This document shows, in pieces, positions 1-64,000 of a stretch of 64,000 bases of DNA. The stretch's first letter is position 1; each line of letters opens with the position of its first letter. This stretch comes from Parcubacteria group bacterium. Its GTDB lineage: Bacteria > Patescibacteriota > Minisyncoccia > Moranbacterales > GCA-2747515. The notes below the pieces were generated by a model that was given only the letters and a program-made list of their open reading frames with translations, made no database searches and was not told the DNA's origin. Both the position numbers and the translations under genes were made by a program. The DNA lies in NCBI GenBank assembly GCA_041660065.1, contig JBAZXC010000002.1:25084-89083 (forward strand), given 5' to 3'.

Positions 1-17
1 GTCCTGAAAAAACAAAA

Positions 18-50
18 AAACCGCACGTATTTCACAATACTGCGGTTTTT
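18..50. terminator. Hairpin (accgca...tgcggt) flanked by an A-run upstream and a T-run downstream. Candidate bidirectional rho-independent terminator, 3' of the minus-strand helicase gene.
   Basis: 6 bp GC-rich stem at 20-25/41-46. Run of A at 7-19 (T-run on the minus strand) and ttttt at 46-50. Confidence 0.45.
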
Positions 51-59
51 GTTGTATTC

Positions 60-1712
60 CTATCGTTCAAAGAATGTAAGAGCCTGACCGATCTTTATGC
101 CACGACCCGTGCGTCCGATGCGGTGGATATAATCCTCGTACGTTTCCGGCAGATCATAGTTGATCACATGTGTGATCCCGTCAATATCAATGCCTCGTGC
201 TACGACATCCGTCGCCACCAATATATGCAACTTGTCATCACGGAAAGATGCAAGCGCTCTTTGTCGTTGTCCTTGCGACATATCACCATGGATTGCATCT
301 GCACGAAGTCCGCGCTGATACAATTTTTGCGCCAATCTCTTGGCACCCATTTTTGTGCGGCTGAAAATCAATGCTTTGTAACATTCTTTTTTCTGCAGAA
401 CAGTGTGAAGTTTTTCCAACTTATCCTCATCCTTTCCCACAAAGATCACATCTTGTTTTACATTTTCCGATGTCGGTCGCGAAGAAATTTCCACCGTCAC
501 GGGTTTTTGCAAATAATTCAATGTCAACTTTGCGATCTTTTCATCCATTGTCGCAGAGAAGAAAAGGGACTGGCGTTCTCGCGCCACTTTGGATAACAAT
601 AATGTAATGTCATTGATAAAGCCCATATCCAACATACGATCCACCTCATCTAACACGACATTGTTGACCTTTCCGAGATGTAGCGCATTGCGTTGCATCA
701 AGTCCTTGGTGCGACCCGGCGTGCCGATGATGATCTGTGCAATCTTGCGCACACTGCGAAGCTGTTTGTGCATCGATGTACCACCGATACAAACGATCGT
801 TTGAATTTGCATGTTTTTTGTGAACATCTGACATTCCGCATCGATCTGCAATGCCAATTCTCGCGTCGGTGCAAGGATCAATACCTGTTGATGCGGGTCA
901 AGACAAATTTTGTGTAATAGCGGCAACAAGAACGCTGCCGTTTTACCCGTACCCGTATTGGCAATCCCGATCACATCGCGACCAGTCATTGCATGAGGAA
1001 TTGCCTGATCTTGAATCGGTGTCGGATGCTCATATCCGCGATCGACAATGTTTTTTTGCAACTTTGGATGCAAATGAAAATCAACAAAACGATTTTTTGA
1101 CACGTATTGTTTTGCATCTTCATTCTGTGCTGTCGCCTCTTTGATAAAAACTCTGTGATCATACACGGGAGTTTTTTTCTTATTGCGTCCGCGACCGCTT
1201 GTCTGTCCTGAAAATTTTCCACCGACAAAACGAGATGGCGTCTTTTTTTGATATGTTTTTTTTCTGTCATCAAATCGTTGTGTACGTCGATCAGAATTTT
1301 TGTATTCTGTGCGCACATCTTGTATGATCGCAGATGCTCTCGAAGAATCCGTTTTATGTGTATATGGACGTGTAACACTGCCCCCATCACTCGTAGCACC
1401 TCGTTTTTTAATTCGTGATGCTCGACCTCGATCAGTCACAGGACTTTCCGTTCTTTTCCATGGTTTTGCGCTTGTGCCTCGTGACGCACGATCTTGTGTG
1501 CCCTCACTTTTGTGTGCATACGGACGTGGAGAACTACTCCCTGCGGTACCACGCTTCTTAAAACTTGATCGTTTCTGTCCGCGATCATCCGCAGAACTTC
1601 CCGTTTTTTTCCATGGTTTTGCACCCGTGCTTTTTTGCACACGAGTACTGCTGGCATGGCCAGTTTTTCGCGCTGATGGTTTTTGACCACCGCGTTCACT
1701 CTTTCTATACAT
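60..1712 (-). CDS. DEAD-box ATP-dependent RNA helicase with a ~180 aa basic, repetitive N-terminal extension
   Basis: Q-motif TPIQ, Walker A TGTGKTAAF, DEVD box, SAT, HRIGRTGR in the C-terminal 370 aa. The N-terminus is K/R/S/G-rich with internal repeats (KPWKKTGSSADDRGQKR / KPWKRTESPVTDRGRASR). The true start within the extension is uncertain. Confidence 0.85.
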   Translation of the reverse strand: MYRKSERGGQKPSARKTGHASSTRVQKSTGAKPWKKTGSSADDRGQKRSSFKKRGTAGSSSPRPYAHKSEGTQDRASRGTSAKPWKRTESPVTDRGRASRIKKRGATSDGGSVTRPYTHKTDSSRASAIIQDVRTEYKNSDRRTQRFDDRKKTYQKKTPSRFVGGKFSGQTSGRGRNKKKTPVYDHRVFIKEATAQNEDAKQYVSKNRFVDFHLHPKLQKNIVDRGYEHPTPIQDQAIPHAMTGRDVIGIANTGTGKTAAFLLPLLHKICLDPHQQVLILAPTRELALQIDAECQMFTKNMQIQTIVCIGGTSMHKQLRSVRKIAQIIIGTPGRTKDLMQRNALHLGKVNNVVLDEVDRMLDMGFINDITLLLSKVARERQSLFFSATMDEKIAKLTLNYLQKPVTVEISSRPTSENVKQDVIFVGKDEDKLEKLHTVLQKKECYKALIFSRTKMGAKRLAQKLYQRGLRADAIHGDMSQGQRQRALASFRDDKLHILVATDVVARGIDIDGITHVINYDLPETYEDYIHRIGRTGRGIKIGQALTFFER

Positions 1713-1969
1713 AGTGTTCCCTGTTTACATAAATTACTCATAAACCCAAACACGCATTTCCCCAAAATCTATGAGTAAAAAATGTTCAGATCCAGATGTG
1801 CGCTAAAAAAACGCATCATTCGAGGATCATTTCAAAAAGTATTGTATAGCACCTATAAAAGTGCCCAATGAGACTCGAATGCCCATTATAGCACAAATAT
1901 GTGGAAAAAGCAATAGTCGTATGAAAAACATGGAAAAAAGCCTCAACCACTTCTTTCTTATGCAAATCG

Positions 1970-2740
1970 CTATACTGTTCTTTTGCGCAAGATCGCGATA
2001 TTATCTGATGAGATCTTTGTCAATTTTTTAACAGTATACCGTTCAAAAAATCCGACAAACTCAAATTTACCATTTTTTTCCACGAGTAATTTGAATTCCT
2101 CCGGCGACACGATCTTCACATCATCCCTATCGGCAAATGTCATTTTTTTACCATTGTCATTGACCTCCAACGTAAGCACTTGCGTCACAGACTGTGTCAC
2201 GAGATCTTTTGGGATCAGTTGGTATTTTGTCTTCACTGCAATTTTCCCTCGTCGCATTGTCCATTGATGTAATTTCCAAAACGTCGGATCCGCCCAATTG
2301 ATCGTAAGATTCTCAATAAGATAAAGCCCACCAACAGCGAGACTGTCCGCTACAGAATCCAAATGAGAGGAAAGTTGAGCATTGTTCTTAGCATAGACGA
2401 TCGATCCCATCATGATGTATGCAAAATCAACTTTTTCCTTCAAGGAAAATTCATTCATATCCGCTTTGACCGTTTCTATATTCACATTCTTCTGCACGGC
2501 CTTATTTTTCAGATATGCAAGCATCGCAGAACTTCCATCAAGGCCAATCGCTCTGTATCCCCTCTTTGCCATCTCCTCAAGTTGCAAAGCGGTGCCACAT
2601 GCAACATCCAAAACAGACGTCACTTTTACATCGCTATATTTTTTGATAAATTTTTCAAACAGATCCGCCTGCTTTTTGGGATCAATAAAGCTAAAGGCAA
2701 TTTCATAGTATTCTGCTTGTTTGTAAATTTGTGATTTCAT
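1970..2740 (-). CDS. Class I SAM-dependent methyltransferase
   Basis: Motif I VLDVACGTALQ followed by an acidic loop (LDGS), typical of the Rossmann methyltransferase fold. Confidence 0.7.
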   Translation of the reverse strand: MKSQIYKQAEYYEIAFSFIDPKKQADLFEKFIKKYSDVKVTSVLDVACGTALQLEEMAKRGYRAIGLDGSSAMLAYLKNKAVQKNVNIETVKADMNEFSLKEKVDFAYIMMGSIVYAKNNAQLSSHLDSVADSLAVGGLYLIENLTINWADPTFWKLHQWTMRRGKIAVKTKYQLIPKDLVTQSVTQVLTLEVNDNGKKMTFADRDDVKIVSPEEFKLLVEKNGKFEFVGFFERYTVKKLTKISSDNIAILRKRTV

Positions 2741-2780
2741 ATTATTTGTTATTAGTCGCTACACCAACTTCCCCGGTTTT

Positions 2781-3038
2781 TCATTTCAAACTACTTTTGA
2801 TCCTATCCATAAGAGGTTTCCATACCGAACCACTCTTCTTGATACTGGATTCTCTCGTGCGAGCAACCTCCTCTGTTAGATATGCTTCATAATATACAAG
2901 AGCAAGCGGGATGTAAAATTTGGTAGATTGAACCTCTCCACAATTGTGTTGTTCAATTCTTCTCTTCAAATCATTCGTTGATCCTTTATAAAACCAGTTC
3001 GGTTCTTTTTTTGACTGAAGAACATAAACGTACCACAT
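2781..3038 (-). CDS. Small stand-alone GIY-YIG nuclease family protein
   Basis: YVYVLQS...YKGSTNDLKRRIEQHN matches the GIY-YIG core. About 85 aa. Start taken at the internal Met MWYVYVL. Confidence 0.7.
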   Translation of the reverse strand: MWYVYVLQSKKEPNWFYKGSTNDLKRRIEQHNCGEVQSTKFYIPLALVYYEAYLTEEVARTRESSIKKSGSVWKPLMDRIKSSLK

Positions 3039-3214
3039 ATTAAACAAAACGAAATTACTATTTATTTCATTATTTTAACATGCAAAATTCAAGATTACTA
3101 AAAATATTTCTCAAATTCGCTCGCGAGCGACAAAGAACCTAAAAATTGTGTAAAAAAGTAGAAGTTCTCACGTGACGTGACCTACCACAATGCAGATAGA
3201 ATATCTGTGGCGGG

Positions 3215-3238
3215 CCACGTCGCTCGCGAGCGACGTGG
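3215..3238. repeat. 24 bp perfect palindrome ccacgtcgctcgcgagcgacgtgg, abutting or overlapping the 3' end of tRNA-Asp
   Basis: The sequence is its own reverse complement. A related palindrome tcgctcgcgagcga lies at 3117-3131, a cacgtgacgtg motif at 3170-3183 and a second hairpin ccacaatgcagatagaatatctgtgg at 3183-3210. Confidence 0.8.
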
Positions 3239-3312
3239 CGGGGACGACCGGGCTCGAACCGGCGACCTTCTGCGTGACAGGCAGACGCTCTAACCAGCTG
3301 AGCTACGCCCCC
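3236..3312 (-). tRNA. tRNA-Asp (anticodon GTC)
   Basis: The reverse complement gives GGGGGCGTAGCTCAGCTGGTTAGAGCGTCTGCCTGTCACGCAGAAGGTCGCCGGTTCGAGCCCGGTCGTCCCCGCCA. It has a cloverleaf with anticodon loop CTGTCAC, a GTTCGAGC T-loop and an encoded CCA. Confidence 0.85.
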
Positions 3313-3349
3313 AATATAAAATGTAAAATCAAAAATTAAAGATCAAAAA

Positions 3350-3724
3350 TCACTTTTCCTTTCGTAGAGTTATAATACTCTTACCAAAAATCTTTGATAT
3401 TTCATCCAGTTCCGAGAGAAACCAATCGATCTTTTCAGCCTTTACTTTACCACTATCTCTCAAAAGTGCAAACCAGTACTTGCTCTCATTTGCAGATTTC
3501 AAAGATATTGCAAAAAAATTTGTATACTCTTTTTTTGATACTGACGACTTACCCTCAATATAATTTGCCATGATGCTTGTCCCGGAGCGAAACAGTTGAT
3601 CCGCAATTTTACGACTCGTTAGATCGACCTTATCCAGTGAATCGATAAAATTGATCAGCTTCAATGTAAATTTATATAATCTCATCTTGAAATAATCTCC
3701 ATTGTTCTCTTTTTGATCTTTCAT
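3350..3724 (-). CDS. Four-helix-bundle protein (23S rRNA intervening-sequence protein family)
   Basis: Signature IMANYIEG (ANIAEG-like) and a YWFALL helix. The start is moved to the internal Met (MKDQ) because the upstream part of the ORF overlaps tRNA-Met. Confidence 0.65.
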   Translation of the reverse strand: MKDQKENNGDYFKMRLYKFTLKLINFIDSLDKVDLTSRKIADQLFRSGTSIMANYIEGKSSVSKKEYTNFFAISLKSANESKYWFALLRDSGKVKAEKIDWFLSELDEISKIFGKSIITLRKEK

Positions 3725-3747
3725 CTTTAATTTTTTATTTTTCACCG

Positions 3748-3821
3748 TACCAGGGGTGAGGATCGAACTCACGACCTTGGGCTTATGAGTCCCACGCTCT
3801 AACCGACTGAGCTACCCTGGC
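3748..3821 (-). tRNA. tRNA with CAT anticodon (Met, fMet or Ile2-lysidine; not resolvable by eye)
   Basis: Reverse complement GCCAGGGTAGCTCAGTCGGTTAGAGCGTGGGACTCATAAGCCCAAGGTCGTGAGTTCGATCCTCACCCCTGGTA. Anticodon loop CTCATAA, a G1:U72 wobble and A73. Confidence 0.75.
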
Positions 3822-3950
3822 CTGCCTAATTTTCTACCCCCGTTATCAGTTGAAAAAATAACACAGTCAGAAAATTTGGCAGGCTGGCCTGCCTAATTTT
3901 CCATCCCTGTTATCAGTTGAAAAAATAACACAGTCAGAAAATTTGGCAGA
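3817..3950. repeat. Tandem direct repeat, 2 x ~67 bp
   Basis: ctggcctgcctaattttc-N-gttatcagttgaaaaaataacacagtcagaaaatttggcag appears at 3817 and again at 3884, with 3 mismatches. Each unit has internal inverted repeats (cctgcctaattttc / gaaaatttggcagg and gttat...ataac). Copy 1 includes the first bases of the tRNA 5' end, so the duplication spans the tRNA promoter region. Confidence 0.85.
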
Positions 3951-4061
3951 CCAGTTTTTAAAGTTAAAAAGCCAAAAGTGCAAAGTATATGCTTTATAAA
4001 CTTTTTTCGTCATAGACGAATCCGCATTTTGCAGAAACTTTTCACCTTCAACTAAGCGTGT

Positions 4062-4133
4062 TGCGGGAGCCGGATTTGAACCGGCGACCTTCTGGTTATG
4101 AGCCAGACGAGCTGCCAGACTGCTCTATCCCGC
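4062..4133 (-). tRNA. Second CAT-anticodon tRNA (elongator Met or Ile2 candidate)
   Basis: Reverse complement GCGGGATAGAGCAGTCTGGCAGCTCGTCTGGCTCATAACCAGAAGGTCGCCGGTTCAAATCCGGCTCCCGCA. Anticodon loop CTCATAA and a GGTTCAAAT T-arm. Confidence 0.7.
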
Positions 4134-4218
4134 TATATATACTAAACAGAAAAACAGTAAACGTGTACAGGGAAAATTGTACCATCTGACGATAATATTG
4201 TCAATCAAAAAAGAAATC

Positions 4219-4746
4219 TCACAAAACGTCGATGCTTTGCAAAAAGTATTTATAGACTTCCAAAGCATTTTTTGCCTGTTCTTGGGTGATCTGTACATTT
4301 TCCTTTTGTACGATTTTGTTGCTCAGCGCATGCACATCACGCACCGCATCAAGCGACGAGAGACTCCCTTGCGGGATACGCGCCAAACGCTCGGCAAATG
4401 TACTACCACCATATCCCTGCACTTCCAATGATTTGTATACGAAATGATCCGCCTCCAGTATGGCGGCTAGATATTGTTTGGTATCATCCGACCGCAAACG
4501 ATCAGTGATCGCACTCCATTCCCGCATATCATTTTTCTTGCTCGTTTTCTTTGCACCGGTTCCCATACGCATACTGCGCAATTGTTTGCGCACATTACCC
4601 AAATGGATCAAAAGGATCACATCCACAACCAAAACGGTGGAATAAATTACAAGAAAGATCTTTATGAATAAAAAGAGACCGCTGTGTAAAAATGCCACAA
4701 AAAGATTTTGTGCCGTAGATCCTAAAGTGACCAAAACATCTTCCAT
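4219..4746 (-). CDS. Hypothetical membrane-anchored protein downstream of gatCA
   Basis: N-terminal hydrophobic segment (LFLFIKIFLVIYSTVLVVDVILLI) followed by a soluble charged domain. No family recognised. Confidence 0.4.
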   Translation of the reverse strand: MEDVLVTLGSTAQNLFVAFLHSGLFLFIKIFLVIYSTVLVVDVILLIHLGNVRKQLRSMRMGTGAKKTSKKNDMREWSAITDRLRSDDTKQYLAAILEADHFVYKSLEVQGYGGSTFAERLARIPQGSLSSLDAVRDVHALSNKIVQKENVQITQEQAKNALEVYKYFLQSIDVL

Positions 4747-4752
4747 ACTCTA

Positions 4753-6180
4753 TTATGAATTAATTTCAAACGTATATCCTGCATTCAAAATTCCTTCTTC
4801 ATCAAACCATTTGCCCATCAACTGTCCTCCGACAGGAAGTTGTATGCCATCGCATGTCATTGTGCCTACCGGGATCGAAAGTCCCGGTACACCGACAAGG
4901 TTTGCCGTTACTGTATAGATATCCGAAAGATACATCTTGAGCGGATCATCGCATTTTTCACCGATCTTAAACGCAACCTCCGGCGCTGTCGGCGTGAATA
5001 CATAATGCACTTTTGTAAACGCATTCTCGAAATCTTTTTTCAAAAGCGCGCGAACCTTTTGCGCCTTCTTGTAATACGCATCATAATATCCCGCGGAAAG
5101 CGTATACGTCCCCAACATCACACGTCTCTTGATCTCCGGACCAAACCCCTTACCACGCGTTTCCATATATTGTTCCAATACGGTTTTTGGATCGATGCCT
5201 TGTGCCCCACCAAACCGTATGCCATCGTAACGCGCCAAATTTGAGCTCAGTTCTGAAGGCATGATGATATAGTATGTTGCAAGCGCATACTCGGTGTGTG
5301 GTAAACTGATATCCACGATCTCTGCACCAAGTTCTTTGAATTTCTCCACACTTTGCATAAATACCTCTTTCACACCATCATCCAAACCCTCGCCGAGGTA
5401 TTCTTTTGGGATACCGATCTTTACTCCCTTGATATCGCCAATACAATAATCCTCATACGACTTATCGCCACTTTGCGCGCTCGTCGCATCTTGCGGATCA
5501 TGTCCCGCGATCCGACTGAGCACGATCGCCGCGTCTTCCACCGTCTTGGTAATTGATCCAACCTGATCCAAGCTTGAACCCATTGCGATCACACCATACC
5601 GCGACACGCGTCCGTAGGTTGGCTTGAGTCCCACGACACCGCAAAAGCTCGCCGGCTGGCGAATTGATCCTCCTGTATCGGTGCCGAGTGCCCACACCAC
5701 TTCATCACTCCCTACCGCTGCAGCGCTACCACCACTTGTGCCACCAGGTACACGCGTAGGATCAACAGGATTTTTGGTCGGACCGTACGCACTGTTTTCT
5801 GTAGTACTACCGCATGCAAACTCATCAAGATTTGTTTTGCCGACGATCACTGCATCACTTTCTTTGATTCGTTTGGCAACTGTAGCATCATATGGTGCAA
5901 TATAATTTTCCAATATTTTTGACGCCGCAGTTGTTATCGTGCCAGCCATACAGATATTATCCTTCACTGCACAGGGAATGCCTGCCAACAGATCGATTTT
6001 TTCACCATTTTTGATCTTTGCATCCACTTCTGCTGCTTTGTGCAATGCCTGTTCTTTTGTAAGGCTAAGAAAAGCATGTAACTCGCCGTCCTTTTGATCA
6101 ATTGTTGCAAAAGATCTTTCCGCAAGTTCAACAGCAGTTACCTCGCCTTGTACTAATTTTTCATGTAAATCTCTGATCAT
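4753..6180 (-). CDS. gatA: Glutamyl-tRNA(Gln) amidotransferase subunit A
   Basis: Amidase signature GGTSGGSAAAVGSDEV. The N-terminus MIRDLHEKLVQGEVTAVEL is typical of GatA. Start placed at the internal Met so it does not overlap gatC. Confidence 0.9.
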   Translation of the reverse strand: MIRDLHEKLVQGEVTAVELAERSFATIDQKDGELHAFLSLTKEQALHKAAEVDAKIKNGEKIDLLAGIPCAVKDNICMAGTITTAASKILENYIAPYDATVAKRIKESDAVIVGKTNLDEFACGSTTENSAYGPTKNPVDPTRVPGGTSGGSAAAVGSDEVVWALGTDTGGSIRQPASFCGVVGLKPTYGRVSRYGVIAMGSSLDQVGSITKTVEDAAIVLSRIAGHDPQDATSAQSGDKSYEDYCIGDIKGVKIGIPKEYLGEGLDDGVKEVFMQSVEKFKELGAEIVDISLPHTEYALATYYIIMPSELSSNLARYDGIRFGGAQGIDPKTVLEQYMETRGKGFGPEIKRRVMLGTYTLSAGYYDAYYKKAQKVRALLKKDFENAFTKVHYVFTPTAPEVAFKIGEKCDDPLKMYLSDIYTVTANLVGVPGLSIPVGTMTCDGIQLPVGGQLMGKWFDEEGILNAGYTFEINS

Positions 6181-6205
6181 ATATAATTTCCAGTATACTA
6201 CTAAT

Positions 6206-6496
6206 TTATAATACGCTTTGCACCTTAATATATCCGTCCTTCTGACGCGACACATTGTCCATCATCCGCACCTTCTCTTCGATAGATGGCTCCATGATCG
6301 CATCAGCACGATACACATCCGTCATACCGGTAATATGCCCGATTTCCTCCACATCATCCGTATTCACTTCTTGGAGTTTTTCAAAATAATGCAATACCGA
6401 GGAAAGATCATGACGATATGATTCATTTTCCGCATCCGTAATACTTACACGCGCCAAAAGAGCAATGTCCTTGATATCATCATTTGTTAGTTCCAT
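6206..6496 (-). CDS. gatC: Asp/Glu-tRNA amidotransferase subunit C
   Basis: 96 aa. Begins MELTNDDIKDIALLARVSITDAE and ends HYFEKLQEVNTDDVE, as in GatC. Sits immediately upstream of gatA. Confidence 0.85.
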   Translation of the reverse strand: MELTNDDIKDIALLARVSITDAENESYRHDLSSVLHYFEKLQEVNTDDVEEIGHITGMTDVYRADAIMEPSIEEKVRMMDNVSRQKDGYIKVQSVL

Positions 6497-6566
6497 ACGT
6501 CATTTTTTTATACATTACACTGTTCTTACTATACGCAATATTTTATACGAGAGCAACAGATCACAT

Positions 6567-7271
6567 TTACATCACAGAGGCCTGATCGTCCGATATTTCT
6601 TTAAGCAGTGGCTCGACATCTTCATCGATCGTACTCTTAAAATCTTGCCATTCTTGTTCTCCGGACGTATCGCCATTGGATTGTTGTGAGCCTTCATATG
6701 CCATGATACCGAGAAATGCCAACAGCCCAAAAATACACATGAGGAAAAAGATTATCAATGCATAAAAAGCAAATACCGATCCAACAACGATTTTGCGCGG
6801 ACCTTCATCCGTATACACCACGACGGATTTTGCGATCATATCATGCAACCCCTGTTTTTTGCTTGTAAAACCAACCATAATATATCCAACACACAACGTG
6901 ATCCCCGATACCAATTTTCCAATTGTCTCCCGCAAGATAATACTTCCCAAAGTCAGTGGTTGTCCATCCTCTGCCACAACGCGCGCGCCGACTGCCATCT
7001 TTCCCAGCGTTGCCTGATATTTATGTGTCATAAAGATATAATATCCCCACCCGATGATCATACCCACGATCGTTGTGACTATTCGCGCAAGAATCTCCAT
7101 AACGTGCGTTTTGTCCATTGCTGCAAAAACACCAAACATGATGCTGAGCGGGATAATAATGACCATCGACGCAAAGGATATGACAAACCCATCAATAATG
7201 CGTGCCGCAAAACGAACCCAAAATCCGCCATAACGTACACTCACCTGTGGAACATCACTTGTTGTTTCCAT
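6567..7271 (-). CDS. RDD family membrane protein
   Basis: Multiple TM helices and an RDD-like core (YQATLGKMAVGARVVAEDG). Acidic C-terminal tail. Confidence 0.6.
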   Translation of the reverse strand: METTSDVPQVSVRYGGFWVRFAARIIDGFVISFASMVIIIPLSIMFGVFAAMDKTHVMEILARIVTTIVGMIIGWGYYIFMTHKYQATLGKMAVGARVVAEDGQPLTLGSIILRETIGKLVSGITLCVGYIMVGFTSKKQGLHDMIAKSVVVYTDEGPRKIVVGSVFAFYALIIFFLMCIFGLLAFLGIMAYEGSQQSNGDTSGEQEWQDFKSTIDEDVEPLLKEISDDQASVM

Positions 7272-7328
7272 ATTTTTTTATTATTACTTACTTTATAAAC
7301 TTTCTCCTTTATAAACTTTTTACTCCTT

Positions 7329-9580
<2,252 letters not shown>

Positions 9581-9607
9581 ATATTCTACACCACAACGAC
9601 AAAAATC

Positions 9608-9636
9608 AAAAAACCCTCACAAAGAGGGTTTTTATA
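9608..9636. terminator. Rho-independent terminator (aaccctcacaaagagggtt followed by T-runs on both strands)
   Basis: 7 bp stem ccctc/gaggg with T-runs on both sides. Lies immediately 3' of the LamG-domain gene at the end of the long minus-strand cluster. Confidence 0.7.
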
Positions 9637-9650
9637 CGCAGATGTGCTCC

Positions 9651-11045
9651 TTACGGTGTATAGCATTTTGGTTTCAGATTTTTTGGATCACTCTGTGCAT
9701 CAACACATAAGCGATTGACTTCGTTATCCGTAAGTGATCGGTCCCACATGCGCAAATCATCAATCGCACCCATATAAAATCCTGTCGTATGATCCTGTGT
9801 ACCGACATACAAAACCTCGCTTGGCACAGTCATAGATGTTCCTGATAGATCCCCTTTCTTCTGTTTGTCATCCACGACGATCTTTACTTCTTCACCACTT
9901 TTCCATCGCCCGACAATATGATGCCAATCCGTATTATCGATCGCATCCTCAGAACATGCCTCTTTATTTTGCACCATAAAACACACTTTACCGGCATCTA
10001 GATATACTTTATACCCATCACTGCTTGCATATTGCGATACGAGCGTGCCCGTGGAGCTTGCGACATCTTGCTTGATCCACAGAGAAATTGTGACACTATC
10101 GGTAAAATCGATCTTATTTTCCGTTGCTTTATCGACACAATTAAAATCATCAATGCCACAATTATTATCAATGTACATTGCCAGATAATCCGTGCCATCA
10201 AAATAGATTGCTTCTTGTGCATCATCGCCATACGGACTACCGATCACAGCGTCCTCCACCACAAAACCATCCACCCATGCTTCATCTTTTTCCGGTTCCA
10301 TAAAGTCTGTACTATTAGCCTCACACTCTGGAGAGAAGTCTACGACATTCCCCATTTTTGTGCCATCCGGTAGCGTGACCTTCACTGAATCTTCTTCCGG
10401 GTGGCACAGCGTCAAGACATGATCGTTTTTAGAAGAATCTTGTGCGATATACGCCTTTTCATCCTCGGTGAGTCGTGAATTGATCGCACGATCTTCAAAT
10501 GACCAGTGTGCCACAAGTCCCCGCGTCAAACTGTCACGCAATTTTACAAAAACCGCACGCACTGCCGTGCTATAGTTACCGGCAACTTTGAACCGCGCCA
10601 CATCTGCCAATTGCGCGTCACAATGTTGCAATGGTACCAAGTCAGAAGCCAAAACATCTTTTCTGAGATCCCATCCGGAATCATGTTCAACAACGGGATT
10701 TTCCATATATGCAGAAATGATGAACTCTGTATTCTTGTCACCGATATGCGCGGGAATTTCTGCAGACGGTCCGTCAACACATTTATAAACACCTGCACCA
10801 TAGATCTCATTCAATTTACCCGTCAATACACTAAGCGTATCGGTCTGCTCCAAATCCTTGTATAGCTGTTGAAGAAACTCTTCCATGCCCTTATCAGCTT
10901 GTTGAAATGCCGTTGTGGAATTCACAGAAATGTTGGCACTGCGTCGCTCCACCAACGTCACCGCCGCGACGGAAAAAGCCGCGATCAAAATGAATGATAA
11001 AACGATAAGTGCAAAAACGACAATGGAACCTTTGTGATATTTCAT
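9651..11045 (-). CDS. Membrane-anchored LamG / concanavalin A-like lectin domain protein (pilus-associated; candidate tip or adhesin protein)
   Basis: N-terminus MKYHKG followed by a hydrophobic helix, pilin-leader-like but lacking Glu+5. C-terminal motif IDDLRMWDRSLTDNEVNRL is typical of LamG-fold (LamG_3-like) domains. Last gene of the pilin/pseudopilin block. Confidence 0.55.
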   Translation of the reverse strand: MKYHKGSIVVFALIVLSFILIAAFSVAAVTLVERRSANISVNSTTAFQQADKGMEEFLQQLYKDLEQTDTLSVLTGKLNEIYGAGVYKCVDGPSAEIPAHIGDKNTEFIISAYMENPVVEHDSGWDLRKDVLASDLVPLQHCDAQLADVARFKVAGNYSTAVRAVFVKLRDSLTRGLVAHWSFEDRAINSRLTEDEKAYIAQDSSKNDHVLTLCHPEEDSVKVTLPDGTKMGNVVDFSPECEANSTDFMEPEKDEAWVDGFVVEDAVIGSPYGDDAQEAIYFDGTDYLAMYIDNNCGIDDFNCVDKATENKIDFTDSVTISLWIKQDVASSTGTLVSQYASSDGYKVYLDAGKVCFMVQNKEACSEDAIDNTDWHHIVGRWKSGEEVKIVVDDKQKKGDLSGTSMTVPSEVLYVGTQDHTTGFYMGAIDDLRMWDRSLTDNEVNRLCVDAQSDPKNLKPKCYTP

Positions 11046-11063
11046 ATCATCTAATTTAATAAC

Positions 11064-11810
11064 CTAAAAACTAAGATCTGGCGGATAATCTCGTAGTGAG
11101 ACAGAGGTTTGAATATAGATTGGCTGATCTCTCCTTTGTTCATAGAGGATATTTGTGCTCGACGGCAACACAGACATACCGATCGTCACGCGTCCGATCG
11201 TATCGGTTTTTTGGGAATCAAGTTGATCCATATAGCGCGTTGGTGCAGTCCAAAATTTCCCCGTAACATATCCGCTGGTCAACCGCTCCAATTTATAATC
11301 CGGACTACTCGGTACATACGTCGCATCTTTCGTACATTCCTCAATCTGATCAAAGCCAATTCCTACCATAGATTCGACCCATAGCGCACTATCATCATAT
11401 TTGCTTCCTGCCCGACCCTCGCCTGTCGCAAAATAAAACCGCATACACAATTCTTGCGAAAAATCATAAAGTACTAACTTGTTTGATCCATCAATACGCA
11501 AAAGAGAAAAATCATCCGTGTTCCCCTGTGCACTCGCGAATTGTGCCGGATCACGCAAGTCCTCATTATTCCTCCCCAATACCGTCGCCGTGCGCAATGT
11601 CTTTGCCATGTAGTTCATCGCAAATTGCGCATTTTCCAGATCATTTTGCGATACACGCGCATTTCGATATGCCTGAATTTGCCGTGCAAAGATGCCCACG
11701 ATCGCCGTCATGATGATGAGAAAAATGAAAATCGACACCATGAGCTCGATAAGCGTAAATCCTTTTTTGCAATTTTTTATTCTCCAATTATTCATTGTAT
11801 GATTTTTCAT
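11064..11810 (-). CDS. Pseudopilin / minor pilin (prepilin-type N-terminal cleavage/methylation domain)
   Basis: KKG|FTLIELMVSIFIFLII class III signal peptide. Start chosen at MKNHTMNNW; the ORF extends to 11885. Confidence 0.7.
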   Translation of the reverse strand: MKNHTMNNWRIKNCKKGFTLIELMVSIFIFLIIMTAIVGIFARQIQAYRNARVSQNDLENAQFAMNYMAKTLRTATVLGRNNEDLRDPAQFASAQGNTDDFSLLRIDGSNKLVLYDFSQELCMRFYFATGEGRAGSKYDDSALWVESMVGIGFDQIEECTKDATYVPSSPDYKLERLTSGYVTGKFWTAPTRYMDQLDSQKTDTIGRVTIGMSVLPSSTNILYEQRRDQPIYIQTSVSLRDYPPDLSF

Positions 11811-11815
11811 AGTTA

Positions 11816-12466
11816 TCAATCGCCATAGTTGATCCATGACGTCAGTCGCGTTTGCGCATAGACACATCCTTTTGCGATCATGCAATCCTTTTCAATATTT
11901 GCTTTCGTCGGGAAATCCGCGCCGCCAAAAACCACCACACTTGTCACATTCGCGATAATCTCATCTGGTGGCGTTGCTGCATTTATCGGGCCATTATTGG
12001 ACCGATCGTATTCTATGTAAATCTTTCGACGCAAGCCGGTTTCAAGAAACGTATTTCCTCCGGATTGATGCGTATACATACCGGTTGCCGTGTTGAGATA
12101 GATCTCCGATGGAGAGTTATTACACAAAAACTTAGAATCCGTCCCCCCAGTGTTATAGTCGATCGTACACTCAATGATCTGTGATCCTGTAATTGATGGA
12201 AATCCGTATTCTTGATCAAATGCCGTGCACCGCTCTGAACCGGTTCCGCATGTTGACTGCGTCACGTTATTATCTCGCACATTGCGCACCAACTCCGTCC
12301 CTTCTTGCGCGAGCAATGTCGCGATCACCGCATCACGACTGTCATGCAAATCTCCCACGCTTCGCACAGTCAGATAGATTGCATCCACAATACCCACAAG
12401 CAAAATAAACATCGCCACCATCACCTCGCCGATCGAAAAACCTCTTTTGTTTTTTTTATTATACAT
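11816..12466 (-). CDS. Pseudopilin / minor pilin
   Basis: KRG|FSIGEVMVAMFILLVGIV prepilin motif. Start chosen at MYNKKNKRG; the ORF extends to 12487. Confidence 0.65.
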   Translation of the reverse strand: MYNKKNKRGFSIGEVMVAMFILLVGIVDAIYLTVRSVGDLHDSRDAVIATLLAQEGTELVRNVRDNNVTQSTCGTGSERCTAFDQEYGFPSITGSQIIECTIDYNTGGTDSKFLCNNSPSEIYLNTATGMYTHQSGGNTFLETGLRRKIYIEYDRSNNGPINAATPPDEIIANVTSVVVFGGADFPTKANIEKDCMIAKGCVYAQTRLTSWINYGD

Positions 12467-12471
12467 AAATT

Positions 12472-13071
12472 TCAATAAAACGGACATGCAATATCACTAT
12501 CATTGAATCCCAACTCCTCTATAAGTCCGGTCGAATATACACAGACGTGGAATTTTTTGTCTTCATTGTTCTTTTTAATCACAAAATCAGTGCCCGTACT
12601 TGGGACTGTTTCCTGCGTGCCGCTGTCATAATATTTGCCATAGGGCACCGTAAAAATTACATGATCACTTACGCGACCCCTACTGTCATGTCCTGTAATG
12701 CTCATCCCATTGGAAGAAACATCCTCTGACAAAAAAGGGACGCCATATGCGTTTACATCCGTGTCCGTCGGACAAAATGTATCTATTGTACGCTGTGTTC
12801 CCCGAATGCTATAACCACTACTACCATTCAAAATAAATGCAAAAGAGCATGGCAACATGTCATTGTCACGCTGGCGACCTGTCAATGCGTTATTTTGCGC
12901 CTCACGCACAGCAGCAGAAACTTCTCGTCCGACAGCCTCAAGCTCTTTGGTCGAACGATCCTTAAATGAGATCACAAACATCACCATCGTCATAATCACA
13001 ATGATCGCAACGATAATGACCATTTCCAACAGTGAAAAACCTCGCCTCGTCCGTATTTTTGTTTTATACAT
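12472..13071 (-). CDS. Pseudopilin / minor pilin
   Basis: RRG|FSLLEMVIIVAIIVIM prepilin motif. Start chosen at MYKTKIRTRRG; the ORF extends to 13086. Confidence 0.7.
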   Translation of the reverse strand: MYKTKIRTRRGFSLLEMVIIVAIIVIMTMVMFVISFKDRSTKELEAVGREVSAAVREAQNNALTGRQRDNDMLPCSFAFILNGSSGYSIRGTQRTIDTFCPTDTDVNAYGVPFLSEDVSSNGMSITGHDSRGRVSDHVIFTVPYGKYYDSGTQETVPSTGTDFVIKKNNEDKKFHVCVYSTGLIEELGFNDSDIACPFY

Positions 13072-13142
13072 ATGTGTATTATCCATATGTCCCTTATTAT
13101 ATCATACACAATTCAAATTTGCACAAAGACGCGCAGATCACA

Positions 13143-13940
13143 TCACAAAAAAAGCGAGATCATATGCGGATAGACATTTTGCACGACAAATGCCGCACCC
13201 AGACCAAAGATGAGAAACGGACCAAAAGGCACTTCCGTCTTGAGAGATCGTTTTTTGATCACCATAAGACCGATCCCATAGATCGCACCCACGCAAAACG
13301 CTACCAAAAGTGCGATAAACGTGCCGATCGGTCCCAAAAGAAGTCCTATGGCAATCGCGATAAACGCATCCCCATATCCCATCCATGTTTCATCGGAGAT
13401 ATAACTCAATCCAAAGAAAAAACAAAACGCCACCACTGCACTCATGCCATGCGTAAAAGAAACACTACTCCACACATCCGTCCAAAAAGCGTCAATATGA
13501 AGATCTCGTGTCATATTTGCAACGATAAGCAATGCAATAGCCATCCACATCACATTCATGGGAATTTCCATGTATTTCCAATCATACACAAAAATAACGA
13601 CCAGATGCGCAAACACAAAAGCATACAGCACCGCAACAAGAAGATGATCAATTGATCCATGCACAAAAAAAGCACCAACAGCACCAAAGATCGCTCCCGT
13701 AGCAAACTCGACCAACGGATATTGCATCGAGATTTTCTTTTGACATGCGCGACATTTGCCACGCAATAAAATATAACTCAAAACCGGAATGTTATCTTTC
13801 CATGCAATATTTTTTTTGCACTGCGGACAGTGTGATTTTTGCACGACCAATCCCTCCCCTGTGCGCAAACGGCAAATCACCACATTGCAAAAACTCCCAA
13901 TCACCAACCCATAAATAAAAAAGAGAATTATATAGATCAT
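13143..13940 (-). CDS. pilD: Prepilin peptidase (A24 family, PilD-like)
   Basis: N-terminal TM helix, zinc-binding CxxC...CxxC (CPQCKK...CRACQKK) in the first cytoplasmic loop, and a polytopic membrane domain. Confidence 0.85.
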   Translation of the reverse strand: MIYIILFFIYGLVIGSFCNVVICRLRTGEGLVVQKSHCPQCKKNIAWKDNIPVLSYILLRGKCRACQKKISMQYPLVEFATGAIFGAVGAFFVHGSIDHLLVAVLYAFVFAHLVVIFVYDWKYMEIPMNVMWMAIALLIVANMTRDLHIDAFWTDVWSSVSFTHGMSAVVAFCFFFGLSYISDETWMGYGDAFIAIAIGLLLGPIGTFIALLVAFCVGAIYGIGLMVIKKRSLKTEVPFGPFLIFGLGAAFVVQNVYPHMISLFL

Positions 13941-14010
13941 ATTTATTACATATCCACTTTTGACTTTTGCATTTATACTTTTTACTTTTGCCTTTTGACT
14001 TTTGACTTAT

Positions 14011-14427
14011 CTAGCATCCTTCATCGCTGACAAAACCGATCTCACTGTACGTGATGCTTGTACAATTTCCCGCGTTTCCCGTTCCCGGGGTGATTACAAT
14101 CTCAAAATGTCCGTCAAAATCACATTGTATCGGCACTGTGACCGCACCAATATGTGCATCATCAGGATACACGCTATCAGCCAGATCCGTATCACTGCAA
14201 ATCGCCACAGTAGAGCCTGCATTGACCGCCTTACTTTGGATGTCTCCATTCTCATCACAGCACATAATACCCGCCTTGTGGATCGTTGCCGCACTCGACT
14301 TGAATGAAGCGTCCTTTGCCTTATTACGTGCATATCCCAAGGTCGTCAAGATGATTGACGCCAAAATACCAATGATCGCTATTGTGATCAAAAGCTCGAT
14401 CAATGTAAAGGCTTTTTTGGTATGCAT
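14011..14427 (-). CDS. Type IV pilin (major-pilin-like) with a Cys-rich, Ser/Thr-rich C-terminal domain
   Basis: MHTKKA|[19 protein letters not shown]. The residue at -1 is Ala rather than the canonical Gly. Shares the ARNKAK(D/Q)ASFKSSA segment and the Cys pattern (CC...C...C...GC end) with the pilin at 34054-34440. Confidence 0.8.
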   Translation of the reverse strand: MHTKKAFTLIELLITIAIIGILASIILTTLGYARNKAKDASFKSSAATIHKAGIMCCDENGDIQSKAVNAGSTVAICSDTDLADSVYPDDAHIGAVTVPIQCDFDGHFEIVITPGTGNAGNCTSITYSEIGFVSDEGC

Positions 14428-14524
14428 AACGGGAAAACAAAAAATCACACCTCCCCTTTGCTATTATCATATCATATACATCCAAAATTCATAGCATACA
14501 CAAAACAACAATATATCTTTTTTA

Positions 14525-15241
14525 CTATAAATAGGCACGGTGTTTGAACTCTTTGCTACTTGAGGGAATGAAAAAAGTATCCATTTGCCAAAAAGATTTA
14601 TCATGTTTTCTCAACATTAGATCAACTATTTCTATTGGAGAAAAACCCCGCTCTTCCATATATGCACACATTTGATAATATTTGAGGCTATCGTTTGTAA
14701 TTTGAAAGTTATAAGTCTCCAATATTATCAATTCAGCAGATCTGATAATTTCTTTTGCGCCCTCTAAAATTGGTATTTCAAATCCATGTGTGTCAAGTTT
14801 CAATAAATAAGGACCTTTCAACTGTCTTCTTTTGATCTCATTGTCAAGTGAAATTGCGTGTACTTCAACGCCATTTTCAAATGGTGTATCGGATGCCAGT
14901 CCTCCAAACTTAGCATGATTATCAAAATAGATTTTTCCATCTTTTTCGCCTGCTGCTGCAACTATAAATTGGGCATTTTTATTTTTGTGAACAAATTTAT
15001 TGAGGTCATCAGTGTGTGCATCTTGCGCATCTACAAGTAGATAATCTGCCTTCGGAAAAGTTTCCATGCAAAGTTTCGACCACTGGCCATTGGATGCACC
15101 TATATCAATAACAGTCTTGGGGTTTATTCCTCTCTGAGAACATCTTTTCAGCCCACCCCTCATTGTTAAATTTTCACCATGAATCTGACTATGAATGAAT
15201 TCGGATGTTTCTCTTTTAAAATTTAAGATACTGTTTATCAT
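14525..15241 (-). CDS. FkbM-family methyltransferase
   Basis: IDIGASNGQWS motif and a C-terminal KLDTHGFE...ILETYNF region, characteristic of the FkbM family. Confidence 0.7.
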   Translation of the reverse strand: MINSILNFKRETSEFIHSQIHGENLTMRGGLKRCSQRGINPKTVIDIGASNGQWSKLCMETFPKADYLLVDAQDAHTDDLNKFVHKNKNAQFIVAAAGEKDGKIYFDNHAKFGGLASDTPFENGVEVHAISLDNEIKRRQLKGPYLLKLDTHGFEIPILEGAKEIIRSAELIILETYNFQITNDSLKYYQMCAYMEERGFSPIEIVDLMLRKHDKSFWQMDTFFIPSSSKEFKHRAYL

Positions 15242-15249
15242 AATATTTA

Positions 15250-15345
15250 TGTTTATAAATTATTTTTTATGTCATTCCCGCCCTCCACAGGCGGATAAAT
15301 TCCAGCGGGAATTTTGCTTCCCCCTTGTCATTCCCGTGAAAACGG
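15250..15345. repeat. Two hairpins sharing ATTCCCG/CGGGAAT stems
   Basis: attcccgccctccacaggcggataaattccagcgggaat and attcccgtgaaaacgggaat. The second is exactly ATTCCC-N8-GGGAAT. They lie between the GT4 gene stop and the FkbM gene start. Confidence 0.7.
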
Positions 15346-15350
15346 GAATC

Positions 15351-16595
15351 TTAGCCCTTTTCCAATAAAATATCTTCATATAATTGTATGTATTTTTTTG
15401 CGACAATTTTTGAGTCAAATGTTGCCACTACTTTTTTCCTTGCATTTACTCGGAGATCCGCACAATTTTCATTATGCAAGATCCATTCAATGCCCTGGGC
15501 CAGATCCTTTGTGTCAAAAGGTTTTGCCACATATCCATTTTTTTTGTGATCGATCATGTCACTGTTGCCACCAATATCAAATCCCACAACAGGCGTCGCG
15601 CATGACAAACTCTCCATGATGGCATTTGAGAGATTTTCCTGTAAACTCGGTACCACCATCACATCAGCGGCACTATATAGGTTCACCAACTCCATATCAT
15701 TGTTGATGTGTCCCAAGTAATGTGTTTTAAAACCAAAATCCTGATCTTGATCCTCTTTGGCATTTCCAAAAACCACCAGCTCGATATCATCCGACTGCAA
15801 TTGATGCAATGCGGCGCATAATTCTTTAAAGCCTTTTCTGGGATCTTCTGTAGAATTTACTGCGCCAAACAGCACAAGCTTCTTATCCTGTGGCAAATTG
15901 AACATCTTCCGTGCCTCGGTTTTTTCCACTGCACAAAACACCGTCGTATCTATAGGATTTGGCAAGTTGATGTGCCGGTGATTTTTGAGCAGACTGCTTT
16001 GCTTGGAACACTCCGTCAACCATTTGCTTAAGCCGACTATGGTCAAATTTTTCATTTGAGAAAAAACATCACTCTTTCTTTTGAAAATTTTTCTACTGAG
16101 GTCTTTCTCTTTTTTACTGCGCAATACTTTGCAATTTCCGCATTGCGCATGATATAAACCACATTCATCATCATAATGACATCCGCCCGTAAATGCCCAC
16201 ATATCGTGCAATGACCACACAATAGGTGCGTTGATTTTTGACAGATCCTCTATTTTTATCATGCCCAGACAGATCCAGTGCAAATGCACAATATCAGGAT
16301 CAATCTCATTGATACGATCCACGATGCTCCTGTGAGGAAACCATGAGGAACTGAAAAATGCTTTCGTCTTATTGCGATAGGGATACAAATGAATCGCATC
16401 TATAATTGGACGCAAGTTATTGAAAAATTTGTAAATTTTGGATTTTTCAGTTATTACAGTCTCATCATCGCTCCTTTTGTACTGCACAAGCATCTGACTA
16501 TCGATGCCCTGACCTAACAACGAACGATGAAGTCTATGTGCCGCCCGTGCCGCACCACCATAAATATCAAATGTATTAACTATGAGTATTTTCAT
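15351..16595 (-). CDS. Glycosyltransferase family 4 (GT-B, Glycos_transf_1)
   Basis: N-terminus GGAARAAHRL and C-terminus VVPSLQENLSNAIMESLSCATPVVGFDIGG (E-X7-E-like motif). Confidence 0.8.
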   Translation of the reverse strand: MKILIVNTFDIYGGAARAAHRLHRSLLGQGIDSQMLVQYKRSDDETVITEKSKIYKFFNNLRPIIDAIHLYPYRNKTKAFFSSSWFPHRSIVDRINEIDPDIVHLHWICLGMIKIEDLSKINAPIVWSLHDMWAFTGGCHYDDECGLYHAQCGNCKVLRSKKEKDLSRKIFKRKSDVFSQMKNLTIVGLSKWLTECSKQSSLLKNHRHINLPNPIDTTVFCAVEKTEARKMFNLPQDKKLVLFGAVNSTEDPRKGFKELCAALHQLQSDDIELVVFGNAKEDQDQDFGFKTHYLGHINNDMELVNLYSAADVMVVPSLQENLSNAIMESLSCATPVVGFDIGGNSDMIDHKKNGYVAKPFDTKDLAQGIEWILHNENCADLRVNARKKVVATFDSKIVAKKYIQLYEDILLEKG

Positions 16596-17422
16596 TTTAT
16601 AATTGATCTCTTTATAGATTTTAACGTAGTCTCCATAAATTTCAAAATAGGAAAAGAAAATTTTGATAACTTCTCAAAAAATCTTATTTGAACCCAATTT
16701 TGGTCTTTAACTTTGACCTTTTGAAAGATCGTCGCATGACTTCCTGCCAATTTCCCAATCACTTTGAGCCCCATCATCATCGCAAAGAGATTGAATGTGT
16801 ATCGGAAATGAAAATTTTGAGGCAGATGACACTTGATAACGGGGAAAAAGCAATTTGCGATGATCAAATAGCCATCTTTTTTTACGGCTTTTATCATCCC
16901 CGCAAAATCCTCTAGAGGATCCGAAACGTGCTCCAAAACATCCGTACTCACCAGACAATCATATTCAAAATCCAATTTATCCACGATTGTGATATTTCCA
17001 AATTCCTCCGCTCTTTTTAAACCAAATTCACTTGGATGCGGTTCATAAATATTTACACTGCTTTTTCCATCTTTTTGCGCCACCAATCTCGCCAAAGTGC
17101 CGAAACCTCCGCCGTAATCAAGCACGTTTTTTATGTCATGATCGACAATCCAATCACTTATGGCATGACGGTGACCCATCGAAACATCATCCTGCTCTAT
17201 AAATAATCCGTTTAATAACCAAACCGGATGAGAATAATATCGTGATATTTTCTCAAAATTATTTTTTTTATTATCGCACCCATATTCATCCCAAACCAAA
17301 TCCATCAAATACCACATTTGCTCAAGATCATCGACCATGCTCGCATTGGCCTTTTGCAATAGATTCACGACCTCTCTCCTTTCTCTTTCTGTTAAATTTT
17401 TATCTTCTAAACTGATTTTCAT
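16592..17422 (-). CDS. Class I SAM-dependent methyltransferase
   Basis: Motif I VLDYGGGFGTLARL. ATGA overlap with the downstream gene. Confidence 0.65.
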   Translation of the reverse strand: MKISLEDKNLTERERREVVNLLQKANASMVDDLEQMWYLMDLVWDEYGCDNKKNNFEKISRYYSHPVWLLNGLFIEQDDVSMGHRHAISDWIVDHDIKNVLDYGGGFGTLARLVAQKDGKSSVNIYEPHPSEFGLKRAEEFGNITIVDKLDFEYDCLVSTDVLEHVSDPLEDFAGMIKAVKKDGYLIIANCFFPVIKCHLPQNFHFRYTFNLFAMMMGLKVIGKLAGSHATIFQKVKVKDQNWVQIRFFEKLSKFSFPILKFMETTLKSIKRSIIK

Positions 17423-17485
17423 AAATTATCGAGATTGATTATGTGATAAATATATACTGTAAATACGACTTTAAAAAATAGGTTG

Positions 17486-18211
17486 TTATATCGAAACGCT
17501 AATTTTTTTCCTAGCAATAACTACGTTATCTAAGTATAAATTATCATTTTTTGGCAGTATTTTTGATAAAATTGCCCCAACGATATTTACAGGCGCTATC
17601 AAAATAATAGTTATCAACACGTTTAAATAATTATTTTTTGTTAATGTTACGTCATATATATATGACGTAACTAACTGAAATATCGTTTCTATTCCTTTGC
17701 TCGTTTTTCTACTATCCAGCATCTCAAAACCATGCTCGCTTAAAATATGTTTTAAGCCAAATGATGTATATCTTGCAAAATCATATGGCTTTTCATGTTC
17801 TTCCCAAACGAGGGGAACGGTCAATAAAAAAATACCATCTTTTTTTAAAACTCTATTAGCCTCTTTCAAAAAATGACCTGGATTAAACACATGCTCAAAA
17901 ACTTGACTGGAAATTAAGCTATCAAAACTTGCATCACCAAATGGCATTTTATTACAGTCATAAAAATAATCCGCTTTTTCATTTGGTCTTCCTTCTACAT
18001 CAAGTCCAATATACTCATCACACACACACAAATTTTCGTATGGCTTTGATCCGCACCCAATATCCAAAACCCTGCCCCTTAAATTTACTATTAGATCTGA
18101 TACATTCTTATGCAAACCCCTTCTTGAAAAATAAAAAGGATTTATAAACAAACCAACAAAGCTGGGATTGAACTGCTCTCTTTCATATAATAACCTTATT
18201 TTTTCCAGCAT
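17486..18211 (-). CDS. Class I SAM-dependent methyltransferase (Methyltransf_11-like)
   Basis: Motif I VLDIGCGSKPYE and motif II/III LISSQVFEHVFNPGHFLKEANRVLKKDGIFLL. Confidence 0.7.
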   Translation of the reverse strand: MLEKIRLLYEREQFNPSFVGLFINPFYFSRRGLHKNVSDLIVNLRGRVLDIGCGSKPYENLCVCDEYIGLDVEGRPNEKADYFYDCNKMPFGDASFDSLISSQVFEHVFNPGHFLKEANRVLKKDGIFLLTVPLVWEEHEKPYDFARYTSFGLKHILSEHGFEMLDSRKTSKGIETIFQLVTSYIYDVTLTKNNYLNVLITIILIAPVNIVGAILSKILPKNDNLYLDNVVIARKKISVSI

Positions 18212-19119
18212 AACTTTTTCTCAAACAAATATTTTTTAAATAGTTTATAAAAGGATGTATTTCTCTTATAAAATTTTATGATCTTACGCACCGCCAAATC
18301 ATTCTCTCTCAAAACTGCATCCATTCTTACATTATATGATGAATTAAGACTGTTTTTGAAGATATCACCCCCTCGACAATTATGCCCGCTATCATCAATG
18401 CCTATATTATCGACAAAAGTTTTAGCTGGATTTAAACAGAGTCCACCCTGTTTAAATATAGTAGCATACCAAAAAATTGCCCACGTATCATTTTTTTTCA
18501 TTTTATTGGCGATGATCTGATCCCAAAACCCCGTTCCATTACATACGTTAAATTTTTTGATAGCTTTTTGATCAAATGTGGCAATGATTTTATCAAGATC
18601 TTTCTCAAAATATTGCCACCGATCGCGCCATGTTGCCCACCCCCAGCAATTCATACCCCTCCAAAGGAAAACATCATCAAGCCCATCGGTGTCGATTGGA
18701 TAATTCCATCCGCTGATATGCCACACTTTTTTTTCATTCTCATAATAATCCAATGCATCATTCATAAATTTCAAAAAGTATGGACTCGTGACCAGATCAT
18801 CTTCCAGCACAATAACCTTTCCATACATATTCACGATTTCCGTAACGCCGTCAATGATGGAATTTGCGAGTCCTTTGTTTTTTTCTTGCTCAATAATCGT
18901 CACTTTTTTGAATCCTGTTATGGTTTTGATATATGCACGCACCGCATCCACATCCTCTTGTACTTTTTCATCTCGCGCATTATCGCTATACACAAAAAGA
19001 TCGCTATCAAGCGCAAGATCATTTTTTTGCAACGCCTCAACCGTCCGTCGCGTATGCTCAGGGCGGTTATATACAAACAATACAATTGGCGCTAAATTAT
19101 GCATTTTTTTGAGTAACAT
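18196..19119 (-). CDS. Putative glycosyltransferase (GT-A-like; family uncertain)
   Basis: N-terminal IVLFVYNRPEHTRRTVEAL...LFVYSDN followed by a DD-containing segment (VIVLEDDLVTSPYF). A near-identical copy of its 5' end lies at 19998-20207. Confidence 0.45.
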   Translation of the reverse strand: MLLKKMHNLAPIVLFVYNRPEHTRRTVEALQKNDLALDSDLFVYSDNARDEKVQEDVDAVRAYIKTITGFKKVTIIEQEKNKGLANSIIDGVTEIVNMYGKVIVLEDDLVTSPYFLKFMNDALDYYENEKKVWHISGWNYPIDTDGLDDVFLWRGMNCWGWATWRDRWQYFEKDLDKIIATFDQKAIKKFNVCNGTGFWDQIIANKMKKNDTWAIFWYATIFKQGGLCLNPAKTFVDNIGIDDSGHNCRGGDIFKNSLNSSYNVRMDAVLRENDLAVRKIIKFYKRNTSFYKLFKKYLFEKKLCWKK

Positions 19120-19139
19120 TGGAAAATATATTATCTAAA

Positions 19140-19931
19140 TTATTTTTTAAGAATTGCGATAATGTTTTGAAATGCATAAATTTCACAAAACACTGGTGAA
19201 TAGTCTTTTATTTTCAAAAGTTCTCCACCAGGCAAAATTCTATAGAAATTATAATTTGGTAGAAAATCCCAAAAATCTTTAAAATTCGTTCTGCTTATAA
19301 TATTCATTTCATTGAATTCAAAATGTATAGCATTTATTTGATTATTTTTTATATACTTCTCAACACCTCTCAAAACATTAAACTCATTACCTTCTACATC
19401 AATCTTTAATAGATGTATTTCTCTAATATTGTGTTCTTGAATAAACGAATCCAAAGAAATCACATCTACCAAATGTGAGACAGCGTTCCCCTTGTGCAAA
19501 TCCTCAATAACATTTTTATACAATGAGGCGTGCGAAGACCCGTCATTACAATCATAATCATATAATTTCATCACACCACTCTCATTTCCCACCGCTACGT
19601 TATATGCAGTGAAATTATCACTCTTTACTTTGTTAATTAATTTTTGATATGTCCTGGGATGTGGCTCAAATGCAAAAATAATGCTACTATTATTCATTTT
19701 TAAAACAGTGGAAGAATAATTTCCAACGTTTGCGCCAACATCAATAACAATTGGGGATTTTTTGTTGTCCAAATATTTCTTGAGCCATATATTCTCGCCA
19801 GTTAGATAGCTACTTTTATAATTCAAGACACCCAATCCTCTCAAGCCCAATTGGTAAATTAGTCTATTGAACTTTCTAAATATTTTTCTACAAAATATAT
19901 ATGCGTACAGATTGTATATTTTTTCTATCAT
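19140..19931 (-). CDS. FkbM-family methyltransferase
   Basis: VIDVGANVGNYSS...FAFEPHP...LLKIDVEGNEFNVL. Confidence 0.75.
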   Translation of the reverse strand: MIEKIYNLYAYIFCRKIFRKFNRLIYQLGLRGLGVLNYKSSYLTGENIWLKKYLDNKKSPIVIDVGANVGNYSSTVLKMNNSSIIFAFEPHPRTYQKLINKVKSDNFTAYNVAVGNESGVMKLYDYDCNDGSSHASLYKNVIEDLHKGNAVSHLVDVISLDSFIQEHNIREIHLLKIDVEGNEFNVLRGVEKYIKNNQINAIHFEFNEMNIISRTNFKDFWDFLPNYNFYRILPGGELLKIKDYSPVFCEIYAFQNIIAILKK

Positions 19932-19997
19932 TTAGTTTGTTTTTTATTAAATCACACAGATCATCATCTCCACACAAAATATTTTACACCCCTGAAT

Positions 19998-20207
19998 TTA
20001 TATTTCAAAATAATTAATCCGAACATACTCACCAAAGACAGCCACCCGATGAACAAGATACTTACAATTTTTATCTCGCGCATTATCACTATACACAAAA
20101 AGCTCGCTATCAAGCGCAAGATCATTTTTTTGCAACGCCTCGACCGTCCGTCGCGTATGCTCAGGGCGGTTATATACAAACAATACAATTGGCGCTAAAT
20201 TATTCAT
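19998..20207 (-). pseudogene. Truncated duplicate of the 5' end of the glycosyltransferase gene at 18196-19119
   Basis: About 145 nt (20063-20207) match 18970-19113 with about 4 mismatches. The encoded MNNLAPIVLFVYNRPEHTRRTVEALQKNDLALDSELFVYSDNARD then diverges and terminates after 69 aa. Confidence 0.8.
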
Positions 20208-21333
20208 CTTTTTGTGTTAATAAATACAACGCTCTTTGCACAACAAATCTATGAGAATCTATTTTTATATTATGCAACAAAAGCAAATTCCGTTCTACAA
20301 TACTTTTTGTGGGAAAAAATGTTTTTCTTGCTATATTTGTAATTCCCTGAATAAATGTCACTTTCTGTAACATTCCATTCATGGCCTCTTCATAATAACC
20401 GCGATAGTATTTTTCAAAAAGGCACAGTGACGTAGTATCATTCAATCTTTCATATTCCGCACCAAGCAAAGAATTCAAATGATCCATATCATATACTACT
20501 TCATCCTCCTTTACTATACACAACTGACCATTACGTTTCTTGTGAAAGATAATATCAAAATCTTTTAGCCCATCTTTTTCAATGTCTAAAATCACACTGT
20601 AACTATCGTCACTTTTTTTCTCAAAACCATCCACATCAAAATAAAAATTTCCTAGACTGTAAAAGATCATGCTTTCGCCATATTTTTCATATCCCTGAGG
20701 CACGTGTGGATGATGACCGATCACGACATCCGCGCCAATGTCACAAAAACGCCTATATTGCTCACGCCACTCTTTGATAGGAAAATCGATATTCTCCACT
20801 CCTGCATGTGCCAACACAATGACAATGTCAACATTTTTTTTCAATTCTCGCACACAATCCTCCAGAGATCGATGCAATATCCACGCATATCCGCTACGAC
20901 CCCTATCTTCATCCAAACATCCAAATTCATTTTCACATCCAGCGATCAGGCCTATTTTTACACCATTTGTCTCCACTACCTTGGGCTGATACGTCTGGGC
21001 AAAATCCCTACCACATCCAACATATTGTAACCCATGATCTTCCAACATTGACATTGTATGTGCCATGGCAATATCACCATAATCATAAATATGATTGTTT
21101 GCCAATGATACATAATCAAATCCATACTTTCGCAACTGCGGGATCATCTCTGGTGCTTGCACAAGATGCGGACCCGCTTTTTTTATGGGATGTGCTCCAT
21201 CAGTTTTTATCGACGCCTCAAAATTACAGATTGCAATATCCGCATTTTCTACAACTTTTCGTATGTTATCATCCAAGAAATCTTTTGCATCAGTACTGAC
21301 GATATCCCCACATGCAAATATTTTTACACCCAC
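20200..21333 (-). CDS. CapA-family (PGA_cap) metallophosphatase-like capsule/polymer biosynthesis protein
   Basis: ICNFE...LANNHIYDYG...VVIGHHPHVPQG motifs of the CapA / calcineurin-like family. Confidence 0.7.
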   Translation of the reverse strand: MGVKIFACGDIVSTDAKDFLDDNIRKVVENADIAICNFEASIKTDGAHPIKKAGPHLVQAPEMIPQLRKYGFDYVSLANNHIYDYGDIAMAHTMSMLEDHGLQYVGCGRDFAQTYQPKVVETNGVKIGLIAGCENEFGCLDEDRGRSGYAWILHRSLEDCVRELKKNVDIVIVLAHAGVENIDFPIKEWREQYRRFCDIGADVVIGHHPHVPQGYEKYGESMIFYSLGNFYFDVDGFEKKSDDSYSVILDIEKDGLKDFDIIFHKKRNGQLCIVKEDEVVYDMDHLNSLLGAEYERLNDTTSLCLFEKYYRGYYEEAMNGMLQKVTFIQGITNIARKTFFPTKSIVERNLLLLHNIKIDSHRFVVQRALYLLTQKDE

Positions 21334-21352
21334 AGTTTTTGTTACTTAACAA

Positions 21353-22954
21353 TTACGTATATGATTGCGTATCTTTTATGCCTTTTTCAATCGCTTTTAC
21401 CACACAATAATCATACAATGCTCGTAAAAATTTGTTTTTTACTCCACACAATTGTAGCACGCCACGAATTTTTGGAACATGCAATAACTTATTCTGTAAA
21501 GACTGGTACAAATTCGTATTATCTAGTAATTTATTAATTTGCACAAGTCTGTTCTCATCTATGTATTTTTTCATTTTATCTGCATCAATTGGTTCAAATC
21601 GTGTCTTTCTTGCTACTTCATAATTCAAATCATTGTTTTTATCAGATTTTAAATCCATTTCTTCGAGATTGAGTCCAAAGCGCGCAAAAAAATCTTTTTC
21701 CCACACTCTATTTTTTCTCCGTTCATCAGATATATTCAAAGTTGCCTTTACGATATCAAAATTCAGGAATGGTGTCCAAACGGGCATGCCGAAATATTCA
21801 GGTATTTGTGTAAGATATGAGAGAAGAATCAACTTCACGCGCATTGCAAGAATTGATTTTATCTTATCATTTTTTAAATATTCACAATTCCTTTTATAAT
21901 ATTCTTTTTTCAATTTTTCATTACTCTGCAAATTCAGATATTTCAGATCCAAACTCATTCCATGCGCATACCCCAAATTAATAATATCGTGATAATTTTC
22001 TATTTCATCGAATTTACCTAATTCTGCCCACGCATCACCAATAATACCACTCAAAAAAGAAGACCCCGAGAAATCATGTCCTTTGGAAATATTTTTATAA
22101 AATTCTATATGATACATCCCATGAAGATGTGTGCTAAAGCCATATATTTTATACCATTTATCGATATATTTATGATACTCTTTTAATTCTATTTGCTCCC
22201 ATTTCGTATTGTAGATCTCTGATATTTTTTTTGCATGCGCCACTTCATGACTTTGGCTCTGATCTTCACTAACGCCATAAGTAAAACTTCGTATCCTTTT
22301 TTTATCTTTAACGAGATGATTTAACATACGACTATCATACCCGCCAGAAGTTGGGATAACTATATCGCCAACAGTTACAGATTCAACATCGGTTATATAT
22401 TTTTGCATGAGATCTATCACATCATTTTCATCTGACACATCTGCCAAAAAACTATCATCCAGAACAGGATCTTCTTTATATTCTATTTCTGCATGATCAG
22501 ATATGGTCAACGTGGAATAATATCTCATGAATTTTACATCTGCAAAGATCGTTTGTTCAAAAACACTATATCCAAATTCACAAAAATTCGACAATCCCTC
22601 TTCATGAATTTTTTTATCTCTTAAACAAAAATTAGATAATGTGGAAACGATATTTTCTTTTTGGTTGTAAAATACCGGGATAGACCCCAACCAATCATTT
22701 TCAACGATAATATTATCGCCTTCAAAACTGATCAGAATATTTCTATCCAAAAGACCATCGTTTAAGGGAAATGACAAAGAATATTTGCCATTGATCTTAT
22801 GTAGCTCAATATCTCCAATACCCCACAAATAGATATTATGATGACCATGTTTAACTACAATAGTTTTTATGCCAACATCAAAAAAATCAACTTCAGGTGA
22901 TCTATTTTCTTTTGTAATGAGAAATCCTATTATTTTATTCATTATAAAGATCAA
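21353..22954 (-). CDS. Asparagine synthetase-like PP-loop amidotransferase (no N-terminal glutaminase Cys)
   Basis: PP-loop motif VIPTSGGYDSRMLNHLV. 533 aa. The N-terminal ~200 aa domain is of unknown type. Confidence 0.6.
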   Translation of the reverse strand: MIFIMNKIIGFLITKENRSPEVDFFDVGIKTIVVKHGHHNIYLWGIGDIELHKINGKYSLSFPLNDGLLDRNILISFEGDNIIVENDWLGSIPVFYNQKENIVSTLSNFCLRDKKIHEEGLSNFCEFGYSVFEQTIFADVKFMRYYSTLTISDHAEIEYKEDPVLDDSFLADVSDENDVIDLMQKYITDVESVTVGDIVIPTSGGYDSRMLNHLVKDKKRIRSFTYGVSEDQSQSHEVAHAKKISEIYNTKWEQIELKEYHKYIDKWYKIYGFSTHLHGMYHIEFYKNISKGHDFSGSSFLSGIIGDAWAELGKFDEIENYHDIINLGYAHGMSLDLKYLNLQSNEKLKKEYYKRNCEYLKNDKIKSILAMRVKLILLSYLTQIPEYFGMPVWTPFLNFDIVKATLNISDERRKNRVWEKDFFARFGLNLEEMDLKSDKNNDLNYEVARKTRFEPIDADKMKKYIDENRLVQINKLLDNTNLYQSLQNKLLHVPKIRGVLQLCGVKNKFLRALYDYCVVKAIEKGIKDTQSYT

Positions 22955-23594
22955 CTAATAAAGATGTGTAGGAAATATTATTCTCTGTAAATTGTTTCCT
23001 TAAATGCCTTGGAACGCTCTGAATCATTTTTTCATATTCTTCATCATTATCTGTAAATCTACCTTTATAATTTTTTGAACATCGCGAGATATATCCATTT
23101 TCAAAATTAAGATCTGATGTATGAAAAACGCCATCTTTATCAAAATATTCAAGCCCTTTTATCTTGTAGCCACATCTCTCTGCAATTTGTTCAAGATCAT
23201 CAATGCTGTAATGATATTTATGATCATCTGCACCAGGCTCAGTGCCATTTTTTCCAGTCAACTCACGCACATATATTGATGGGTGATATGCATCTGGCAC
23301 GGCTATTCTAATTACACCATTTTTACTTAAATACTTTTTTGCAATTGAAAGAAAAAACAGAAAATCATCATATACCAAATGCTCTATCACATGCTCCAAC
23401 AATATCTTGTCAATTTTTTTATCACCAAAAATAAAAGCAAAATCACGCTCTTGCGTAATATCAAGCTCATCAATATCTGTAGCGACCCACCCATCAAATT
23501 CAGTAAAGTTTGCCCCAGCAATCAATTTGATCGACGGGTTTTTTTGAATCATATATTTTAATATATTTTTTTTTATTTTATTCACAAATTGCAT
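22935..23594 (-). CDS. SAM-dependent methyltransferase (Methyltransf_11-like)
   Basis: KLIAGANFTEFDGWVATDID (an LNxGCG...GWxNxD-type motif I variant) and ILLEHVIEHL...LSKNGVIRIAVPD. Confidence 0.5.
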   Translation of the reverse strand: MQFVNKIKKNILKYMIQKNPSIKLIAGANFTEFDGWVATDIDELDITQERDFAFIFGDKKIDKILLEHVIEHLVYDDFLFFLSIAKKYLSKNGVIRIAVPDAYHPSIYVRELTGKNGTEPGADDHKYHYSIDDLEQIAERCGYKIKGLEYFDKDGVFHTSDLNFENGYISRCSKNYKGRFTDNDEEYEKMIQSVPRHLRKQFTENNISYTSLLVDLYNE

Positions 23595-24372
23595 ATAGAT
23601 CCTCTTGTCCTAAATTATTAATATCATCATGCATCACTTCCGTTGCATCTAATTTATAGGTTTTGTATCTGTTTTTTGTGAGATAATCTATTACTTCACT
23701 TTTACTTTTTCCTTGCTTGTCTAATAATATTGGAGAATGTTCAAAAATAATCATTTTAATAGCATTAGATTGCAATTTCTTGCATGATCCTTGTAAAACA
23801 TCATACTCCAATCCTTCCACATCAATTTTTAAAACATCTATTTCTTGAATCCCCTTTTCTTCACAAAATTGATCTAGCGTTATTGTTTTAACTTGCACGG
23901 ATTTTTTAGCTTTCGCAATATGATTTTGATCAAGAGAATGATGCCCATACGAATCAAAAAGGTGAAATGTCGCTACGCCATTTTCATTTGAGACAGCTTG
24001 CTGAACTAACTCAACATTGCTAATATTATTCACCTCAATATTTTCATTAAATCTTTTTATGTTGTCCAAATCAGGTTCAAACGAGTAGACCTTCTCACAA
24101 TGTCGTGCCATCCACATAGTTGTAATCCCGATATTTGCTCCAATATCTATTCCAATTTTTGATTTTTTGATTTTTTTATCCAATGCAATCATCATCGGAA
24201 CAGCATCACAAGAGTTTTTTGTTGAAAAAATATATGCAAAATTATCTTTGAAATTTCTTTTTGCAAGTATCCCCATTCGATCTTTATGATAAAATTCTAC
24301 ATCATATTTTTTAAGTATATGCGAAAATATTTTGAATTCATATTTTTCAATTAGTTTCATTATTCTATTCAT
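23578..24372 (-). CDS. FkbM-family methyltransferase
   Basis: GIDIGANIGITTMWMARHCEKVYSFEPD...LKIDVEGLEYDVL. Confidence 0.75.
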   Translation of the reverse strand: MNRIMKLIEKYEFKIFSHILKKYDVEFYHKDRMGILAKRNFKDNFAYIFSTKNSCDAVPMMIALDKKIKKSKIGIDIGANIGITTMWMARHCEKVYSFEPDLDNIKRFNENIEVNNISNVELVQQAVSNENGVATFHLFDSYGHHSLDQNHIAKAKKSVQVKTITLDQFCEEKGIQEIDVLKIDVEGLEYDVLQGSCKKLQSNAIKMIIFEHSPILLDKQGKSKSEVIDYLTKNRYKTYKLDATEVMHDDINNLGQEDLYAICE

Positions 24373-24378
24373 ATTTTT

Positions 24379-25796
24379 TTAATTTTTTAGATATCTTCTT
24401 TTACTTAAAGCATACCCCCTTCTAAAAAGACTTGCAAAAAATAAGCTTTTTGATTGTGTGTAGAAATTAATCCTCGTTTTATTATAAATAACTAGTGAGA
24501 TATATCCTGCAAATGCGTATGAAATTAGAGTTGCCCACGCCGCACCCTCTATTCCCATTTTTGGAATTAAAATATAATTCATAAATATATTTATGACTGC
24601 ACCACTTGCAGTATTAATAAAAGAAAATATTTGCAGATTTTCCGTCACAAGCCACTTTCCACTTGCAACTCCCAAAACACAAAAACACCAGCCCAAATGT
24701 ATATTGTAAGCACACCTGCAGCTTGTGCATACTCTGCGCCATAGAGAAAATTGATGATCCAGCCACTCAAAAACGTCATTGGAATGGCAATGGCAATCGC
24801 CATCCATACCATCATATCATATAATTTTTGCAATCGTGCATAATATTCCTCTTCATTTCTCTTTTTTGTCACGATAATCGCGGGAAAGACCGAAGCGGTT
24901 ATGATTGTGGGGATAAAATACCACATTTCACTCAAATTGACCGCCACAGAATAGCTCCCGAGTGCCTCATAGCCCATCATATTACCAATCATCACCTGAT
25001 CGATACGCATATAGATCATCACAGAAATCGCAGATAATATGAGTGGCCATGAATCTTTCAACAAATCCCTCGCCACACCACGGTCAAACACCCACTTGCT
25101 GACATGTTTCTTGTTCTTATAATATGCAAAAGCAAAACCAATCGCCACAAAGATCGATTCCAATAACCCGACACTCGCAAACCATACAAGTGACGCACCC
25201 GTCGAAACTAAGCAGATCTTGATCGCTGCACTGATCAAAACCGCGGCGCTGCGTGAATATACAACGTATTTTGACACAACCTGCGATTGAAACCAGAGAT
25301 CGATCACATCCGCCGCTTGAAATACCAGGGTAAACGATACTGTTGCAGTTATGATCGTAATGAGGATATCCCCTTTCAACACATGCGCAGTGACGACAGC
25401 GAGCACGACCGCGAGCATGCCACCCCATAATTTGAGATAAAAAACTGTCCCGAGGAGTTTTTCTTTTTTGATCTTGCCCTCTACCAATTCCCTCACTGCA
25501 ATTGCGTCAAGACCCAACTTGGAAAAAACGCTAAAAAAACCTACAAGTGCTCCGGCATAACTCAAGACACCATATTTTTCCGGTCCCAAATAACGGATGA
25601 CCCACACGCCCACAAAAAAAGCCACTGCCATACGAATTGCCGTATCCAGAAAAAGCCAGTTCGCATTAGTGATGATCTTTCGGAGTTCGTGATGTGCGCG
25701 ATACTCGTGCCATTTTTTTTGCAAAAAATTTTTCATGTAATTATATCTTATATACATCATTTTTTTTAGCCATTCTCTTTTCGTGCATTTTATCAA
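24379..25796 (-). pseudogene. wzx: Wzx-like oligosaccharide flippase (PST family) split into two overlapping ORFs (24645-25796 and 24379-24807). Either a frameshift or a sequencing error.
   Basis: The 383 aa N-terminal part has the polysaccharide-biosynthesis-protein TM pattern (LGPEKYGVLSYAGALVGFFSVF...). The 142 aa ORF continues the TM domain in another frame, with a 160 nt overlap. Confidence 0.6.
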
Positions 25797-26517
25797 AATA
25801 TAGGAGTGCAGCGATCAATAAAGTGCTTTTACAATATTTTTTGTATAAAATTTCATGCTCATTATTATGTCTTGTCAGAGTTGTTTGTGAATCTTCTCTC
25901 ATATGAAAATTACATATAATTGTATCAATAAAACGAGAACGAACTTTATTTTTTGCTAAACGCAACCACATATCATAATCCATATTGCTACGCAAATTCT
26001 CATCAAATGTGCCGTAAACATCAAATACATCTTTTTTCAAAAAAACACTCTGATGCATCACATAATTCATCAGAAGCAAATACCAAAATCGTATTTTGTG
26101 ATGGCTTTTTCCATTCAGTACAACAAGAGAGGTATTATTAATGGTATTGATGACATGTGCCTTTCCATAGATCCAATCAGGACTATCATTCTTCTGGATG
26201 AAATCACTCACATTTTTGAGCACATCATGATCATAAAAACTGTCGTCAGAATGCAAATGATTGATATATTGCCCGGAAGATCTTTCGATCCCCTCATTCA
26301 TTGCATGTGATATGCCTCGCGGTTCAGATTGAAAGACCTTTACTCTGTCTGGATGCTTTTGCCGATATTTCTCTATGATCGCCATTGTGCCGTCAGTAGA
26401 AAACCCATCAATGAAAATATGTTCAAAATCTTCGTATGTCTGCGCTTCCACAGAATCGATATTTTCTTGCAAATATTTTGCACTGTTATATGTGCATGTA
26501 ACAATTGAAAATCTCAT
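25741..26517 (-). CDS. Glycosyltransferase family 2
   Basis: MRFSIVTCTYNSAKYLQENIDSVEAQTYEDFEHIFIDGFSTDGT plus a DxD/HSDD region. Tandem paralog of the next gene. Confidence 0.8.
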   Translation of the reverse strand: MRFSIVTCTYNSAKYLQENIDSVEAQTYEDFEHIFIDGFSTDGTMAIIEKYRQKHPDRVKVFQSEPRGISHAMNEGIERSSGQYINHLHSDDSFYDHDVLKNVSDFIQKNDSPDWIYGKAHVINTINNTSLVVLNGKSHHKIRFWYLLLMNYVMHQSVFLKKDVFDVYGTFDENLRSNMDYDMWLRLAKNKVRSRFIDTIICNFHMREDSQTTLTRHNNEHEILYKKYCKSTLLIAALLYFDKMHEKRMAKKNDVYKI

Positions 26518-26576
26518 AATTATACTTTATGAACGGATATCCTATTCAACAACGATTTAAATATTTTACTAAAAAC

Positions 26577-27356
26577 CTACACTTTATACAAAGAAATTTT
26601 GTATAATAAAAATTTATACAATGTAGTAAAAAGTATAAGAAATTTTCTCACAAACCGATTTTTGACATACCTCTCGTAGAGAATCACATTTTCTGTATTT
26701 GCTCTCCCAATGGTGCTTTGCGCATCTTCTCTGATCGAAAAATTGCAAATAATCTCATTGATGAATTTTGCATGAACATTCTTTTGCGTCAATTTCAACC
26801 ACAGATCGAGATCCATATAATTCTTGAGCGTTTCGTCAAAATATCCGTACTTTTCAAAGATTTGCTTTTTGATAAAAACGCTTTGATGTGGGATGTAGTT
26901 GCTCACCAACAAAAGCAACCAAAATCGCGATTTATCATAAAAATATCTTCGCGGCGGTATGATCGTTGTTTTTTTATTTGCAACATTTACTACTCTCGCT
27001 TTGCCATAGAGCCACAAAGGTTCATGATTTTTTTTGATGAAGTCATCTACTTTGCGCAATACGTGATCGTCATAAAAGCTATCATCAGAATGGAGATGGA
27101 TCAGGTATTCTCCCGCAGACCGCTTGATCCCCTCATTCATTGCATGTGATATGCCTCGCGGTTCAGATTGAAAGACTTTGACTCTATCCGGATGTTTTTG
27201 CTGATATGTCTCTATGATCGCCATTGTGCCATCAGTGGAAAATCCATCGATAAAGATGTGTTCAAAATCTTCGTATGTCTGCGCTTCCACAGAATCGATA
27301 TTTTCTTGCAAATATTTTGCACTGTTATATGTACATGTAATGACTGAAAATTTCAT
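26577..27356 (-). CDS. Glycosyltransferase family 2 (tandem paralog)
   Basis: MKFSVITCTYNSAKYLQENIDSVEAQTYEDFEHIFIDGFSTDGT. The first ~50 aa and two internal nucleotide tracts are near-identical to 25741-26517. Confidence 0.8.
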   Translation of the reverse strand: MKFSVITCTYNSAKYLQENIDSVEAQTYEDFEHIFIDGFSTDGTMAIIETYQQKHPDRVKVFQSEPRGISHAMNEGIKRSAGEYLIHLHSDDSFYDDHVLRKVDDFIKKNHEPLWLYGKARVVNVANKKTTIIPPRRYFYDKSRFWLLLLVSNYIPHQSVFIKKQIFEKYGYFDETLKNYMDLDLWLKLTQKNVHAKFINEIICNFSIREDAQSTIGRANTENVILYERYVKNRFVRKFLILFTTLYKFLLYKISLYKV

Positions 27357-27391
27357 AAATCAAAAAATATCTTTTAATAATCTCCTATAAC

Positions 27392-28411
27392 TCATTTCTT
27401 CGACGCAAAAAATCCCACACCGAAATTCTTAAACCATGTAGAAAAATCTTGCGCAACTCGTCTACGCTGGATATATCGCCTTTTTCTGCAAAGGGCCCGC
27501 ATATTTTTTATCACATCCCAAAACCCGCGAAGGGTCACACATGCGAGATCGACAGCACTAACATTTTTTTGAAATCGTTTCACGACGCCTGTGCCTCGCA
27601 TTGACAGCGTAAGCAGATATGGATACCTGATCACAGAAAGAAAAATCGCTTTCCAAAAAAAACATCCCGGATAATTTTTGATGATATTGTAAAAAAGATT
27701 TCTATTGGTATGAAACGCGATGAATTTGGAATACCCTCCGGATGTCGCATTTTTGTGATGATAAACAATTGATCGCGGATTATATTGACATTTCCACCCT
27801 CGCAATCGTGCACGCCAGCCCATGTCGAGATCTTCGAGATAATACGCATACTCCTCATCAAAGAACATCCCTTCCTGCTTGATGTCATTGAGCAGTCGTG
27901 TGCTAAAAAGCGCTGCCGCGCCCGCAGGACAGAACACCTCACATGCGTCATTTGCTTCGCTGGATGTTTTATCCATGAGCCGATTGATCGCCATCCCATC
28001 GGGCGTAATGACCAATCCGGCAGAATCGATCACGCTTTTATTTGCATACATCAAGATCTTTGGCGCGACCATCTCCACATGATCTTTTTTATCAACACGT
28101 GCGACCAGCTCAGTGATAAATGCCGGATCAACCTCCGTGTCATTGTTAAGCAAGATGATATTTTGCGCGCCATGGTCGATCGCTGTTTGGATGCCGACAT
28201 TGTTTGCCTTGCAAAAACCGGCATTATATCCCATGTCGATCACAAGCACCTCGGGAAATGCGTTTTGCACCATTGCGATCGAACCGTCAGCAGATCCGTT
28301 GTCCACAACAAAAACCGCGTGCTCGCACGGCTGTGCGTTGCGCAATGACAGCAGACACTGTGCCAAAAGCTCCTTTCTATTATAGTTGACGATGACAATT
28401 GCGTTTTTCAT
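27392..28411 (-). CDS. Glycosyltransferase family 2
   Basis: MKNAIVIVNYNRKELLAQCLLSL...FVVDNGSADGS. Start placed at the internal Met, giving an ATGA overlap with the upstream GT4 gene; the ORF extends to 28540. Confidence 0.75.
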   Translation of the reverse strand: MKNAIVIVNYNRKELLAQCLLSLRNAQPCEHAVFVVDNGSADGSIAMVQNAFPEVLVIDMGYNAGFCKANNVGIQTAIDHGAQNIILLNNDTEVDPAFITELVARVDKKDHVEMVAPKILMYANKSVIDSAGLVITPDGMAINRLMDKTSSEANDACEVFCPAGAAALFSTRLLNDIKQEGMFFDEEYAYYLEDLDMGWRARLRGWKCQYNPRSIVYHHKNATSGGYSKFIAFHTNRNLFYNIIKNYPGCFFWKAIFLSVIRYPYLLTLSMRGTGVVKRFQKNVSAVDLACVTLRGFWDVIKNMRALCRKRRYIQRRRVAQDFSTWFKNFGVGFFASKK

Positions 28412-29577
28412 GTGATAAATTTTTCTTGTGTAAAAAATGTGGTGATCTTTTTTTGCATTACCTGCAATGTATATTGTTCCGCCTCTTTGACCGCGCCACC
28501 CGACAGCGCTGTCAATTGCTCCTGAGAATCCGCACTGCACAAGACATCGCGCACTTTTTGATAGAGATCATCTTCATCTGCACACACATATCCGTTGACC
28601 CCGTTTTTGACAAGTTCCGCGGACGCATTGTCCGGATATGCGATCACAAAAACCGGTAAACCGCAGGTATTTGCTTCAGCGACTGTGATGCCAAATCCCT
28701 CGCGCTCCGATGGCTGAATCATCACTTTGGACGATTTGATCCGTGTGATGAGCGTAGCATAATCCTCGACAAAGTCCTCGAGATCGATATGATCTTCCAG
28801 TTTTTTCGTTTTGATCATATCACTGATGCGTTCTTTATCCGGTCCATTTCCGATGATGAGTGCGCGTACAGAGATATGCTGTGAAACAAATTGTTCCACA
28901 ATATGCACGATATGCTCGACGCGCTTGTGTGCGATGATCCGTCCGTAGTAGATCATATCATATTTTTTTTCTTGTGCGGGCACACTGTTTATCGCCTCAG
29001 CATCGATATATGCCGGCGGGAGGATCGCAATGTCTTTTTTGCCATCGGGAAATGCATGTGCGATCTTCTCTTTTGTGAAGTGTGAGATCGCGAGGATGTG
29101 ATCACATGCGCCATAACTCATCCGCTCCAAAAACACACCCATCCACCAATGATACGGATAATATTTTTGCCAATACCCTTTTCCCCAATATTCCGCCCAA
29201 CTCCCTATGATAATGGGTTTTTTTGTTTTGAAAAATAGTGCTAGACGCGCAAAGAGCAATGGAAAATACGGGAAGACATTGATCAAAAGGATGTCCTCAC
29301 GAGAGCGCAAAACCCAAAAGAATGTCTTGATACCGAGCCACAAGCTCGACAGCGTGTTTCTTTTGCCGTTTTTTTTGTAAATCGCCAATCGCGGACAAAT
29401 ACCCGCATATGTGACACCGTCCTTGATCATTGTCGAAGCGCCATCCCATTGCTTCATCGTGACGACCTTTACTGCATTGTGCTGTGACAACATCGTCGCG
29501 TAATCATAGATCATTTTTTCCTGCCCGCCAAAAAAATACGGATACACACTTTCTGTGATGAACGCGATCTTTTTCAT
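28408..29577 (-). CDS. Glycosyltransferase family 4
   Basis: C-terminus EREGFGITVAEANTCGLPVFVIAYPDNASAELVKNGVNGYV (GT-B E-X7-E region). Confidence 0.8.
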   Translation of the reverse strand: MKKIAFITESVYPYFFGGQEKMIYDYATMLSQHNAVKVVTMKQWDGASTMIKDGVTYAGICPRLAIYKKNGKRNTLSSLWLGIKTFFWVLRSREDILLINVFPYFPLLFARLALFFKTKKPIIIGSWAEYWGKGYWQKYYPYHWWMGVFLERMSYGACDHILAISHFTKEKIAHAFPDGKKDIAILPPAYIDAEAINSVPAQEKKYDMIYYGRIIAHKRVEHIVHIVEQFVSQHISVRALIIGNGPDKERISDMIKTKKLEDHIDLEDFVEDYATLITRIKSSKVMIQPSEREGFGITVAEANTCGLPVFVIAYPDNASAELVKNGVNGYVCADEDDLYQKVRDVLCSADSQEQLTALSGGAVKEAEQYTLQVMQKKITTFFTQEKFIT

Positions 29578-29584
29578 AGTAAAA

Positions 29585-30496
29585 TTATTTTATTCTGTTG
29601 AGCAAGACGACCAATTCATCATGCCGACGCTTGATCGAACTCAAGATCAGCCCTGCGATACCACTGATGAGCCCCGCGATAAAGAAAAACCCGGACACAA
29701 TAAGCGACGGCACACGCGTCACGACCCCTGTTTCAAAATATTCTTTCGTGCCATACCACCCCAAGATGACACCAGCTGCAAAACAAAAACCCAACAAAGT
29801 CGTAAAAAATTGCAACGGTTTATAATCGCGAAAGAGCGAGACAAGCGTATACAGTGCGATCGTGCCGTCGCGCACGGCATTGATCTTGGAATGACTGCCG
29901 TCAGGCCGTGCATGCAGAGAGATCGGCAATTCTCTTACGATCATTCCTTTTTCGACTGCCTGAATCGTTAATTCCGGCTCGATAGAAAAACCTCCGGCGA
30001 GAAGTGCTGTCGAATTCATGAAACGCTTGTTCATCACGCGCAGACCTGACTGCATATCATTGAGATGCGTATAAAAAAACATGTTGAGCGCGATATTCAA
30101 AAATTTGTTCCCAAACCAATGACTCGTGCTAAACGCATCTCTGTTGGTCACTGTCATGCGATCTCCCACTGCCATGTCAGCGACATCTTTTACGATCAAT
30201 TCTATCAACTGATGCACATCAGACGCTCGATACGTATCATCCCCATCCACAAGCACAAAGATATCTTCACGGAATTCCTCCAATGACCGCTGTACGGCAT
30301 GTCCCTTCCCCTGTTTTTTCTCAAATACCACTTCAGCACCCGCCTCCAGAGCCTTTGCGTGTGTGTGATCGGTGGAATTATTGTCCACCACCAAAACACG
30401 CGCTTGTGGCAATTCTTTCCTGAAATCGCCAATGACCTTTTGAATTGTTTTTTCCTCGTTGTAACATGGGATGACAACGATGATCTTTTCATTCAT
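29585..30496 (-). CDS. Polyprenol-phosphate sugar synthase (GT2; GtrB / ArnC / Ppm1-like)
   Basis: IVVIPCYNEEKTI...VLVVDNNSTDHT...VDGDDTY catalytic domain followed by two C-terminal TM helices, as in GtrB or dolichol-phosphate-mannose synthase-like enzymes. Confidence 0.75.
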   Translation of the reverse strand: MNEKIIVVIPCYNEEKTIQKVIGDFRKELPQARVLVVDNNSTDHTHAKALEAGAEVVFEKKQGKGHAVQRSLEEFREDIFVLVDGDDTYRASDVHQLIELIVKDVADMAVGDRMTVTNRDAFSTSHWFGNKFLNIALNMFFYTHLNDMQSGLRVMNKRFMNSTALLAGGFSIEPELTIQAVEKGMIVRELPISLHARPDGSHSKINAVRDGTIALYTLVSLFRDYKPLQFFTTLLGFCFAAGVILGWYGTKEYFETGVVTRVPSLIVSGFFFIAGLISGIAGLILSSIKRRHDELVVLLNRIK

Positions 30497-30503
30497 ATAC
30501 TCT

Positions 30504-32261
30504 TTATTTTAACTTAAATACGGTAAAGTGCATACTCTCCCCCTTGTATTTTTCCGATTGCACATTATAGCGCTCTTCGATCAATTCCGGACTCAATGCG
30601 ATCGTCCCGGTAAATACATCCGAATTGGAAAGGATGATCTTTGCTCCAAAATCATTTTTGATCGCGTTGATAACCTTCTCACTATTTTCTTTTTTAAACG
30701 CGTTGCGAGATTCTGCGTCCGTTCTTTTGACCATTAATTCATCAAACAATTCATCTTTGCACACCTTTGGCAATTCACAATAGTACTTATATGCAAAAAT
30801 ATTATAATATTTCCAGTACAACGACTCATCATATGCTTTGAGTGTCAACGGCTCAATGCCCATGGAATATTTATTGTGTGCATTTGTAAAAAACATCAAA
30901 TTAAAATAACTCCAGTTATGCAAATACACCTTGTCACCATCATCAGAGTGCTCGTCGATCCACTGCGCCGCACGTTGCGCCGGACGATAATCAAATGTAT
31001 TTGCTTCATTATAAATATGTGAAAAAGAATACGCACACATGGCAAGTACAACAACCCACACGCTACATTCAAAGCCCTTCCCTCCAAACGATCGTGGCGG
31101 GATCAATTGTGTGTCAAGTAATGCTGTAATGACAAAGCCCAGCAAAAGGACAAGTGCCGGTATGAAAAAATCAAAAAGTCGTCCCGTAAGAAAAAAGGAT
31201 CCGCCCGCCATGCATAATGTAAAGATCATCAACGTGATCAACCAATGCATTTTACCTGCATGGAGCGCTTCATGCACATCAGCATCTTTTTCCCTAAATA
31301 AGTGATACATATATGCCACGGCCATCACACAAAAGATCATCGTAACCACGGTAACCGATTGTCCGAATGTATTCATCGTGAGATCCATCGTCGCCATTTC
31401 AATGCCGCCAAGTGATCCATGTGCTGATGCAGAACCACTTTGCTGGATCTTAAAAATCCATTGCAACCATCTAAACAATGACCCGGGAAAACCGGGAAAA
31501 AATGCCATGCCAAAAATAATCCCACCAAGCGCTGCCACAAAGACCTTTACATCAACCTTTTTTTCTACAAGATAACGAGAAAACTCCACCATGCCCACGA
31601 TGATAAGTGGCATAAAATATGTGGATTGATGCCACAACACATGAATGAGTACGACAAAAAAGAGGGGAACGTACTTTCTATGAATTGCAAAACGCATCTC
31701 AAAAAAAACAAGTGCGATCATCAAGACAAGAGCCCTCCCGAGCAACATCCTCGACACAAAAAACGATGACCCCACAAGAAGCAATGTAAAAAAAAGCGGA
31801 TGACGCACATGTTCTTTGCGCATCAAAAAATACATCAGTGCAATCACGACACCGCCATAAAACGCATCCAGAGCACGCAGTGCAAAAATCCAATCGTGGA
31901 AATATGTAAAAGGAATGAGCGACACTTGAAACAAACTCACGGCATAACGACTGCCACCATCTGAATGCGATAAAAGATAGATCCAATCGAAGTGATTGAC
32001 AGCATTCAATCCCTCCGTCCGAAGCAGATATGCATACTTGAGATGAAAATAATGATCATCAAATATCGGATCCCCCTCGGCAAAAGCATAGATCGTCATC
32101 ACAATAGCAAAGAACACGACAAAAAGAATCGTCGACGCAATGCGTGGACGACCCCAAATATTTTTCAAAAAAACCACACCCTGATCAATCGCTCGATGCA
32201 TGACATGACGCCCTCGATCTTCAGTCACTGCCGTCGCATTCTTTTTTCGCTTTTTCCCCAT
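30504..32261 (-). CDS. GT-C fold membrane glycosyltransferase (PMT_2 / ArnT-like), copy 2
   Basis: About 12 predicted TM helices. First-loop acidic motif EGDPIFDDHYFHLKYAYLLRTEG. C-terminal soluble domain ending FTVFKLK. Paralog of 32266-33996. Confidence 0.65.
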   Translation of the reverse strand: MGKKRKKNATAVTEDRGRHVMHRAIDQGVVFLKNIWGRPRIASTILFVVFFAIVMTIYAFAEGDPIFDDHYFHLKYAYLLRTEGLNAVNHFDWIYLLSHSDGGSRYAVSLFQVSLIPFTYFHDWIFALRALDAFYGGVVIALMYFLMRKEHVRHPLFFTLLLVGSSFFVSRMLLGRALVLMIALVFFEMRFAIHRKYVPLFFVVLIHVLWHQSTYFMPLIIVGMVEFSRYLVEKKVDVKVFVAALGGIIFGMAFFPGFPGSLFRWLQWIFKIQQSGSASAHGSLGGIEMATMDLTMNTFGQSVTVVTMIFCVMAVAYMYHLFREKDADVHEALHAGKMHWLITLMIFTLCMAGGSFFLTGRLFDFFIPALVLLLGFVITALLDTQLIPPRSFGGKGFECSVWVVVLAMCAYSFSHIYNEANTFDYRPAQRAAQWIDEHSDDGDKVYLHNWSYFNLMFFTNAHNKYSMGIEPLTLKAYDESLYWKYYNIFAYKYYCELPKVCKDELFDELMVKRTDAESRNAFKKENSEKVINAIKNDFGAKIILSNSDVFTGTIALSPELIEERYNVQSEKYKGESMHFTVFKLK

Positions 32262-32265
32262 ACTG

Positions 32266-33996
32266 TTATTTTAACTTAAATACCGTAAATTCCATATATT
32301 TCCCTGCAAATTTCTCAGATTTTACATGAAATTGATCCTCGATCAGATCGGGATTCCGCTCGATCGTTTCACTAAACACGTCTGATCCCGATATGATAAA
32401 TTGCGCGTCAAAATCATTTTTGATGGAAGTGATGATCTTGCGACTATTTTCTTTCTCCACTTGATCTTTTTTATCCTGACTCGCATCTTTGATGTTTTGC
32501 TTGAGTGCTGTAACGATATCGCCGCAATCACCCGGTTTATCACAATAATAATTATACCGAAACATATTATAATATTTCCAGTATAGTGCTTCATCATAGG
32601 ATTTTAAACTCATCGGCTCAATACCGGTACTATAGACATTATGCGAGTTTTCAAAAAACATCAGTGGAAAATTTCCCCAATCCTGCAAAAAGACCTTGTC
32701 CCTTCCCGTTGAATGCTCTTGTACCCATTGCGCCGCTTGCCGGGCGGGTGAATAATCATATTGCTGGGCAAGCGCATAGATATTGATCCCTGTATTCAAA
32801 AAAAGTATACCACAATACAATCCTATGCCAAATTTTAGAAACGTACCGAAAGAGCGTTCCATCGTGACTTTTTCGGTCATACCGATAAATGTCACCAAGA
32901 ACGCCACAAGGACAAATGCGATCGGAATAAAAAAATCAAAGACACGTCCACTCATCGTAATTGTGGCTGACATCATGCTGATCATCGATACAAAAAGCGC
33001 GTAGATCCAGATCACCTGTTTTTTGTCCGTTTTTTGCAAAAAAGAATCCCCGTGCTTTTTTTGTGTTACATAGATAAAAATAACGGCGATACTGCTAAGA
33101 ACGATCAGGAGGAGGAGCATTTTTTCTTCGGCAAAGTAATTCATAAAATCCTTTGATGCCATTTCCCCACCGCCAATCGACTGTGCGTTGCCGGTCTGCA
33201 CATCTGTCTGCGCAGTCGTTTGCAGACTGATAATATTACCCGCCCACAAAAATAGCGACTGCGGAAATCCCGGAAAAAATGCCATGCCCACAACCGTTGC
33301 AAGTGCCGTGGATGCAATATTTCTCAAAAACATCTTATGCTCCGTCAAATATCGCGCAATTTCCACAACACCGACAAAAAAGATCGGCATGAAATATGTG
33401 GATTGATGCCACAACACATGAAATATGCACACCAGGAACAATTGCTTATACTTCCTTTCAACCGCAAAATATAATTCCAAAAAGATCAATCCAACCGCCA
33501 AAACAAACGCGCGACCCAATAGCAATCGCTCGATGAAATACATGGAGCTAAATAATGCCACGATAAAAAAGAGAGGATATCGCACATGCGCTTTTCGCAA
33601 GACATAATAGATTAAAGCAAGTGCCGCACTGAGATAAAATGCATCCGCAATATACAACCCCAGCAACCAATCGTGAAAATATGTAAATGGAATCAGCGAC
33701 ACTTGAAATAACGTTGCCGCATAACGACTGCCACTATCAGAATGCGACAAAAGATAGATCCAATCAAAATGATTTACGGCGTTCAATCCTTCCGTTCGAA
33801 GCAGATATGCATACTTGAAGTGAAAATAATGATCATCCATGCGCGGATCACCCGCCGCATATGCATAGATCAACGATATACTCACAAATATCCCCAAAAA
33901 TACGACGAAAGCTGCACTGAGAGGATGAAGACTCCAGTGCTTTTTTATACGATCCCACAACATAAATTTATCATTAAAGCATGTATCCTGCACCAA
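32266..33996 (-). CDS. GT-C fold membrane glycosyltransferase (PMT_2 / ArnT-like), copy 1
   Basis: Same architecture (AGDPRMDDHYFHFKYAYLLRTEGLNAVNHFDWIYLLSHSD...). Lies immediately downstream of the major pilin gene. Confidence 0.65.
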   Translation of the reverse strand: MVQDTCFNDKFMLWDRIKKHWSLHPLSAAFVVFLGIFVSISLIYAYAAGDPRMDDHYFHFKYAYLLRTEGLNAVNHFDWIYLLSHSDSGSRYAATLFQVSLIPFTYFHDWLLGLYIADAFYLSAALALIYYVLRKAHVRYPLFFIVALFSSMYFIERLLLGRAFVLAVGLIFLELYFAVERKYKQLFLVCIFHVLWHQSTYFMPIFFVGVVEIARYLTEHKMFLRNIASTALATVVGMAFFPGFPQSLFLWAGNIISLQTTAQTDVQTGNAQSIGGGEMASKDFMNYFAEEKMLLLLIVLSSIAVIFIYVTQKKHGDSFLQKTDKKQVIWIYALFVSMISMMSATITMSGRVFDFFIPIAFVLVAFLVTFIGMTEKVTMERSFGTFLKFGIGLYCGILFLNTGINIYALAQQYDYSPARQAAQWVQEHSTGRDKVFLQDWGNFPLMFFENSHNVYSTGIEPMSLKSYDEALYWKYYNMFRYNYYCDKPGDCGDIVTALKQNIKDASQDKKDQVEKENSRKIITSIKNDFDAQFIISGSDVFSETIERNPDLIEDQFHVKSEKFAGKYMEFTVFKLK

Positions 33997-34053
33997 AAAA
34001 CTCTATCTACTTGCTGTTTACCATAAACAGCAAGTAAGAACAATCTTTTTGTA

Positions 34054-34440
34054 CTAACAACCTGCGAAAGTTGTCGATGTTTCTGTAACTGTTGCACTTG
34101 TACAACCACCTGCTTCATTTGCATTTGCTGTAACAGTAAGTCGGAATGTACCACCTGCACACTGGTTGCCAATGGCGATGCTGCTGATAACCGGTGAAGC
34201 TGGATATGTTGCCTGTACTGCCGGGCTACAAATTTCTGCACCTGAAGTAGTTTGCAATGCGCCACCCACCTGATCACAACACAAAATTGCTGCTGGAGCA
34301 ATTGATGATGCTGATGATTTGAATGATGCTTGTTTTGCTTTATTACGTGCACTGTTCAACGATACCAAAACAATAGATGCCAAGATACCGATGATCGCGA
34401 TCACGATCAAAAGTTCAATCAATGTAAAACCTTTTTTCAT
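34054..34440 (-). CDS. pilA: Type IV major pilin (PilA-like)
   Basis: MKKG|[32 protein letters not shown]. Cys-rich C-terminal domain ending in a Ser/Thr-rich tail [15 protein letters not shown]. Confidence 0.85.
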
Positions 34441-34641
34441 CTATATGTCACCTCCATTCTTTTTTTGTTTTTTTCTTTACTAAACTATTATACACCCGAA
34501 TGTCAAAATATGTAACCCCTCCATCCACAACTTATACCCATGCCAGTTTTCAATGATCAATTATCAATTTTCAAAAAAATAATTTCTTGCGCTTTCAATT
34601 TCTACTCCCTACCACCTACTTACTACCACCTACTCCCTAGA

Positions 34642-35850
34642 TCACAATTGTCCCGCAATATTATAGATCGGCAACAAAACAGCCATGACCAATACACCCA
34701 CACCCAATCCCAAGATCACGATAAGGATCGGCTCAATGATCGACGAAAGATTGCGCGTGATCTGATCGACTTCCGAAGTATAAAATCGCGCAACATCTTC
34801 CAATATCTCGCTGAGACGACCAGTCTCCTCACCAATCTTGATCATGCTCGATACCATTGGTGGAAATTCATCGTGTTTGAAAAATTCCTTATTGATCTCA
34901 CCGCCAACTTTGACATCCTGTGCTGATTTAAGGATGATGTTTTTGTACACGATATTGTCCACGACATCCGCCACAACGATGAGCGCACGCACAATCGGGA
35001 TACCTCCCTTGAGGAGAACGGAGAGATTGTCCGCAAAGCGCGTGATATAGACATACTGGAATAATTGACCGACAACAGGGATGCGCAATTTGATCCGATC
35101 CCACTCCTTTTTACCCTCTTCAGAACGCGCGTAATAGATCATCGAAGCAACAATGCCCGCAATCACAATAAGAACGGCCCACCAATACGCTTGCATGAAA
35201 TCCCCGATCTTGATCATTAATTGCGTGTACCATGGGATCTCTACATTCAATTCTTTGATCACTTGTGTCAACCGTGGCAAGATCCACGTCATCGTCAAAA
35301 ATCCGATAACCCCGGCAACACTGATCACAAAGACCGGATACATCAAGGCACCGCGCACCTTGCTTTTTAATTGATAATTTTGTTCAGCACTTTGGGCGAC
35401 AAATTCGATCGCCCCTTGCAAATTACCGGATAATTCACCCGCTCTGATCATATGGACAGCAAGCGTCGTGAACACATTTTCATGTTTTGCAAAACTTTCC
35501 GAAATCGACATACCATCCTCCACATCGGCGGCAACCTCGGTAATGACGAGTCGTAACTGGACATTTTGCGTCTGATTATGAATCGTGCGCAACGCAGGCG
35601 CGATTGGAATTTTTGCACCGACAAGTGTCGACAACTCACGATAAAAAAGCAAAAGATCCTTCTGCGAGATCGATGATGTCATTCTCTCCAAAGCGGCGGC
35701 CAGTGAGGTTCCCGGCTTGTATTCTTTCAATTCCAACGGGACGAGGTCATTCTTCTGTAATAATTGTGTCGCTGTTTCTCTGTCGATCGCCTCAATTTTT
35801 CCCCGCTTCACTTCACCCTCGCGCGTAGTTGCCTTAAATTTAAATTGCAT
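34642..35850 (-). CDS. pilC: Type IV pilus assembly platform protein PilC (GspF family)
   Basis: Two T2SS-F repeats and three TM segments. The N-terminus MQFKFKATTREGEVKRGKIEA is typical of PilC. Confidence 0.85.
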   Translation of the reverse strand: MQFKFKATTREGEVKRGKIEAIDRETATQLLQKNDLVPLELKEYKPGTSLAAALERMTSSISQKDLLLFYRELSTLVGAKIPIAPALRTIHNQTQNVQLRLVITEVAADVEDGMSISESFAKHENVFTTLAVHMIRAGELSGNLQGAIEFVAQSAEQNYQLKSKVRGALMYPVFVISVAGVIGFLTMTWILPRLTQVIKELNVEIPWYTQLMIKIGDFMQAYWWAVLIVIAGIVASMIYYARSEEGKKEWDRIKLRIPVVGQLFQYVYITRFADNLSVLLKGGIPIVRALIVVADVVDNIVYKNIILKSAQDVKVGGEINKEFFKHDEFPPMVSSMIKIGEETGRLSEILEDVARFYTSEVDQITRNLSSIIEPILIVILGLGVGVLVMAVLLPIYNIAGQL

Positions 35851-35992
35851 AAAAAATAGTTTATAAAGTTAAAAGTTTGTAAAGTTTAAATTTTATAAAG
35901 TAAATAATAATTCATATTTGTAATAGCATAAGATTGTTATTGATTGAAAAGACTTTATGAGCTTTTCACTTTCGACTTTATAAACTGCTTAT

Positions 35993-37093
35993 TTATTCTT
36001 CAATATGTATTTGCTCTCCCCGCCCCACAAGCATACGGACATAATCACGATTCTTGGCATATGTCATTGCATAATCCAATGAGATGTCGCCGGACTGCAA
36101 CAATTGCGCAAGCGCTTTGTCCAGAGAGATCATCCCTTCTTTTGAGCTTGTTTCGATCACGGTGTCGATCTGATATGTTTTGTCTTCGCGGATGAGATTC
36201 TCGATCGCATGATTCTTGATCATGATCTCGCATGCCGGCACGCGACCGCCATTTGTATGTGGGATCAAGCGTTGTGACATGACACCGAGAAGCACATTTG
36301 CAAGTTGCGCGCGGATCTGATTTTGCTGATGTGACGGAAATGTATCCACAATACGATCGATCGTTTGTGCCGCATCATTGGTATGCAGTGTGGCAAAGAT
36401 CAAATGTCCGGTTTCTGCAGCAGTGATCGCCGTGCCAATCGTTTCAAGATCACGCATCTCTCCAATCAATATCACATTGGTATCCTCACGCAATGCCGCA
36501 CGCAGAGCACCGGAAAATGTTTGCGAATCCTGTCCGATCTCCCTTTGATTGATAATGCAGAGATCCTGCTCATACATATACTCGATCGGATCTTCGATGG
36601 TGATCACATGACTTTTCTTGTTGTGGTTGATATAATCCACAAGCGCGGCAAGCGTCGTTGACTTCCCATGTCCTACCGGACCCGTTACGAGAAAGAGTCC
36701 CTGCGAAAAATTTGCAAATTCATAAACCAATTGTGGCACACCCAATTCATCAAGCTGTCGAATATGACTATTGATCACACGCATGACAATGCCGACATGA
36801 CCCCTCTGATAAAACACATTGGTACGAAATCGCACTTTTTCTTCCAAACTGTACGAAAAATCAATTTCACCACTTTCGAGAAATTTTTCCTTATGATGTG
36901 CATTCATGAAGTAGTCCGCAAACGCTTTTGTATCTTCCGGTAACAAAACGGCCTCTTGTTCAAGCGGGATCAGCTTTCCATCGATCCTAAGGGTTGGATG
37001 TCTTCCTACGGCAAAATGAAGATCTGACGCATTTTGTTGTGCACCCAATCGCAATAAATTTTTCAACCGTTGTTCTACGTGTAAAGAGCTCAT
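35993..37093 (-). CDS. pilT: Type IV pilus retraction ATPase PilT
   Basis: Walker A GPVGHGKSTTLAA, ITIEDPIEY, and an AIRNLIRE-like helix (AIENLIREDK). 366 aa. Confidence 0.85.
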   Translation of the reverse strand: MSSLHVEQRLKNLLRLGAQQNASDLHFAVGRHPTLRIDGKLIPLEQEAVLLPEDTKAFADYFMNAHHKEKFLESGEIDFSYSLEEKVRFRTNVFYQRGHVGIVMRVINSHIRQLDELGVPQLVYEFANFSQGLFLVTGPVGHGKSTTLAALVDYINHNKKSHVITIEDPIEYMYEQDLCIINQREIGQDSQTFSGALRAALREDTNVILIGEMRDLETIGTAITAAETGHLIFATLHTNDAAQTIDRIVDTFPSHQQNQIRAQLANVLLGVMSQRLIPHTNGGRVPACEIMIKNHAIENLIREDKTYQIDTVIETSSKEGMISLDKALAQLLQSGDISLDYAMTYAKNRDYVRMLVGRGEQIHIEE

Positions 37094-37141
37094 AATCCGT
37101 ATATATTTTTATTTTAATTTAAGACTTTCTGCAAACATCTC

Positions 37142-37531
37142 CTATGTCATGTATTTTTGCACCTTTGCCAAAACTTCCGATGGTGTAAAATGTGATTTGA
37201 TCAAAAAATCTTTTGCACCAAGCGCCATGCCTCGATCCACATCTTCTTTTTGTGAAAGATTTGTCAGCAAAACGACAGGGATTTCCTTCCATTCCGGACG
37301 ATGACTGATCGCCTCCAAAACATCAAAGCCATCCATATACGGCATGACAATGTCCAAAAGCATGATATTGGGTCGCGCGCCGGCCTCCAACTTTTCAATT
37401 GCATCACGACCGTTACTTGCCAAAATGACGTTATATCCCGCATCTTTCAGCTTTACCTCATAAATATCGCCAATGAACGCATCGTCTTCCGCGATCATGA
37501 TGGTTTTTTTTGTTGTTTCTTCTTGTGTCAT
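37142..37531 (-). CDS. Stand-alone CheY-like response regulator receiver domain
   Basis: Acidic pocket EDD, phospho-acceptor D in LLDIVMPYMDG, conserved T (LLTNL) and K (KDFLIKS). 129 aa with no output domain. Confidence 0.8.
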   Translation of the reverse strand: MTQEETTKKTIMIAEDDAFIGDIYEVKLKDAGYNVILASNGRDAIEKLEAGARPNIMLLDIVMPYMDGFDVLEAISHRPEWKEIPVVLLTNLSQKEDVDRGMALGAKDFLIKSHFTPSEVLAKVQKYMT

Positions 37532-37561
37532 AGGTTTTCTTTATAATGAAATAAGATTTTA

Positions 37562-39292
37562 TCAATGCGCGTGTTTTTTATCCTTTTGCATCTGATCCTC
37601 ATCAGTGACTTCATCAAGTTTTCCGCCAATGCTCATATCCCCTTCCGTAACGCGTTCGAGCTCAGACAACGTTGTCAATCCAAGCAGTACTTTCAGTATA
37701 CCATCTTGTTTCAAAGTAATAAATCCCTTATTGCGCGCTTGTCTTTCAACCTTGACGATATTACCTTCTTCTTCTACGATCAAATTTTGCATGTCATTAT
37801 CCACTTCAATTGCTTCATAGAGAGCGAGGCGTCCTTTCAATCCCAATTCGCCACAGTTCTTGCACCCTTTCCCATGATAAAATTTGAACCCCTGTGATAT
37901 ATCCAATCCGTATTTTTTCATTTCCTCCTCGGATACACCTTCCAAATCACGTTTGATCTGCTCCACGATATTATCCGGCATATGCATTTCCTCTTTACAA
38001 TCCGGACAAATGCTTCGCACCAGGCGCTGCGCAGCGATCACGCGCAAAGCGGATGCGATCAGAAACGGCTCAATGCCCAAATCAATAAGTCGTGGCAACG
38101 CACCAATGGCATTATTTGTATGCACCGTCGAAAAAACAAGATGTCCGGTAAGCGCAGCATGTACAGCGAGTTCTGCAGTTTCACCATCACGAATCTCACC
38201 TACCATGATCACATTTGGATCCTGACGGAGAATACTGCGCAAACCGCTTGCAAAAGAATATCCGATTTCCGGCTTGACCTGTGATTGGTTGATGCCCGGA
38301 ACAAAATACTCTACGGGATCCTCCAATGTAATAATGTTTCGTTCCTCCCCATTGAGAATCTGCAAAAAAGCATACAATGTGGTGGATTTCCCCGATCCGG
38401 TCGGCCCTGTCATAAGGATCATGCCATACGGATCTTTGATGCGCTTCAAGAACATCTCATGCTGTGTGCCCATCATACCAAGTTCAATAAGATCAAATGT
38501 CTGACGATCCTTTTCCAAAACACGCATCACAATTTTTTCACCCTCAACAACAGGCAAACTGGATACACGAAAATCAATATCATTTCCCTGATCATTGATG
38601 CGAAACCGTCCATCTTGCGGCTTGCGTCTTTCATCAATTTTCAAATTAGAAAGGATCTTAATGCGAGAAATTACCGCTCTACCCACATCCTCAGGAAATG
38701 TCAGAGATGCATGCAAAATACCATCCTGTCGAAAACGCACACGATATGTTTTGTCAATTGGTTCAATATGAATGTCTGATGCCTTTCCATCCAACGCATG
38801 CTTGATAATCACATGCACAAGCTTTGCCACAGGCGCATCTTGGATACTTTCTCTCTCACCGATAACATTAAGTGAGTCTTTTTTCTCCTCATCTTCAATC
38901 TCAAAAGATTGCACCACATCTTCCACCGCTTTTTCGGCACTACCATACAACGCATAGAGTTTCTCCAACAATTCATCCCCGGCGAGATAGATCTCAATAT
39001 TCATATGATCCTTCTGCGCAATAAATCGCAAAATATTCAACGCATTGACATCCTGTATATCTTTCATGGCGACGTGCAGTGTTTTGGTTTTTTTGTCACG
39101 ATCAAAAATCGCAATTCTATTTTTCTTTGCGATATCTTCAGACAACATCTGAATTGATTCTCGATTTGCATTCGTCGGTATATCTACCAGCACTTTCACT
39201 CCCAATTCCTGTGCACGCGCGACAAGCTGATCACGCTCATCGTGATCCTTTTGCCCGACATCATCCTGCGTTTCGTTTTCGCCTTGTGTCAT
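37562..39292 (-). CDS. pilB: Type IV pilus assembly ATPase PilB (GspE family)
   Basis: Walker A MTGPTGSGKSTT, a tetracysteine motif CPDCK...CKNC and an N-terminal GspE_N-like domain. Confidence 0.9.
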   Translation of the reverse strand: MTQGENETQDDVGQKDHDERDQLVARAQELGVKVLVDIPTNANRESIQMLSEDIAKKNRIAIFDRDKKTKTLHVAMKDIQDVNALNILRFIAQKDHMNIEIYLAGDELLEKLYALYGSAEKAVEDVVQSFEIEDEEKKDSLNVIGERESIQDAPVAKLVHVIIKHALDGKASDIHIEPIDKTYRVRFRQDGILHASLTFPEDVGRAVISRIKILSNLKIDERRKPQDGRFRINDQGNDIDFRVSSLPVVEGEKIVMRVLEKDRQTFDLIELGMMGTQHEMFLKRIKDPYGMILMTGPTGSGKSTTLYAFLQILNGEERNIITLEDPVEYFVPGINQSQVKPEIGYSFASGLRSILRQDPNVIMVGEIRDGETAELAVHAALTGHLVFSTVHTNNAIGALPRLIDLGIEPFLIASALRVIAAQRLVRSICPDCKEEMHMPDNIVEQIKRDLEGVSEEEMKKYGLDISQGFKFYHGKGCKNCGELGLKGRLALYEAIEVDNDMQNLIVEEEGNIVKVERQARNKGFITLKQDGILKVLLGLTTLSELERVTEGDMSIGGKLDEVTDEDQMQKDKKHAH

Positions 39293-39307
39293 AATTCTGT
39301 AAAAAAA

Positions 39308-40021
39308 TTATGGTAAAAATGGGTTTGGTCTGTTCGTCGACTGCGACACTAACGGATTTGTCTGTGCTGTTGCTTTCATCACAGTATCAATAGAATCAAA
39401 ATCCGTCTTTTGATCAAATGTCGATGGATTGACTTGTGCCTGTCCAGGGATATAGCCATATGCAAAAGAGATCACACCACTGAGCATTTGTTCTTGTTGC
39501 ATGTCCACTGCAGCTCCCCCTTCACTTTTTTCTTTCTCAACTTTTGTCAATTCAAGTGTCTTGAAAGCATATAACCGTTTGAGATGAAAAAGCTCGTATG
39601 AAAACTTCTTGAATTCCTCATATGTACCACTTGCGATCATTTTTCCTTCGATCAGGTATGCTTGTTGATCCGCAGCTGCAGAAGATCGTACATCTTGCCG
39701 TCCTTCAGAAAAACCGACAGAAAACAAACTCACACCGGACTTCTCCGCAAGTTGCGAAATATCACTAAGAATAATCTCCTCTCGTTGATCATTTGGCACA
39801 AAATCCATAACAAAACTCTTTTCTTCTGGATGACTCTTTACCGTATCCACAAAAGCATTCACATTCTTTTGTTTTTCTTGCGCCTTCGCAAGCATTTCCT
39901 TTTTTTGGACAACGGTCTTTTTTTCCGTAGAAATTGAACGCGATGTCGGTACAACCAGTGCAATCACAAAATAAAGCACTAGCAGTAAAATAACAGGAAA
40001 CAGGAGCATTCTAATGATCAT
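39308..40021 (-). CDS. PilO-like inner-membrane pilus alignment protein (positional call)
   Basis: N-terminal TM helix followed by a coiled-coil-like region. Sits between pilN-like and pilB. Confidence 0.4.
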   Translation of the reverse strand: MIIRMLLFPVILLLVLYFVIALVVPTSRSISTEKKTVVQKKEMLAKAQEKQKNVNAFVDTVKSHPEEKSFVMDFVPNDQREEIILSDISQLAEKSGVSLFSVGFSEGRQDVRSSAAADQQAYLIEGKMIASGTYEEFKKFSYELFHLKRLYAFKTLELTKVEKEKSEGGAAVDMQQEQMLSGVISFAYGYIPGQAQVNPSTFDQKTDFDSIDTVMKATAQTNPLVSQSTNRPNPFLP

Positions 40022-40047
40022 ATTTTTATTTTATTAGTAAATATACA

Positions 40048-40749
40048 TTATTGATTTAGCGTCGTGTCACTTGCCGTTGCATCGCTTTGCGACGGCAACA
40101 AAACCTCATTGTTAACATTGTCCGGCACCGCTGCCACAACATCATCATATGGCGACGCTGTGGATGGCTTTACATCCATCGTAAGCGTAAAGATGATCCG
40201 ACCGAAATCATCACGGTCCGTTGTACCCACTTTTACATTTTCAAAATATTCACTCTTTTTGAAAACATCGATTTGTTGTGCCATGACATCGAATGTATCT
40301 GAATCCGCAGTGATCGTTACCTTTCCTTGTCCGGTAATTGTTGAGCTGACAGTTCCCACCGTCTTTTTTTCATGTGCGCCGGAATCATGTTGAAACGATT
40401 TCAAAACCACGCGAGGAATCATGATCCTCTCGATCTCTTGGAAAATATCATTTGTGTCATATCCGCGATATAATTCCTTATCCATAACGTGTGATCGCAC
40501 AGCAAAGTCCGATGTTTCACCGGATAGTGATTTGACAATTTCATCATTGACAGCTGTAATTTCTCCATCCAAAACATCTGACTCGGAGCGCAATGAACTT
40601 TCCCATAATTTCAAAAGTCCATATGATGCAATAACTACAACAAGCACGCCGAAAGAAACAAGAAGCGCCCTCGAAATCGTTCTCTTACGCGGTGTCCCGC
40701 CTTGATCATCTTCAACTGCTGTATTTTTAAAACCAATTCCTGAAACCAT
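40048..40749 (-). CDS. PilN-like protein (positional call)
   Basis: Short cytoplasmic N-terminus, a single TM helix (LLVSFGVLVVVIASYGLL) and a periplasmic domain. Immediately downstream of pilM. Confidence 0.45.
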   Translation of the reverse strand: MVSGIGFKNTAVEDDQGGTPRKRTISRALLVSFGVLVVVIASYGLLKLWESSLRSESDVLDGEITAVNDEIVKSLSGETSDFAVRSHVMDKELYRGYDTNDIFQEIERIMIPRVVLKSFQHDSGAHEKKTVGTVSSTITGQGKVTITADSDTFDVMAQQIDVFKKSEYFENVKVGTTDRDDFGRIIFTLTMDVKPSTASPYDDVVAAVPDNVNNEVLLPSQSDATASDTTLNQ

Positions 40750-40796
40750 ATTTTTATTTTTAATGATTTAAAAAAATATATATAAAAATTTATACA

Positions 40797-41849
40797 TCAA
40801 TGCGATCCTTTTTCATCGATCCCTCGCAAAGCAAGTCCAATTGCGACAGAAAATGCCGAGGAAAGATCTTTGATTTTACCGGAAGTATTCTCATCATATA
40901 CGACATGGCTTAGTGGATTACCCATTGTCACTTTTAATCCTGTAAGTTGCGCCATATACTCTGGCAACCCCACAAGAAGCGACCCACCCCCGCAAAGGAC
41001 CAATGACTCTACAACATCGCTTTTTTGTGTATCCAAAACGCGTTTCACCTCATTTGCCACGAAATTCAATGACGGAAATCCCACCTTTGTTGCCCCCGTA
41101 AAAAAATTTTCTCCCCCCTCTTTCAAAACAACAGCACGTTCTCGTGTGATATTCAAGCTTTGCATGATCGCATTGGTCATATCAGATCCGCCAATATCAA
41201 CACTGCGACTGATATGCACGATACCATTCTCTACCAAAACGATATTTGTCGTTTTCGCACCCATATCCACCAGAATGAAGCGCCCTTTTGTATTGCCGAT
41301 AATTGCACGCGCAAGTGAAAAAGATTCCAGCTCCAACGAATCGATCACTACTGGTACATCTTTGAATAAACTGTCATAATATTGCACTTCACTCTTTGGC
41401 GCGGCAACAAGTAGCACCTTCATCGTTGGATTTTCTTTGTCTTTTTCGGTTTCTTCCTCATCCAAAACATCCCAGCTGACATTCACTTCATCCAATGATG
41501 CGGGAATATATTTTCGTGATTCAAATTTGATCGCAGAAGCAACATCTTTTTCACTCATGCGCGGGAAATCCACGATCATCACCAGACCATTGAAACTCGG
41601 AATTGCAACGATCGCCTTTCTTGCAGTTGGCTTCATCTGAGAAAATAGCTCCCGCAATGCATCACTCAAACGCTTCGCGTAATCATTATCATATGCATCG
41701 GGAACTTCTTTGATATTTGTCACGTTCACCCACCCATAATTCGTCAAATACGGCCTCCCCTTGGAAACCTTTAACTCCACAGCCTTGATTGACTGTGTTC
41801 CAAAATCCACCCCAAGATAATGTCCTGACCGTGAAGAAAACAATGACAT
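40797..41849 (-). CDS. pilM: Type IV pilus assembly protein PilM (actin-like ATPase fold)
   Basis: LGVDFGTQSIKAVEL N-terminal phosphate-1 motif and an ASKHA fold. 350 aa. Confidence 0.8.
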   Translation of the reverse strand: MSLFSSRSGHYLGVDFGTQSIKAVELKVSKGRPYLTNYGWVNVTNIKEVPDAYDNDYAKRLSDALRELFSQMKPTARKAIVAIPSFNGLVMIVDFPRMSEKDVASAIKFESRKYIPASLDEVNVSWDVLDEEETEKDKENPTMKVLLVAAPKSEVQYYDSLFKDVPVVIDSLELESFSLARAIIGNTKGRFILVDMGAKTTNIVLVENGIVHISRSVDIGGSDMTNAIMQSLNITRERAVVLKEGGENFFTGATKVGFPSLNFVANEVKRVLDTQKSDVVESLVLCGGGSLLVGLPEYMAQLTGLKVTMGNPLSHVVYDENTSGKIKDLSSAFSVAIGLALRGIDEKGSH

Positions 41850-41917
41850 AACTTTTTTTTATTTTATATTTTCATTATCTGTATTGTACCACAATATTTT
41901 ACAAAACCGCAAACGAC

Positions 41918-42958
41918 CTACACTACTTCTTCTGAGACAATCTCTTTTTTACGTGCATCATTTACCACTTTATGCACTTCTTTTGCAATTGTATCAAGGA
42001 GTTTTCTATTCGCTTTTAGCGTTGCTTTTGCTTGTTCTCTCCCGACGCCGAGTTTTTCCTCTTTATAACTATATGAATTGCCTTTTTTCGTAATAACCTC
42101 ATATAATGATCCCACATCCAAAACGTCTCCTGTGAGAGAAATGCCTTCATTGTACATAATATCAAACTCTGCAACCTTAAATGGTGGAGCCACTTTGTTT
42201 TTTACAATCTTCACTTTGGTACGGTTACCCACAACATTATCACCTTTTTTGATTTGTGCCGATCGCCGTACATCCATACGCATCGACGCATAGAATTTGA
42301 GTGCATTGCCACCAGTCGTTGTCTCAGGATTACCAAACATCACACCAATCTTCATGCGGATCTGATTGATAAAGATCACCACACAATTTGATTTTGCGAT
42401 GATCGGCGTTAGCTTGCGCATCGCTTGACTCATAAGTCGCGCTTGTCGTCCCATGTGTTGATCACCCATTTCCCCATCGATCTCTGCCTGTGGCGTCAAG
42501 GCTGCAACAGAGTCCACCACAATCACATCCACCACATCCGATCGCACCAATGTTTCCACAATATCCAACGCCTGCTCTCCGGCATCCGGCTGTGACACAA
42601 GAAGGTCATTGATCTTCACACCAATATTTTTTGCATATTCCGGGTCAAGTGCATGCTCTGCATCCACAAAAGCCGCCGTTCCGCCATCTCTCTGCGCATT
42701 CGCAACAATATGCAATGCAAGCGTCGTTTTACCTGATGACTCCGGTCCGTAGATCTCGATCACACGACCGCGTGGCACACCACCGATCCCCGTCGCAATA
42801 TCCAGAGAAAGTGCACCCGTCGAGATCGCAGCGACATCAACGCGTGGCACATCACCCAATTTCATAAGCATGCCGTCTCCAAATTTTGTCCTAATCTCTT
42901 TCACAACCGCATCAATACTTTTATTCTCTTCAAGATTCTCCGCTTTCTTTTTTGCCAT
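41918..42958 (-). CDS. recA: Recombinase A
   Basis: [18 protein letters not shown] Walker A, plus L1/L2 loop regions. 346 aa. Confidence 0.92.
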
Positions 42959-43059
42959 ATATTTTGCAATAGAATGATTACGTCAACAATTATTCCTCCC
43001 CCACCTCCTTATAATGCACTATATCATACCTTTCATTGTACTAAAAACACTCGCAATTG

Positions 43060-44052
43060 TCATCTTTTTTCTGAATCGTCATTATCATCTTTTGGGATAT
43101 TGTCACAACGTGTATCCTTGTCATATACACGATCTTTGATGCTCTCATTACCCTCGCCAAGCGGTATGAAATTTTCACCATCACAACTCACAAGCGTTCC
43201 TCCTCCGTTATCAGTGGTGATCATGATCTCTTTTGCTGCATGAAATTCTTTATTGTCACCCATAACAATTGTGCCATTATACACATTTGTGCCATCAGCA
43301 AGAACACTGACCGTAATTGTTTCTTTTTTTGTTTGTACAAAAAGTCGCACGTCTTTTTCCGGCTCCTCGATCACATACTGCGCATCGACGATCACATCCA
43401 TTGCACTTTCCTTATCAAATTTATTGGCACTTTTTACATGAATGATATTCACTCCTTGCAACAAACCTACGCTCTCTGTAAATGATCCGTCCATACCGAC
43501 AAATACCTGTTGTCCGTTTATAAAAACTCGCGAGTTATTGCGTGTTTTACCCTGCACCACGATAGAATCTTGTGTCACAACACTGTTTTGCGCAGGAGAT
43601 TCTACAATAAGCCACGGAGAGGATATGAAATTATCAACGCCAAAATACAAATACACTCCGATTGATCCCAGTATCAAAAACCCTACCCCTACCATGATCA
43701 CGCGCGGAGTGAACACAAAACGTGGCACATACGGCAATTTGTTTACCGTTTCCTCCTCATCTTTACTGTTAATGTTGTTGTATACGCTATATTCTCGTTC
43801 AAAAAGATTGAGAAGCACGTGCTCAGTCACACCAAAGAATCGCGCGTACGAACGTACAAATCCTTTTACATACACCTTCGTCGGCAATTTATTATATTGT
43901 CCTTTTTCCAATGCTTCAATATAAGAATCCTTCACATTGATCTTGTGCGAAAGATCATACACACGCATATGACGCTCCTCCCGCAATTGCCGCAACTTCT
44001 CGCCGAGTGTCAGTGATTTTACCTTTTTCCGTACAAAACTTTTTTCAATCAT
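43060..44052 (-). CDS. rodZ: RodZ-like protein (XRE-type HTH, one TM helix, periplasmic domain)
   Basis: HTH LTLGEKLRQLREERHMRVYDLSHKINV...YVKGFVRSYARFFG, a TM helix (VIMVGVGFLILGSIGVYLYF) and a C-terminal beta-rich domain. Confidence 0.6.
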   Translation of the reverse strand: MIEKSFVRKKVKSLTLGEKLRQLREERHMRVYDLSHKINVKDSYIEALEKGQYNKLPTKVYVKGFVRSYARFFGVTEHVLLNLFEREYSVYNNINSKDEEETVNKLPYVPRFVFTPRVIMVGVGFLILGSIGVYLYFGVDNFISSPWLIVESPAQNSVVTQDSIVVQGKTRNNSRVFINGQQVFVGMDGSFTESVGLLQGVNIIHVKSANKFDKESAMDVIVDAQYVIEEPEKDVRLFVQTKKETITVSVLADGTNVYNGTIVMGDNKEFHAAKEIMITTDNGGGTLVSCDGENFIPLGEGNESIKDRVYDKDTRCDNIPKDDNDDSEKR

Positions 44053-44140
44053 AACGCATCATCAAAATTATCAACTCGTTCTGAATTTCTCCTTCCTTAT
44101 ATATTCTTACTGTACTGGATAATACGCCTTTTGTACAAGT

Positions 44141-46501
44141 TTATACGTCTTCGTCCATGTGCACCTCCACATTATCATTATGATTGTCAGTCAAAACCCG
44201 CCGTCCGCGCGATCCTTCCGCAGGACCGACCACACCATTGCTTTCCAACTCATCTATCAATCGCGCAGCACGCGAATATCCGATACGCAACCGCCGCTGA
44301 ATATATGATGTTGACGCTTTACCTGTCTGAATAACCAACTCTTTTACCTCCGCATAAAGCGGGTCATCCGACTCCATAGAAGATCCTCGATTGAGATCAA
44401 GGGTCATCGCACCGCCGGAGACCTTGCCGCTACTACCCTCTGCCATAAAATCCTCATCAATTGCATATGCACCGACACTCTGCGCTTGTCTCTTAATGAA
44501 GTTTACCACTCTTCTTACCTCTTCCTCCTCTACAAAGGCGCTTTGTAAGCGATGTGGTGTGGAGCTTTGCGGACTGATAAAAAGCAGATCGCCATTACCC
44601 ACCAACTTCTCCGCTCCCGGCACATCAATAATTGTACGTGAATCGATATTTGTCGCAACTTTGAGAGCGATTCGCGCAGGCAAATTTGCTTTGATGAGTC
44701 CCGTGATTACTTCAACACTTGGTCGTTGCGTAGAAATCACCAAATGAATACCTACTGCGCGTGATTTTTGTGCCAAACGAACGATCACACCTTCCACTTC
44801 TTTGCCGTGTGATGACATCAGGTCCGACAATTCATCAATGACGATCACAATTGCAGGAAGATTTTCCATTTCTTCTTCACACCGCTGTCCCGTCTCAGGA
44901 TCGACGAAAGACCGCACACCTCCCGTTTCTCTCTTTTGTCCATATGATGCGAGATCGCGCGATCCTGTTTCTTCCAACAATTTATAGCGTCGCTCCATTT
45001 CAGAAACTGCCCATTTCAATGCATTGATCACTTTGCTGTTATCCACGATCACATCAGCCAAAAGATGCGGAATGCCATTATACAAAGTCAGTTCAACATG
45101 CTTTGGATCCACCAAGATCAATCGTAGATCATCCGGCGAATTCTTGTAGAGAAGCGATAATAAAATACAATTGATTGTCACGGATTTCCCGGACCCTGTC
45201 GTACCTGCGACAAGAAGATGTGGCATCTTACTGAGATTCTCAAAAACATAATCACCATTTACATCCTCCCCCAAGGCAAGAAGTAATTTCTTGTTTGGGT
45301 TGGAAAATTCATCAGTATTCAATAAATCACGCATACGCACGGTTGCCGGCGATTTATTTGGCACTTCGATCCCTACAAATGATTTGCCCGGAATTGGCGC
45401 CTCGATACGAATTGGATGTGCGGCAAGCGCAAGCGCGAGATCGGCATTGAGTGCTGTGATGCGCGAAAGTTTCACACCACTCTGCGGACGAAAGCTGTAT
45501 TGCGTCACTGTCGGACCGGTGACAATATCATCCAACTCCATCGTAATTCCAAAATTGGCGAATGTTTCTTCAATGCGCGCAGCTCTCTGTTTTACATCAC
45601 CACATTGTGCTTTTTCCCCGCCCTTTTTCAACAACTTGAGTGGTGGCAATTCCCAATCCACATCGCGTGGCAACGTCCTCACGTGCTCGATCATTTTTTG
45701 CTCGACGATCTCCTGCGCTTTTTGATGTGCTGACCCGACAAAAACAGGTGCACTGACCGCTGATCGCTCTTGTACATTTTGATATTCTTCATCATCAAAA
45801 TCCGTATCATCAAGATCATCCTCGCTCGTATAATCATCCGATATGATTTCCGCTTGGCTCTCTTCCGGATCCATTGCTTCATTGTCATCATCTGCTGACT
45901 CATCATCTTTTTTCTTTCGCCAAAACATCCATGTATGTTCGGGTTTACTGATAGATACGCGATCACTCATGCCGACAAAAGACATGTTGAACGCCACAAT
46001 GAGTCCGACAAGAATCACTGCAATAAGTACAACCGTTCCCGCAATTTTACCCATAAATGCCACCAAGAGATGCGCAAGTATATATCCCACATAACCACCA
46101 CCTACGCCTTCCTGCGCCATCTTTGCATAGTGGCTTTGTTCAAAAGGCAACAAGTGAAGAAGGGCAAGAAAACCCCAAAACGCAAAAGAAATTCCGATGA
46201 TCTTTGTCACATAAAATTGTGTATCAACTTTCTTGCGCAATAATATAAATCCGGCAAAAGCAAAAACAAACGGCGCAATATACTTTCCCCATCCAAAAAT
46301 TTTTCCGACGCCAGCCGTCATTTTTGCACCCGCAATGCCCGCCGCATTAAAAAATCCCAAGATAAAAAGTAAAGCCACAACGAAAAGAACAATCGCCGCG
46401 ATCGATCGTTTCGCATGACCGCTGAGCTGTAATGACACAAAGTCTTCCCCATCCCCCTCATATTCTCCTTCTTCTTTTTCTTTTTTTGATCGCATAAACA
46501 T
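44141..46501 (-). CDS. ftsK: DNA translocase FtsK/SpoIIIE
   Basis: N-terminal TM domain, Walker A AGTTGSGKSVTINC and a C-terminal gamma winged-helix (TSYIQRRLRIGYSRAARLIDELESNGVVGP). Confidence 0.9.
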   Translation of the reverse strand: MFMRSKKEKEEGEYEGDGEDFVSLQLSGHAKRSIAAIVLFVVALLFILGFFNAAGIAGAKMTAGVGKIFGWGKYIAPFVFAFAGFILLRKKVDTQFYVTKIIGISFAFWGFLALLHLLPFEQSHYAKMAQEGVGGGYVGYILAHLLVAFMGKIAGTVVLIAVILVGLIVAFNMSFVGMSDRVSISKPEHTWMFWRKKKDDESADDDNEAMDPEESQAEIISDDYTSEDDLDDTDFDDEEYQNVQERSAVSAPVFVGSAHQKAQEIVEQKMIEHVRTLPRDVDWELPPLKLLKKGGEKAQCGDVKQRAARIEETFANFGITMELDDIVTGPTVTQYSFRPQSGVKLSRITALNADLALALAAHPIRIEAPIPGKSFVGIEVPNKSPATVRMRDLLNTDEFSNPNKKLLLALGEDVNGDYVFENLSKMPHLLVAGTTGSGKSVTINCILLSLLYKNSPDDLRLILVDPKHVELTLYNGIPHLLADVIVDNSKVINALKWAVSEMERRYKLLEETGSRDLASYGQKRETGGVRSFVDPETGQRCEEEMENLPAIVIVIDELSDLMSSHGKEVEGVIVRLAQKSRAVGIHLVISTQRPSVEVITGLIKANLPARIALKVATNIDSRTIIDVPGAEKLVGNGDLLFISPQSSTPHRLQSAFVEEEEVRRVVNFIKRQAQSVGAYAIDEDFMAEGSSGKVSGGAMTLDLNRGSSMESDDPLYAEVKELVIQTGKASTSYIQRRLRIGYSRAARLIDELESNGVVGPAEGSRGRRVLTDNHNDNVEVHMDEDV

Positions 46502-46564
46502 GTGAGATCATTACCCCATTAAAAATCATATTTCATTTTAACACAAAAAAGACTTTTTCTACAA

Positions 46565-46595
46565 TAAAAGCCGGCGCGTACCAGCCCCGGCTTGT
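46565..46595. terminator. Hairpin gccggcgcgtaccagccccggc with flanking A/T runs; candidate terminator of the minus-strand gene 46614-47093
   Basis: GC stem followed by ttttattgt on the minus strand. Confidence 0.45.
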
Positions 46596-46613
46596 GTAAT
46601 AGACCATCTGTTG

Positions 46614-47093
46614 TTATCCGATCATTTTTTGCCACATTTTTCGATCATGGATACCCAGATTTTGTGTAATCTCCTGTGCTTCTTCGTGACGGCCTTGTCG
46701 ATGCAAATCACGCGCCTCGATCAACTGTGCAAATTTTTCCGCCGTATCGATCACTGCAACTTTGCGGGTACCGTTACTGGCACTATGATATGCCAGCCAA
46801 TCGTGTGTATCTACGGCATTTTTTAGCACTGTACGACGATCAAATTGTGGATATGAAAATACATCGCATTCACGATCTTGCACGTCATGTGTTGCAATCG
46901 ACTGCTGGATAGTACAGTACTTCTGCGCGATCATTTCAGATCGCACATTCCCGTACTTGGTATTTTTTACACCCATATATGACGCCTGCGCCATGTTGAC
47001 CCCGATCGCACCAGCAGCAATAACTGTCACCAAAGAACTCATAAATATTTTTCTCTTTTTTTTCATAAAAAACAATTTACATATTACATGCAC
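46614..47093 (-). CDS. Hypothetical secreted protein
   Basis: Signal-peptide-like N-terminus MKKKRKIFMSSLVTVIAAGAIGVNMAQA. Confidence 0.45.
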   Translation of the reverse strand: MHVICKLFFMKKKRKIFMSSLVTVIAAGAIGVNMAQASYMGVKNTKYGNVRSEMIAQKYCTIQQSIATHDVQDRECDVFSYPQFDRRTVLKNAVDTHDWLAYHSASNGTRKVAVIDTAEKFAQLIEARDLHRQGRHEEAQEITQNLGIHDRKMWQKMIG

Positions 47094-47187
47094 TAGTACG
47101 TATGTAATGCATGATTATCTTTCAAAAGAGTTACGCATGAACCATTAAAAGCAAAAGCAACCGCTAAAATACGGATTTTGCGTCTGA

Positions 47188-48042
47188 TCATTCTTCTTCC
47201 GCAACGCGCCATCGCACTTGTTCATTGCAAATATACGACACGGGATGAGACATGACGTGAATACGCTCAATGATCTGTTCTCGTTCGTTTATTTCTCGCT
47301 CTTCCAATTCTGCGCGCAATTTGTCTTTGATCGTCTGACGCAAACCGTTAATTTGCCTCGTACGCACATCGCATGCGACAAAAACGCCCTCCTCATTGAC
47401 CCTGCCAAGAAAAACCACTTGATCACTCGCTTGCAAATGCTCCTGTTTTTGCGGATCAATATTGCCCGTAGACACCGCCAACAAACGATTTTCCGGTGTC
47501 ATGATCACAACAAAGGACGGATCATAGGATATGATCTGTCCCATAATAATTCCTTTTTCCGGCATATTAAAGAGCATCGTTCTCCTCTTGTCCACATTGT
47601 AATAATACCGCACATGCGTACCCAACAAATGATCCACATAATAGCTGACACCAACTTTATAAAACACCGCCCCCAGCGCGACACTCAGAAGAAAATTGAT
47701 CGCGACAATCGCCCACAGAGGATATACATAACCGCGATTTGTATGACGTATGGACACGTCACACAATGTAATAAAAAGCCCCGTCAGTAGCACCCATACA
47801 CCAATGATCACAAATGTAATCCGCGGCACCGCACAGCCATAGATCTCCTGATGCAGATCCATATCACTGTTTGTGATCGTGAAAATAATGATGCTCACAA
47901 TAAGCGCACCGACAAAAACACTCAATACACCAAAAAACCACAAGGCAATATTGAACAAAACGAAACGCACGCGCGGTCGTTTGATCACCTCGCCTTTCAT
48001 AATTTTTTCCATCGCTCGCTGCGCAGCGCTGTGTTGCGTCAT
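47188..48042 (-). CDS. Polytopic membrane protein; candidate anti-sigma factor
   Basis: Translationally adjacent, 10 nt downstream of the ECF sigma gene. Four predicted TM helices and an acidic, coiled C-terminus. Confidence 0.4.
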   Translation of the reverse strand: MTQHSAAQRAMEKIMKGEVIKRPRVRFVLFNIALWFFGVLSVFVGALIVSIIIFTITNSDMDLHQEIYGCAVPRITFVIIGVWVLLTGLFITLCDVSIRHTNRGYVYPLWAIVAINFLLSVALGAVFYKVGVSYYVDHLLGTHVRYYYNVDKRRTMLFNMPEKGIIMGQIISYDPSFVVIMTPENRLLAVSTGNIDPQKQEHLQASDQVVFLGRVNEEGVFVACDVRTRQINGLRQTIKDKLRAELEEREINEREQIIERIHVMSHPVSYICNEQVRWRVAEEE

Positions 48043-48051
48043 ATAATTTGA

Positions 48052-48639
48052 TTACACATTAATATTACTTTTTTGATATAATTCTTTGAATTGTTTTTTC
48101 GCACGATTAATATGTGTCGCTACCGTGCCCGCCGGTTTTTTCAAAATGTCAGAAATCTCTTCATAATTTTTATCTTCGATATATTTTAAAATAAGAATGT
48201 CACGATATTTTTCATCCATCACATCAAAAACCTTCTGCACGACATCTTTTAAATGTTTTTTGTCCACATCGGCAACCATATCCCGCGCATCGGCAATACG
48301 TTCAAGAAAATCATCATCCACAAAAATTGTATTGCCATGCGGACGGATTTTTTTCTTACGCCAATAACTGATCGTTTCATTGTGCACGATACGATACAAC
48401 CACGACGAAAAAGACAACTTTTCATCAAAACTGTTCACATTTTGATACGCCTTCAAAAAACTTTCCTGCAGAACGTCTTCCGCTTCTTCGGTTGTAACTG
48501 CCGAGATACGTTTAATATACAAAAGCATTTTTGCCTCATATCGTTCCATAAGCAACCCAAAAAACGATGGGTCATTCCGCGTCAAAATCACCAACTCTTC
48601 GTCAGATTGTTGTGTGTTTTCATGTGATATCATATGCAA
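48052..48639 (-). CDS. RNA polymerase sigma-70 factor, ECF subfamily
   Basis: Region 2 (LLYIKRISAVTTEEAEDVLQESFLKAYQNVNSFD...FSSWLYRIVHNE) and region 4 (YRDILILKYIEDKNYEEISDIL). Confidence 0.8.
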   Translation of the reverse strand: MHMISHENTQQSDEELVILTRNDPSFFGLLMERYEAKMLLYIKRISAVTTEEAEDVLQESFLKAYQNVNSFDEKLSFSSWLYRIVHNETISYWRKKKIRPHGNTIFVDDDFLERIADARDMVADVDKKHLKDVVQKVFDVMDEKYRDILILKYIEDKNYEEISDILKKPAGTVATHINRAKKQFKELYQKSNINV

Positions 48640-48735
48640 TCCTCTATATACCCATCTTGCACATTACTACGCATTCTATCCATTTTCCTTTCATATAATG
48701 CCATCTCCAGCAAATCACTTCTCATAAGTCGCAGT

Positions 48736-48817
48736 AAATCTTGATGAAAACAGTAGAAAAAATGCGGAGTATATCTGGATATATGAAGTATTTTTTATAC
48801 TGTTTTCATCAAGATTT
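48736..48817. repeat. 20 bp near-perfect inverted repeat (aaatcttgatgaaaacagta / tactgttttcatcaagattt) with a ~40 nt spacer
   Basis: Arms at 48736-48756 and 48797-48817. Upstream of the ECF sigma gene and downstream of the HAD/mscL operon. Confidence 0.75.
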
Positions 48818-48860
48818 TCAAGACTTGGTGGGGAGTGATTTGTTGGAGATGGTATAAATA

Positions 48861-49337
48861 CTATTTCGCCAATCCAATCCATCGTGCAATATTGTATACG
48901 CAATCATCAAAAACACAGGCTGCACGATCCCAGATAGAATCAGCCGCACAACGATAGCGTCGCACGCGAATATGCTCTGCACGAGAAAAGCGTGCAAAAA
49001 GACCGTCTGTAAGAAATTTATCACCGATCGCGATCACGGGACACGTCCCTTGCATGATATAATTCAAGACCTTTTTATTCGGCTTTTTGTGCGGTGATTC
49101 GATGTATGGCACATTGAGATCGTGCGCGATCATTCTACTGCGTACACCATTGTAGTTGTTGGAAAAAAGATACACCGCATTTGATCGTTGTAATACAGAA
49201 ATTTTTTGCCGTACTGCATCGCTGACGCCTGTACTCGAACTGCATGTCAATGTCCCATCGATATCCAAAATCACCACAGAATCCCTAATAGCGTCTGTGG
49301 GTACATCATGAAAAAATTGCATGTCGCGCACAATCAC
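48861..49337 (-). CDS. HAD-superfamily phosphatase (subfamily IIIA, YqeG-like)
   Basis: ILDIDGTL motif I, then SNN (motif II) and GDKFLTD (motif IV). Confidence 0.65.
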
Positions 49338-49723
49338 CTATTTTTCTTTAATAGATCGCGGATCTCCGTAAGCAATTCCACCTCCTTAGTAACTTTTTTT
49401 TCTTCTTTCTTTTCATCGGCTTTTTTCTTTTTGATCACTGCACCCATCACCTTCACCGCAAGGAATATACACAATGCGATAATGACAAAATCTACAATTG
49501 TTTGAATGAAATTTCCATACGTCAATATTGCTTCCCCAAAGGTAAACTTGAGCGTTGTAAAATCAATCCCACCAAGGAGGATGCCCATGAGTGGCATGAT
49601 AATATCATTGACAAGCGATGTTACGATCTTGCCAAATGCTCCGCCGATCACTACCGCCACTGCCAAATCCATGACATTGCCCCTAATGGCGAATTCTTGA
49701 AATTCTTTGAGAAACTTTTTCAT
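49334..49723 (-). CDS. mscL: Large-conductance mechanosensitive channel
   Basis: [37 protein letters not shown] is a near-canonical MscL N-terminus/TM1. 129 aa. Confidence 0.85.
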
Positions 49724-49768
49724 ACAAATACTATTAAATGAATTGGTGTCTCTAGCATAAAGGAAAAA

Positions 49769-50092
49769 TCACAATAATTCAAATGTGATGATCTTTACGC
49801 GTGTTTTCGGACCAACCGGTTTTTTATAGTATTGTGTGAACGCGCGATACATTTTTTCATTACTGGCATAGCGATCATGTCCGCGCCAATCTTCTTCATT
49901 TACTTGATCAAAACATTTTTCCACAACACGCGTCAATTGTGCTTGTGCAAATAGTTCTCCCGTTTCCCACACAACAAAGGAGACCTCATCTCCTACACGG
50001 AGATCCTTGTCATCAAATAATCGCCACGTTGTTGTTTTTGCGCCGGCGAGGATCTGTTCACTCAAATACTTGCGGAATTTCAGCGTCTTCAT
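49769..50092 (-). CDS. ASCH domain protein
   Basis: About 105 aa PUA-like ASCH pattern (KTTTWRLFDD...VGDEVSFVVWETGE). Confidence 0.55.
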   Translation of the reverse strand: MKTLKFRKYLSEQILAGAKTTTWRLFDDKDLRVGDEVSFVVWETGELFAQAQLTRVVEKCFDQVNEEDWRGHDRYASNEKMYRAFTQYYKKPVGPKTRVKIITFELL

Positions 50093-50261
50093 ATTTTATG
50101 TGATCAAAAATTGCATCCCTTTTTTAACCAATTGCGTGATTGCTTCTTTCTTGCAATCAGTTGATTCTCTCGCACCGCCGTATGTATGTAAAAAAATTAT
50201 CACCAAAAGATTTATGTACATTATACACCATTAAACTATTTCATTGATCGTTTTTGACTAC

Positions 50262-50296
50262 AATAAAGCCGGGTGTTTGCAAACAACCGGCTTTTC
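50262..50296. terminator. Hairpin aagccgggtgtttgcaaacaaccggctt followed by a T-run; candidate terminator downstream of the manC-like gene
   Basis: Stem gccgg/ccggc with an internal gtttgcaaac palindrome, followed by ttttcctttt. Confidence 0.45.
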
Positions 50297-50311
50297 CTTT
50301 TACATATGATC

Positions 50312-51418
50312 TTATAGAAGATGCCTATATCCTCGTTTCCCGAGAAGGGCGACAACCTCTTTTACATCTTTTACGCGATCGCGATCAGCAACAAGGATCA
50401 CATCACCGGACTGAACGATTACGATCCCCTTAAGCCCGAGCGTTGCGATCACGGACTTGTCATTGCCAAAAACAAAACAATTTTGCGTATCAACACTGAC
50501 AACGTCGCCGCGCATATAATTATGATCCGGATTGCCAGTACAGTGCACATCATGCAACGACCGCCAATTGCCCACATCGCTCCATGTCAATGTTGCAGGA
50601 ACAACAAAGAGTTCAAGGCTCGAAAGTTTTTCCAACACTACTGTGTCAATCGGATGATCCTGCAATGCAGAAAAAAGACTGCGTTGCTCATCCTCACTGG
50701 GACACGCATTGACCTGTTCCAATGTCTGTGAAATTTCCGGCACGTATTTTTTAATTTGATCGAGAAATACGCTCGCACAAAAAACAAAACAACCCGAATT
50801 CCACAAGAATTGCCAATCGGAAAAATATTCCTTTGCTTTATCGGAGGAAGGCTTCTCTGCAAAAGCAGAAACGTGATGCACAGAATGAGCAAACTTCTTT
50901 CTTGTTTCATTGCCCATTTTAATGTATCCCAGCTCCGTACTCGGTTCTGTAGGCTTGATGCCGATGAGCCCAATCCTTTCAGGATAATAATCCACCACAC
51001 GAAACATTGTCTGCACAACATCGGCAAAAGTACCAACCTCCTTGATCATATGGTCCGATGGCACTGCGAGAATCACAGCGTTGGGATTCAATTGATAAAT
51101 TTTATCAGCCACAAAAGCCAACGCCGGCGCAGTGTTGCGTCCGCACGGCTCGATGAGAATATTTTCTGGCGCAACTTCCGGCAATTGTTCCGCGATGATC
51201 TCTCTATATTCAGCAATCGTGGACACAAAAAGATGCTCCGGAAGCACGAGATCTTTGACACGCTGATGCGTTCCTTGCAACAACGTATAGTCCTCCGTGA
51301 TCAAACGGTGAAACTGTTTTGGATTGTTTGCACGCGATTCCGGCCATAGTCTCTTGCCGGAACCACCTGCCATAATAACAACATAACGATCACTCTTCCC
51401 TTCTTTGCGATGCGGCAT
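50312..51418 (-). CDS. manC: Mannose-1-phosphate guanylyltransferase-like sugar nucleotidyltransferase
   Basis: VVIMAGGSGKRLWPESR N-terminal nucleotidyltransferase motif. The ORF extends to 51589, but the upstream part overlaps the ATPase gene, so the start is placed at an internal Met (uncertain). Confidence 0.65.
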   Translation of the reverse strand: MPHRKEGKSDRYVVIMAGGSGKRLWPESRANNPKQFHRLITEDYTLLQGTHQRVKDLVLPEHLFVSTIAEYREIIAEQLPEVAPENILIEPCGRNTAPALAFVADKIYQLNPNAVILAVPSDHMIKEVGTFADVVQTMFRVVDYYPERIGLIGIKPTEPSTELGYIKMGNETRKKFAHSVHHVSAFAEKPSSDKAKEYFSDWQFLWNSGCFVFCASVFLDQIKKYVPEISQTLEQVNACPSEDEQRSLFSALQDHPIDTVVLEKLSSLELFVVPATLTWSDVGNWRSLHDVHCTGNPDHNYMRGDVVSVDTQNCFVFGNDKSVIATLGLKGIVIVQSGDVILVADRDRVKDVKEVVALLGKRGYRHLL

Positions 51419-51512
51419 AAGTCCCAACCTCCATTGATATCCATGTATATTGATCTGTAAAACAACTCCGTATGTTTTCACACTATATCCTCTCGGTTGT
51501 TTTTGGTCAATA

Positions 51513-54074
51513 TCATGAAGGATCGATGTCATTCGCACTGATCCGCACTTTTTTTTGCATAAAACGTTTGTATATCTCAAACCACGCAATACTTACAATC
51601 GCCACACACAAACTTAATAATATTTCATTCACTTTCAATGCACTAAAATGGAAAATATTTCTCAAAAATGGCGTATACAATATCACCAGAAGAAAAAATG
51701 CCGCAGAAATCAAAATGTATTTCAATGCCTTGTTGCCATTACCCAGGATCTGCATAAAATTTTTGTATTGCGCTAAATTGGTGACAATAAGCATTAAATT
51801 GCCAAAGACAAGTGTAACAAAAGTGATCGTCCGAATTTTTTCCTCGCTAAAATGCCAGTGTAATGCCAAAAAATACACTACCAGCGCAGCAATCAAAACA
51901 CCAAGTCCTTGTAACAAACTGATCACAAAGGTCGAGCGATCCAGCAATCGTTTTTTTAGGTTGCGTGGATTGCGTTTCATGATGCCTTTTTCCGCTTTTT
52001 CTGATTCATACACCACCGAGCACGCCGGATCAATGATCAATTCCAAAAAGGCAATATGTGCCGGAAAAAGAACCACCGGCAAGTGAAAAATGACAGGGAT
52101 AAGTGATATGCCGGCAATCGGTATGTGCACGGAAAAAATATATGAGATCGCTTTTTTGAGATTATCAAATATGCGACGACCCATCTTGACTGCCTCCACA
52201 ATTGACAAAAAGTGATCATCCAAGAGCACAATGTCTGATGCCTCACGCGCCACATCCGTCCCGCGCCTTCCCATCGCAACACCGATATGTGCAGATTTTA
52301 ACGCCGGAGCATCATTCACGCCATCGCCTGTCATCACCACGATCTCACCATTTGCCTTGAGTGCCTCAACGATCGCCAACTTCTGATCCGGAACAACACG
52401 TGTAAAAATATTCACATCACGAATACGCATTTGCAATGTTGCACGATCACATTGCGCCAGATCTTGTCCGGTCATGTGTTCACCGACATTGCGCAATCCG
52501 ATCTTCTGTGCGACAAATTGTGCCGTGCCGGGATAGTCTCCCGTAACCATGATCACACGTATACCTGCCGTATAACATTCTTGCACGGCTTGTGCAACAG
52601 ACGGACGAACCGGGTCCACGAAGCCGATCAATCCGACAAATTCATATGCATAATCGTGCTGATCTTGTATGCGATCAGAATGATCCACTGTGGCCTTTGC
52701 CACACCAAGTACGCGCAAGCCTTTTTGGGACATCGCATCCACCTTTTTCAAAACATCCTCACCATGCATGTGATCCATGTGGCACAATTCAATGATCGCT
52801 TCCGGCGCACCTTTGGCCGCAACGATGTGTGCATTTGTGCCCGCCAACATCCACACATGCGACAAAGCGAGTAGTTCTTTTGACAATGGAAATTCTCGCA
52901 CCAATGTCCATCGATCATCAAGATGGACATCCCCATACGACAAAATATTACACACGCGATGAATCTCTTTCTCGATCGGATCAAACGGATCATGATGGCT
53001 TGCAAGCAAGGAATATTTCAGCAATGCATGATACTTTTCCGGCATCTCTTTTATATCAAACACATCGAGATCCATGATCTCTTGATCGATGACAACAGAT
53101 GCCAACCGCATTTCATTAAGCGTCAATGTGCCTGTTTTATCAACACACAATACTGTCGCAGCTCCCAATGTTTCAATTGCCGCAGACTTTCTCACGAGAA
53201 CGCGCTTGCGCGACATACGCCATGCCCCGATCGCCAAAAATACTACCAAGACAACGGAAAATTCTTCCGGCAAGAGCGCCATACTCAAAGACAATCCCGA
53301 CAAAACGCCACGGATCCAATCATGATAATAAATACCATATGCCACCAAAACACCAGCGCACATGACCATACCGACAATCGCAAAATTGCGAACCAGTATG
53401 CGCGTTTCTTTTTTGAGGAGCATTTCTTCCTCCACAATTGATTGCAATGATACACCGATCTTCCCAATCTCAGTATTCACGCCAATCCGCGTCACGCGCA
53501 CAAGTGCATGTCCCTGTGTCACCATTGTGCCAGAAAAAACAAACGGCAGGCCATCACCGCCAGGTTGCCCCAATTTTTCTTTACCATCCCACTCGCTTTT
53601 GCGCACAGATATAGACTCTCCTGTAAGCAAGGATTCGTCAATATATAAATGTGCAGATGACACGACCACAGCATCAGCCGGCACACGCGCGCCTTCGCGC
53701 AAAACGACAATGTCATCGCGCACCACTTCCCGACCGGCAACAGTATACTGCACACCATCTCGCACAACGGAAGCGCGCGGACTGGACAGATCGCGTAATG
53801 CTTCAAGAGCGCGTTCCGTCTTTCGTTCTTGATAAAATGTGATCCCCACCACCACACAGACAAAAGCAGAAAGCATCAATGCATCCTCCACCTCACCCAA
53901 AAAAAGATACACTCCGCCGGCAGCAATAAGTAAAAAAAGCATGGGATCTTTGATCACGCCGATAAAAATAGAAAATGCACTTTGCTTTCTTTGCGATGGT
54001 AGTTCATTGAATCCTTCCTGCGCCAATCGCTCTTTTGCTTCTTGGACAGTCAGACCCATTATTTGTTCAGACAT
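51513..54074 (-). CDS. P-type cation-transporting ATPase (P2-type, Ca2+/Mg2+-like)
   Basis: TGES, CVDKTGTLT, MVTGD and TGDGVNDAPALK motifs, with 10 TM helices. 853 aa. Confidence 0.88.
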   Translation of the reverse strand: MSEQIMGLTVQEAKERLAQEGFNELPSQRKQSAFSIFIGVIKDPMLFLLIAAGGVYLFLGEVEDALMLSAFVCVVVGITFYQERKTERALEALRDLSSPRASVVRDGVQYTVAGREVVRDDIVVLREGARVPADAVVVSSAHLYIDESLLTGESISVRKSEWDGKEKLGQPGGDGLPFVFSGTMVTQGHALVRVTRIGVNTEIGKIGVSLQSIVEEEMLLKKETRILVRNFAIVGMVMCAGVLVAYGIYYHDWIRGVLSGLSLSMALLPEEFSVVLVVFLAIGAWRMSRKRVLVRKSAAIETLGAATVLCVDKTGTLTLNEMRLASVVIDQEIMDLDVFDIKEMPEKYHALLKYSLLASHHDPFDPIEKEIHRVCNILSYGDVHLDDRWTLVREFPLSKELLALSHVWMLAGTNAHIVAAKGAPEAIIELCHMDHMHGEDVLKKVDAMSQKGLRVLGVAKATVDHSDRIQDQHDYAYEFVGLIGFVDPVRPSVAQAVQECYTAGIRVIMVTGDYPGTAQFVAQKIGLRNVGEHMTGQDLAQCDRATLQMRIRDVNIFTRVVPDQKLAIVEALKANGEIVVMTGDGVNDAPALKSAHIGVAMGRRGTDVAREASDIVLLDDHFLSIVEAVKMGRRIFDNLKKAISYIFSVHIPIAGISLIPVIFHLPVVLFPAHIAFLELIIDPACSVVYESEKAEKGIMKRNPRNLKKRLLDRSTFVISLLQGLGVLIAALVVYFLALHWHFSEEKIRTITFVTLVFGNLMLIVTNLAQYKNFMQILGNGNKALKYILISAAFFLLVILYTPFLRNIFHFSALKVNEILLSLCVAIVSIAWFEIYKRFMQKKVRISANDIDPS

Positions 54075-54193
54075 GATGTTCTTATAAATACCTAAAAATA
54101 TATGGCGTGATCCATCGCACGCATTTCTATATTATCATAAAAAGCACCTTTTTATACAAGAGACATCACAATAACATCCGCCGATACAAAAAT

Positions 54194-54697
54194 CTATCGA
54201 TAGATTGCGATGATTTGCCGAATGATCAATGTATCCGGTGTAATATATTCTCCAGAAAAATCGAACCACACACGCAGAAAATCCTCACGGACAATTTTTC
54301 GCACACGTCCTACTTCCGGATCTTGTAGATAAATATGCATATCATCCAATCCCGTCACCACGGAATAATGCCCATCCGCTACGTCATCTTCGTCATAATC
54401 CGTGCGTCCTCGCGTAAACCAATCCACAATTACCGGCACACCTTTTTCAAGCCATTGTGCGATTTCTTTCATCGATGATTCATTTTTGATCGTAACAGAA
54501 AATCCCAATGATCGTGCAACTCTTTCGATATCCACATCGGTGACGCCAAGGTTCGCATCAACCTCGCATAGTTGCGCAAATTCTTTCTCCGTCTTTTCAA
54601 CACCATACTGCATCAAAACGATCTTGAGAGACGCGGGTCCGCACATACCGGCATGCAATGTCTCTTGAAATGGCTGTACATGTAGTTGTATGTTCAT
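54194..54697 (-). CDS. Papain-like cysteine peptidase domain protein (C39-like)
   Basis: MCGPASLKIVL catalytic-Cys context and a downstream HYSVV. 167 aa, with no transporter fusion. Confidence 0.45.
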   Translation of the reverse strand: MNIQLHVQPFQETLHAGMCGPASLKIVLMQYGVEKTEKEFAQLCEVDANLGVTDVDIERVARSLGFSVTIKNESSMKEIAQWLEKGVPVIVDWFTRGRTDYDEDDVADGHYSVVTGLDDMHIYLQDPEVGRVRKIVREDFLRVWFDFSGEYITPDTLIIRQIIAIYR

Positions 54698-54698
54698 A

Positions 54699-54935
54699 TT
54701 ATTTTTTGTGACTGATATATATTTCTTTTTGTTTGAGTACCCAATCGCGCAAAACGATCCGCAATCCCAAAAGTTCCAAACCGATGATCGCCAACCATGA
54801 CCCCGGCGTAAGTGGTGTCACAAGTGCGACAAAACCCACCACGATCAAAGCAACCCCCACGATCATTTTGAGTTTTGGACGCTCTTTGATGAATTTTTTG
54901 CAATTGTACAACACCCCATGTATTTTTCTTTTCAT
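54699..54935 (-). CDS. Small membrane protein
   Basis: Two hydrophobic helices (MIVGVALIVVGFVALVTPLTPGSWLAIIGLELLGL). Start chosen at an internal Met so the zur operator is left intergenic. Confidence 0.35.
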   Translation of the reverse strand: MKRKIHGVLYNCKKFIKERPKLKMIVGVALIVVGFVALVTPLTPGSWLAIIGLELLGLRIVLRDWVLKQKEIYISHKK

Positions 54936-55028
54936 ATGACATGATAACCTATTTTTTCTATATATCCACAGTACCACATTTCTACAAGATACAATATGCA
55001 TTTGACAATGTGCTGCCTGCGCTTTATT

Positions 55029-55053
55029 ATAAATGCAACAATAGTGCATTTAT
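55029..55053. promoter_or_regulatory. Candidate Zur/Fur operator: 9-7-9 palindrome ataaatgca-acaatag-tgcatttat, 9 bp upstream of the zur start
   Basis: Perfect inverted repeat. AT-rich like Fur-family boxes. Located at the zur / small-membrane-gene divergent promoter. Confidence 0.5.
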
Positions 55054-55061
55054 ACAATTTT

Positions 55062-55478
55062 ATGAATCTTGATCTCATCCTCACAAAGGTCCGCGCATGT
55101 GGTGGCCGCATTTCTCCTGTGCGCAAAGCGATCATTCATAGTTTACTGACAAAAGATTGTCTCGTATCTCATGCCAATATCGTCACGCAGCTCAAGAAGC
55201 ACCACCTCACACCGGACCGTTCCACGATCTTTCGTGAATTGCGCTTTCTTACAGCACACAACATCATCTGCAAAAGTACGATCGCCGATGTTGATTATTA
55301 CGAGATCCCCCACGACCATCATCATCACCTCATCTGCCTCCATTGTGACAAGATCACAAAAGTTGTCATGAAAGATCATATAAAATGCACTTCTGCGCAC
55401 ATCGCACGCAAAAATCATTTTACGATCACCGGACATTCCTTGGAGTTTTACGGCTATTGCGCGCAATGCCGTGCATAA
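55062..55478 (+). CDS. zur: Fur-family metalloregulator, probably Zur
   Basis: Winged-helix N-terminus, HDHHHHLICLHCDKI and a C-terminal CAQC metal site. Directly precedes znuABC. Confidence 0.7.
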   Translation: MNLDLILTKVRACGGRISPVRKAIIHSLLTKDCLVSHANIVTQLKKHHLTPDRSTIFRELRFLTAHNIICKSTIADVDYYEIPHDHHHHLICLHCDKITKVVMKDHIKCTSAHIARKNHFTITGHSLEFYGYCAQCRA

Positions 55479-55500
55479 ATTTCCCCTTATTTTTTAATTA

Positions 55501-56448
55501 ATGACCACGTATATGAAACAAAAGATCTTTATCGCCATCATTGTGATCCTCGCACTCATTGCCGTTGTATTCTTACTCAAAAGCAATCAAAAAAAAGAAT
55601 CCCCTTCTGCGCGTATTTCCGTCGTGACCACGCTATTTCCACTCTATGACTTTGCAAAAAATGTCGGCGGTGATCATGTCGATGTGTCCCTCCTTCTCCC
55701 GCCGGGCGTTGAAGCACACTCTTTTGAACCAACACCCAGCGACATCATCACGATCAACCGGTCCGATGTGTTCGTATATACAGGCGCATTCATGGAGCCC
55801 TGGGTGGAGGATGTGATCGCCGGCATGCAAAATGACACCGTTACCATTGTAAATACAAGCGCACATATTGCATTGATCAACGAGAATGAGGATCATGGTG
55901 ACGAATCATCCCATAGCGGTATTGATCCGCATGTCTGGCTCGATTTTGACAATGCGCAAAAAATGGTGGATGCGATCACGGATGCGCTTGCGCAAAAAGA
56001 CCCTACACATGCCGGCGACTATCGCACCAATGCCGTGCAGTACAAAGAAACGCTTGCACAATTGGATCACACATATGCAACAACGCTTGCACAATGCCGG
56101 CGGAGAGACATCGTCTACGGCGGTCATTATGCATTCGGATACATGAGCAAAAAATATGATCTCCGCTATGAAGCAGCATATGGCATTTCACCGAATGCGG
56201 AACCCTCGGCACAAGACCTTGCGCAACTTGTGGAACAAATCAAAAAAAATGGTATCACAACGATATTTTATGAGGATCTCCTCAATCCAAAGATCGCTGA
56301 AACATTGGCGCGAGAAACAAACACAAAACTCCTCGCATTGACTCCGGCAGGAAACATTTCAAAAGAGGATTACCAAACTGGCACAACGTTTGTCATGCTT
56401 ATGGAAAAAAATTTACAAAACCTCGCGCAGGGATTATCATGTAACTAA
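55501..56448 (+). CDS. znuA: Zinc ABC transporter substrate-binding protein (cluster A-I SBP, ZnuA-like)
   Basis: Signal/TM N-terminus, a His/acidic-rich loop NENEDHGDESSHSGIDPHVW, and metal-binding His residues. Confidence 0.8.
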   Translation: MTTYMKQKIFIAIIVILALIAVVFLLKSNQKKESPSARISVVTTLFPLYDFAKNVGGDHVDVSLLLPPGVEAHSFEPTPSDIITINRSDVFVYTGAFMEPWVEDVIAGMQNDTVTIVNTSAHIALINENEDHGDESSHSGIDPHVWLDFDNAQKMVDAITDALAQKDPTHAGDYRTNAVQYKETLAQLDHTYATTLAQCRRRDIVYGGHYAFGYMSKKYDLRYEAAYGISPNAEPSAQDLAQLVEQIKKNGITTIFYEDLLNPKIAETLARETNTKLLALTPAGNISKEDYQTGTTFVMLMEKNLQNLAQGLSCN

Positions 56449-57200
56449 TGGAAAAAATAATTTCTGTAGACAAAATTTCTGTCCAGTACGGACAAAATAA
56501 AATTCTCCATGATATTTCCTTTGCCATCGACAAAGGTGATTTCATCGGTCTCGCCGGACCAAACGGTGCCGGCAAAACAACACTTGTCAAAGCCATTCTC
56601 GGACTTCTGCCAATCGCAAAAGGCACGATCACCATTTTTGGAATACCACAAAGATCTTTCACGGGTTTTTCCAAGATCGGTTATCTCCCGCAAAAACATA
56701 CCGGCATCAATAATCTTTTCCCCGCATCGGTCAAAGAGATCGTCGCATTGGGATTATTATCTTCAAAAAAACCACCCCGCAATCTCTCACATACGGATTG
56801 GCACAAGGTTACCACGGCACTCCATGAATTGGACATCATAGACCTACAAGACAAAATGATTTCCGAGCTCTCCGGTGGACAACAGCAAAAAGTATTGCTC
56901 GCTCGTGCGATCGTCGCAAAACCGGAACTCCTCATTTTTGATGAACCCTCCACAGCACTCGACCCGGAGTCTCGCAATGAATTTTTCACACTCGTCCAAA
57001 AATTCAACAAAGAAAAAGGTCTGACAGTGATTTTGATCACACATGACACAGGCTATATCGGCAGTTATGCGAATAAATTGCTTTATATCGACCACAAGCT
57101 CATTCATTTCGGACCAATTGCGGATTTTTGCAAAAAAGATGCTACAGCGGCATGTTTTGAGAAAATCGGAGAACACGTCGTTTGGCATCAGCACACATAA
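56448..57200 (+). CDS. znuC: Zinc ABC transporter ATP-binding protein
   Basis: GLAGPNGAGKTT Walker A, LSGGQQQKVLLARA signature and ILITHD. Confidence 0.85.
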   Translation: MEKIISVDKISVQYGQNKILHDISFAIDKGDFIGLAGPNGAGKTTLVKAILGLLPIAKGTITIFGIPQRSFTGFSKIGYLPQKHTGINNLFPASVKEIVALGLLSSKKPPRNLSHTDWHKVTTALHELDIIDLQDKMISELSGGQQQKVLLARAIVAKPELLIFDEPSTALDPESRNEFFTLVQKFNKEKGLTVILITHDTGYIGSYANKLLYIDHKLIHFGPIADFCKKDATAACFEKIGEHVVWHQHT

Positions 57201-57203
57201 CCT

Positions 57204-58010
57204 ATGGATATATTATATTTTTTACAATACGCATTCATACAAAAAGCGTTCCTCGCAGGATCTTTTGTCGCGATCACCTGTGCTGTATTGGGCATGTTTC
57301 TGGTCCTGCGCAAGATGTCATTGATCGGCGATGGTCTTTCCCATGTCAGCTTTGGTGCCATCGCTCTTGGCTTATTTTTTGGCTTTTATCCTTTTTATAT
57401 CGCTGTTCCCATTGTCATGATCGGCGCTCTGATCATCCTAAAAATCACAGAAAGAGCCCGCGTTTACGGTGACGCGGCAATCGGGATCGTTTCCGCCGTC
57501 GGCATTGCCGGTGGCGTGATTTTGGCGAGTGCATCCAACGGATTTAATATTGATCTATTCAGTTATCTTTTTGGCAATATCCTTGCAATCAGCACAACGG
57601 AAGTATTCTTGTCGATCATTCTTTCTTTTGTCGTACTCATAACCATTTATTTTTTTTATTGGGATCTTTTTTCCGCCACATTCGATGAAGAATACGCCAA
57701 AACAACAGGCATCAAAACCCACCTGATCAATACGATCCTTGCGATCCTTACAGCGATCACTGTCGTTCTTTCTATCAAAGTCGTTGGCGTTATGCTGGTT
57801 TCTGCGTTGCTCATTTTTCCGGCGGTCACAGCATTGCAGATCGCCAAGGGTTTTAAAAAGGCGATTTTGTATGCAGTGATGTTTTCTCTTCTCTCGGTTT
57901 TGATCGGTATCACGATATCGTTTTTTCTCGACTTCCCCGCCGGCGCAACGATCGTCATGGTCAATGCACTTTTCTTTGGTATAACATTTCTCTACAAGAA
58001 ACTCGCCTGA
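57204..58010 (+). CDS. znuB: Zinc/manganese ABC transporter permease (ABC-3 family)
   Basis: 268 aa with 8 TM helices. Position within the zur-znuAC operon. Confidence 0.8.
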   Translation: MDILYFLQYAFIQKAFLAGSFVAITCAVLGMFLVLRKMSLIGDGLSHVSFGAIALGLFFGFYPFYIAVPIVMIGALIILKITERARVYGDAAIGIVSAVGIAGGVILASASNGFNIDLFSYLFGNILAISTTEVFLSIILSFVVLITIYFFYWDLFSATFDEEYAKTTGIKTHLINTILAILTAITVVLSIKVVGVMLVSALLIFPAVTALQIAKGFKKAILYAVMFSLLSVLIGITISFFLDFPAGATIVMVNALFFGITFLYKKLA

Positions 58011-58024
58011 TAAAAAAAGATCAC

Positions 58025-59260
58025 TTATTTTATTCGTATCAAAATATTTTTTGGCGTCACGACAAGCAACACTGCCGCAAGTACCACCCCAATAAGACCC
58101 AAAACACTAAATGCTCCCGGAATACCGAGAAGACCGGCCAGAACACCTGCAAAGACCGGCCCAAAAATATACCCGGAATTGAAAGATAAATCTTCCACAC
58201 CTTCAATCTCACTATCTACGCATGGCGCTTCGGAAATATAGTCCGCATATGCCGCATTAATCGCCGGCAATGCAATACTGATAAAACACGCAGCGACAAA
58301 AATTGTGATAATTGCAAACGGTGCGTATGACACATGGACAAAAGATGTTAAAATCGTTGACCCGATCAGTATACCGAGAAGTGCCGTCCGTTTTTTCCCA
58401 AAACGTCGCGTGACATTCCCCACGATCCACCCGACAAAAAGCGCCGGAAGGATGTACGCTGTCAAAAACAACCCGCCAAATTTACCAAGATCGATCGTCT
58501 CCACATAGAGTGGTGCCAACGTCCAGAAAAATGCATCCACAAAAGAAAGAAAGAACGTGACACAGAGAACCGGCGTCATGATTTTGCCTAACTTTTTCCA
58601 CAAATCAATCTCTCGAAAAAGACTTTTATGTTTTTGCTCCTTGTGTGCCGTCACATGCACATCTTTTCTGCCGTGTATATACATGAGAAAGAGCAGGATG
58701 ATAAAAAGTCCGAGTCCAATACCCAAAAAGATCCAACTCACTGCAAATACGCGCCAATCGATTGCAGACACGATCACAAAACCGACAATGAGCGGTGCCA
58801 AGACACTGCCCAACGCACGGAAGATCTGCACAACACCAAAGTGCGATGCGTGATCGGATTTTTTGGTATAGCGACCGATAAAATTAAATGTCCCAAAACC
58901 GCTCAGGTCATAGTATAATCCCCAGACTGCCATCACAAAAAGATAAAACCATACGCCATTTGCTTGCGAAAGCAACAGCGGATACGAAGCACAAACGACA
59001 AACATAAGCCAGAACATATGGCGAAAATCCGCATTCTTGAAAAATTTGCAGATCAAAAAATCAAAGAACGCACCACTGATCGATGATGTCCCGATGATCA
59101 ACCCGATCATGCCGATAGAAAAACCGTTTTCTTCCATAAGGATCGGCGTGATATATGTCAGCATGCAATCAAAGATCGTCCAAAAAAAGATCACCAATCC
59201 GAACAAAAAAACAGGTGGTAAATATGGGTCACGATGTTTGGTCTTATTTAATGCTGTCAT
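58025..59260 (-). CDS. MFS transporter
   Basis: 12 TM helices. 411 aa. Confidence 0.6.
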   Translation of the reverse strand: MTALNKTKHRDPYLPPVFLFGLVIFFWTIFDCMLTYITPILMEENGFSIGMIGLIIGTSSISGAFFDFLICKFFKNADFRHMFWLMFVVCASYPLLLSQANGVWFYLFVMAVWGLYYDLSGFGTFNFIGRYTKKSDHASHFGVVQIFRALGSVLAPLIVGFVIVSAIDWRVFAVSWIFLGIGLGLFIILLFLMYIHGRKDVHVTAHKEQKHKSLFREIDLWKKLGKIMTPVLCVTFFLSFVDAFFWTLAPLYVETIDLGKFGGLFLTAYILPALFVGWIVGNVTRRFGKKRTALLGILIGSTILTSFVHVSYAPFAIITIFVAACFISIALPAINAAYADYISEAPCVDSEIEGVEDLSFNSGYIFGPVFAGVLAGLLGIPGAFSVLGLIGVVLAAVLLVVTPKNILIRIK

Positions 59261-59304
59261 GAGTGAGAAAAATATAAAAAAAATCTAGCCATCATATTAT
59301 ATCA

Positions 59305-60213
59305 TTATCTCTTTTTTCCAACAAAAATAGGATCTTTTAGAACGAAATATCCGCTCACATAACTTGTAATATCTGTGTCCGCGCCACTATAGTCCATAGA
59401 GTTTTTATGATCGCGCACGACAAATGCCCGGTCATCGCCCACATATCCGCGCAGGAAAACCATGCACGACGGACAATCACATATGATATCATCGACCGTT
59501 TCCGACGAAAAATGCGCCAGCGCATCCAGACTCTTTTCATCCCGTGACAGTGTCGTTTGCACATCGCCATGATGGCTAAAATCCGAACTTACGACAAGAA
59601 TTGTGTCGTCATCAGCCATGTGACGTATCTCTTTTCCCAATGCAGAAAGCATTTCTTGATCGGCTTTTGCATTTACTACAAGACTCGTAACTTCTACACC
59701 TGAGAAATATTTCGCAACAAATGGAACAAGTGTATACACGCCATGTTCCATAAAAAAAGGGGTGTTATTTATTTCAACGCCCGGCAGAGTATCAATCCGT
59801 TCAAAAAGAGCCGTGTCATTGGCCACTGCGCCAAACGGTGTATCCCATGACAATGCTGTGACATATGCGATCGTTTTTTGATCGTGAAATCGATTGAAGT
59901 GGTCCGGACTGACAATGATCACGTGTCGTGGGATATTTTCAACGCCACAAAAAAAGTTTGTGATAAGCCCCTGTGCCAAAAAATGATGTGACGTGATACC
60001 GGCGATCACATGCGACGTTGGCAGAACATCATCACATGTACTCGTATACAGCGACGCATTGTCATAAAAACTCCGCAATACTTTTTCATTCCCCTGTCCA
60101 AATCTCTCCTCATTCACAAAAGATCTTTGCACCATAAAACGAACGGCAAAAAACCCACCGATCACAACAAGCGGTGGGAGTAAATATCCGATCCAATGAT
60201 ATTTTTTTTGCAT
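59305..60213 (-). CDS. MEMO1-family (AmmeMemoRadiSam system protein B-like) protein with an N-terminal TM anchor
   Basis: ITSHHFLA...VIIVSPDHF...SSDFSHHG metal-site-like His motifs. Confidence 0.45.
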   Translation of the reverse strand: MQKKYHWIGYLLPPLVVIGGFFAVRFMVQRSFVNEERFGQGNEKVLRSFYDNASLYTSTCDDVLPTSHVIAGITSHHFLAQGLITNFFCGVENIPRHVIIVSPDHFNRFHDQKTIAYVTALSWDTPFGAVANDTALFERIDTLPGVEINNTPFFMEHGVYTLVPFVAKYFSGVEVTSLVVNAKADQEMLSALGKEIRHMADDDTILVVSSDFSHHGDVQTTLSRDEKSLDALAHFSSETVDDIICDCPSCMVFLRGYVGDDRAFVVRDHKNSMDYSGADTDITSYVSGYFVLKDPIFVGKKR

Positions 60214-60219
60214 ATCTTT

Positions 60220-62703
60220 TTATTTGACGAGTTCTTGTGTCCACGTCGGCACAGGCGATACCTGTGTTTGATCATTTGCATATTGCCACTCTTTCCACTT
60301 TTCATCCGTCAACCGTTCGCCGATTGGATGTGTGAATTCATAATATGCATACACCAACCCCTTGGTCAGACGCACACCGTTTGCATCTTTGACCGCGACA
60401 TAGATATAATTTGGGATCCCTGTTGCTTCATAGAGGATCTCCCCCGAAATCATATCCGTATGCACATCTGCAATGAGTGCCGCACGTGCTTGGTCTTCTG
60501 TACCGTCTTCACCCGGCAGTGGACGGATCACGCTATTGAGTTGTGCCGGCTCCCTGCGCAATCGCTCAAACTCGTCATCGCTGATCGTTTGATTTGCCAA
60601 TTCTTTAACCGCAATGTCGCGGAAAAAATTTACACTCGCGACAAAACTATCCGTACGTCCGACAAACTCATTTGGCAATAATTGTCGACTTTCCAAACCG
60701 GTACGCGTCATCTTTGTCAAAGCCAGTAAGCGATCATAAAACTCGATATTTGGCTCGACATACCCCTTCGGCACAGGTGGTGGCGTCTCCTCATTGAATC
60801 CCGCGCCCATTTCCGCATAGGATTGTTTTGCATAGAGAAGCGTATCGTGCTTAAGCTCTGTCCATGAGCCAAGTGCGCTCTGCAGGTTCTTTTTGTCCCA
60901 CTGCGCGCTTTGCACAAACATCGGATATCCTGCGAGATTCTCATGATTTCTAAAGAGCGACGTGATCGTATACAACCATGACCAATAAATATTTTGCGTC
61001 CATGCCTTATCATCAAGTGCGCCAAAATGTTGTTCCAGTTGACCCATTTTTTTTGCAAGAACATTTTTTGATGCGGGCGCATTTTGTGCGATCCACTGAT
61101 CCGTAAGTGGTTGCGCCGTATCATTGCCCAATACCGTCATCACCTGCAATGCCGTCGGCATTGATGGCAATTTCTCACCTGTTTCCGGATCCGGCTTTTC
61201 ATCACCTTGTGTCAATGTGGAAAAGACAAATGCGTCCGGCGTAAACCTCTGTCCCATGAAACGGAAACCTTTGGTGGTGTTTTGCAATTCTTCCTTTGTC
61301 ATATCTGTCACTTTTTGACCCACGGCAACCGATGACATAATTTGTGGATTTTTATAATTCTTCATTTTCTCTTGCATCTTGGCGATGCTCACCGTATCAA
61401 ATGCGATATTTTTGCCAAAAACCTGCTCCATCGCACCGGCATATTCCGTGATGCCCAAGTCGTCGCTCTCCCCGACAAAAAATGCTGTCGGGATATAGAT
61501 ATCGTCCCATGCCTTACGCAACTGCGCGTCCTGCATCATGAGCGTGATATTCATCGCATCCCGCGTCAATTCCGGACTGCTTGCCAACAAGTTCTGTCGC
61601 CCATACCACATCATTGCACGAAAGTAGGTGCGAAGTACAGCATTTTTATTGTAATGACTACGCGGACCAAACTGCGTGTAATCCTCCGGCATCGCAACAC
61701 CCTGCGCCTGGCGATACGCGCCATACAACGGTGAATCTTGTATTTCTTTTGCCGCCATGATCAATGTAATCTCCGCCTTTGCATCATTGTATGATCTTTC
61801 CGGAATGGATGCACGACGCTTCTCCACATTTGCCATGATCCGCTCTGCTGCGTCACTCTGCGTATTGGTAAAATTCTCAGCAGAAAAATCCTCATACGCA
61901 GATTCCAAAATTGCCGTCGGCACCAAGAAGTATGCGATCAGACGTTGGTAACTCTCTTTCTTATCCTGTTCATTGCTCTTGTTGTATGCCGTAATTGAAT
62001 TCTCGAGAAGTGTCTGACTCAATGTGACCAAGCGTGGATAAAATTCTTTTTGTTCGATGTATTCGAATTCTTTTTCCAATAACCGATGATACACATGCAA
62101 CAGATAATCACTGCTCACGAACACCGCATTTTCCGGCAGACGCCCTCCCGCATCCCATGCGCCTCCGATCTCATCATACAACTGCGTCCAATCATCCGTG
62201 CGCATACTGATCGCTTTCGGATCATCGCCAAAAAACCGATCTGTATTTTTTTGTATGAAAAAATAACTTTTTTCCAATGCGGTCTTTTGCTCTGCGCTAA
62301 ACGCCTTTTTGGTTGCTTTTTCAAATGCACCGAGATTTGGCAGTTCTTTCACAGCGATCGTATATGATGGCACTTGCGCAACATACGGCGTCTCCTCCAG
62401 TTCAAACGGCGCAAAAACAAATTTACTGGACGTCATAAAAGGCACTTCTCCCTGTCCGGTCACCGCACCGGAGGTGACATCCTTGTCGGTCGATCCTCCA
62501 TCATTCACAGTTCCCTGATCGCTTCTTTGTATAAAAAAGTAATACGCAAAGCCAAACGAAACCATGCACAAAAAAACAATACTCCCGACGATAATAGCTA
62601 CGCGCATCCGTGATGACTTTTGTGTTTCCGCAGGCTGTTGCACACCTTGCTCGTTCTCGTTCATATTTTTTGTATTACATTTTATATGTGCATTATACCA
62701 CAT
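60220..62703 (-). CDS. Large membrane-anchored extracytoplasmic protein, function unknown
   Basis: N-terminal TM helix (VAIIVGSIVFLCMVSFGFAYYFFI) and an 800 aa soluble domain with no recognised motif. Confidence 0.4.
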   Translation of the reverse strand: MWYNAHIKCNTKNMNENEQGVQQPAETQKSSRMRVAIIVGSIVFLCMVSFGFAYYFFIQRSDQGTVNDGGSTDKDVTSGAVTGQGEVPFMTSSKFVFAPFELEETPYVAQVPSYTIAVKELPNLGAFEKATKKAFSAEQKTALEKSYFFIQKNTDRFFGDDPKAISMRTDDWTQLYDEIGGAWDAGGRLPENAVFVSSDYLLHVYHRLLEKEFEYIEQKEFYPRLVTLSQTLLENSITAYNKSNEQDKKESYQRLIAYFLVPTAILESAYEDFSAENFTNTQSDAAERIMANVEKRRASIPERSYNDAKAEITLIMAAKEIQDSPLYGAYRQAQGVAMPEDYTQFGPRSHYNKNAVLRTYFRAMMWYGRQNLLASSPELTRDAMNITLMMQDAQLRKAWDDIYIPTAFFVGESDDLGITEYAGAMEQVFGKNIAFDTVSIAKMQEKMKNYKNPQIMSSVAVGQKVTDMTKEELQNTTKGFRFMGQRFTPDAFVFSTLTQGDEKPDPETGEKLPSMPTALQVMTVLGNDTAQPLTDQWIAQNAPASKNVLAKKMGQLEQHFGALDDKAWTQNIYWSWLYTITSLFRNHENLAGYPMFVQSAQWDKKNLQSALGSWTELKHDTLLYAKQSYAEMGAGFNEETPPPVPKGYVEPNIEFYDRLLALTKMTRTGLESRQLLPNEFVGRTDSFVASVNFFRDIAVKELANQTISDDEFERLRREPAQLNSVIRPLPGEDGTEDQARAALIADVHTDMISGEILYEATGIPNYIYVAVKDANGVRLTKGLVYAYYEFTHPIGERLTDEKWKEWQYANDQTQVSPVPTWTQELVK

Positions 62704-62807
62704 CAGAAAGCACTAAATTGAGAATTTTTCACGCAACACAACATTCATTTTTTTAAATCGCTGTACAAACATTTGAAAACCGAGAGAGAATACCGTTTCA
62801 AAATACA

Positions 62808-62840
62808 AAAAAAGGGCTCCAAGCAACACTCAGAGCCCTC
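62808..62840. terminator. Hairpin agggctccaagcaacactcagagccct followed on the minus strand by a T-run
   Basis: 7 bp stem with a tttttttgtatttt tail on the minus strand. 3' of the small basic protein gene. Confidence 0.55.
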
Positions 62841-62861
62841 CATTTCAGCGGATTTTTCCGC

Positions 62862-63101
62862 CTACTTTTTCTTTCTTTTCTTTTTTTTCTTACCGAACGT
62901 AAAGTTCAACGCTCCCCGGACAGCACCTTCTACGACACTCTTGGAGAACACATACGCTTCCGTGTTTGATATGCCGGTCAGACGGGCAAAGCGCTTAATG
63001 CTTTTCTTCACCCGTTTGGGATCAAAGGTGTCGACACCCTCATCCTTCATTTCACCTTTGACATAGCGCCACGCGATTTCGTTCCGTCTTTTTTTCTTCA
63101 A
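62862..63101 (-). CDS. Small, highly basic protein (Lys-rich tails), unknown function
   Basis: 79 aa, beginning MKKKRRNE and ending KKKKKRKKK. Followed by a terminator hairpin. No confident family assignment. Confidence 0.35.
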   Translation of the reverse strand: MKKKRRNEIAWRYVKGEMKDEGVDTFDPKRVKKSIKRFARLTGISNTEAYVFSKSVVEGAVRGALNFTFGKKKKKRKKK

Positions 63102-63188
63102 AACATACCTCCATTATATTTTTGAAAAAATTACCCTGTCCTTTGACCACCAAAGAACGACTTATCGTATCACAGAAAACGCATTTCG

Positions 63189-63641
63189 TCAATCATGCGC
63201 AAAGACTCTTGCCAAAAAGATCATACCGATTGGCAAAATGATCATTTGCATGACGGGAAGAAGCCCCACATGCGCCACTGGGATCAGTGGCATTGCGCTA
63301 TTATACACCCACCGCCCTTGTGCAAGCGCGAGCTTTTCAACAAGAACGGCAAGTGCACATCCTACAAAAACACAATATAAAAATATCCACATATTTCGTT
63401 GCATCACCCACCGCACATCACGAAATATCATTGCACCGAAAAGATAGCCGATACCCACGATTACCACATCCCCAAGAGACGCCCTGACATGCACGATGAT
63501 AAATTCATAGAGACCCTGATAATGCGGGGCATATAAAAACGACTGACCCATCTCCCATAGAAGGTTTACCACCAAAACAATAGCAAAGATCATTCCGTAT
63601 GTTTTGATCTTTGTATATCTCATCTCATTGATCTTTGTCAT
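63189..63641 (-). CDS. Hypothetical integral membrane protein
   Basis: Four predicted TM helices. 150 aa. Confidence 0.4.
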   Translation of the reverse strand: MTKINEMRYTKIKTYGMIFAIVLVVNLLWEMGQSFLYAPHYQGLYEFIIVHVRASLGDVVIVGIGYLFGAMIFRDVRWVMQRNMWIFLYCVFVGCALAVLVEKLALAQGRWVYNSAMPLIPVAHVGLLPVMQMIILPIGMIFLARVFAHD

Positions 63642-63994
63642 TTTTTCATGTCATCCAATTTCATCCGCAGCGCTATCTCAAATTTTTGTATGATCCTCTG
63701 TTCTTCTTCATCAGTAAACTCTGTATTGCCATCCACACTGACCAGGAGGAAATAGTCCGGCACAGACACATCATCCTGCATGTACGAAGGAAAATGATCA
63801 AGCTTATACGCATGCCCGCCATACTCGAACGAGATCAGTTCGCCATTGAATTTTCTTTCTCTTTCCTGTATTTCTAGATTGTGTATATCGGAAACTATTT
63901 TCTGCGCTTCCTGCGCCAATACTTCTACACCCATATCAAACGCCGCCTCCCGCCCTTCCGCCAATCGTTCTTCTGACGGCTTAACAAACCCCAT
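63638..63994 (-). CDS. Hypothetical acidic protein
   Basis: 118 aa ORF with an ATGA overlap with the downstream membrane protein gene. Confidence 0.35.
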   Translation of the reverse strand: MGFVKPSEERLAEGREAAFDMGVEVLAQEAQKIVSDIHNLEIQERERKFNGELISFEYGGHAYKLDHFPSYMQDDVSVPDYFLLVSVDGNTEFTDEEEQRIIQKFEIALRMKLDDMKK

Positions 63995-64000
63995 TTTTTT

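Follow-up and report, generated by a model that had tools for sequence, protein, structure and literature searches.

Campbell-type insertion-duplication leaves a 5' fragment of the target gene, then the insert and then the intact gene, and the direct repeats so formed correspond to the cloned fragment. It is a laboratory or rare natural route and not an element family. Gene remnants have been found in nine of 178 O-antigen clusters of E. coli, where they were read as signs of relatively recent rearrangement (PMC7685785). Homology-facilitated illegitimate recombination (HFIR) has been invoked for the orphan immunity-gene arrays of the Vibrio cholerae T6SS and for orphan 3' ends of Rhs/CDI systems (PMC5361080, which refers to de Vries & Wackernagel 2002, Prudhomme et al. 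2002 and Meier & Wackernagel 2003 for the process).

The locus described here lies in a window of 64 000 nucleotides (the whole stretch of DNA that was analysed) from a Parcubacteria metagenome-assembled genome. It contains a direct repeat that is probably (we would put it at about 0.8) a recombination scar, in which a gene remnant marks a cassette junction of a surface-glycan cluster. The features of the locus are listed in table 1.

Table 1. Features around the direct repeat (positions in the window).
Feature	Position	Strand	Description
Intact glycosyltransferase (GT)	18196..19104	-	302 aa with the ATG at 19104 as start, 307 aa with the in-frame ATG at 19119; GNT-I/GT2-like
Repeat copy B	18965..19114	-	intact glycosyltransferase from about 10-12 nt before its start codon through codon 45
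FkbM263	19140..19931	-	FkbM-family methyltransferase, 263 aa, enclosed by the repeat copies; PF05050 7e-27, TIGR01444
Spacer X	19932..20067	-	136 nt from the stub homology to the FkbM start codon; no protein assignment
GT' stub ORF	19998..20207	-	69 aa; 45 GT codons, then 24 unrelated codons and a stop
Repeat copy A	20068..20217	-	last four CapA-like codons and stop, overlapping the GT stub start (GATGAATAA), and GT codons 1-45
CapA-like (PGA_cap) gene	20200..21333	-	PF09587 1.7e-56; stop codon overlaps the stub start codon
AsnS-like protein	21353..22954	-	533 aa; weak, below-threshold Asn_synthase and TIGR01536 matches
MT219 and FkbM264	22935..24372	-	two methyltransferase genes; from Pfam and comparative loci

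A repeat search of the window identified copies A and B as a direct pair of 150 nt with 95% identity and an offset of 1103. Spacer X and one gene, FkbM263, lie between them. Base-by-base comparison gives seven mismatches (18969, 18985, 19000, 19039, 19101, 19105 and 19112), five of them within the 140 nt from the ATG onward, where identity is 96.4%; the longest perfect run is 61 nt. A 150-nt match cannot be of chance origin in 64 kb, and the only other long repeat of at least 95% identity in the window is a 66-nt tandem (3817-3949). The initial annotation had reported a near-identical duplicate with about four mismatches, a count that holds for the coding part of the repeat. Its first interval was right, and the second, given as 20063-20207, was shifted by about 10 nt. 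It had also called the duplication fresh. The copies differ by 3.6-4.7%, which makes the event recent only against a divergence of about 20% to the closest syntenic relative; if the copies stem from two alleles, their differences may be older than the event, in part or entirely.

The repeat and its junctions are real. The second-assembler comparison used the Logan unitigs of SRR18595301 (k=31 graph), which probably derive from the same reads as the contig. Three unitigs reproduce all of the junctions: L001 (26316..20174), L002 (20133..19071) and L152 (19030..15324). The last two are 100% identical to the window and L001 is 99.98% identical, its sole difference being a single indel within a T-run of the flippase gene. 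Each unitig stops exactly 30 nt from a copy-specific SNP, as unitigs should in a k=31 graph when a repeat truly has two copies.

The JGI gene call for the intact glycosyltransferase (P0001) has 302 residues. The protein passes both Pfam cut-offs (GNT-I, 27.5 bits against 25.4; GT2, 24.2 bits against 23.3), and with these GNT-I and Glycos_transf_2 matches and the VLEDD motif in its translation it is assigned to a GT-A fold family. It has 7866 homologues, the best being 66-72% identical over 91-97% of the length. The stub, by comparison, translates as MNNLAPIVLFVYNRPEHTRRTVEALQKNDLALDSELFVYSDNARD, followed by 24 unrelated codons and the stop, exactly the 69-residue fragment that had been annotated between the CapA-like and FkbM genes as a truncated duplicate of the glycosyltransferase 5' end. 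It ends at residue 45 of 302, before the EDD (DXD-type) motif near residue 105, and has no Pfam match. It is thus a truncated copy lacking an essential motif of a protein with full-length homologues, and is presumably a non-functional remnant, still placed for translational coupling to CapA; the 69-aa ORF should carry a remnant flag in the annotation. Exact-protein look-ups of the glycosyltransferase (307 aa, 302 aa and P0001) and of the stub returned no record, and so no other samples with alternative arrangements were found.

The junction between the glycosyltransferase homology and spacer X falls in an A5 run. Three comparisons of X with flippase 3' ends were negative: an HMM built from 17 flippase C-termini gave 0.7 bits in the best frame, equalled by 391 of 6000 shuffles; local nucleotide alignment to ten flippase 3' ends reached at best P ~0.09; and gapped BLOSUM alignment reached P ~0.2. 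A HMMER search of the open frame of X against 1.8 billion representatives matched only a repetitive 2587-aa protein and was uninformative. Promoter and terminator counts in a scan of 18800-20400 were no higher than in shuffled controls. X carries one promoter-like site (10/12), and copy A has a weak hairpin with a T-run; neither is taken as evidence.

Comparison with other genomes places the two sides of the repeat in different natural arrangements. Among the loci of CapA homologues, 20 of the 27 that could be assessed have a glycosyltransferase start no more than 120 nt from CapA, and no CapA locus has an FkbM263-like gene between CapA and a glycosyltransferase. The AsnS-like gene is a conserved upstream partner of CapA, syntenic in most of these loci, and in three of them (L011, L023 and L028) MT219, FkbM264 and the AsnS-like-CapA-GT genes form a five-gene module. 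One CapA locus (L006) has the same GATGAATAA overlap of CapA and glycosyltransferase, the latter being intact at 298 aa, and copy A is 84% identical at the nucleotide level over 220 nt to this natural junction. The overlap of the CapA stop and glycosyltransferase start kept in copy A is therefore the native junction.

Homologues of FkbM263 occur across many phyla, the best non-self match being 69% identical, and a glycosyltransferase of the same family comes directly after them in 13 of 58 loci. Their usual gene order is flippase-FkbM-GT. In 12 of the 16 loci inspected, the closest ORF on the upstream side has a C-terminus of the Wzx-flippase type, and in two loci (L148 and L151) the gene upstream of FkbM carries Pfam Polysacc_synt. 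Some of these loci continue GT-MT276-GT4, as in the window. The syntenic relative L003, with about 80% nucleotide identity in the flanks, has the order flippase-FkbM-GT-MT241-MT276-GT4-FkbM238-pilin and lacks the CapA block; the left flank of the window, through the flippase, is about 80% identical to it up to 24470. In L151 the left-flank synteny is found together with flippase and an FkbM263-like gene, whose 65% identity is commensurate with that of its neighbours (63-71%). The GC content of FkbM263 (29.7%) is not distinct from that of its low-GC neighbours (29-37%).

The window thus has both sets of upstream partners in tandem, with the glycosyltransferase 5' end as the seam, and the stub stands at the boundary of gene blocks that are found apart in other genomes. 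The footprint of cassette shuffling proposed in the initial annotation is borne out by this position at the seam of two alternative modules. A neighbour-joining tree of the glycosyltransferase proteins mixes CapA-linked and FkbM-linked genes and hence cannot tell which module gave the intact gene. Searches of GTDB genomes with FkbM263 and of a metagenome collection with CapA gave no close relative (best 59% and 57%, respectively).

Stubs of this kind have arisen independently in other, unrelated loci. In L008 a stub and a full glycosyltransferase, 91% identical over 236 nt, flank AsnS-CapA, and a 6-nt indel at the extreme 5' end suggests two alleles. Stub and full gene are 80% identical over 186 nt in L095 and 68% identical in L020. 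Three loci (L148, L113 and L025) have orphan stubs beside a glycosyltransferase of a different family or beside none. The stubs of these other loci are not uniform in length or tail, and frameshifts occur in some. The 5' end of this glycosyltransferase family is therefore a recurrent seam in unrelated organisms. In the window and in L008 alike, the repeat has its 5' edge at the glycosyltransferase start, as it should if the two sequences are homologous from the start of their shared gene onward.

As to the route, a join of two allelic versions of the locus from close relatives is somewhat more likely than a duplicative insertion. The two natural versions have the same glycosyltransferase and differ in its upstream partners, the first reading ...FkbM264-MT219-AsnS-like-CapA-GT and the second flippase-FkbM263-GT-MT-MT-GT4. 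In the window the CapA-type block ends in a glycosyltransferase that is cut after codon 45 and runs on, via the A-run microhomology, into the unrelated 136 nt of X and then FkbM263. The intact glycosyltransferase follows FkbM263; this downstream copy would be the working gene and the stub a dead remnant. The process would need a single homologous crossover on the left, within the flippase gene or upstream of it, and a single illegitimate join on the right, as in homology-facilitated illegitimate recombination, and the two glycosyltransferase 5' ends would be allelic copies about 95% alike. A methyltransferase step (or the CapA block) would have been gained and the glycosyltransferase not lost. 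The repeat, the truncation, the two natural adjacencies and the recurrence of stubs are observed; the route and the direction of transfer, like the stub's lack of function, are what we infer. Several observations weigh against an allelic join. A flippase-FkbM263 allele on the right-hand side would lead one to expect a flippase 3' end in X, which has no significant similarity to one, and no relative of more than 90% identity with either parental arrangement was found in any collection searched.

A duplicative insertion into a single CapA-GT locus is possible, though we hold it less probable. Here X-FkbM263 and a 5' segment of the glycosyltransferase would have entered by a single crossover that duplicated the 150-nt target. 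The incoming piece would be a circularised fragment (Campbell-type) or come from an exchange between sister chromosomes, and the glycosyltransferase would stay intact. On this view the two copies stem from a single gene and acquired their differences later; the end product is unchanged, and only the route differs. The identity of the copies (95-96%, against at most 84% to any other database homologue in the segment) fits the duplication of one gene equally well, and counts to that extent against two alleles. So does the sequence upstream of the ATG, where nine of 11 positions match, into the CapA coding sequence of copy A; only about 1-4% of gene pairs in this A-rich genome would match so well by chance, which favours a true duplication of the CapA-GT junction. 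The order 5' fragment, insert, intact gene is the exact product of insertion-duplication with a 5'-end fragment, and the full glycosyltransferase is closest to the CapA-linked one of L006 (72%). Inter-chromatid integration by transformation is known to duplicate (PMC3784515). Against this, a circular or inter-sister intermediate is required, the orphan stubs beside unrelated glycosyltransferases in other loci are left unexplained, and the analogue in L008 has the allelic-looking indel at its 5' edge. Moreover, three of the four internal differences between the copies are derived in the functional copy, which is under selection, and not in the stub.

A wider reading, which we consider unlikely, is that the unusually conserved first ~100-250 nt of the glycosyltransferase family is a general docking sequence for the exchange of upstream cassettes between glycan loci across phyla, the 150-nt repeats keeping FkbM263 excisable or re-insertable. 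The partners swapped would then be AsnS-CapA and FkbM, and glycan methylation would vary in the population. The glycan may decorate type IV pili, because the cluster is embedded in a pilus locus.

Programmed or semi-programmed variation, in which RecA recombination between the direct repeats would excise or amplify the FkbM263 cassette and leave the population mixed for glycan methylation, is improbable. Deletion between the repeats would be feasible on general grounds of recombination: they are direct, 150 nt long and 1.1 kb from each other, and include uninterrupted matches of 61 and 38 nt. The k=31 graph would fit equally well a CapA-GT deletion form plus a 1103-nt circle, demonstrating neither. 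However, the stubs of other loci, down to 68% identity or with no partner, look like decaying scars and not like maintained switches, and the sole rearrangement that the repeats could mediate is a one-way deletion. The phase or antigenic variation raised in the initial annotation is unsupported: the repeats are in direct orientation, there is no inverted repeat and no evidence of alternative junctions or any switching, and the 30 predicted proteins scanned (60-35850) lack Pfam domains of recombinases, integrases or transposases. An invertible or shufflon-type locus is rejected on the same grounds.

It is highly improbable that the stub is a selected small protein or a spacer for translational coupling. 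Its reading frame is uninterrupted, it still has the native overlap with the CapA stop, and N2 and E35 in copy A are ancestral residues, but only 45 of its residues derive from the glycosyltransferase, with the EDD motif beyond its end, its 24-codon tail has no homologue, and the stubs of other loci, as described above, share neither length nor tail. The five differences between the copies give no power to detect selection on the stub. Least credible is an assembly artefact, the possibility that the initial annotation had named as its own refutation: the source is a metagenome contig that is not error-free (the one-base T-run difference from the short-read unitig), and a shared stretch of 102 nt cannot be phased from k=31 unitigs, so that two strains, one CapA-GT and one FkbM263-GT, might have been threaded into a chimera, but L002 runs unbroken from the 3' portion of copy A and the SNPs private to it straight into X, FkbM263 and the 5' portion of copy B, so that the junction of truncated glycosyltransferase and X exists in the reads, and this junction would be absent from either hypothetical intact strain.

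Among known systems, a transposable element with target-site duplication does not match: the duplication is 150 nt, against 2-14 bp, the only ORF of the insert is the FkbM methyltransferase, and no pair of inverted repeats in 15000-25000 joins the two ends of the insert. The topology is identical to that of Campbell-type integration, with 150-nt direct repeats from about -12 to codon 45; unlike there, no circular intermediate or vector-like element is evident. The likeness to HFIR is that a conserved segment would anchor the incoming DNA while its other end joins illegitimately, the displaced pieces staying as orphans beside the module. HFIR is suggested here by the anatomy of the locus, that is, by the A-run microhomology and the one conserved flank, and the orphan is a 5' stub, whereas the V. 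cholerae and Rhs/CDI systems leave orphan 3' ends or immunity genes. As in the O-antigen and capsule clusters of E. coli, Salmonella and Shigella, a truncated, non-functional piece of a glycan gene borders blocks of different ancestry. The differences are that the host is an uncultured member of the Parcubacteria (CPR), that the junction has no IS or H-repeat element, and that the remnant is a near-identical duplicate of a 5' end whose gene is intact 1.1 kb downstream. This is an ordinary kind of scar, neither a new mechanism nor a switching device. It documents, junction by junction, how a CPR glycan cluster gained a modifying enzyme without losing its glycosyltransferase, and helps to reconstruct the diversification of surface-glycan loci outside the well-studied pathogens.

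A repeat search identified a direct repeat of 150 nt (95% identity, offset 1103 nt); in the entire window, the only other long repeat of at least 95% identity is a 66-nt tandem. Base-by-base comparison of its two copies, A and B, places seven mismatches at 18969, 18985, 19000, 19039, 19101, 19105 and 19112; these are concentrated at both edges, and the interior perfect runs measure 61 and 38 nt. In copy B, the first 45 codons of an intact glycosyltransferase (GT) gene, with its ATG at 19104, are preceded by about 12 nt of upstream sequence; the gene has Pfam GNT-I and GT2 matches above the cut-offs, and the JGI gene call (P0001) likewise has 302 aa. Copy A starts within the final four codons of a PGA_cap/CapA-like gene, the stop of which is overlapped by the ATG of a truncated GT (GATGAATAA). 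Its GT sequence breaks off at an A5 run; this stub is composed of 45 GT residues and 24 unrelated codons, followed by a stop. Between the copies lie a stretch of unassigned sequence called X, the FkbM-family methyltransferase gene FkbM263 and a spacer. The initial annotation is correct as to the duplicate and its stub; of the intervals proposed there, the first is correct and the second is shifted by about 10 nt.

Positions of the features in the window
Feature	Position	Strand	Remark
Copy A	20068-20217	minus	
Copy B	18965-19114	minus	
Intact GT	18196-19104	minus	302 aa
GT stub ORF	19998-20207	minus	69 aa
X	19932-20067		136 nt
FkbM263	19140-19931	minus	
Spacer			35 nt
PGA_cap/CapA-like gene	20200-21333	minus	
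Prepilin peptidase	13143-13940		pilus locus
PilC	34642-35850		pilus locus
N_methyl pilins			pilus locus, around the glycan cluster
Logan unitig L001	26316..20174		99.98% identical
Logan unitig L002	20133..19071		100% identical
Logan unitig L152	19030..15324		100% identical
Tandem paralogues	30504-32261, 32266-33996		585 and 576 aa
Tandem GT2 paralogues	25741-26517, 26577-27356		
66-nt tandem	3817-3949		two units
tRNA genes	3239-3312, 3748-3821, 4061-4134		
45-nt inverted repeat	7280-7324, 35867-35911		arms 28.5 kb apart
122-nt direct repeat	14297-14418, 34316-34437		copies 20 kb apart

The source contig (307 kb, JGI, from a Parcubacteria MAG according to the name attached to the protein P0121) was compared with a second assembly, the Logan unitigs (k=31) of SRR18595301, probably made from the same read set. 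Each unitig ends exactly 30 nt from a copy-specific SNP, as a genuine two-copy repeat with private SNPs would give in a k=31 graph. The single unitig L002 runs from the 3' portion of copy A, private SNPs included, through X and FkbM263 into the 5' part of copy B; it spans the join between stub and X, and the truncated-GT/X junction thus exists in the reads. The k=31 graph alone also fits an intact CapA-GT arrangement plus a 1103-nt circle, a shared stretch of 102 nt being unphased by the unitigs. The sole difference in L001 is one T-run indel in the gene of a Wzx-type flippase. The window has 4 T at 24673-24678, which splits this gene into ORFs 24379-24807 and 24645-25796; the short-read unitig has 5 T and an intact gene of 452 aa. 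Either the source contig has a homopolymer error here, or the polymorphism in length is real.

The minus strand carries all of the genes discussed. In order of transcription, the cluster comprises several GT2 and GT4 genes, the flippase, the methyltransferase genes FkbM264 and MT219, an AsnS-like gene (533-aa protein, weak similarity to asparagine synthase), the CapA-like gene, the GT stub, X, FkbM263, the GT, the methyltransferase genes MT241 and MT276, a GT4 gene and FkbM238. Type IV pilus genes (pilins, prepilin peptidase and PilC) flank it on both sides; a scan of 30 predicted proteins between 60 and 35850 revealed no domain of a recombinase, integrase or transposase. The glycan cluster (about 14.5-30.5 kb) sits wholly inside the pilus locus (11064-14448 and 34642-35850), also in the relative L003, so that the glycan may decorate pilins.

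Other repeats were observed in the window. The tandem paralogues at the upstream end of the cluster, for which no Pfam match was found, are 77% identical at the nucleotide level over stretches of 300 nt (families D2 and D5); the GT2 pair, also found in L003, is 80% identical over 300 nt (family D1). The pilus and glycan region lies between the intergenic arms of an AT-rich inverted repeat (84% complementary). The first copy of the 122-nt direct repeat (75% identity) lies inside the pilin gene 14011-14448, towards its 5' end; that the other marks a second pilin-like gene is only a guess. The 66-nt tandem (95% identity) adjoins one of three tRNA genes, in an otherwise non-coding stretch.

With 7866 homologues, the GT family is very large, and its best non-self match is only 72% identical, so that there is no close relative to compare. 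Two natural partners of the GT were found in the comparison loci. Eighty metagenomic loci were fetched with the CapA query, and 27 of them (CapA at least 44% identical) were assessable. AsnS-like-CapA-GT is a conserved module among these loci: a GT starts within 120 nt of CapA in 20 of the 27, the complete FkbM264-MT219-AsnS-CapA-GT block is present in three, and an FkbM263-like gene between CapA and a GT occurs in none of the CapA loci. Locus L006 carries the CapA 3' end with the same overlap, followed by an intact 298-aa GT, and is 84% identical to copy A at the nucleotide level across the CapA-GT junction. The second set, drawn from many phyla, consists of 61 loci that carry an FkbM263 homologue. 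In 13 of the 58 assessable loci, some of which go on as GT-MT276-GT4, like the window, a gene of the same GT family lies directly downstream of the homologue. For 12 of the 16 loci inspected, the closest ORF upstream encodes a C-terminus of the Wzx-flippase type; L148 and L151 have Pfam Polysacc_synt in the upstream gene. The syntenic relative L003 (about 80% nucleotide identity in both flanks) has the order flippase-FkbM245-GT-MT241-MT276-GT4-FkbM238-pilin, without the CapA block; L151 shares left-flank synteny with the window and has a flippase followed by an FkbM263 homologue (65% identity; its neighbours 63-71%). The window thus holds the two natural upstream partners of the GT in tandem, with the duplicated GT 5' end as the seam between the partner sets.

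Orphan GT 5' stubs are met again immediately after CapA-like or FkbM263-like genes in unrelated loci, both metagenomic and genomic. Among the GT N-terminal matches in the fetched loci, 50 run into a full gene, and orphan stubs are present in six further loci besides L148 and the window. In L008, a GT11-like gene is followed by a stub (86 GT codons and an unrelated tail), AsnS-CapA and a GT, with 91% identity of stub and full copy over 236 nt (2768-3003 and 5830-6064); the downstream 'full' copy appears frameshifted near 5890. L095, from Candidatus Achromatium palustre, has an FkbM gene, a stub (5795-5974), about 650 nt and a GT (5' end 6624-6803), 80% identical over 186 nt. L020 has CapA, a stub of 121 codons (4021-4362), 3.6 kb and a GT (68% identity). 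In L148, L149 and L150 the stub (4833-5006 in L148) follows an FkbM gene and precedes a GT that is only distantly related (28% identical); in L113, likewise, a stub at 5795-6007 is followed about 1.8 kb further by a distantly related GT (28%). In L025, the stub (4257-4361) follows CapA, with no full GT downstream on the same strand. The same anatomy is thus found independently in other loci. The identity between stub and partner, from about 30% to 95%, is that of scars of varied age or parentage and not of a maintained device.

We consider the duplicate to be a recombination scar with a dead stub (probability about 0.8). Our tentative choice for its origin, held at somewhat under even odds, is the joining of two allelic versions of the locus. 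A homologous crossover in or upstream of the flippase would have formed the left side; on the right, the broken end of an incoming CapA-type block, inside its GT, would have been joined illegitimately to DNA upstream of FkbM263. Homology-facilitated illegitimate recombination of this sort is discussed for other cassette arrays (PMC5361080). This origin is supported by its simple topology and by its agreement with L003 and L151. It accounts for the orphan stubs beside unrelated GTs and for the coincidence of the repeat's 5' edge with the GT start, in the window as well as in L008, where a 6-nt indel at this edge looks allelic. Three of the four internal differences between the copies are derived in the functional copy, which also supports it. 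A somewhat less probable origin is that a CapA-GT locus received an FkbM263 cassette by duplicative insertion, by way of a circular intermediate (Campbell-type) or inter-chromatid integration (PMC3784515). It is favoured by the identity of the copies, 95-96% versus at most 84% to any other homologue, and by the agreement of 9 out of 11 positions upstream of the ATG, in CapA coding sequence, of a kind expected by chance in about 1-4% of comparisons in this A-rich genome. Both origins predict that X is a flippase 3' end; three tests gave no support for this, and a full-library search with the open frame of X yielded nothing useful.

The stub, which reaches only to residue 45, short of the EDD motif (VLEDD in the intact GT), and has no Pfam match, is almost certainly inactive as an enzyme. 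It retains the translational-coupling overlap with CapA, and is therefore probably still translated. The outcome of the event is an AsnS-like/CapA pair and an extra FkbM methyltransferase, both upstream of the intact GT, and the glycan was presumably altered. Of the two interpretations proposed initially, cassette shuffling is borne out, as a seam between two natural partner sets; programmed phase or antigenic variation is not, the repeats being direct, with no recombinase among the 30 proteins scanned and no alternative junction seen. A crossover between the two copies could remove FkbM263 and re-form CapA-GT, which would be a one-way loss.

Gene remnants are well documented in O-antigen clusters, where they are read as signs of recent rearrangement; they are present in 9 of 178 E. 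coli clusters (PMC7685785). The remnant described here is a further example of this kind, in an uncultured CPR bacterium. It is of modest interest in being near-identical to a gene still intact 1.1 kb away, and in that this GT 5' end recurs as a seam across phyla.
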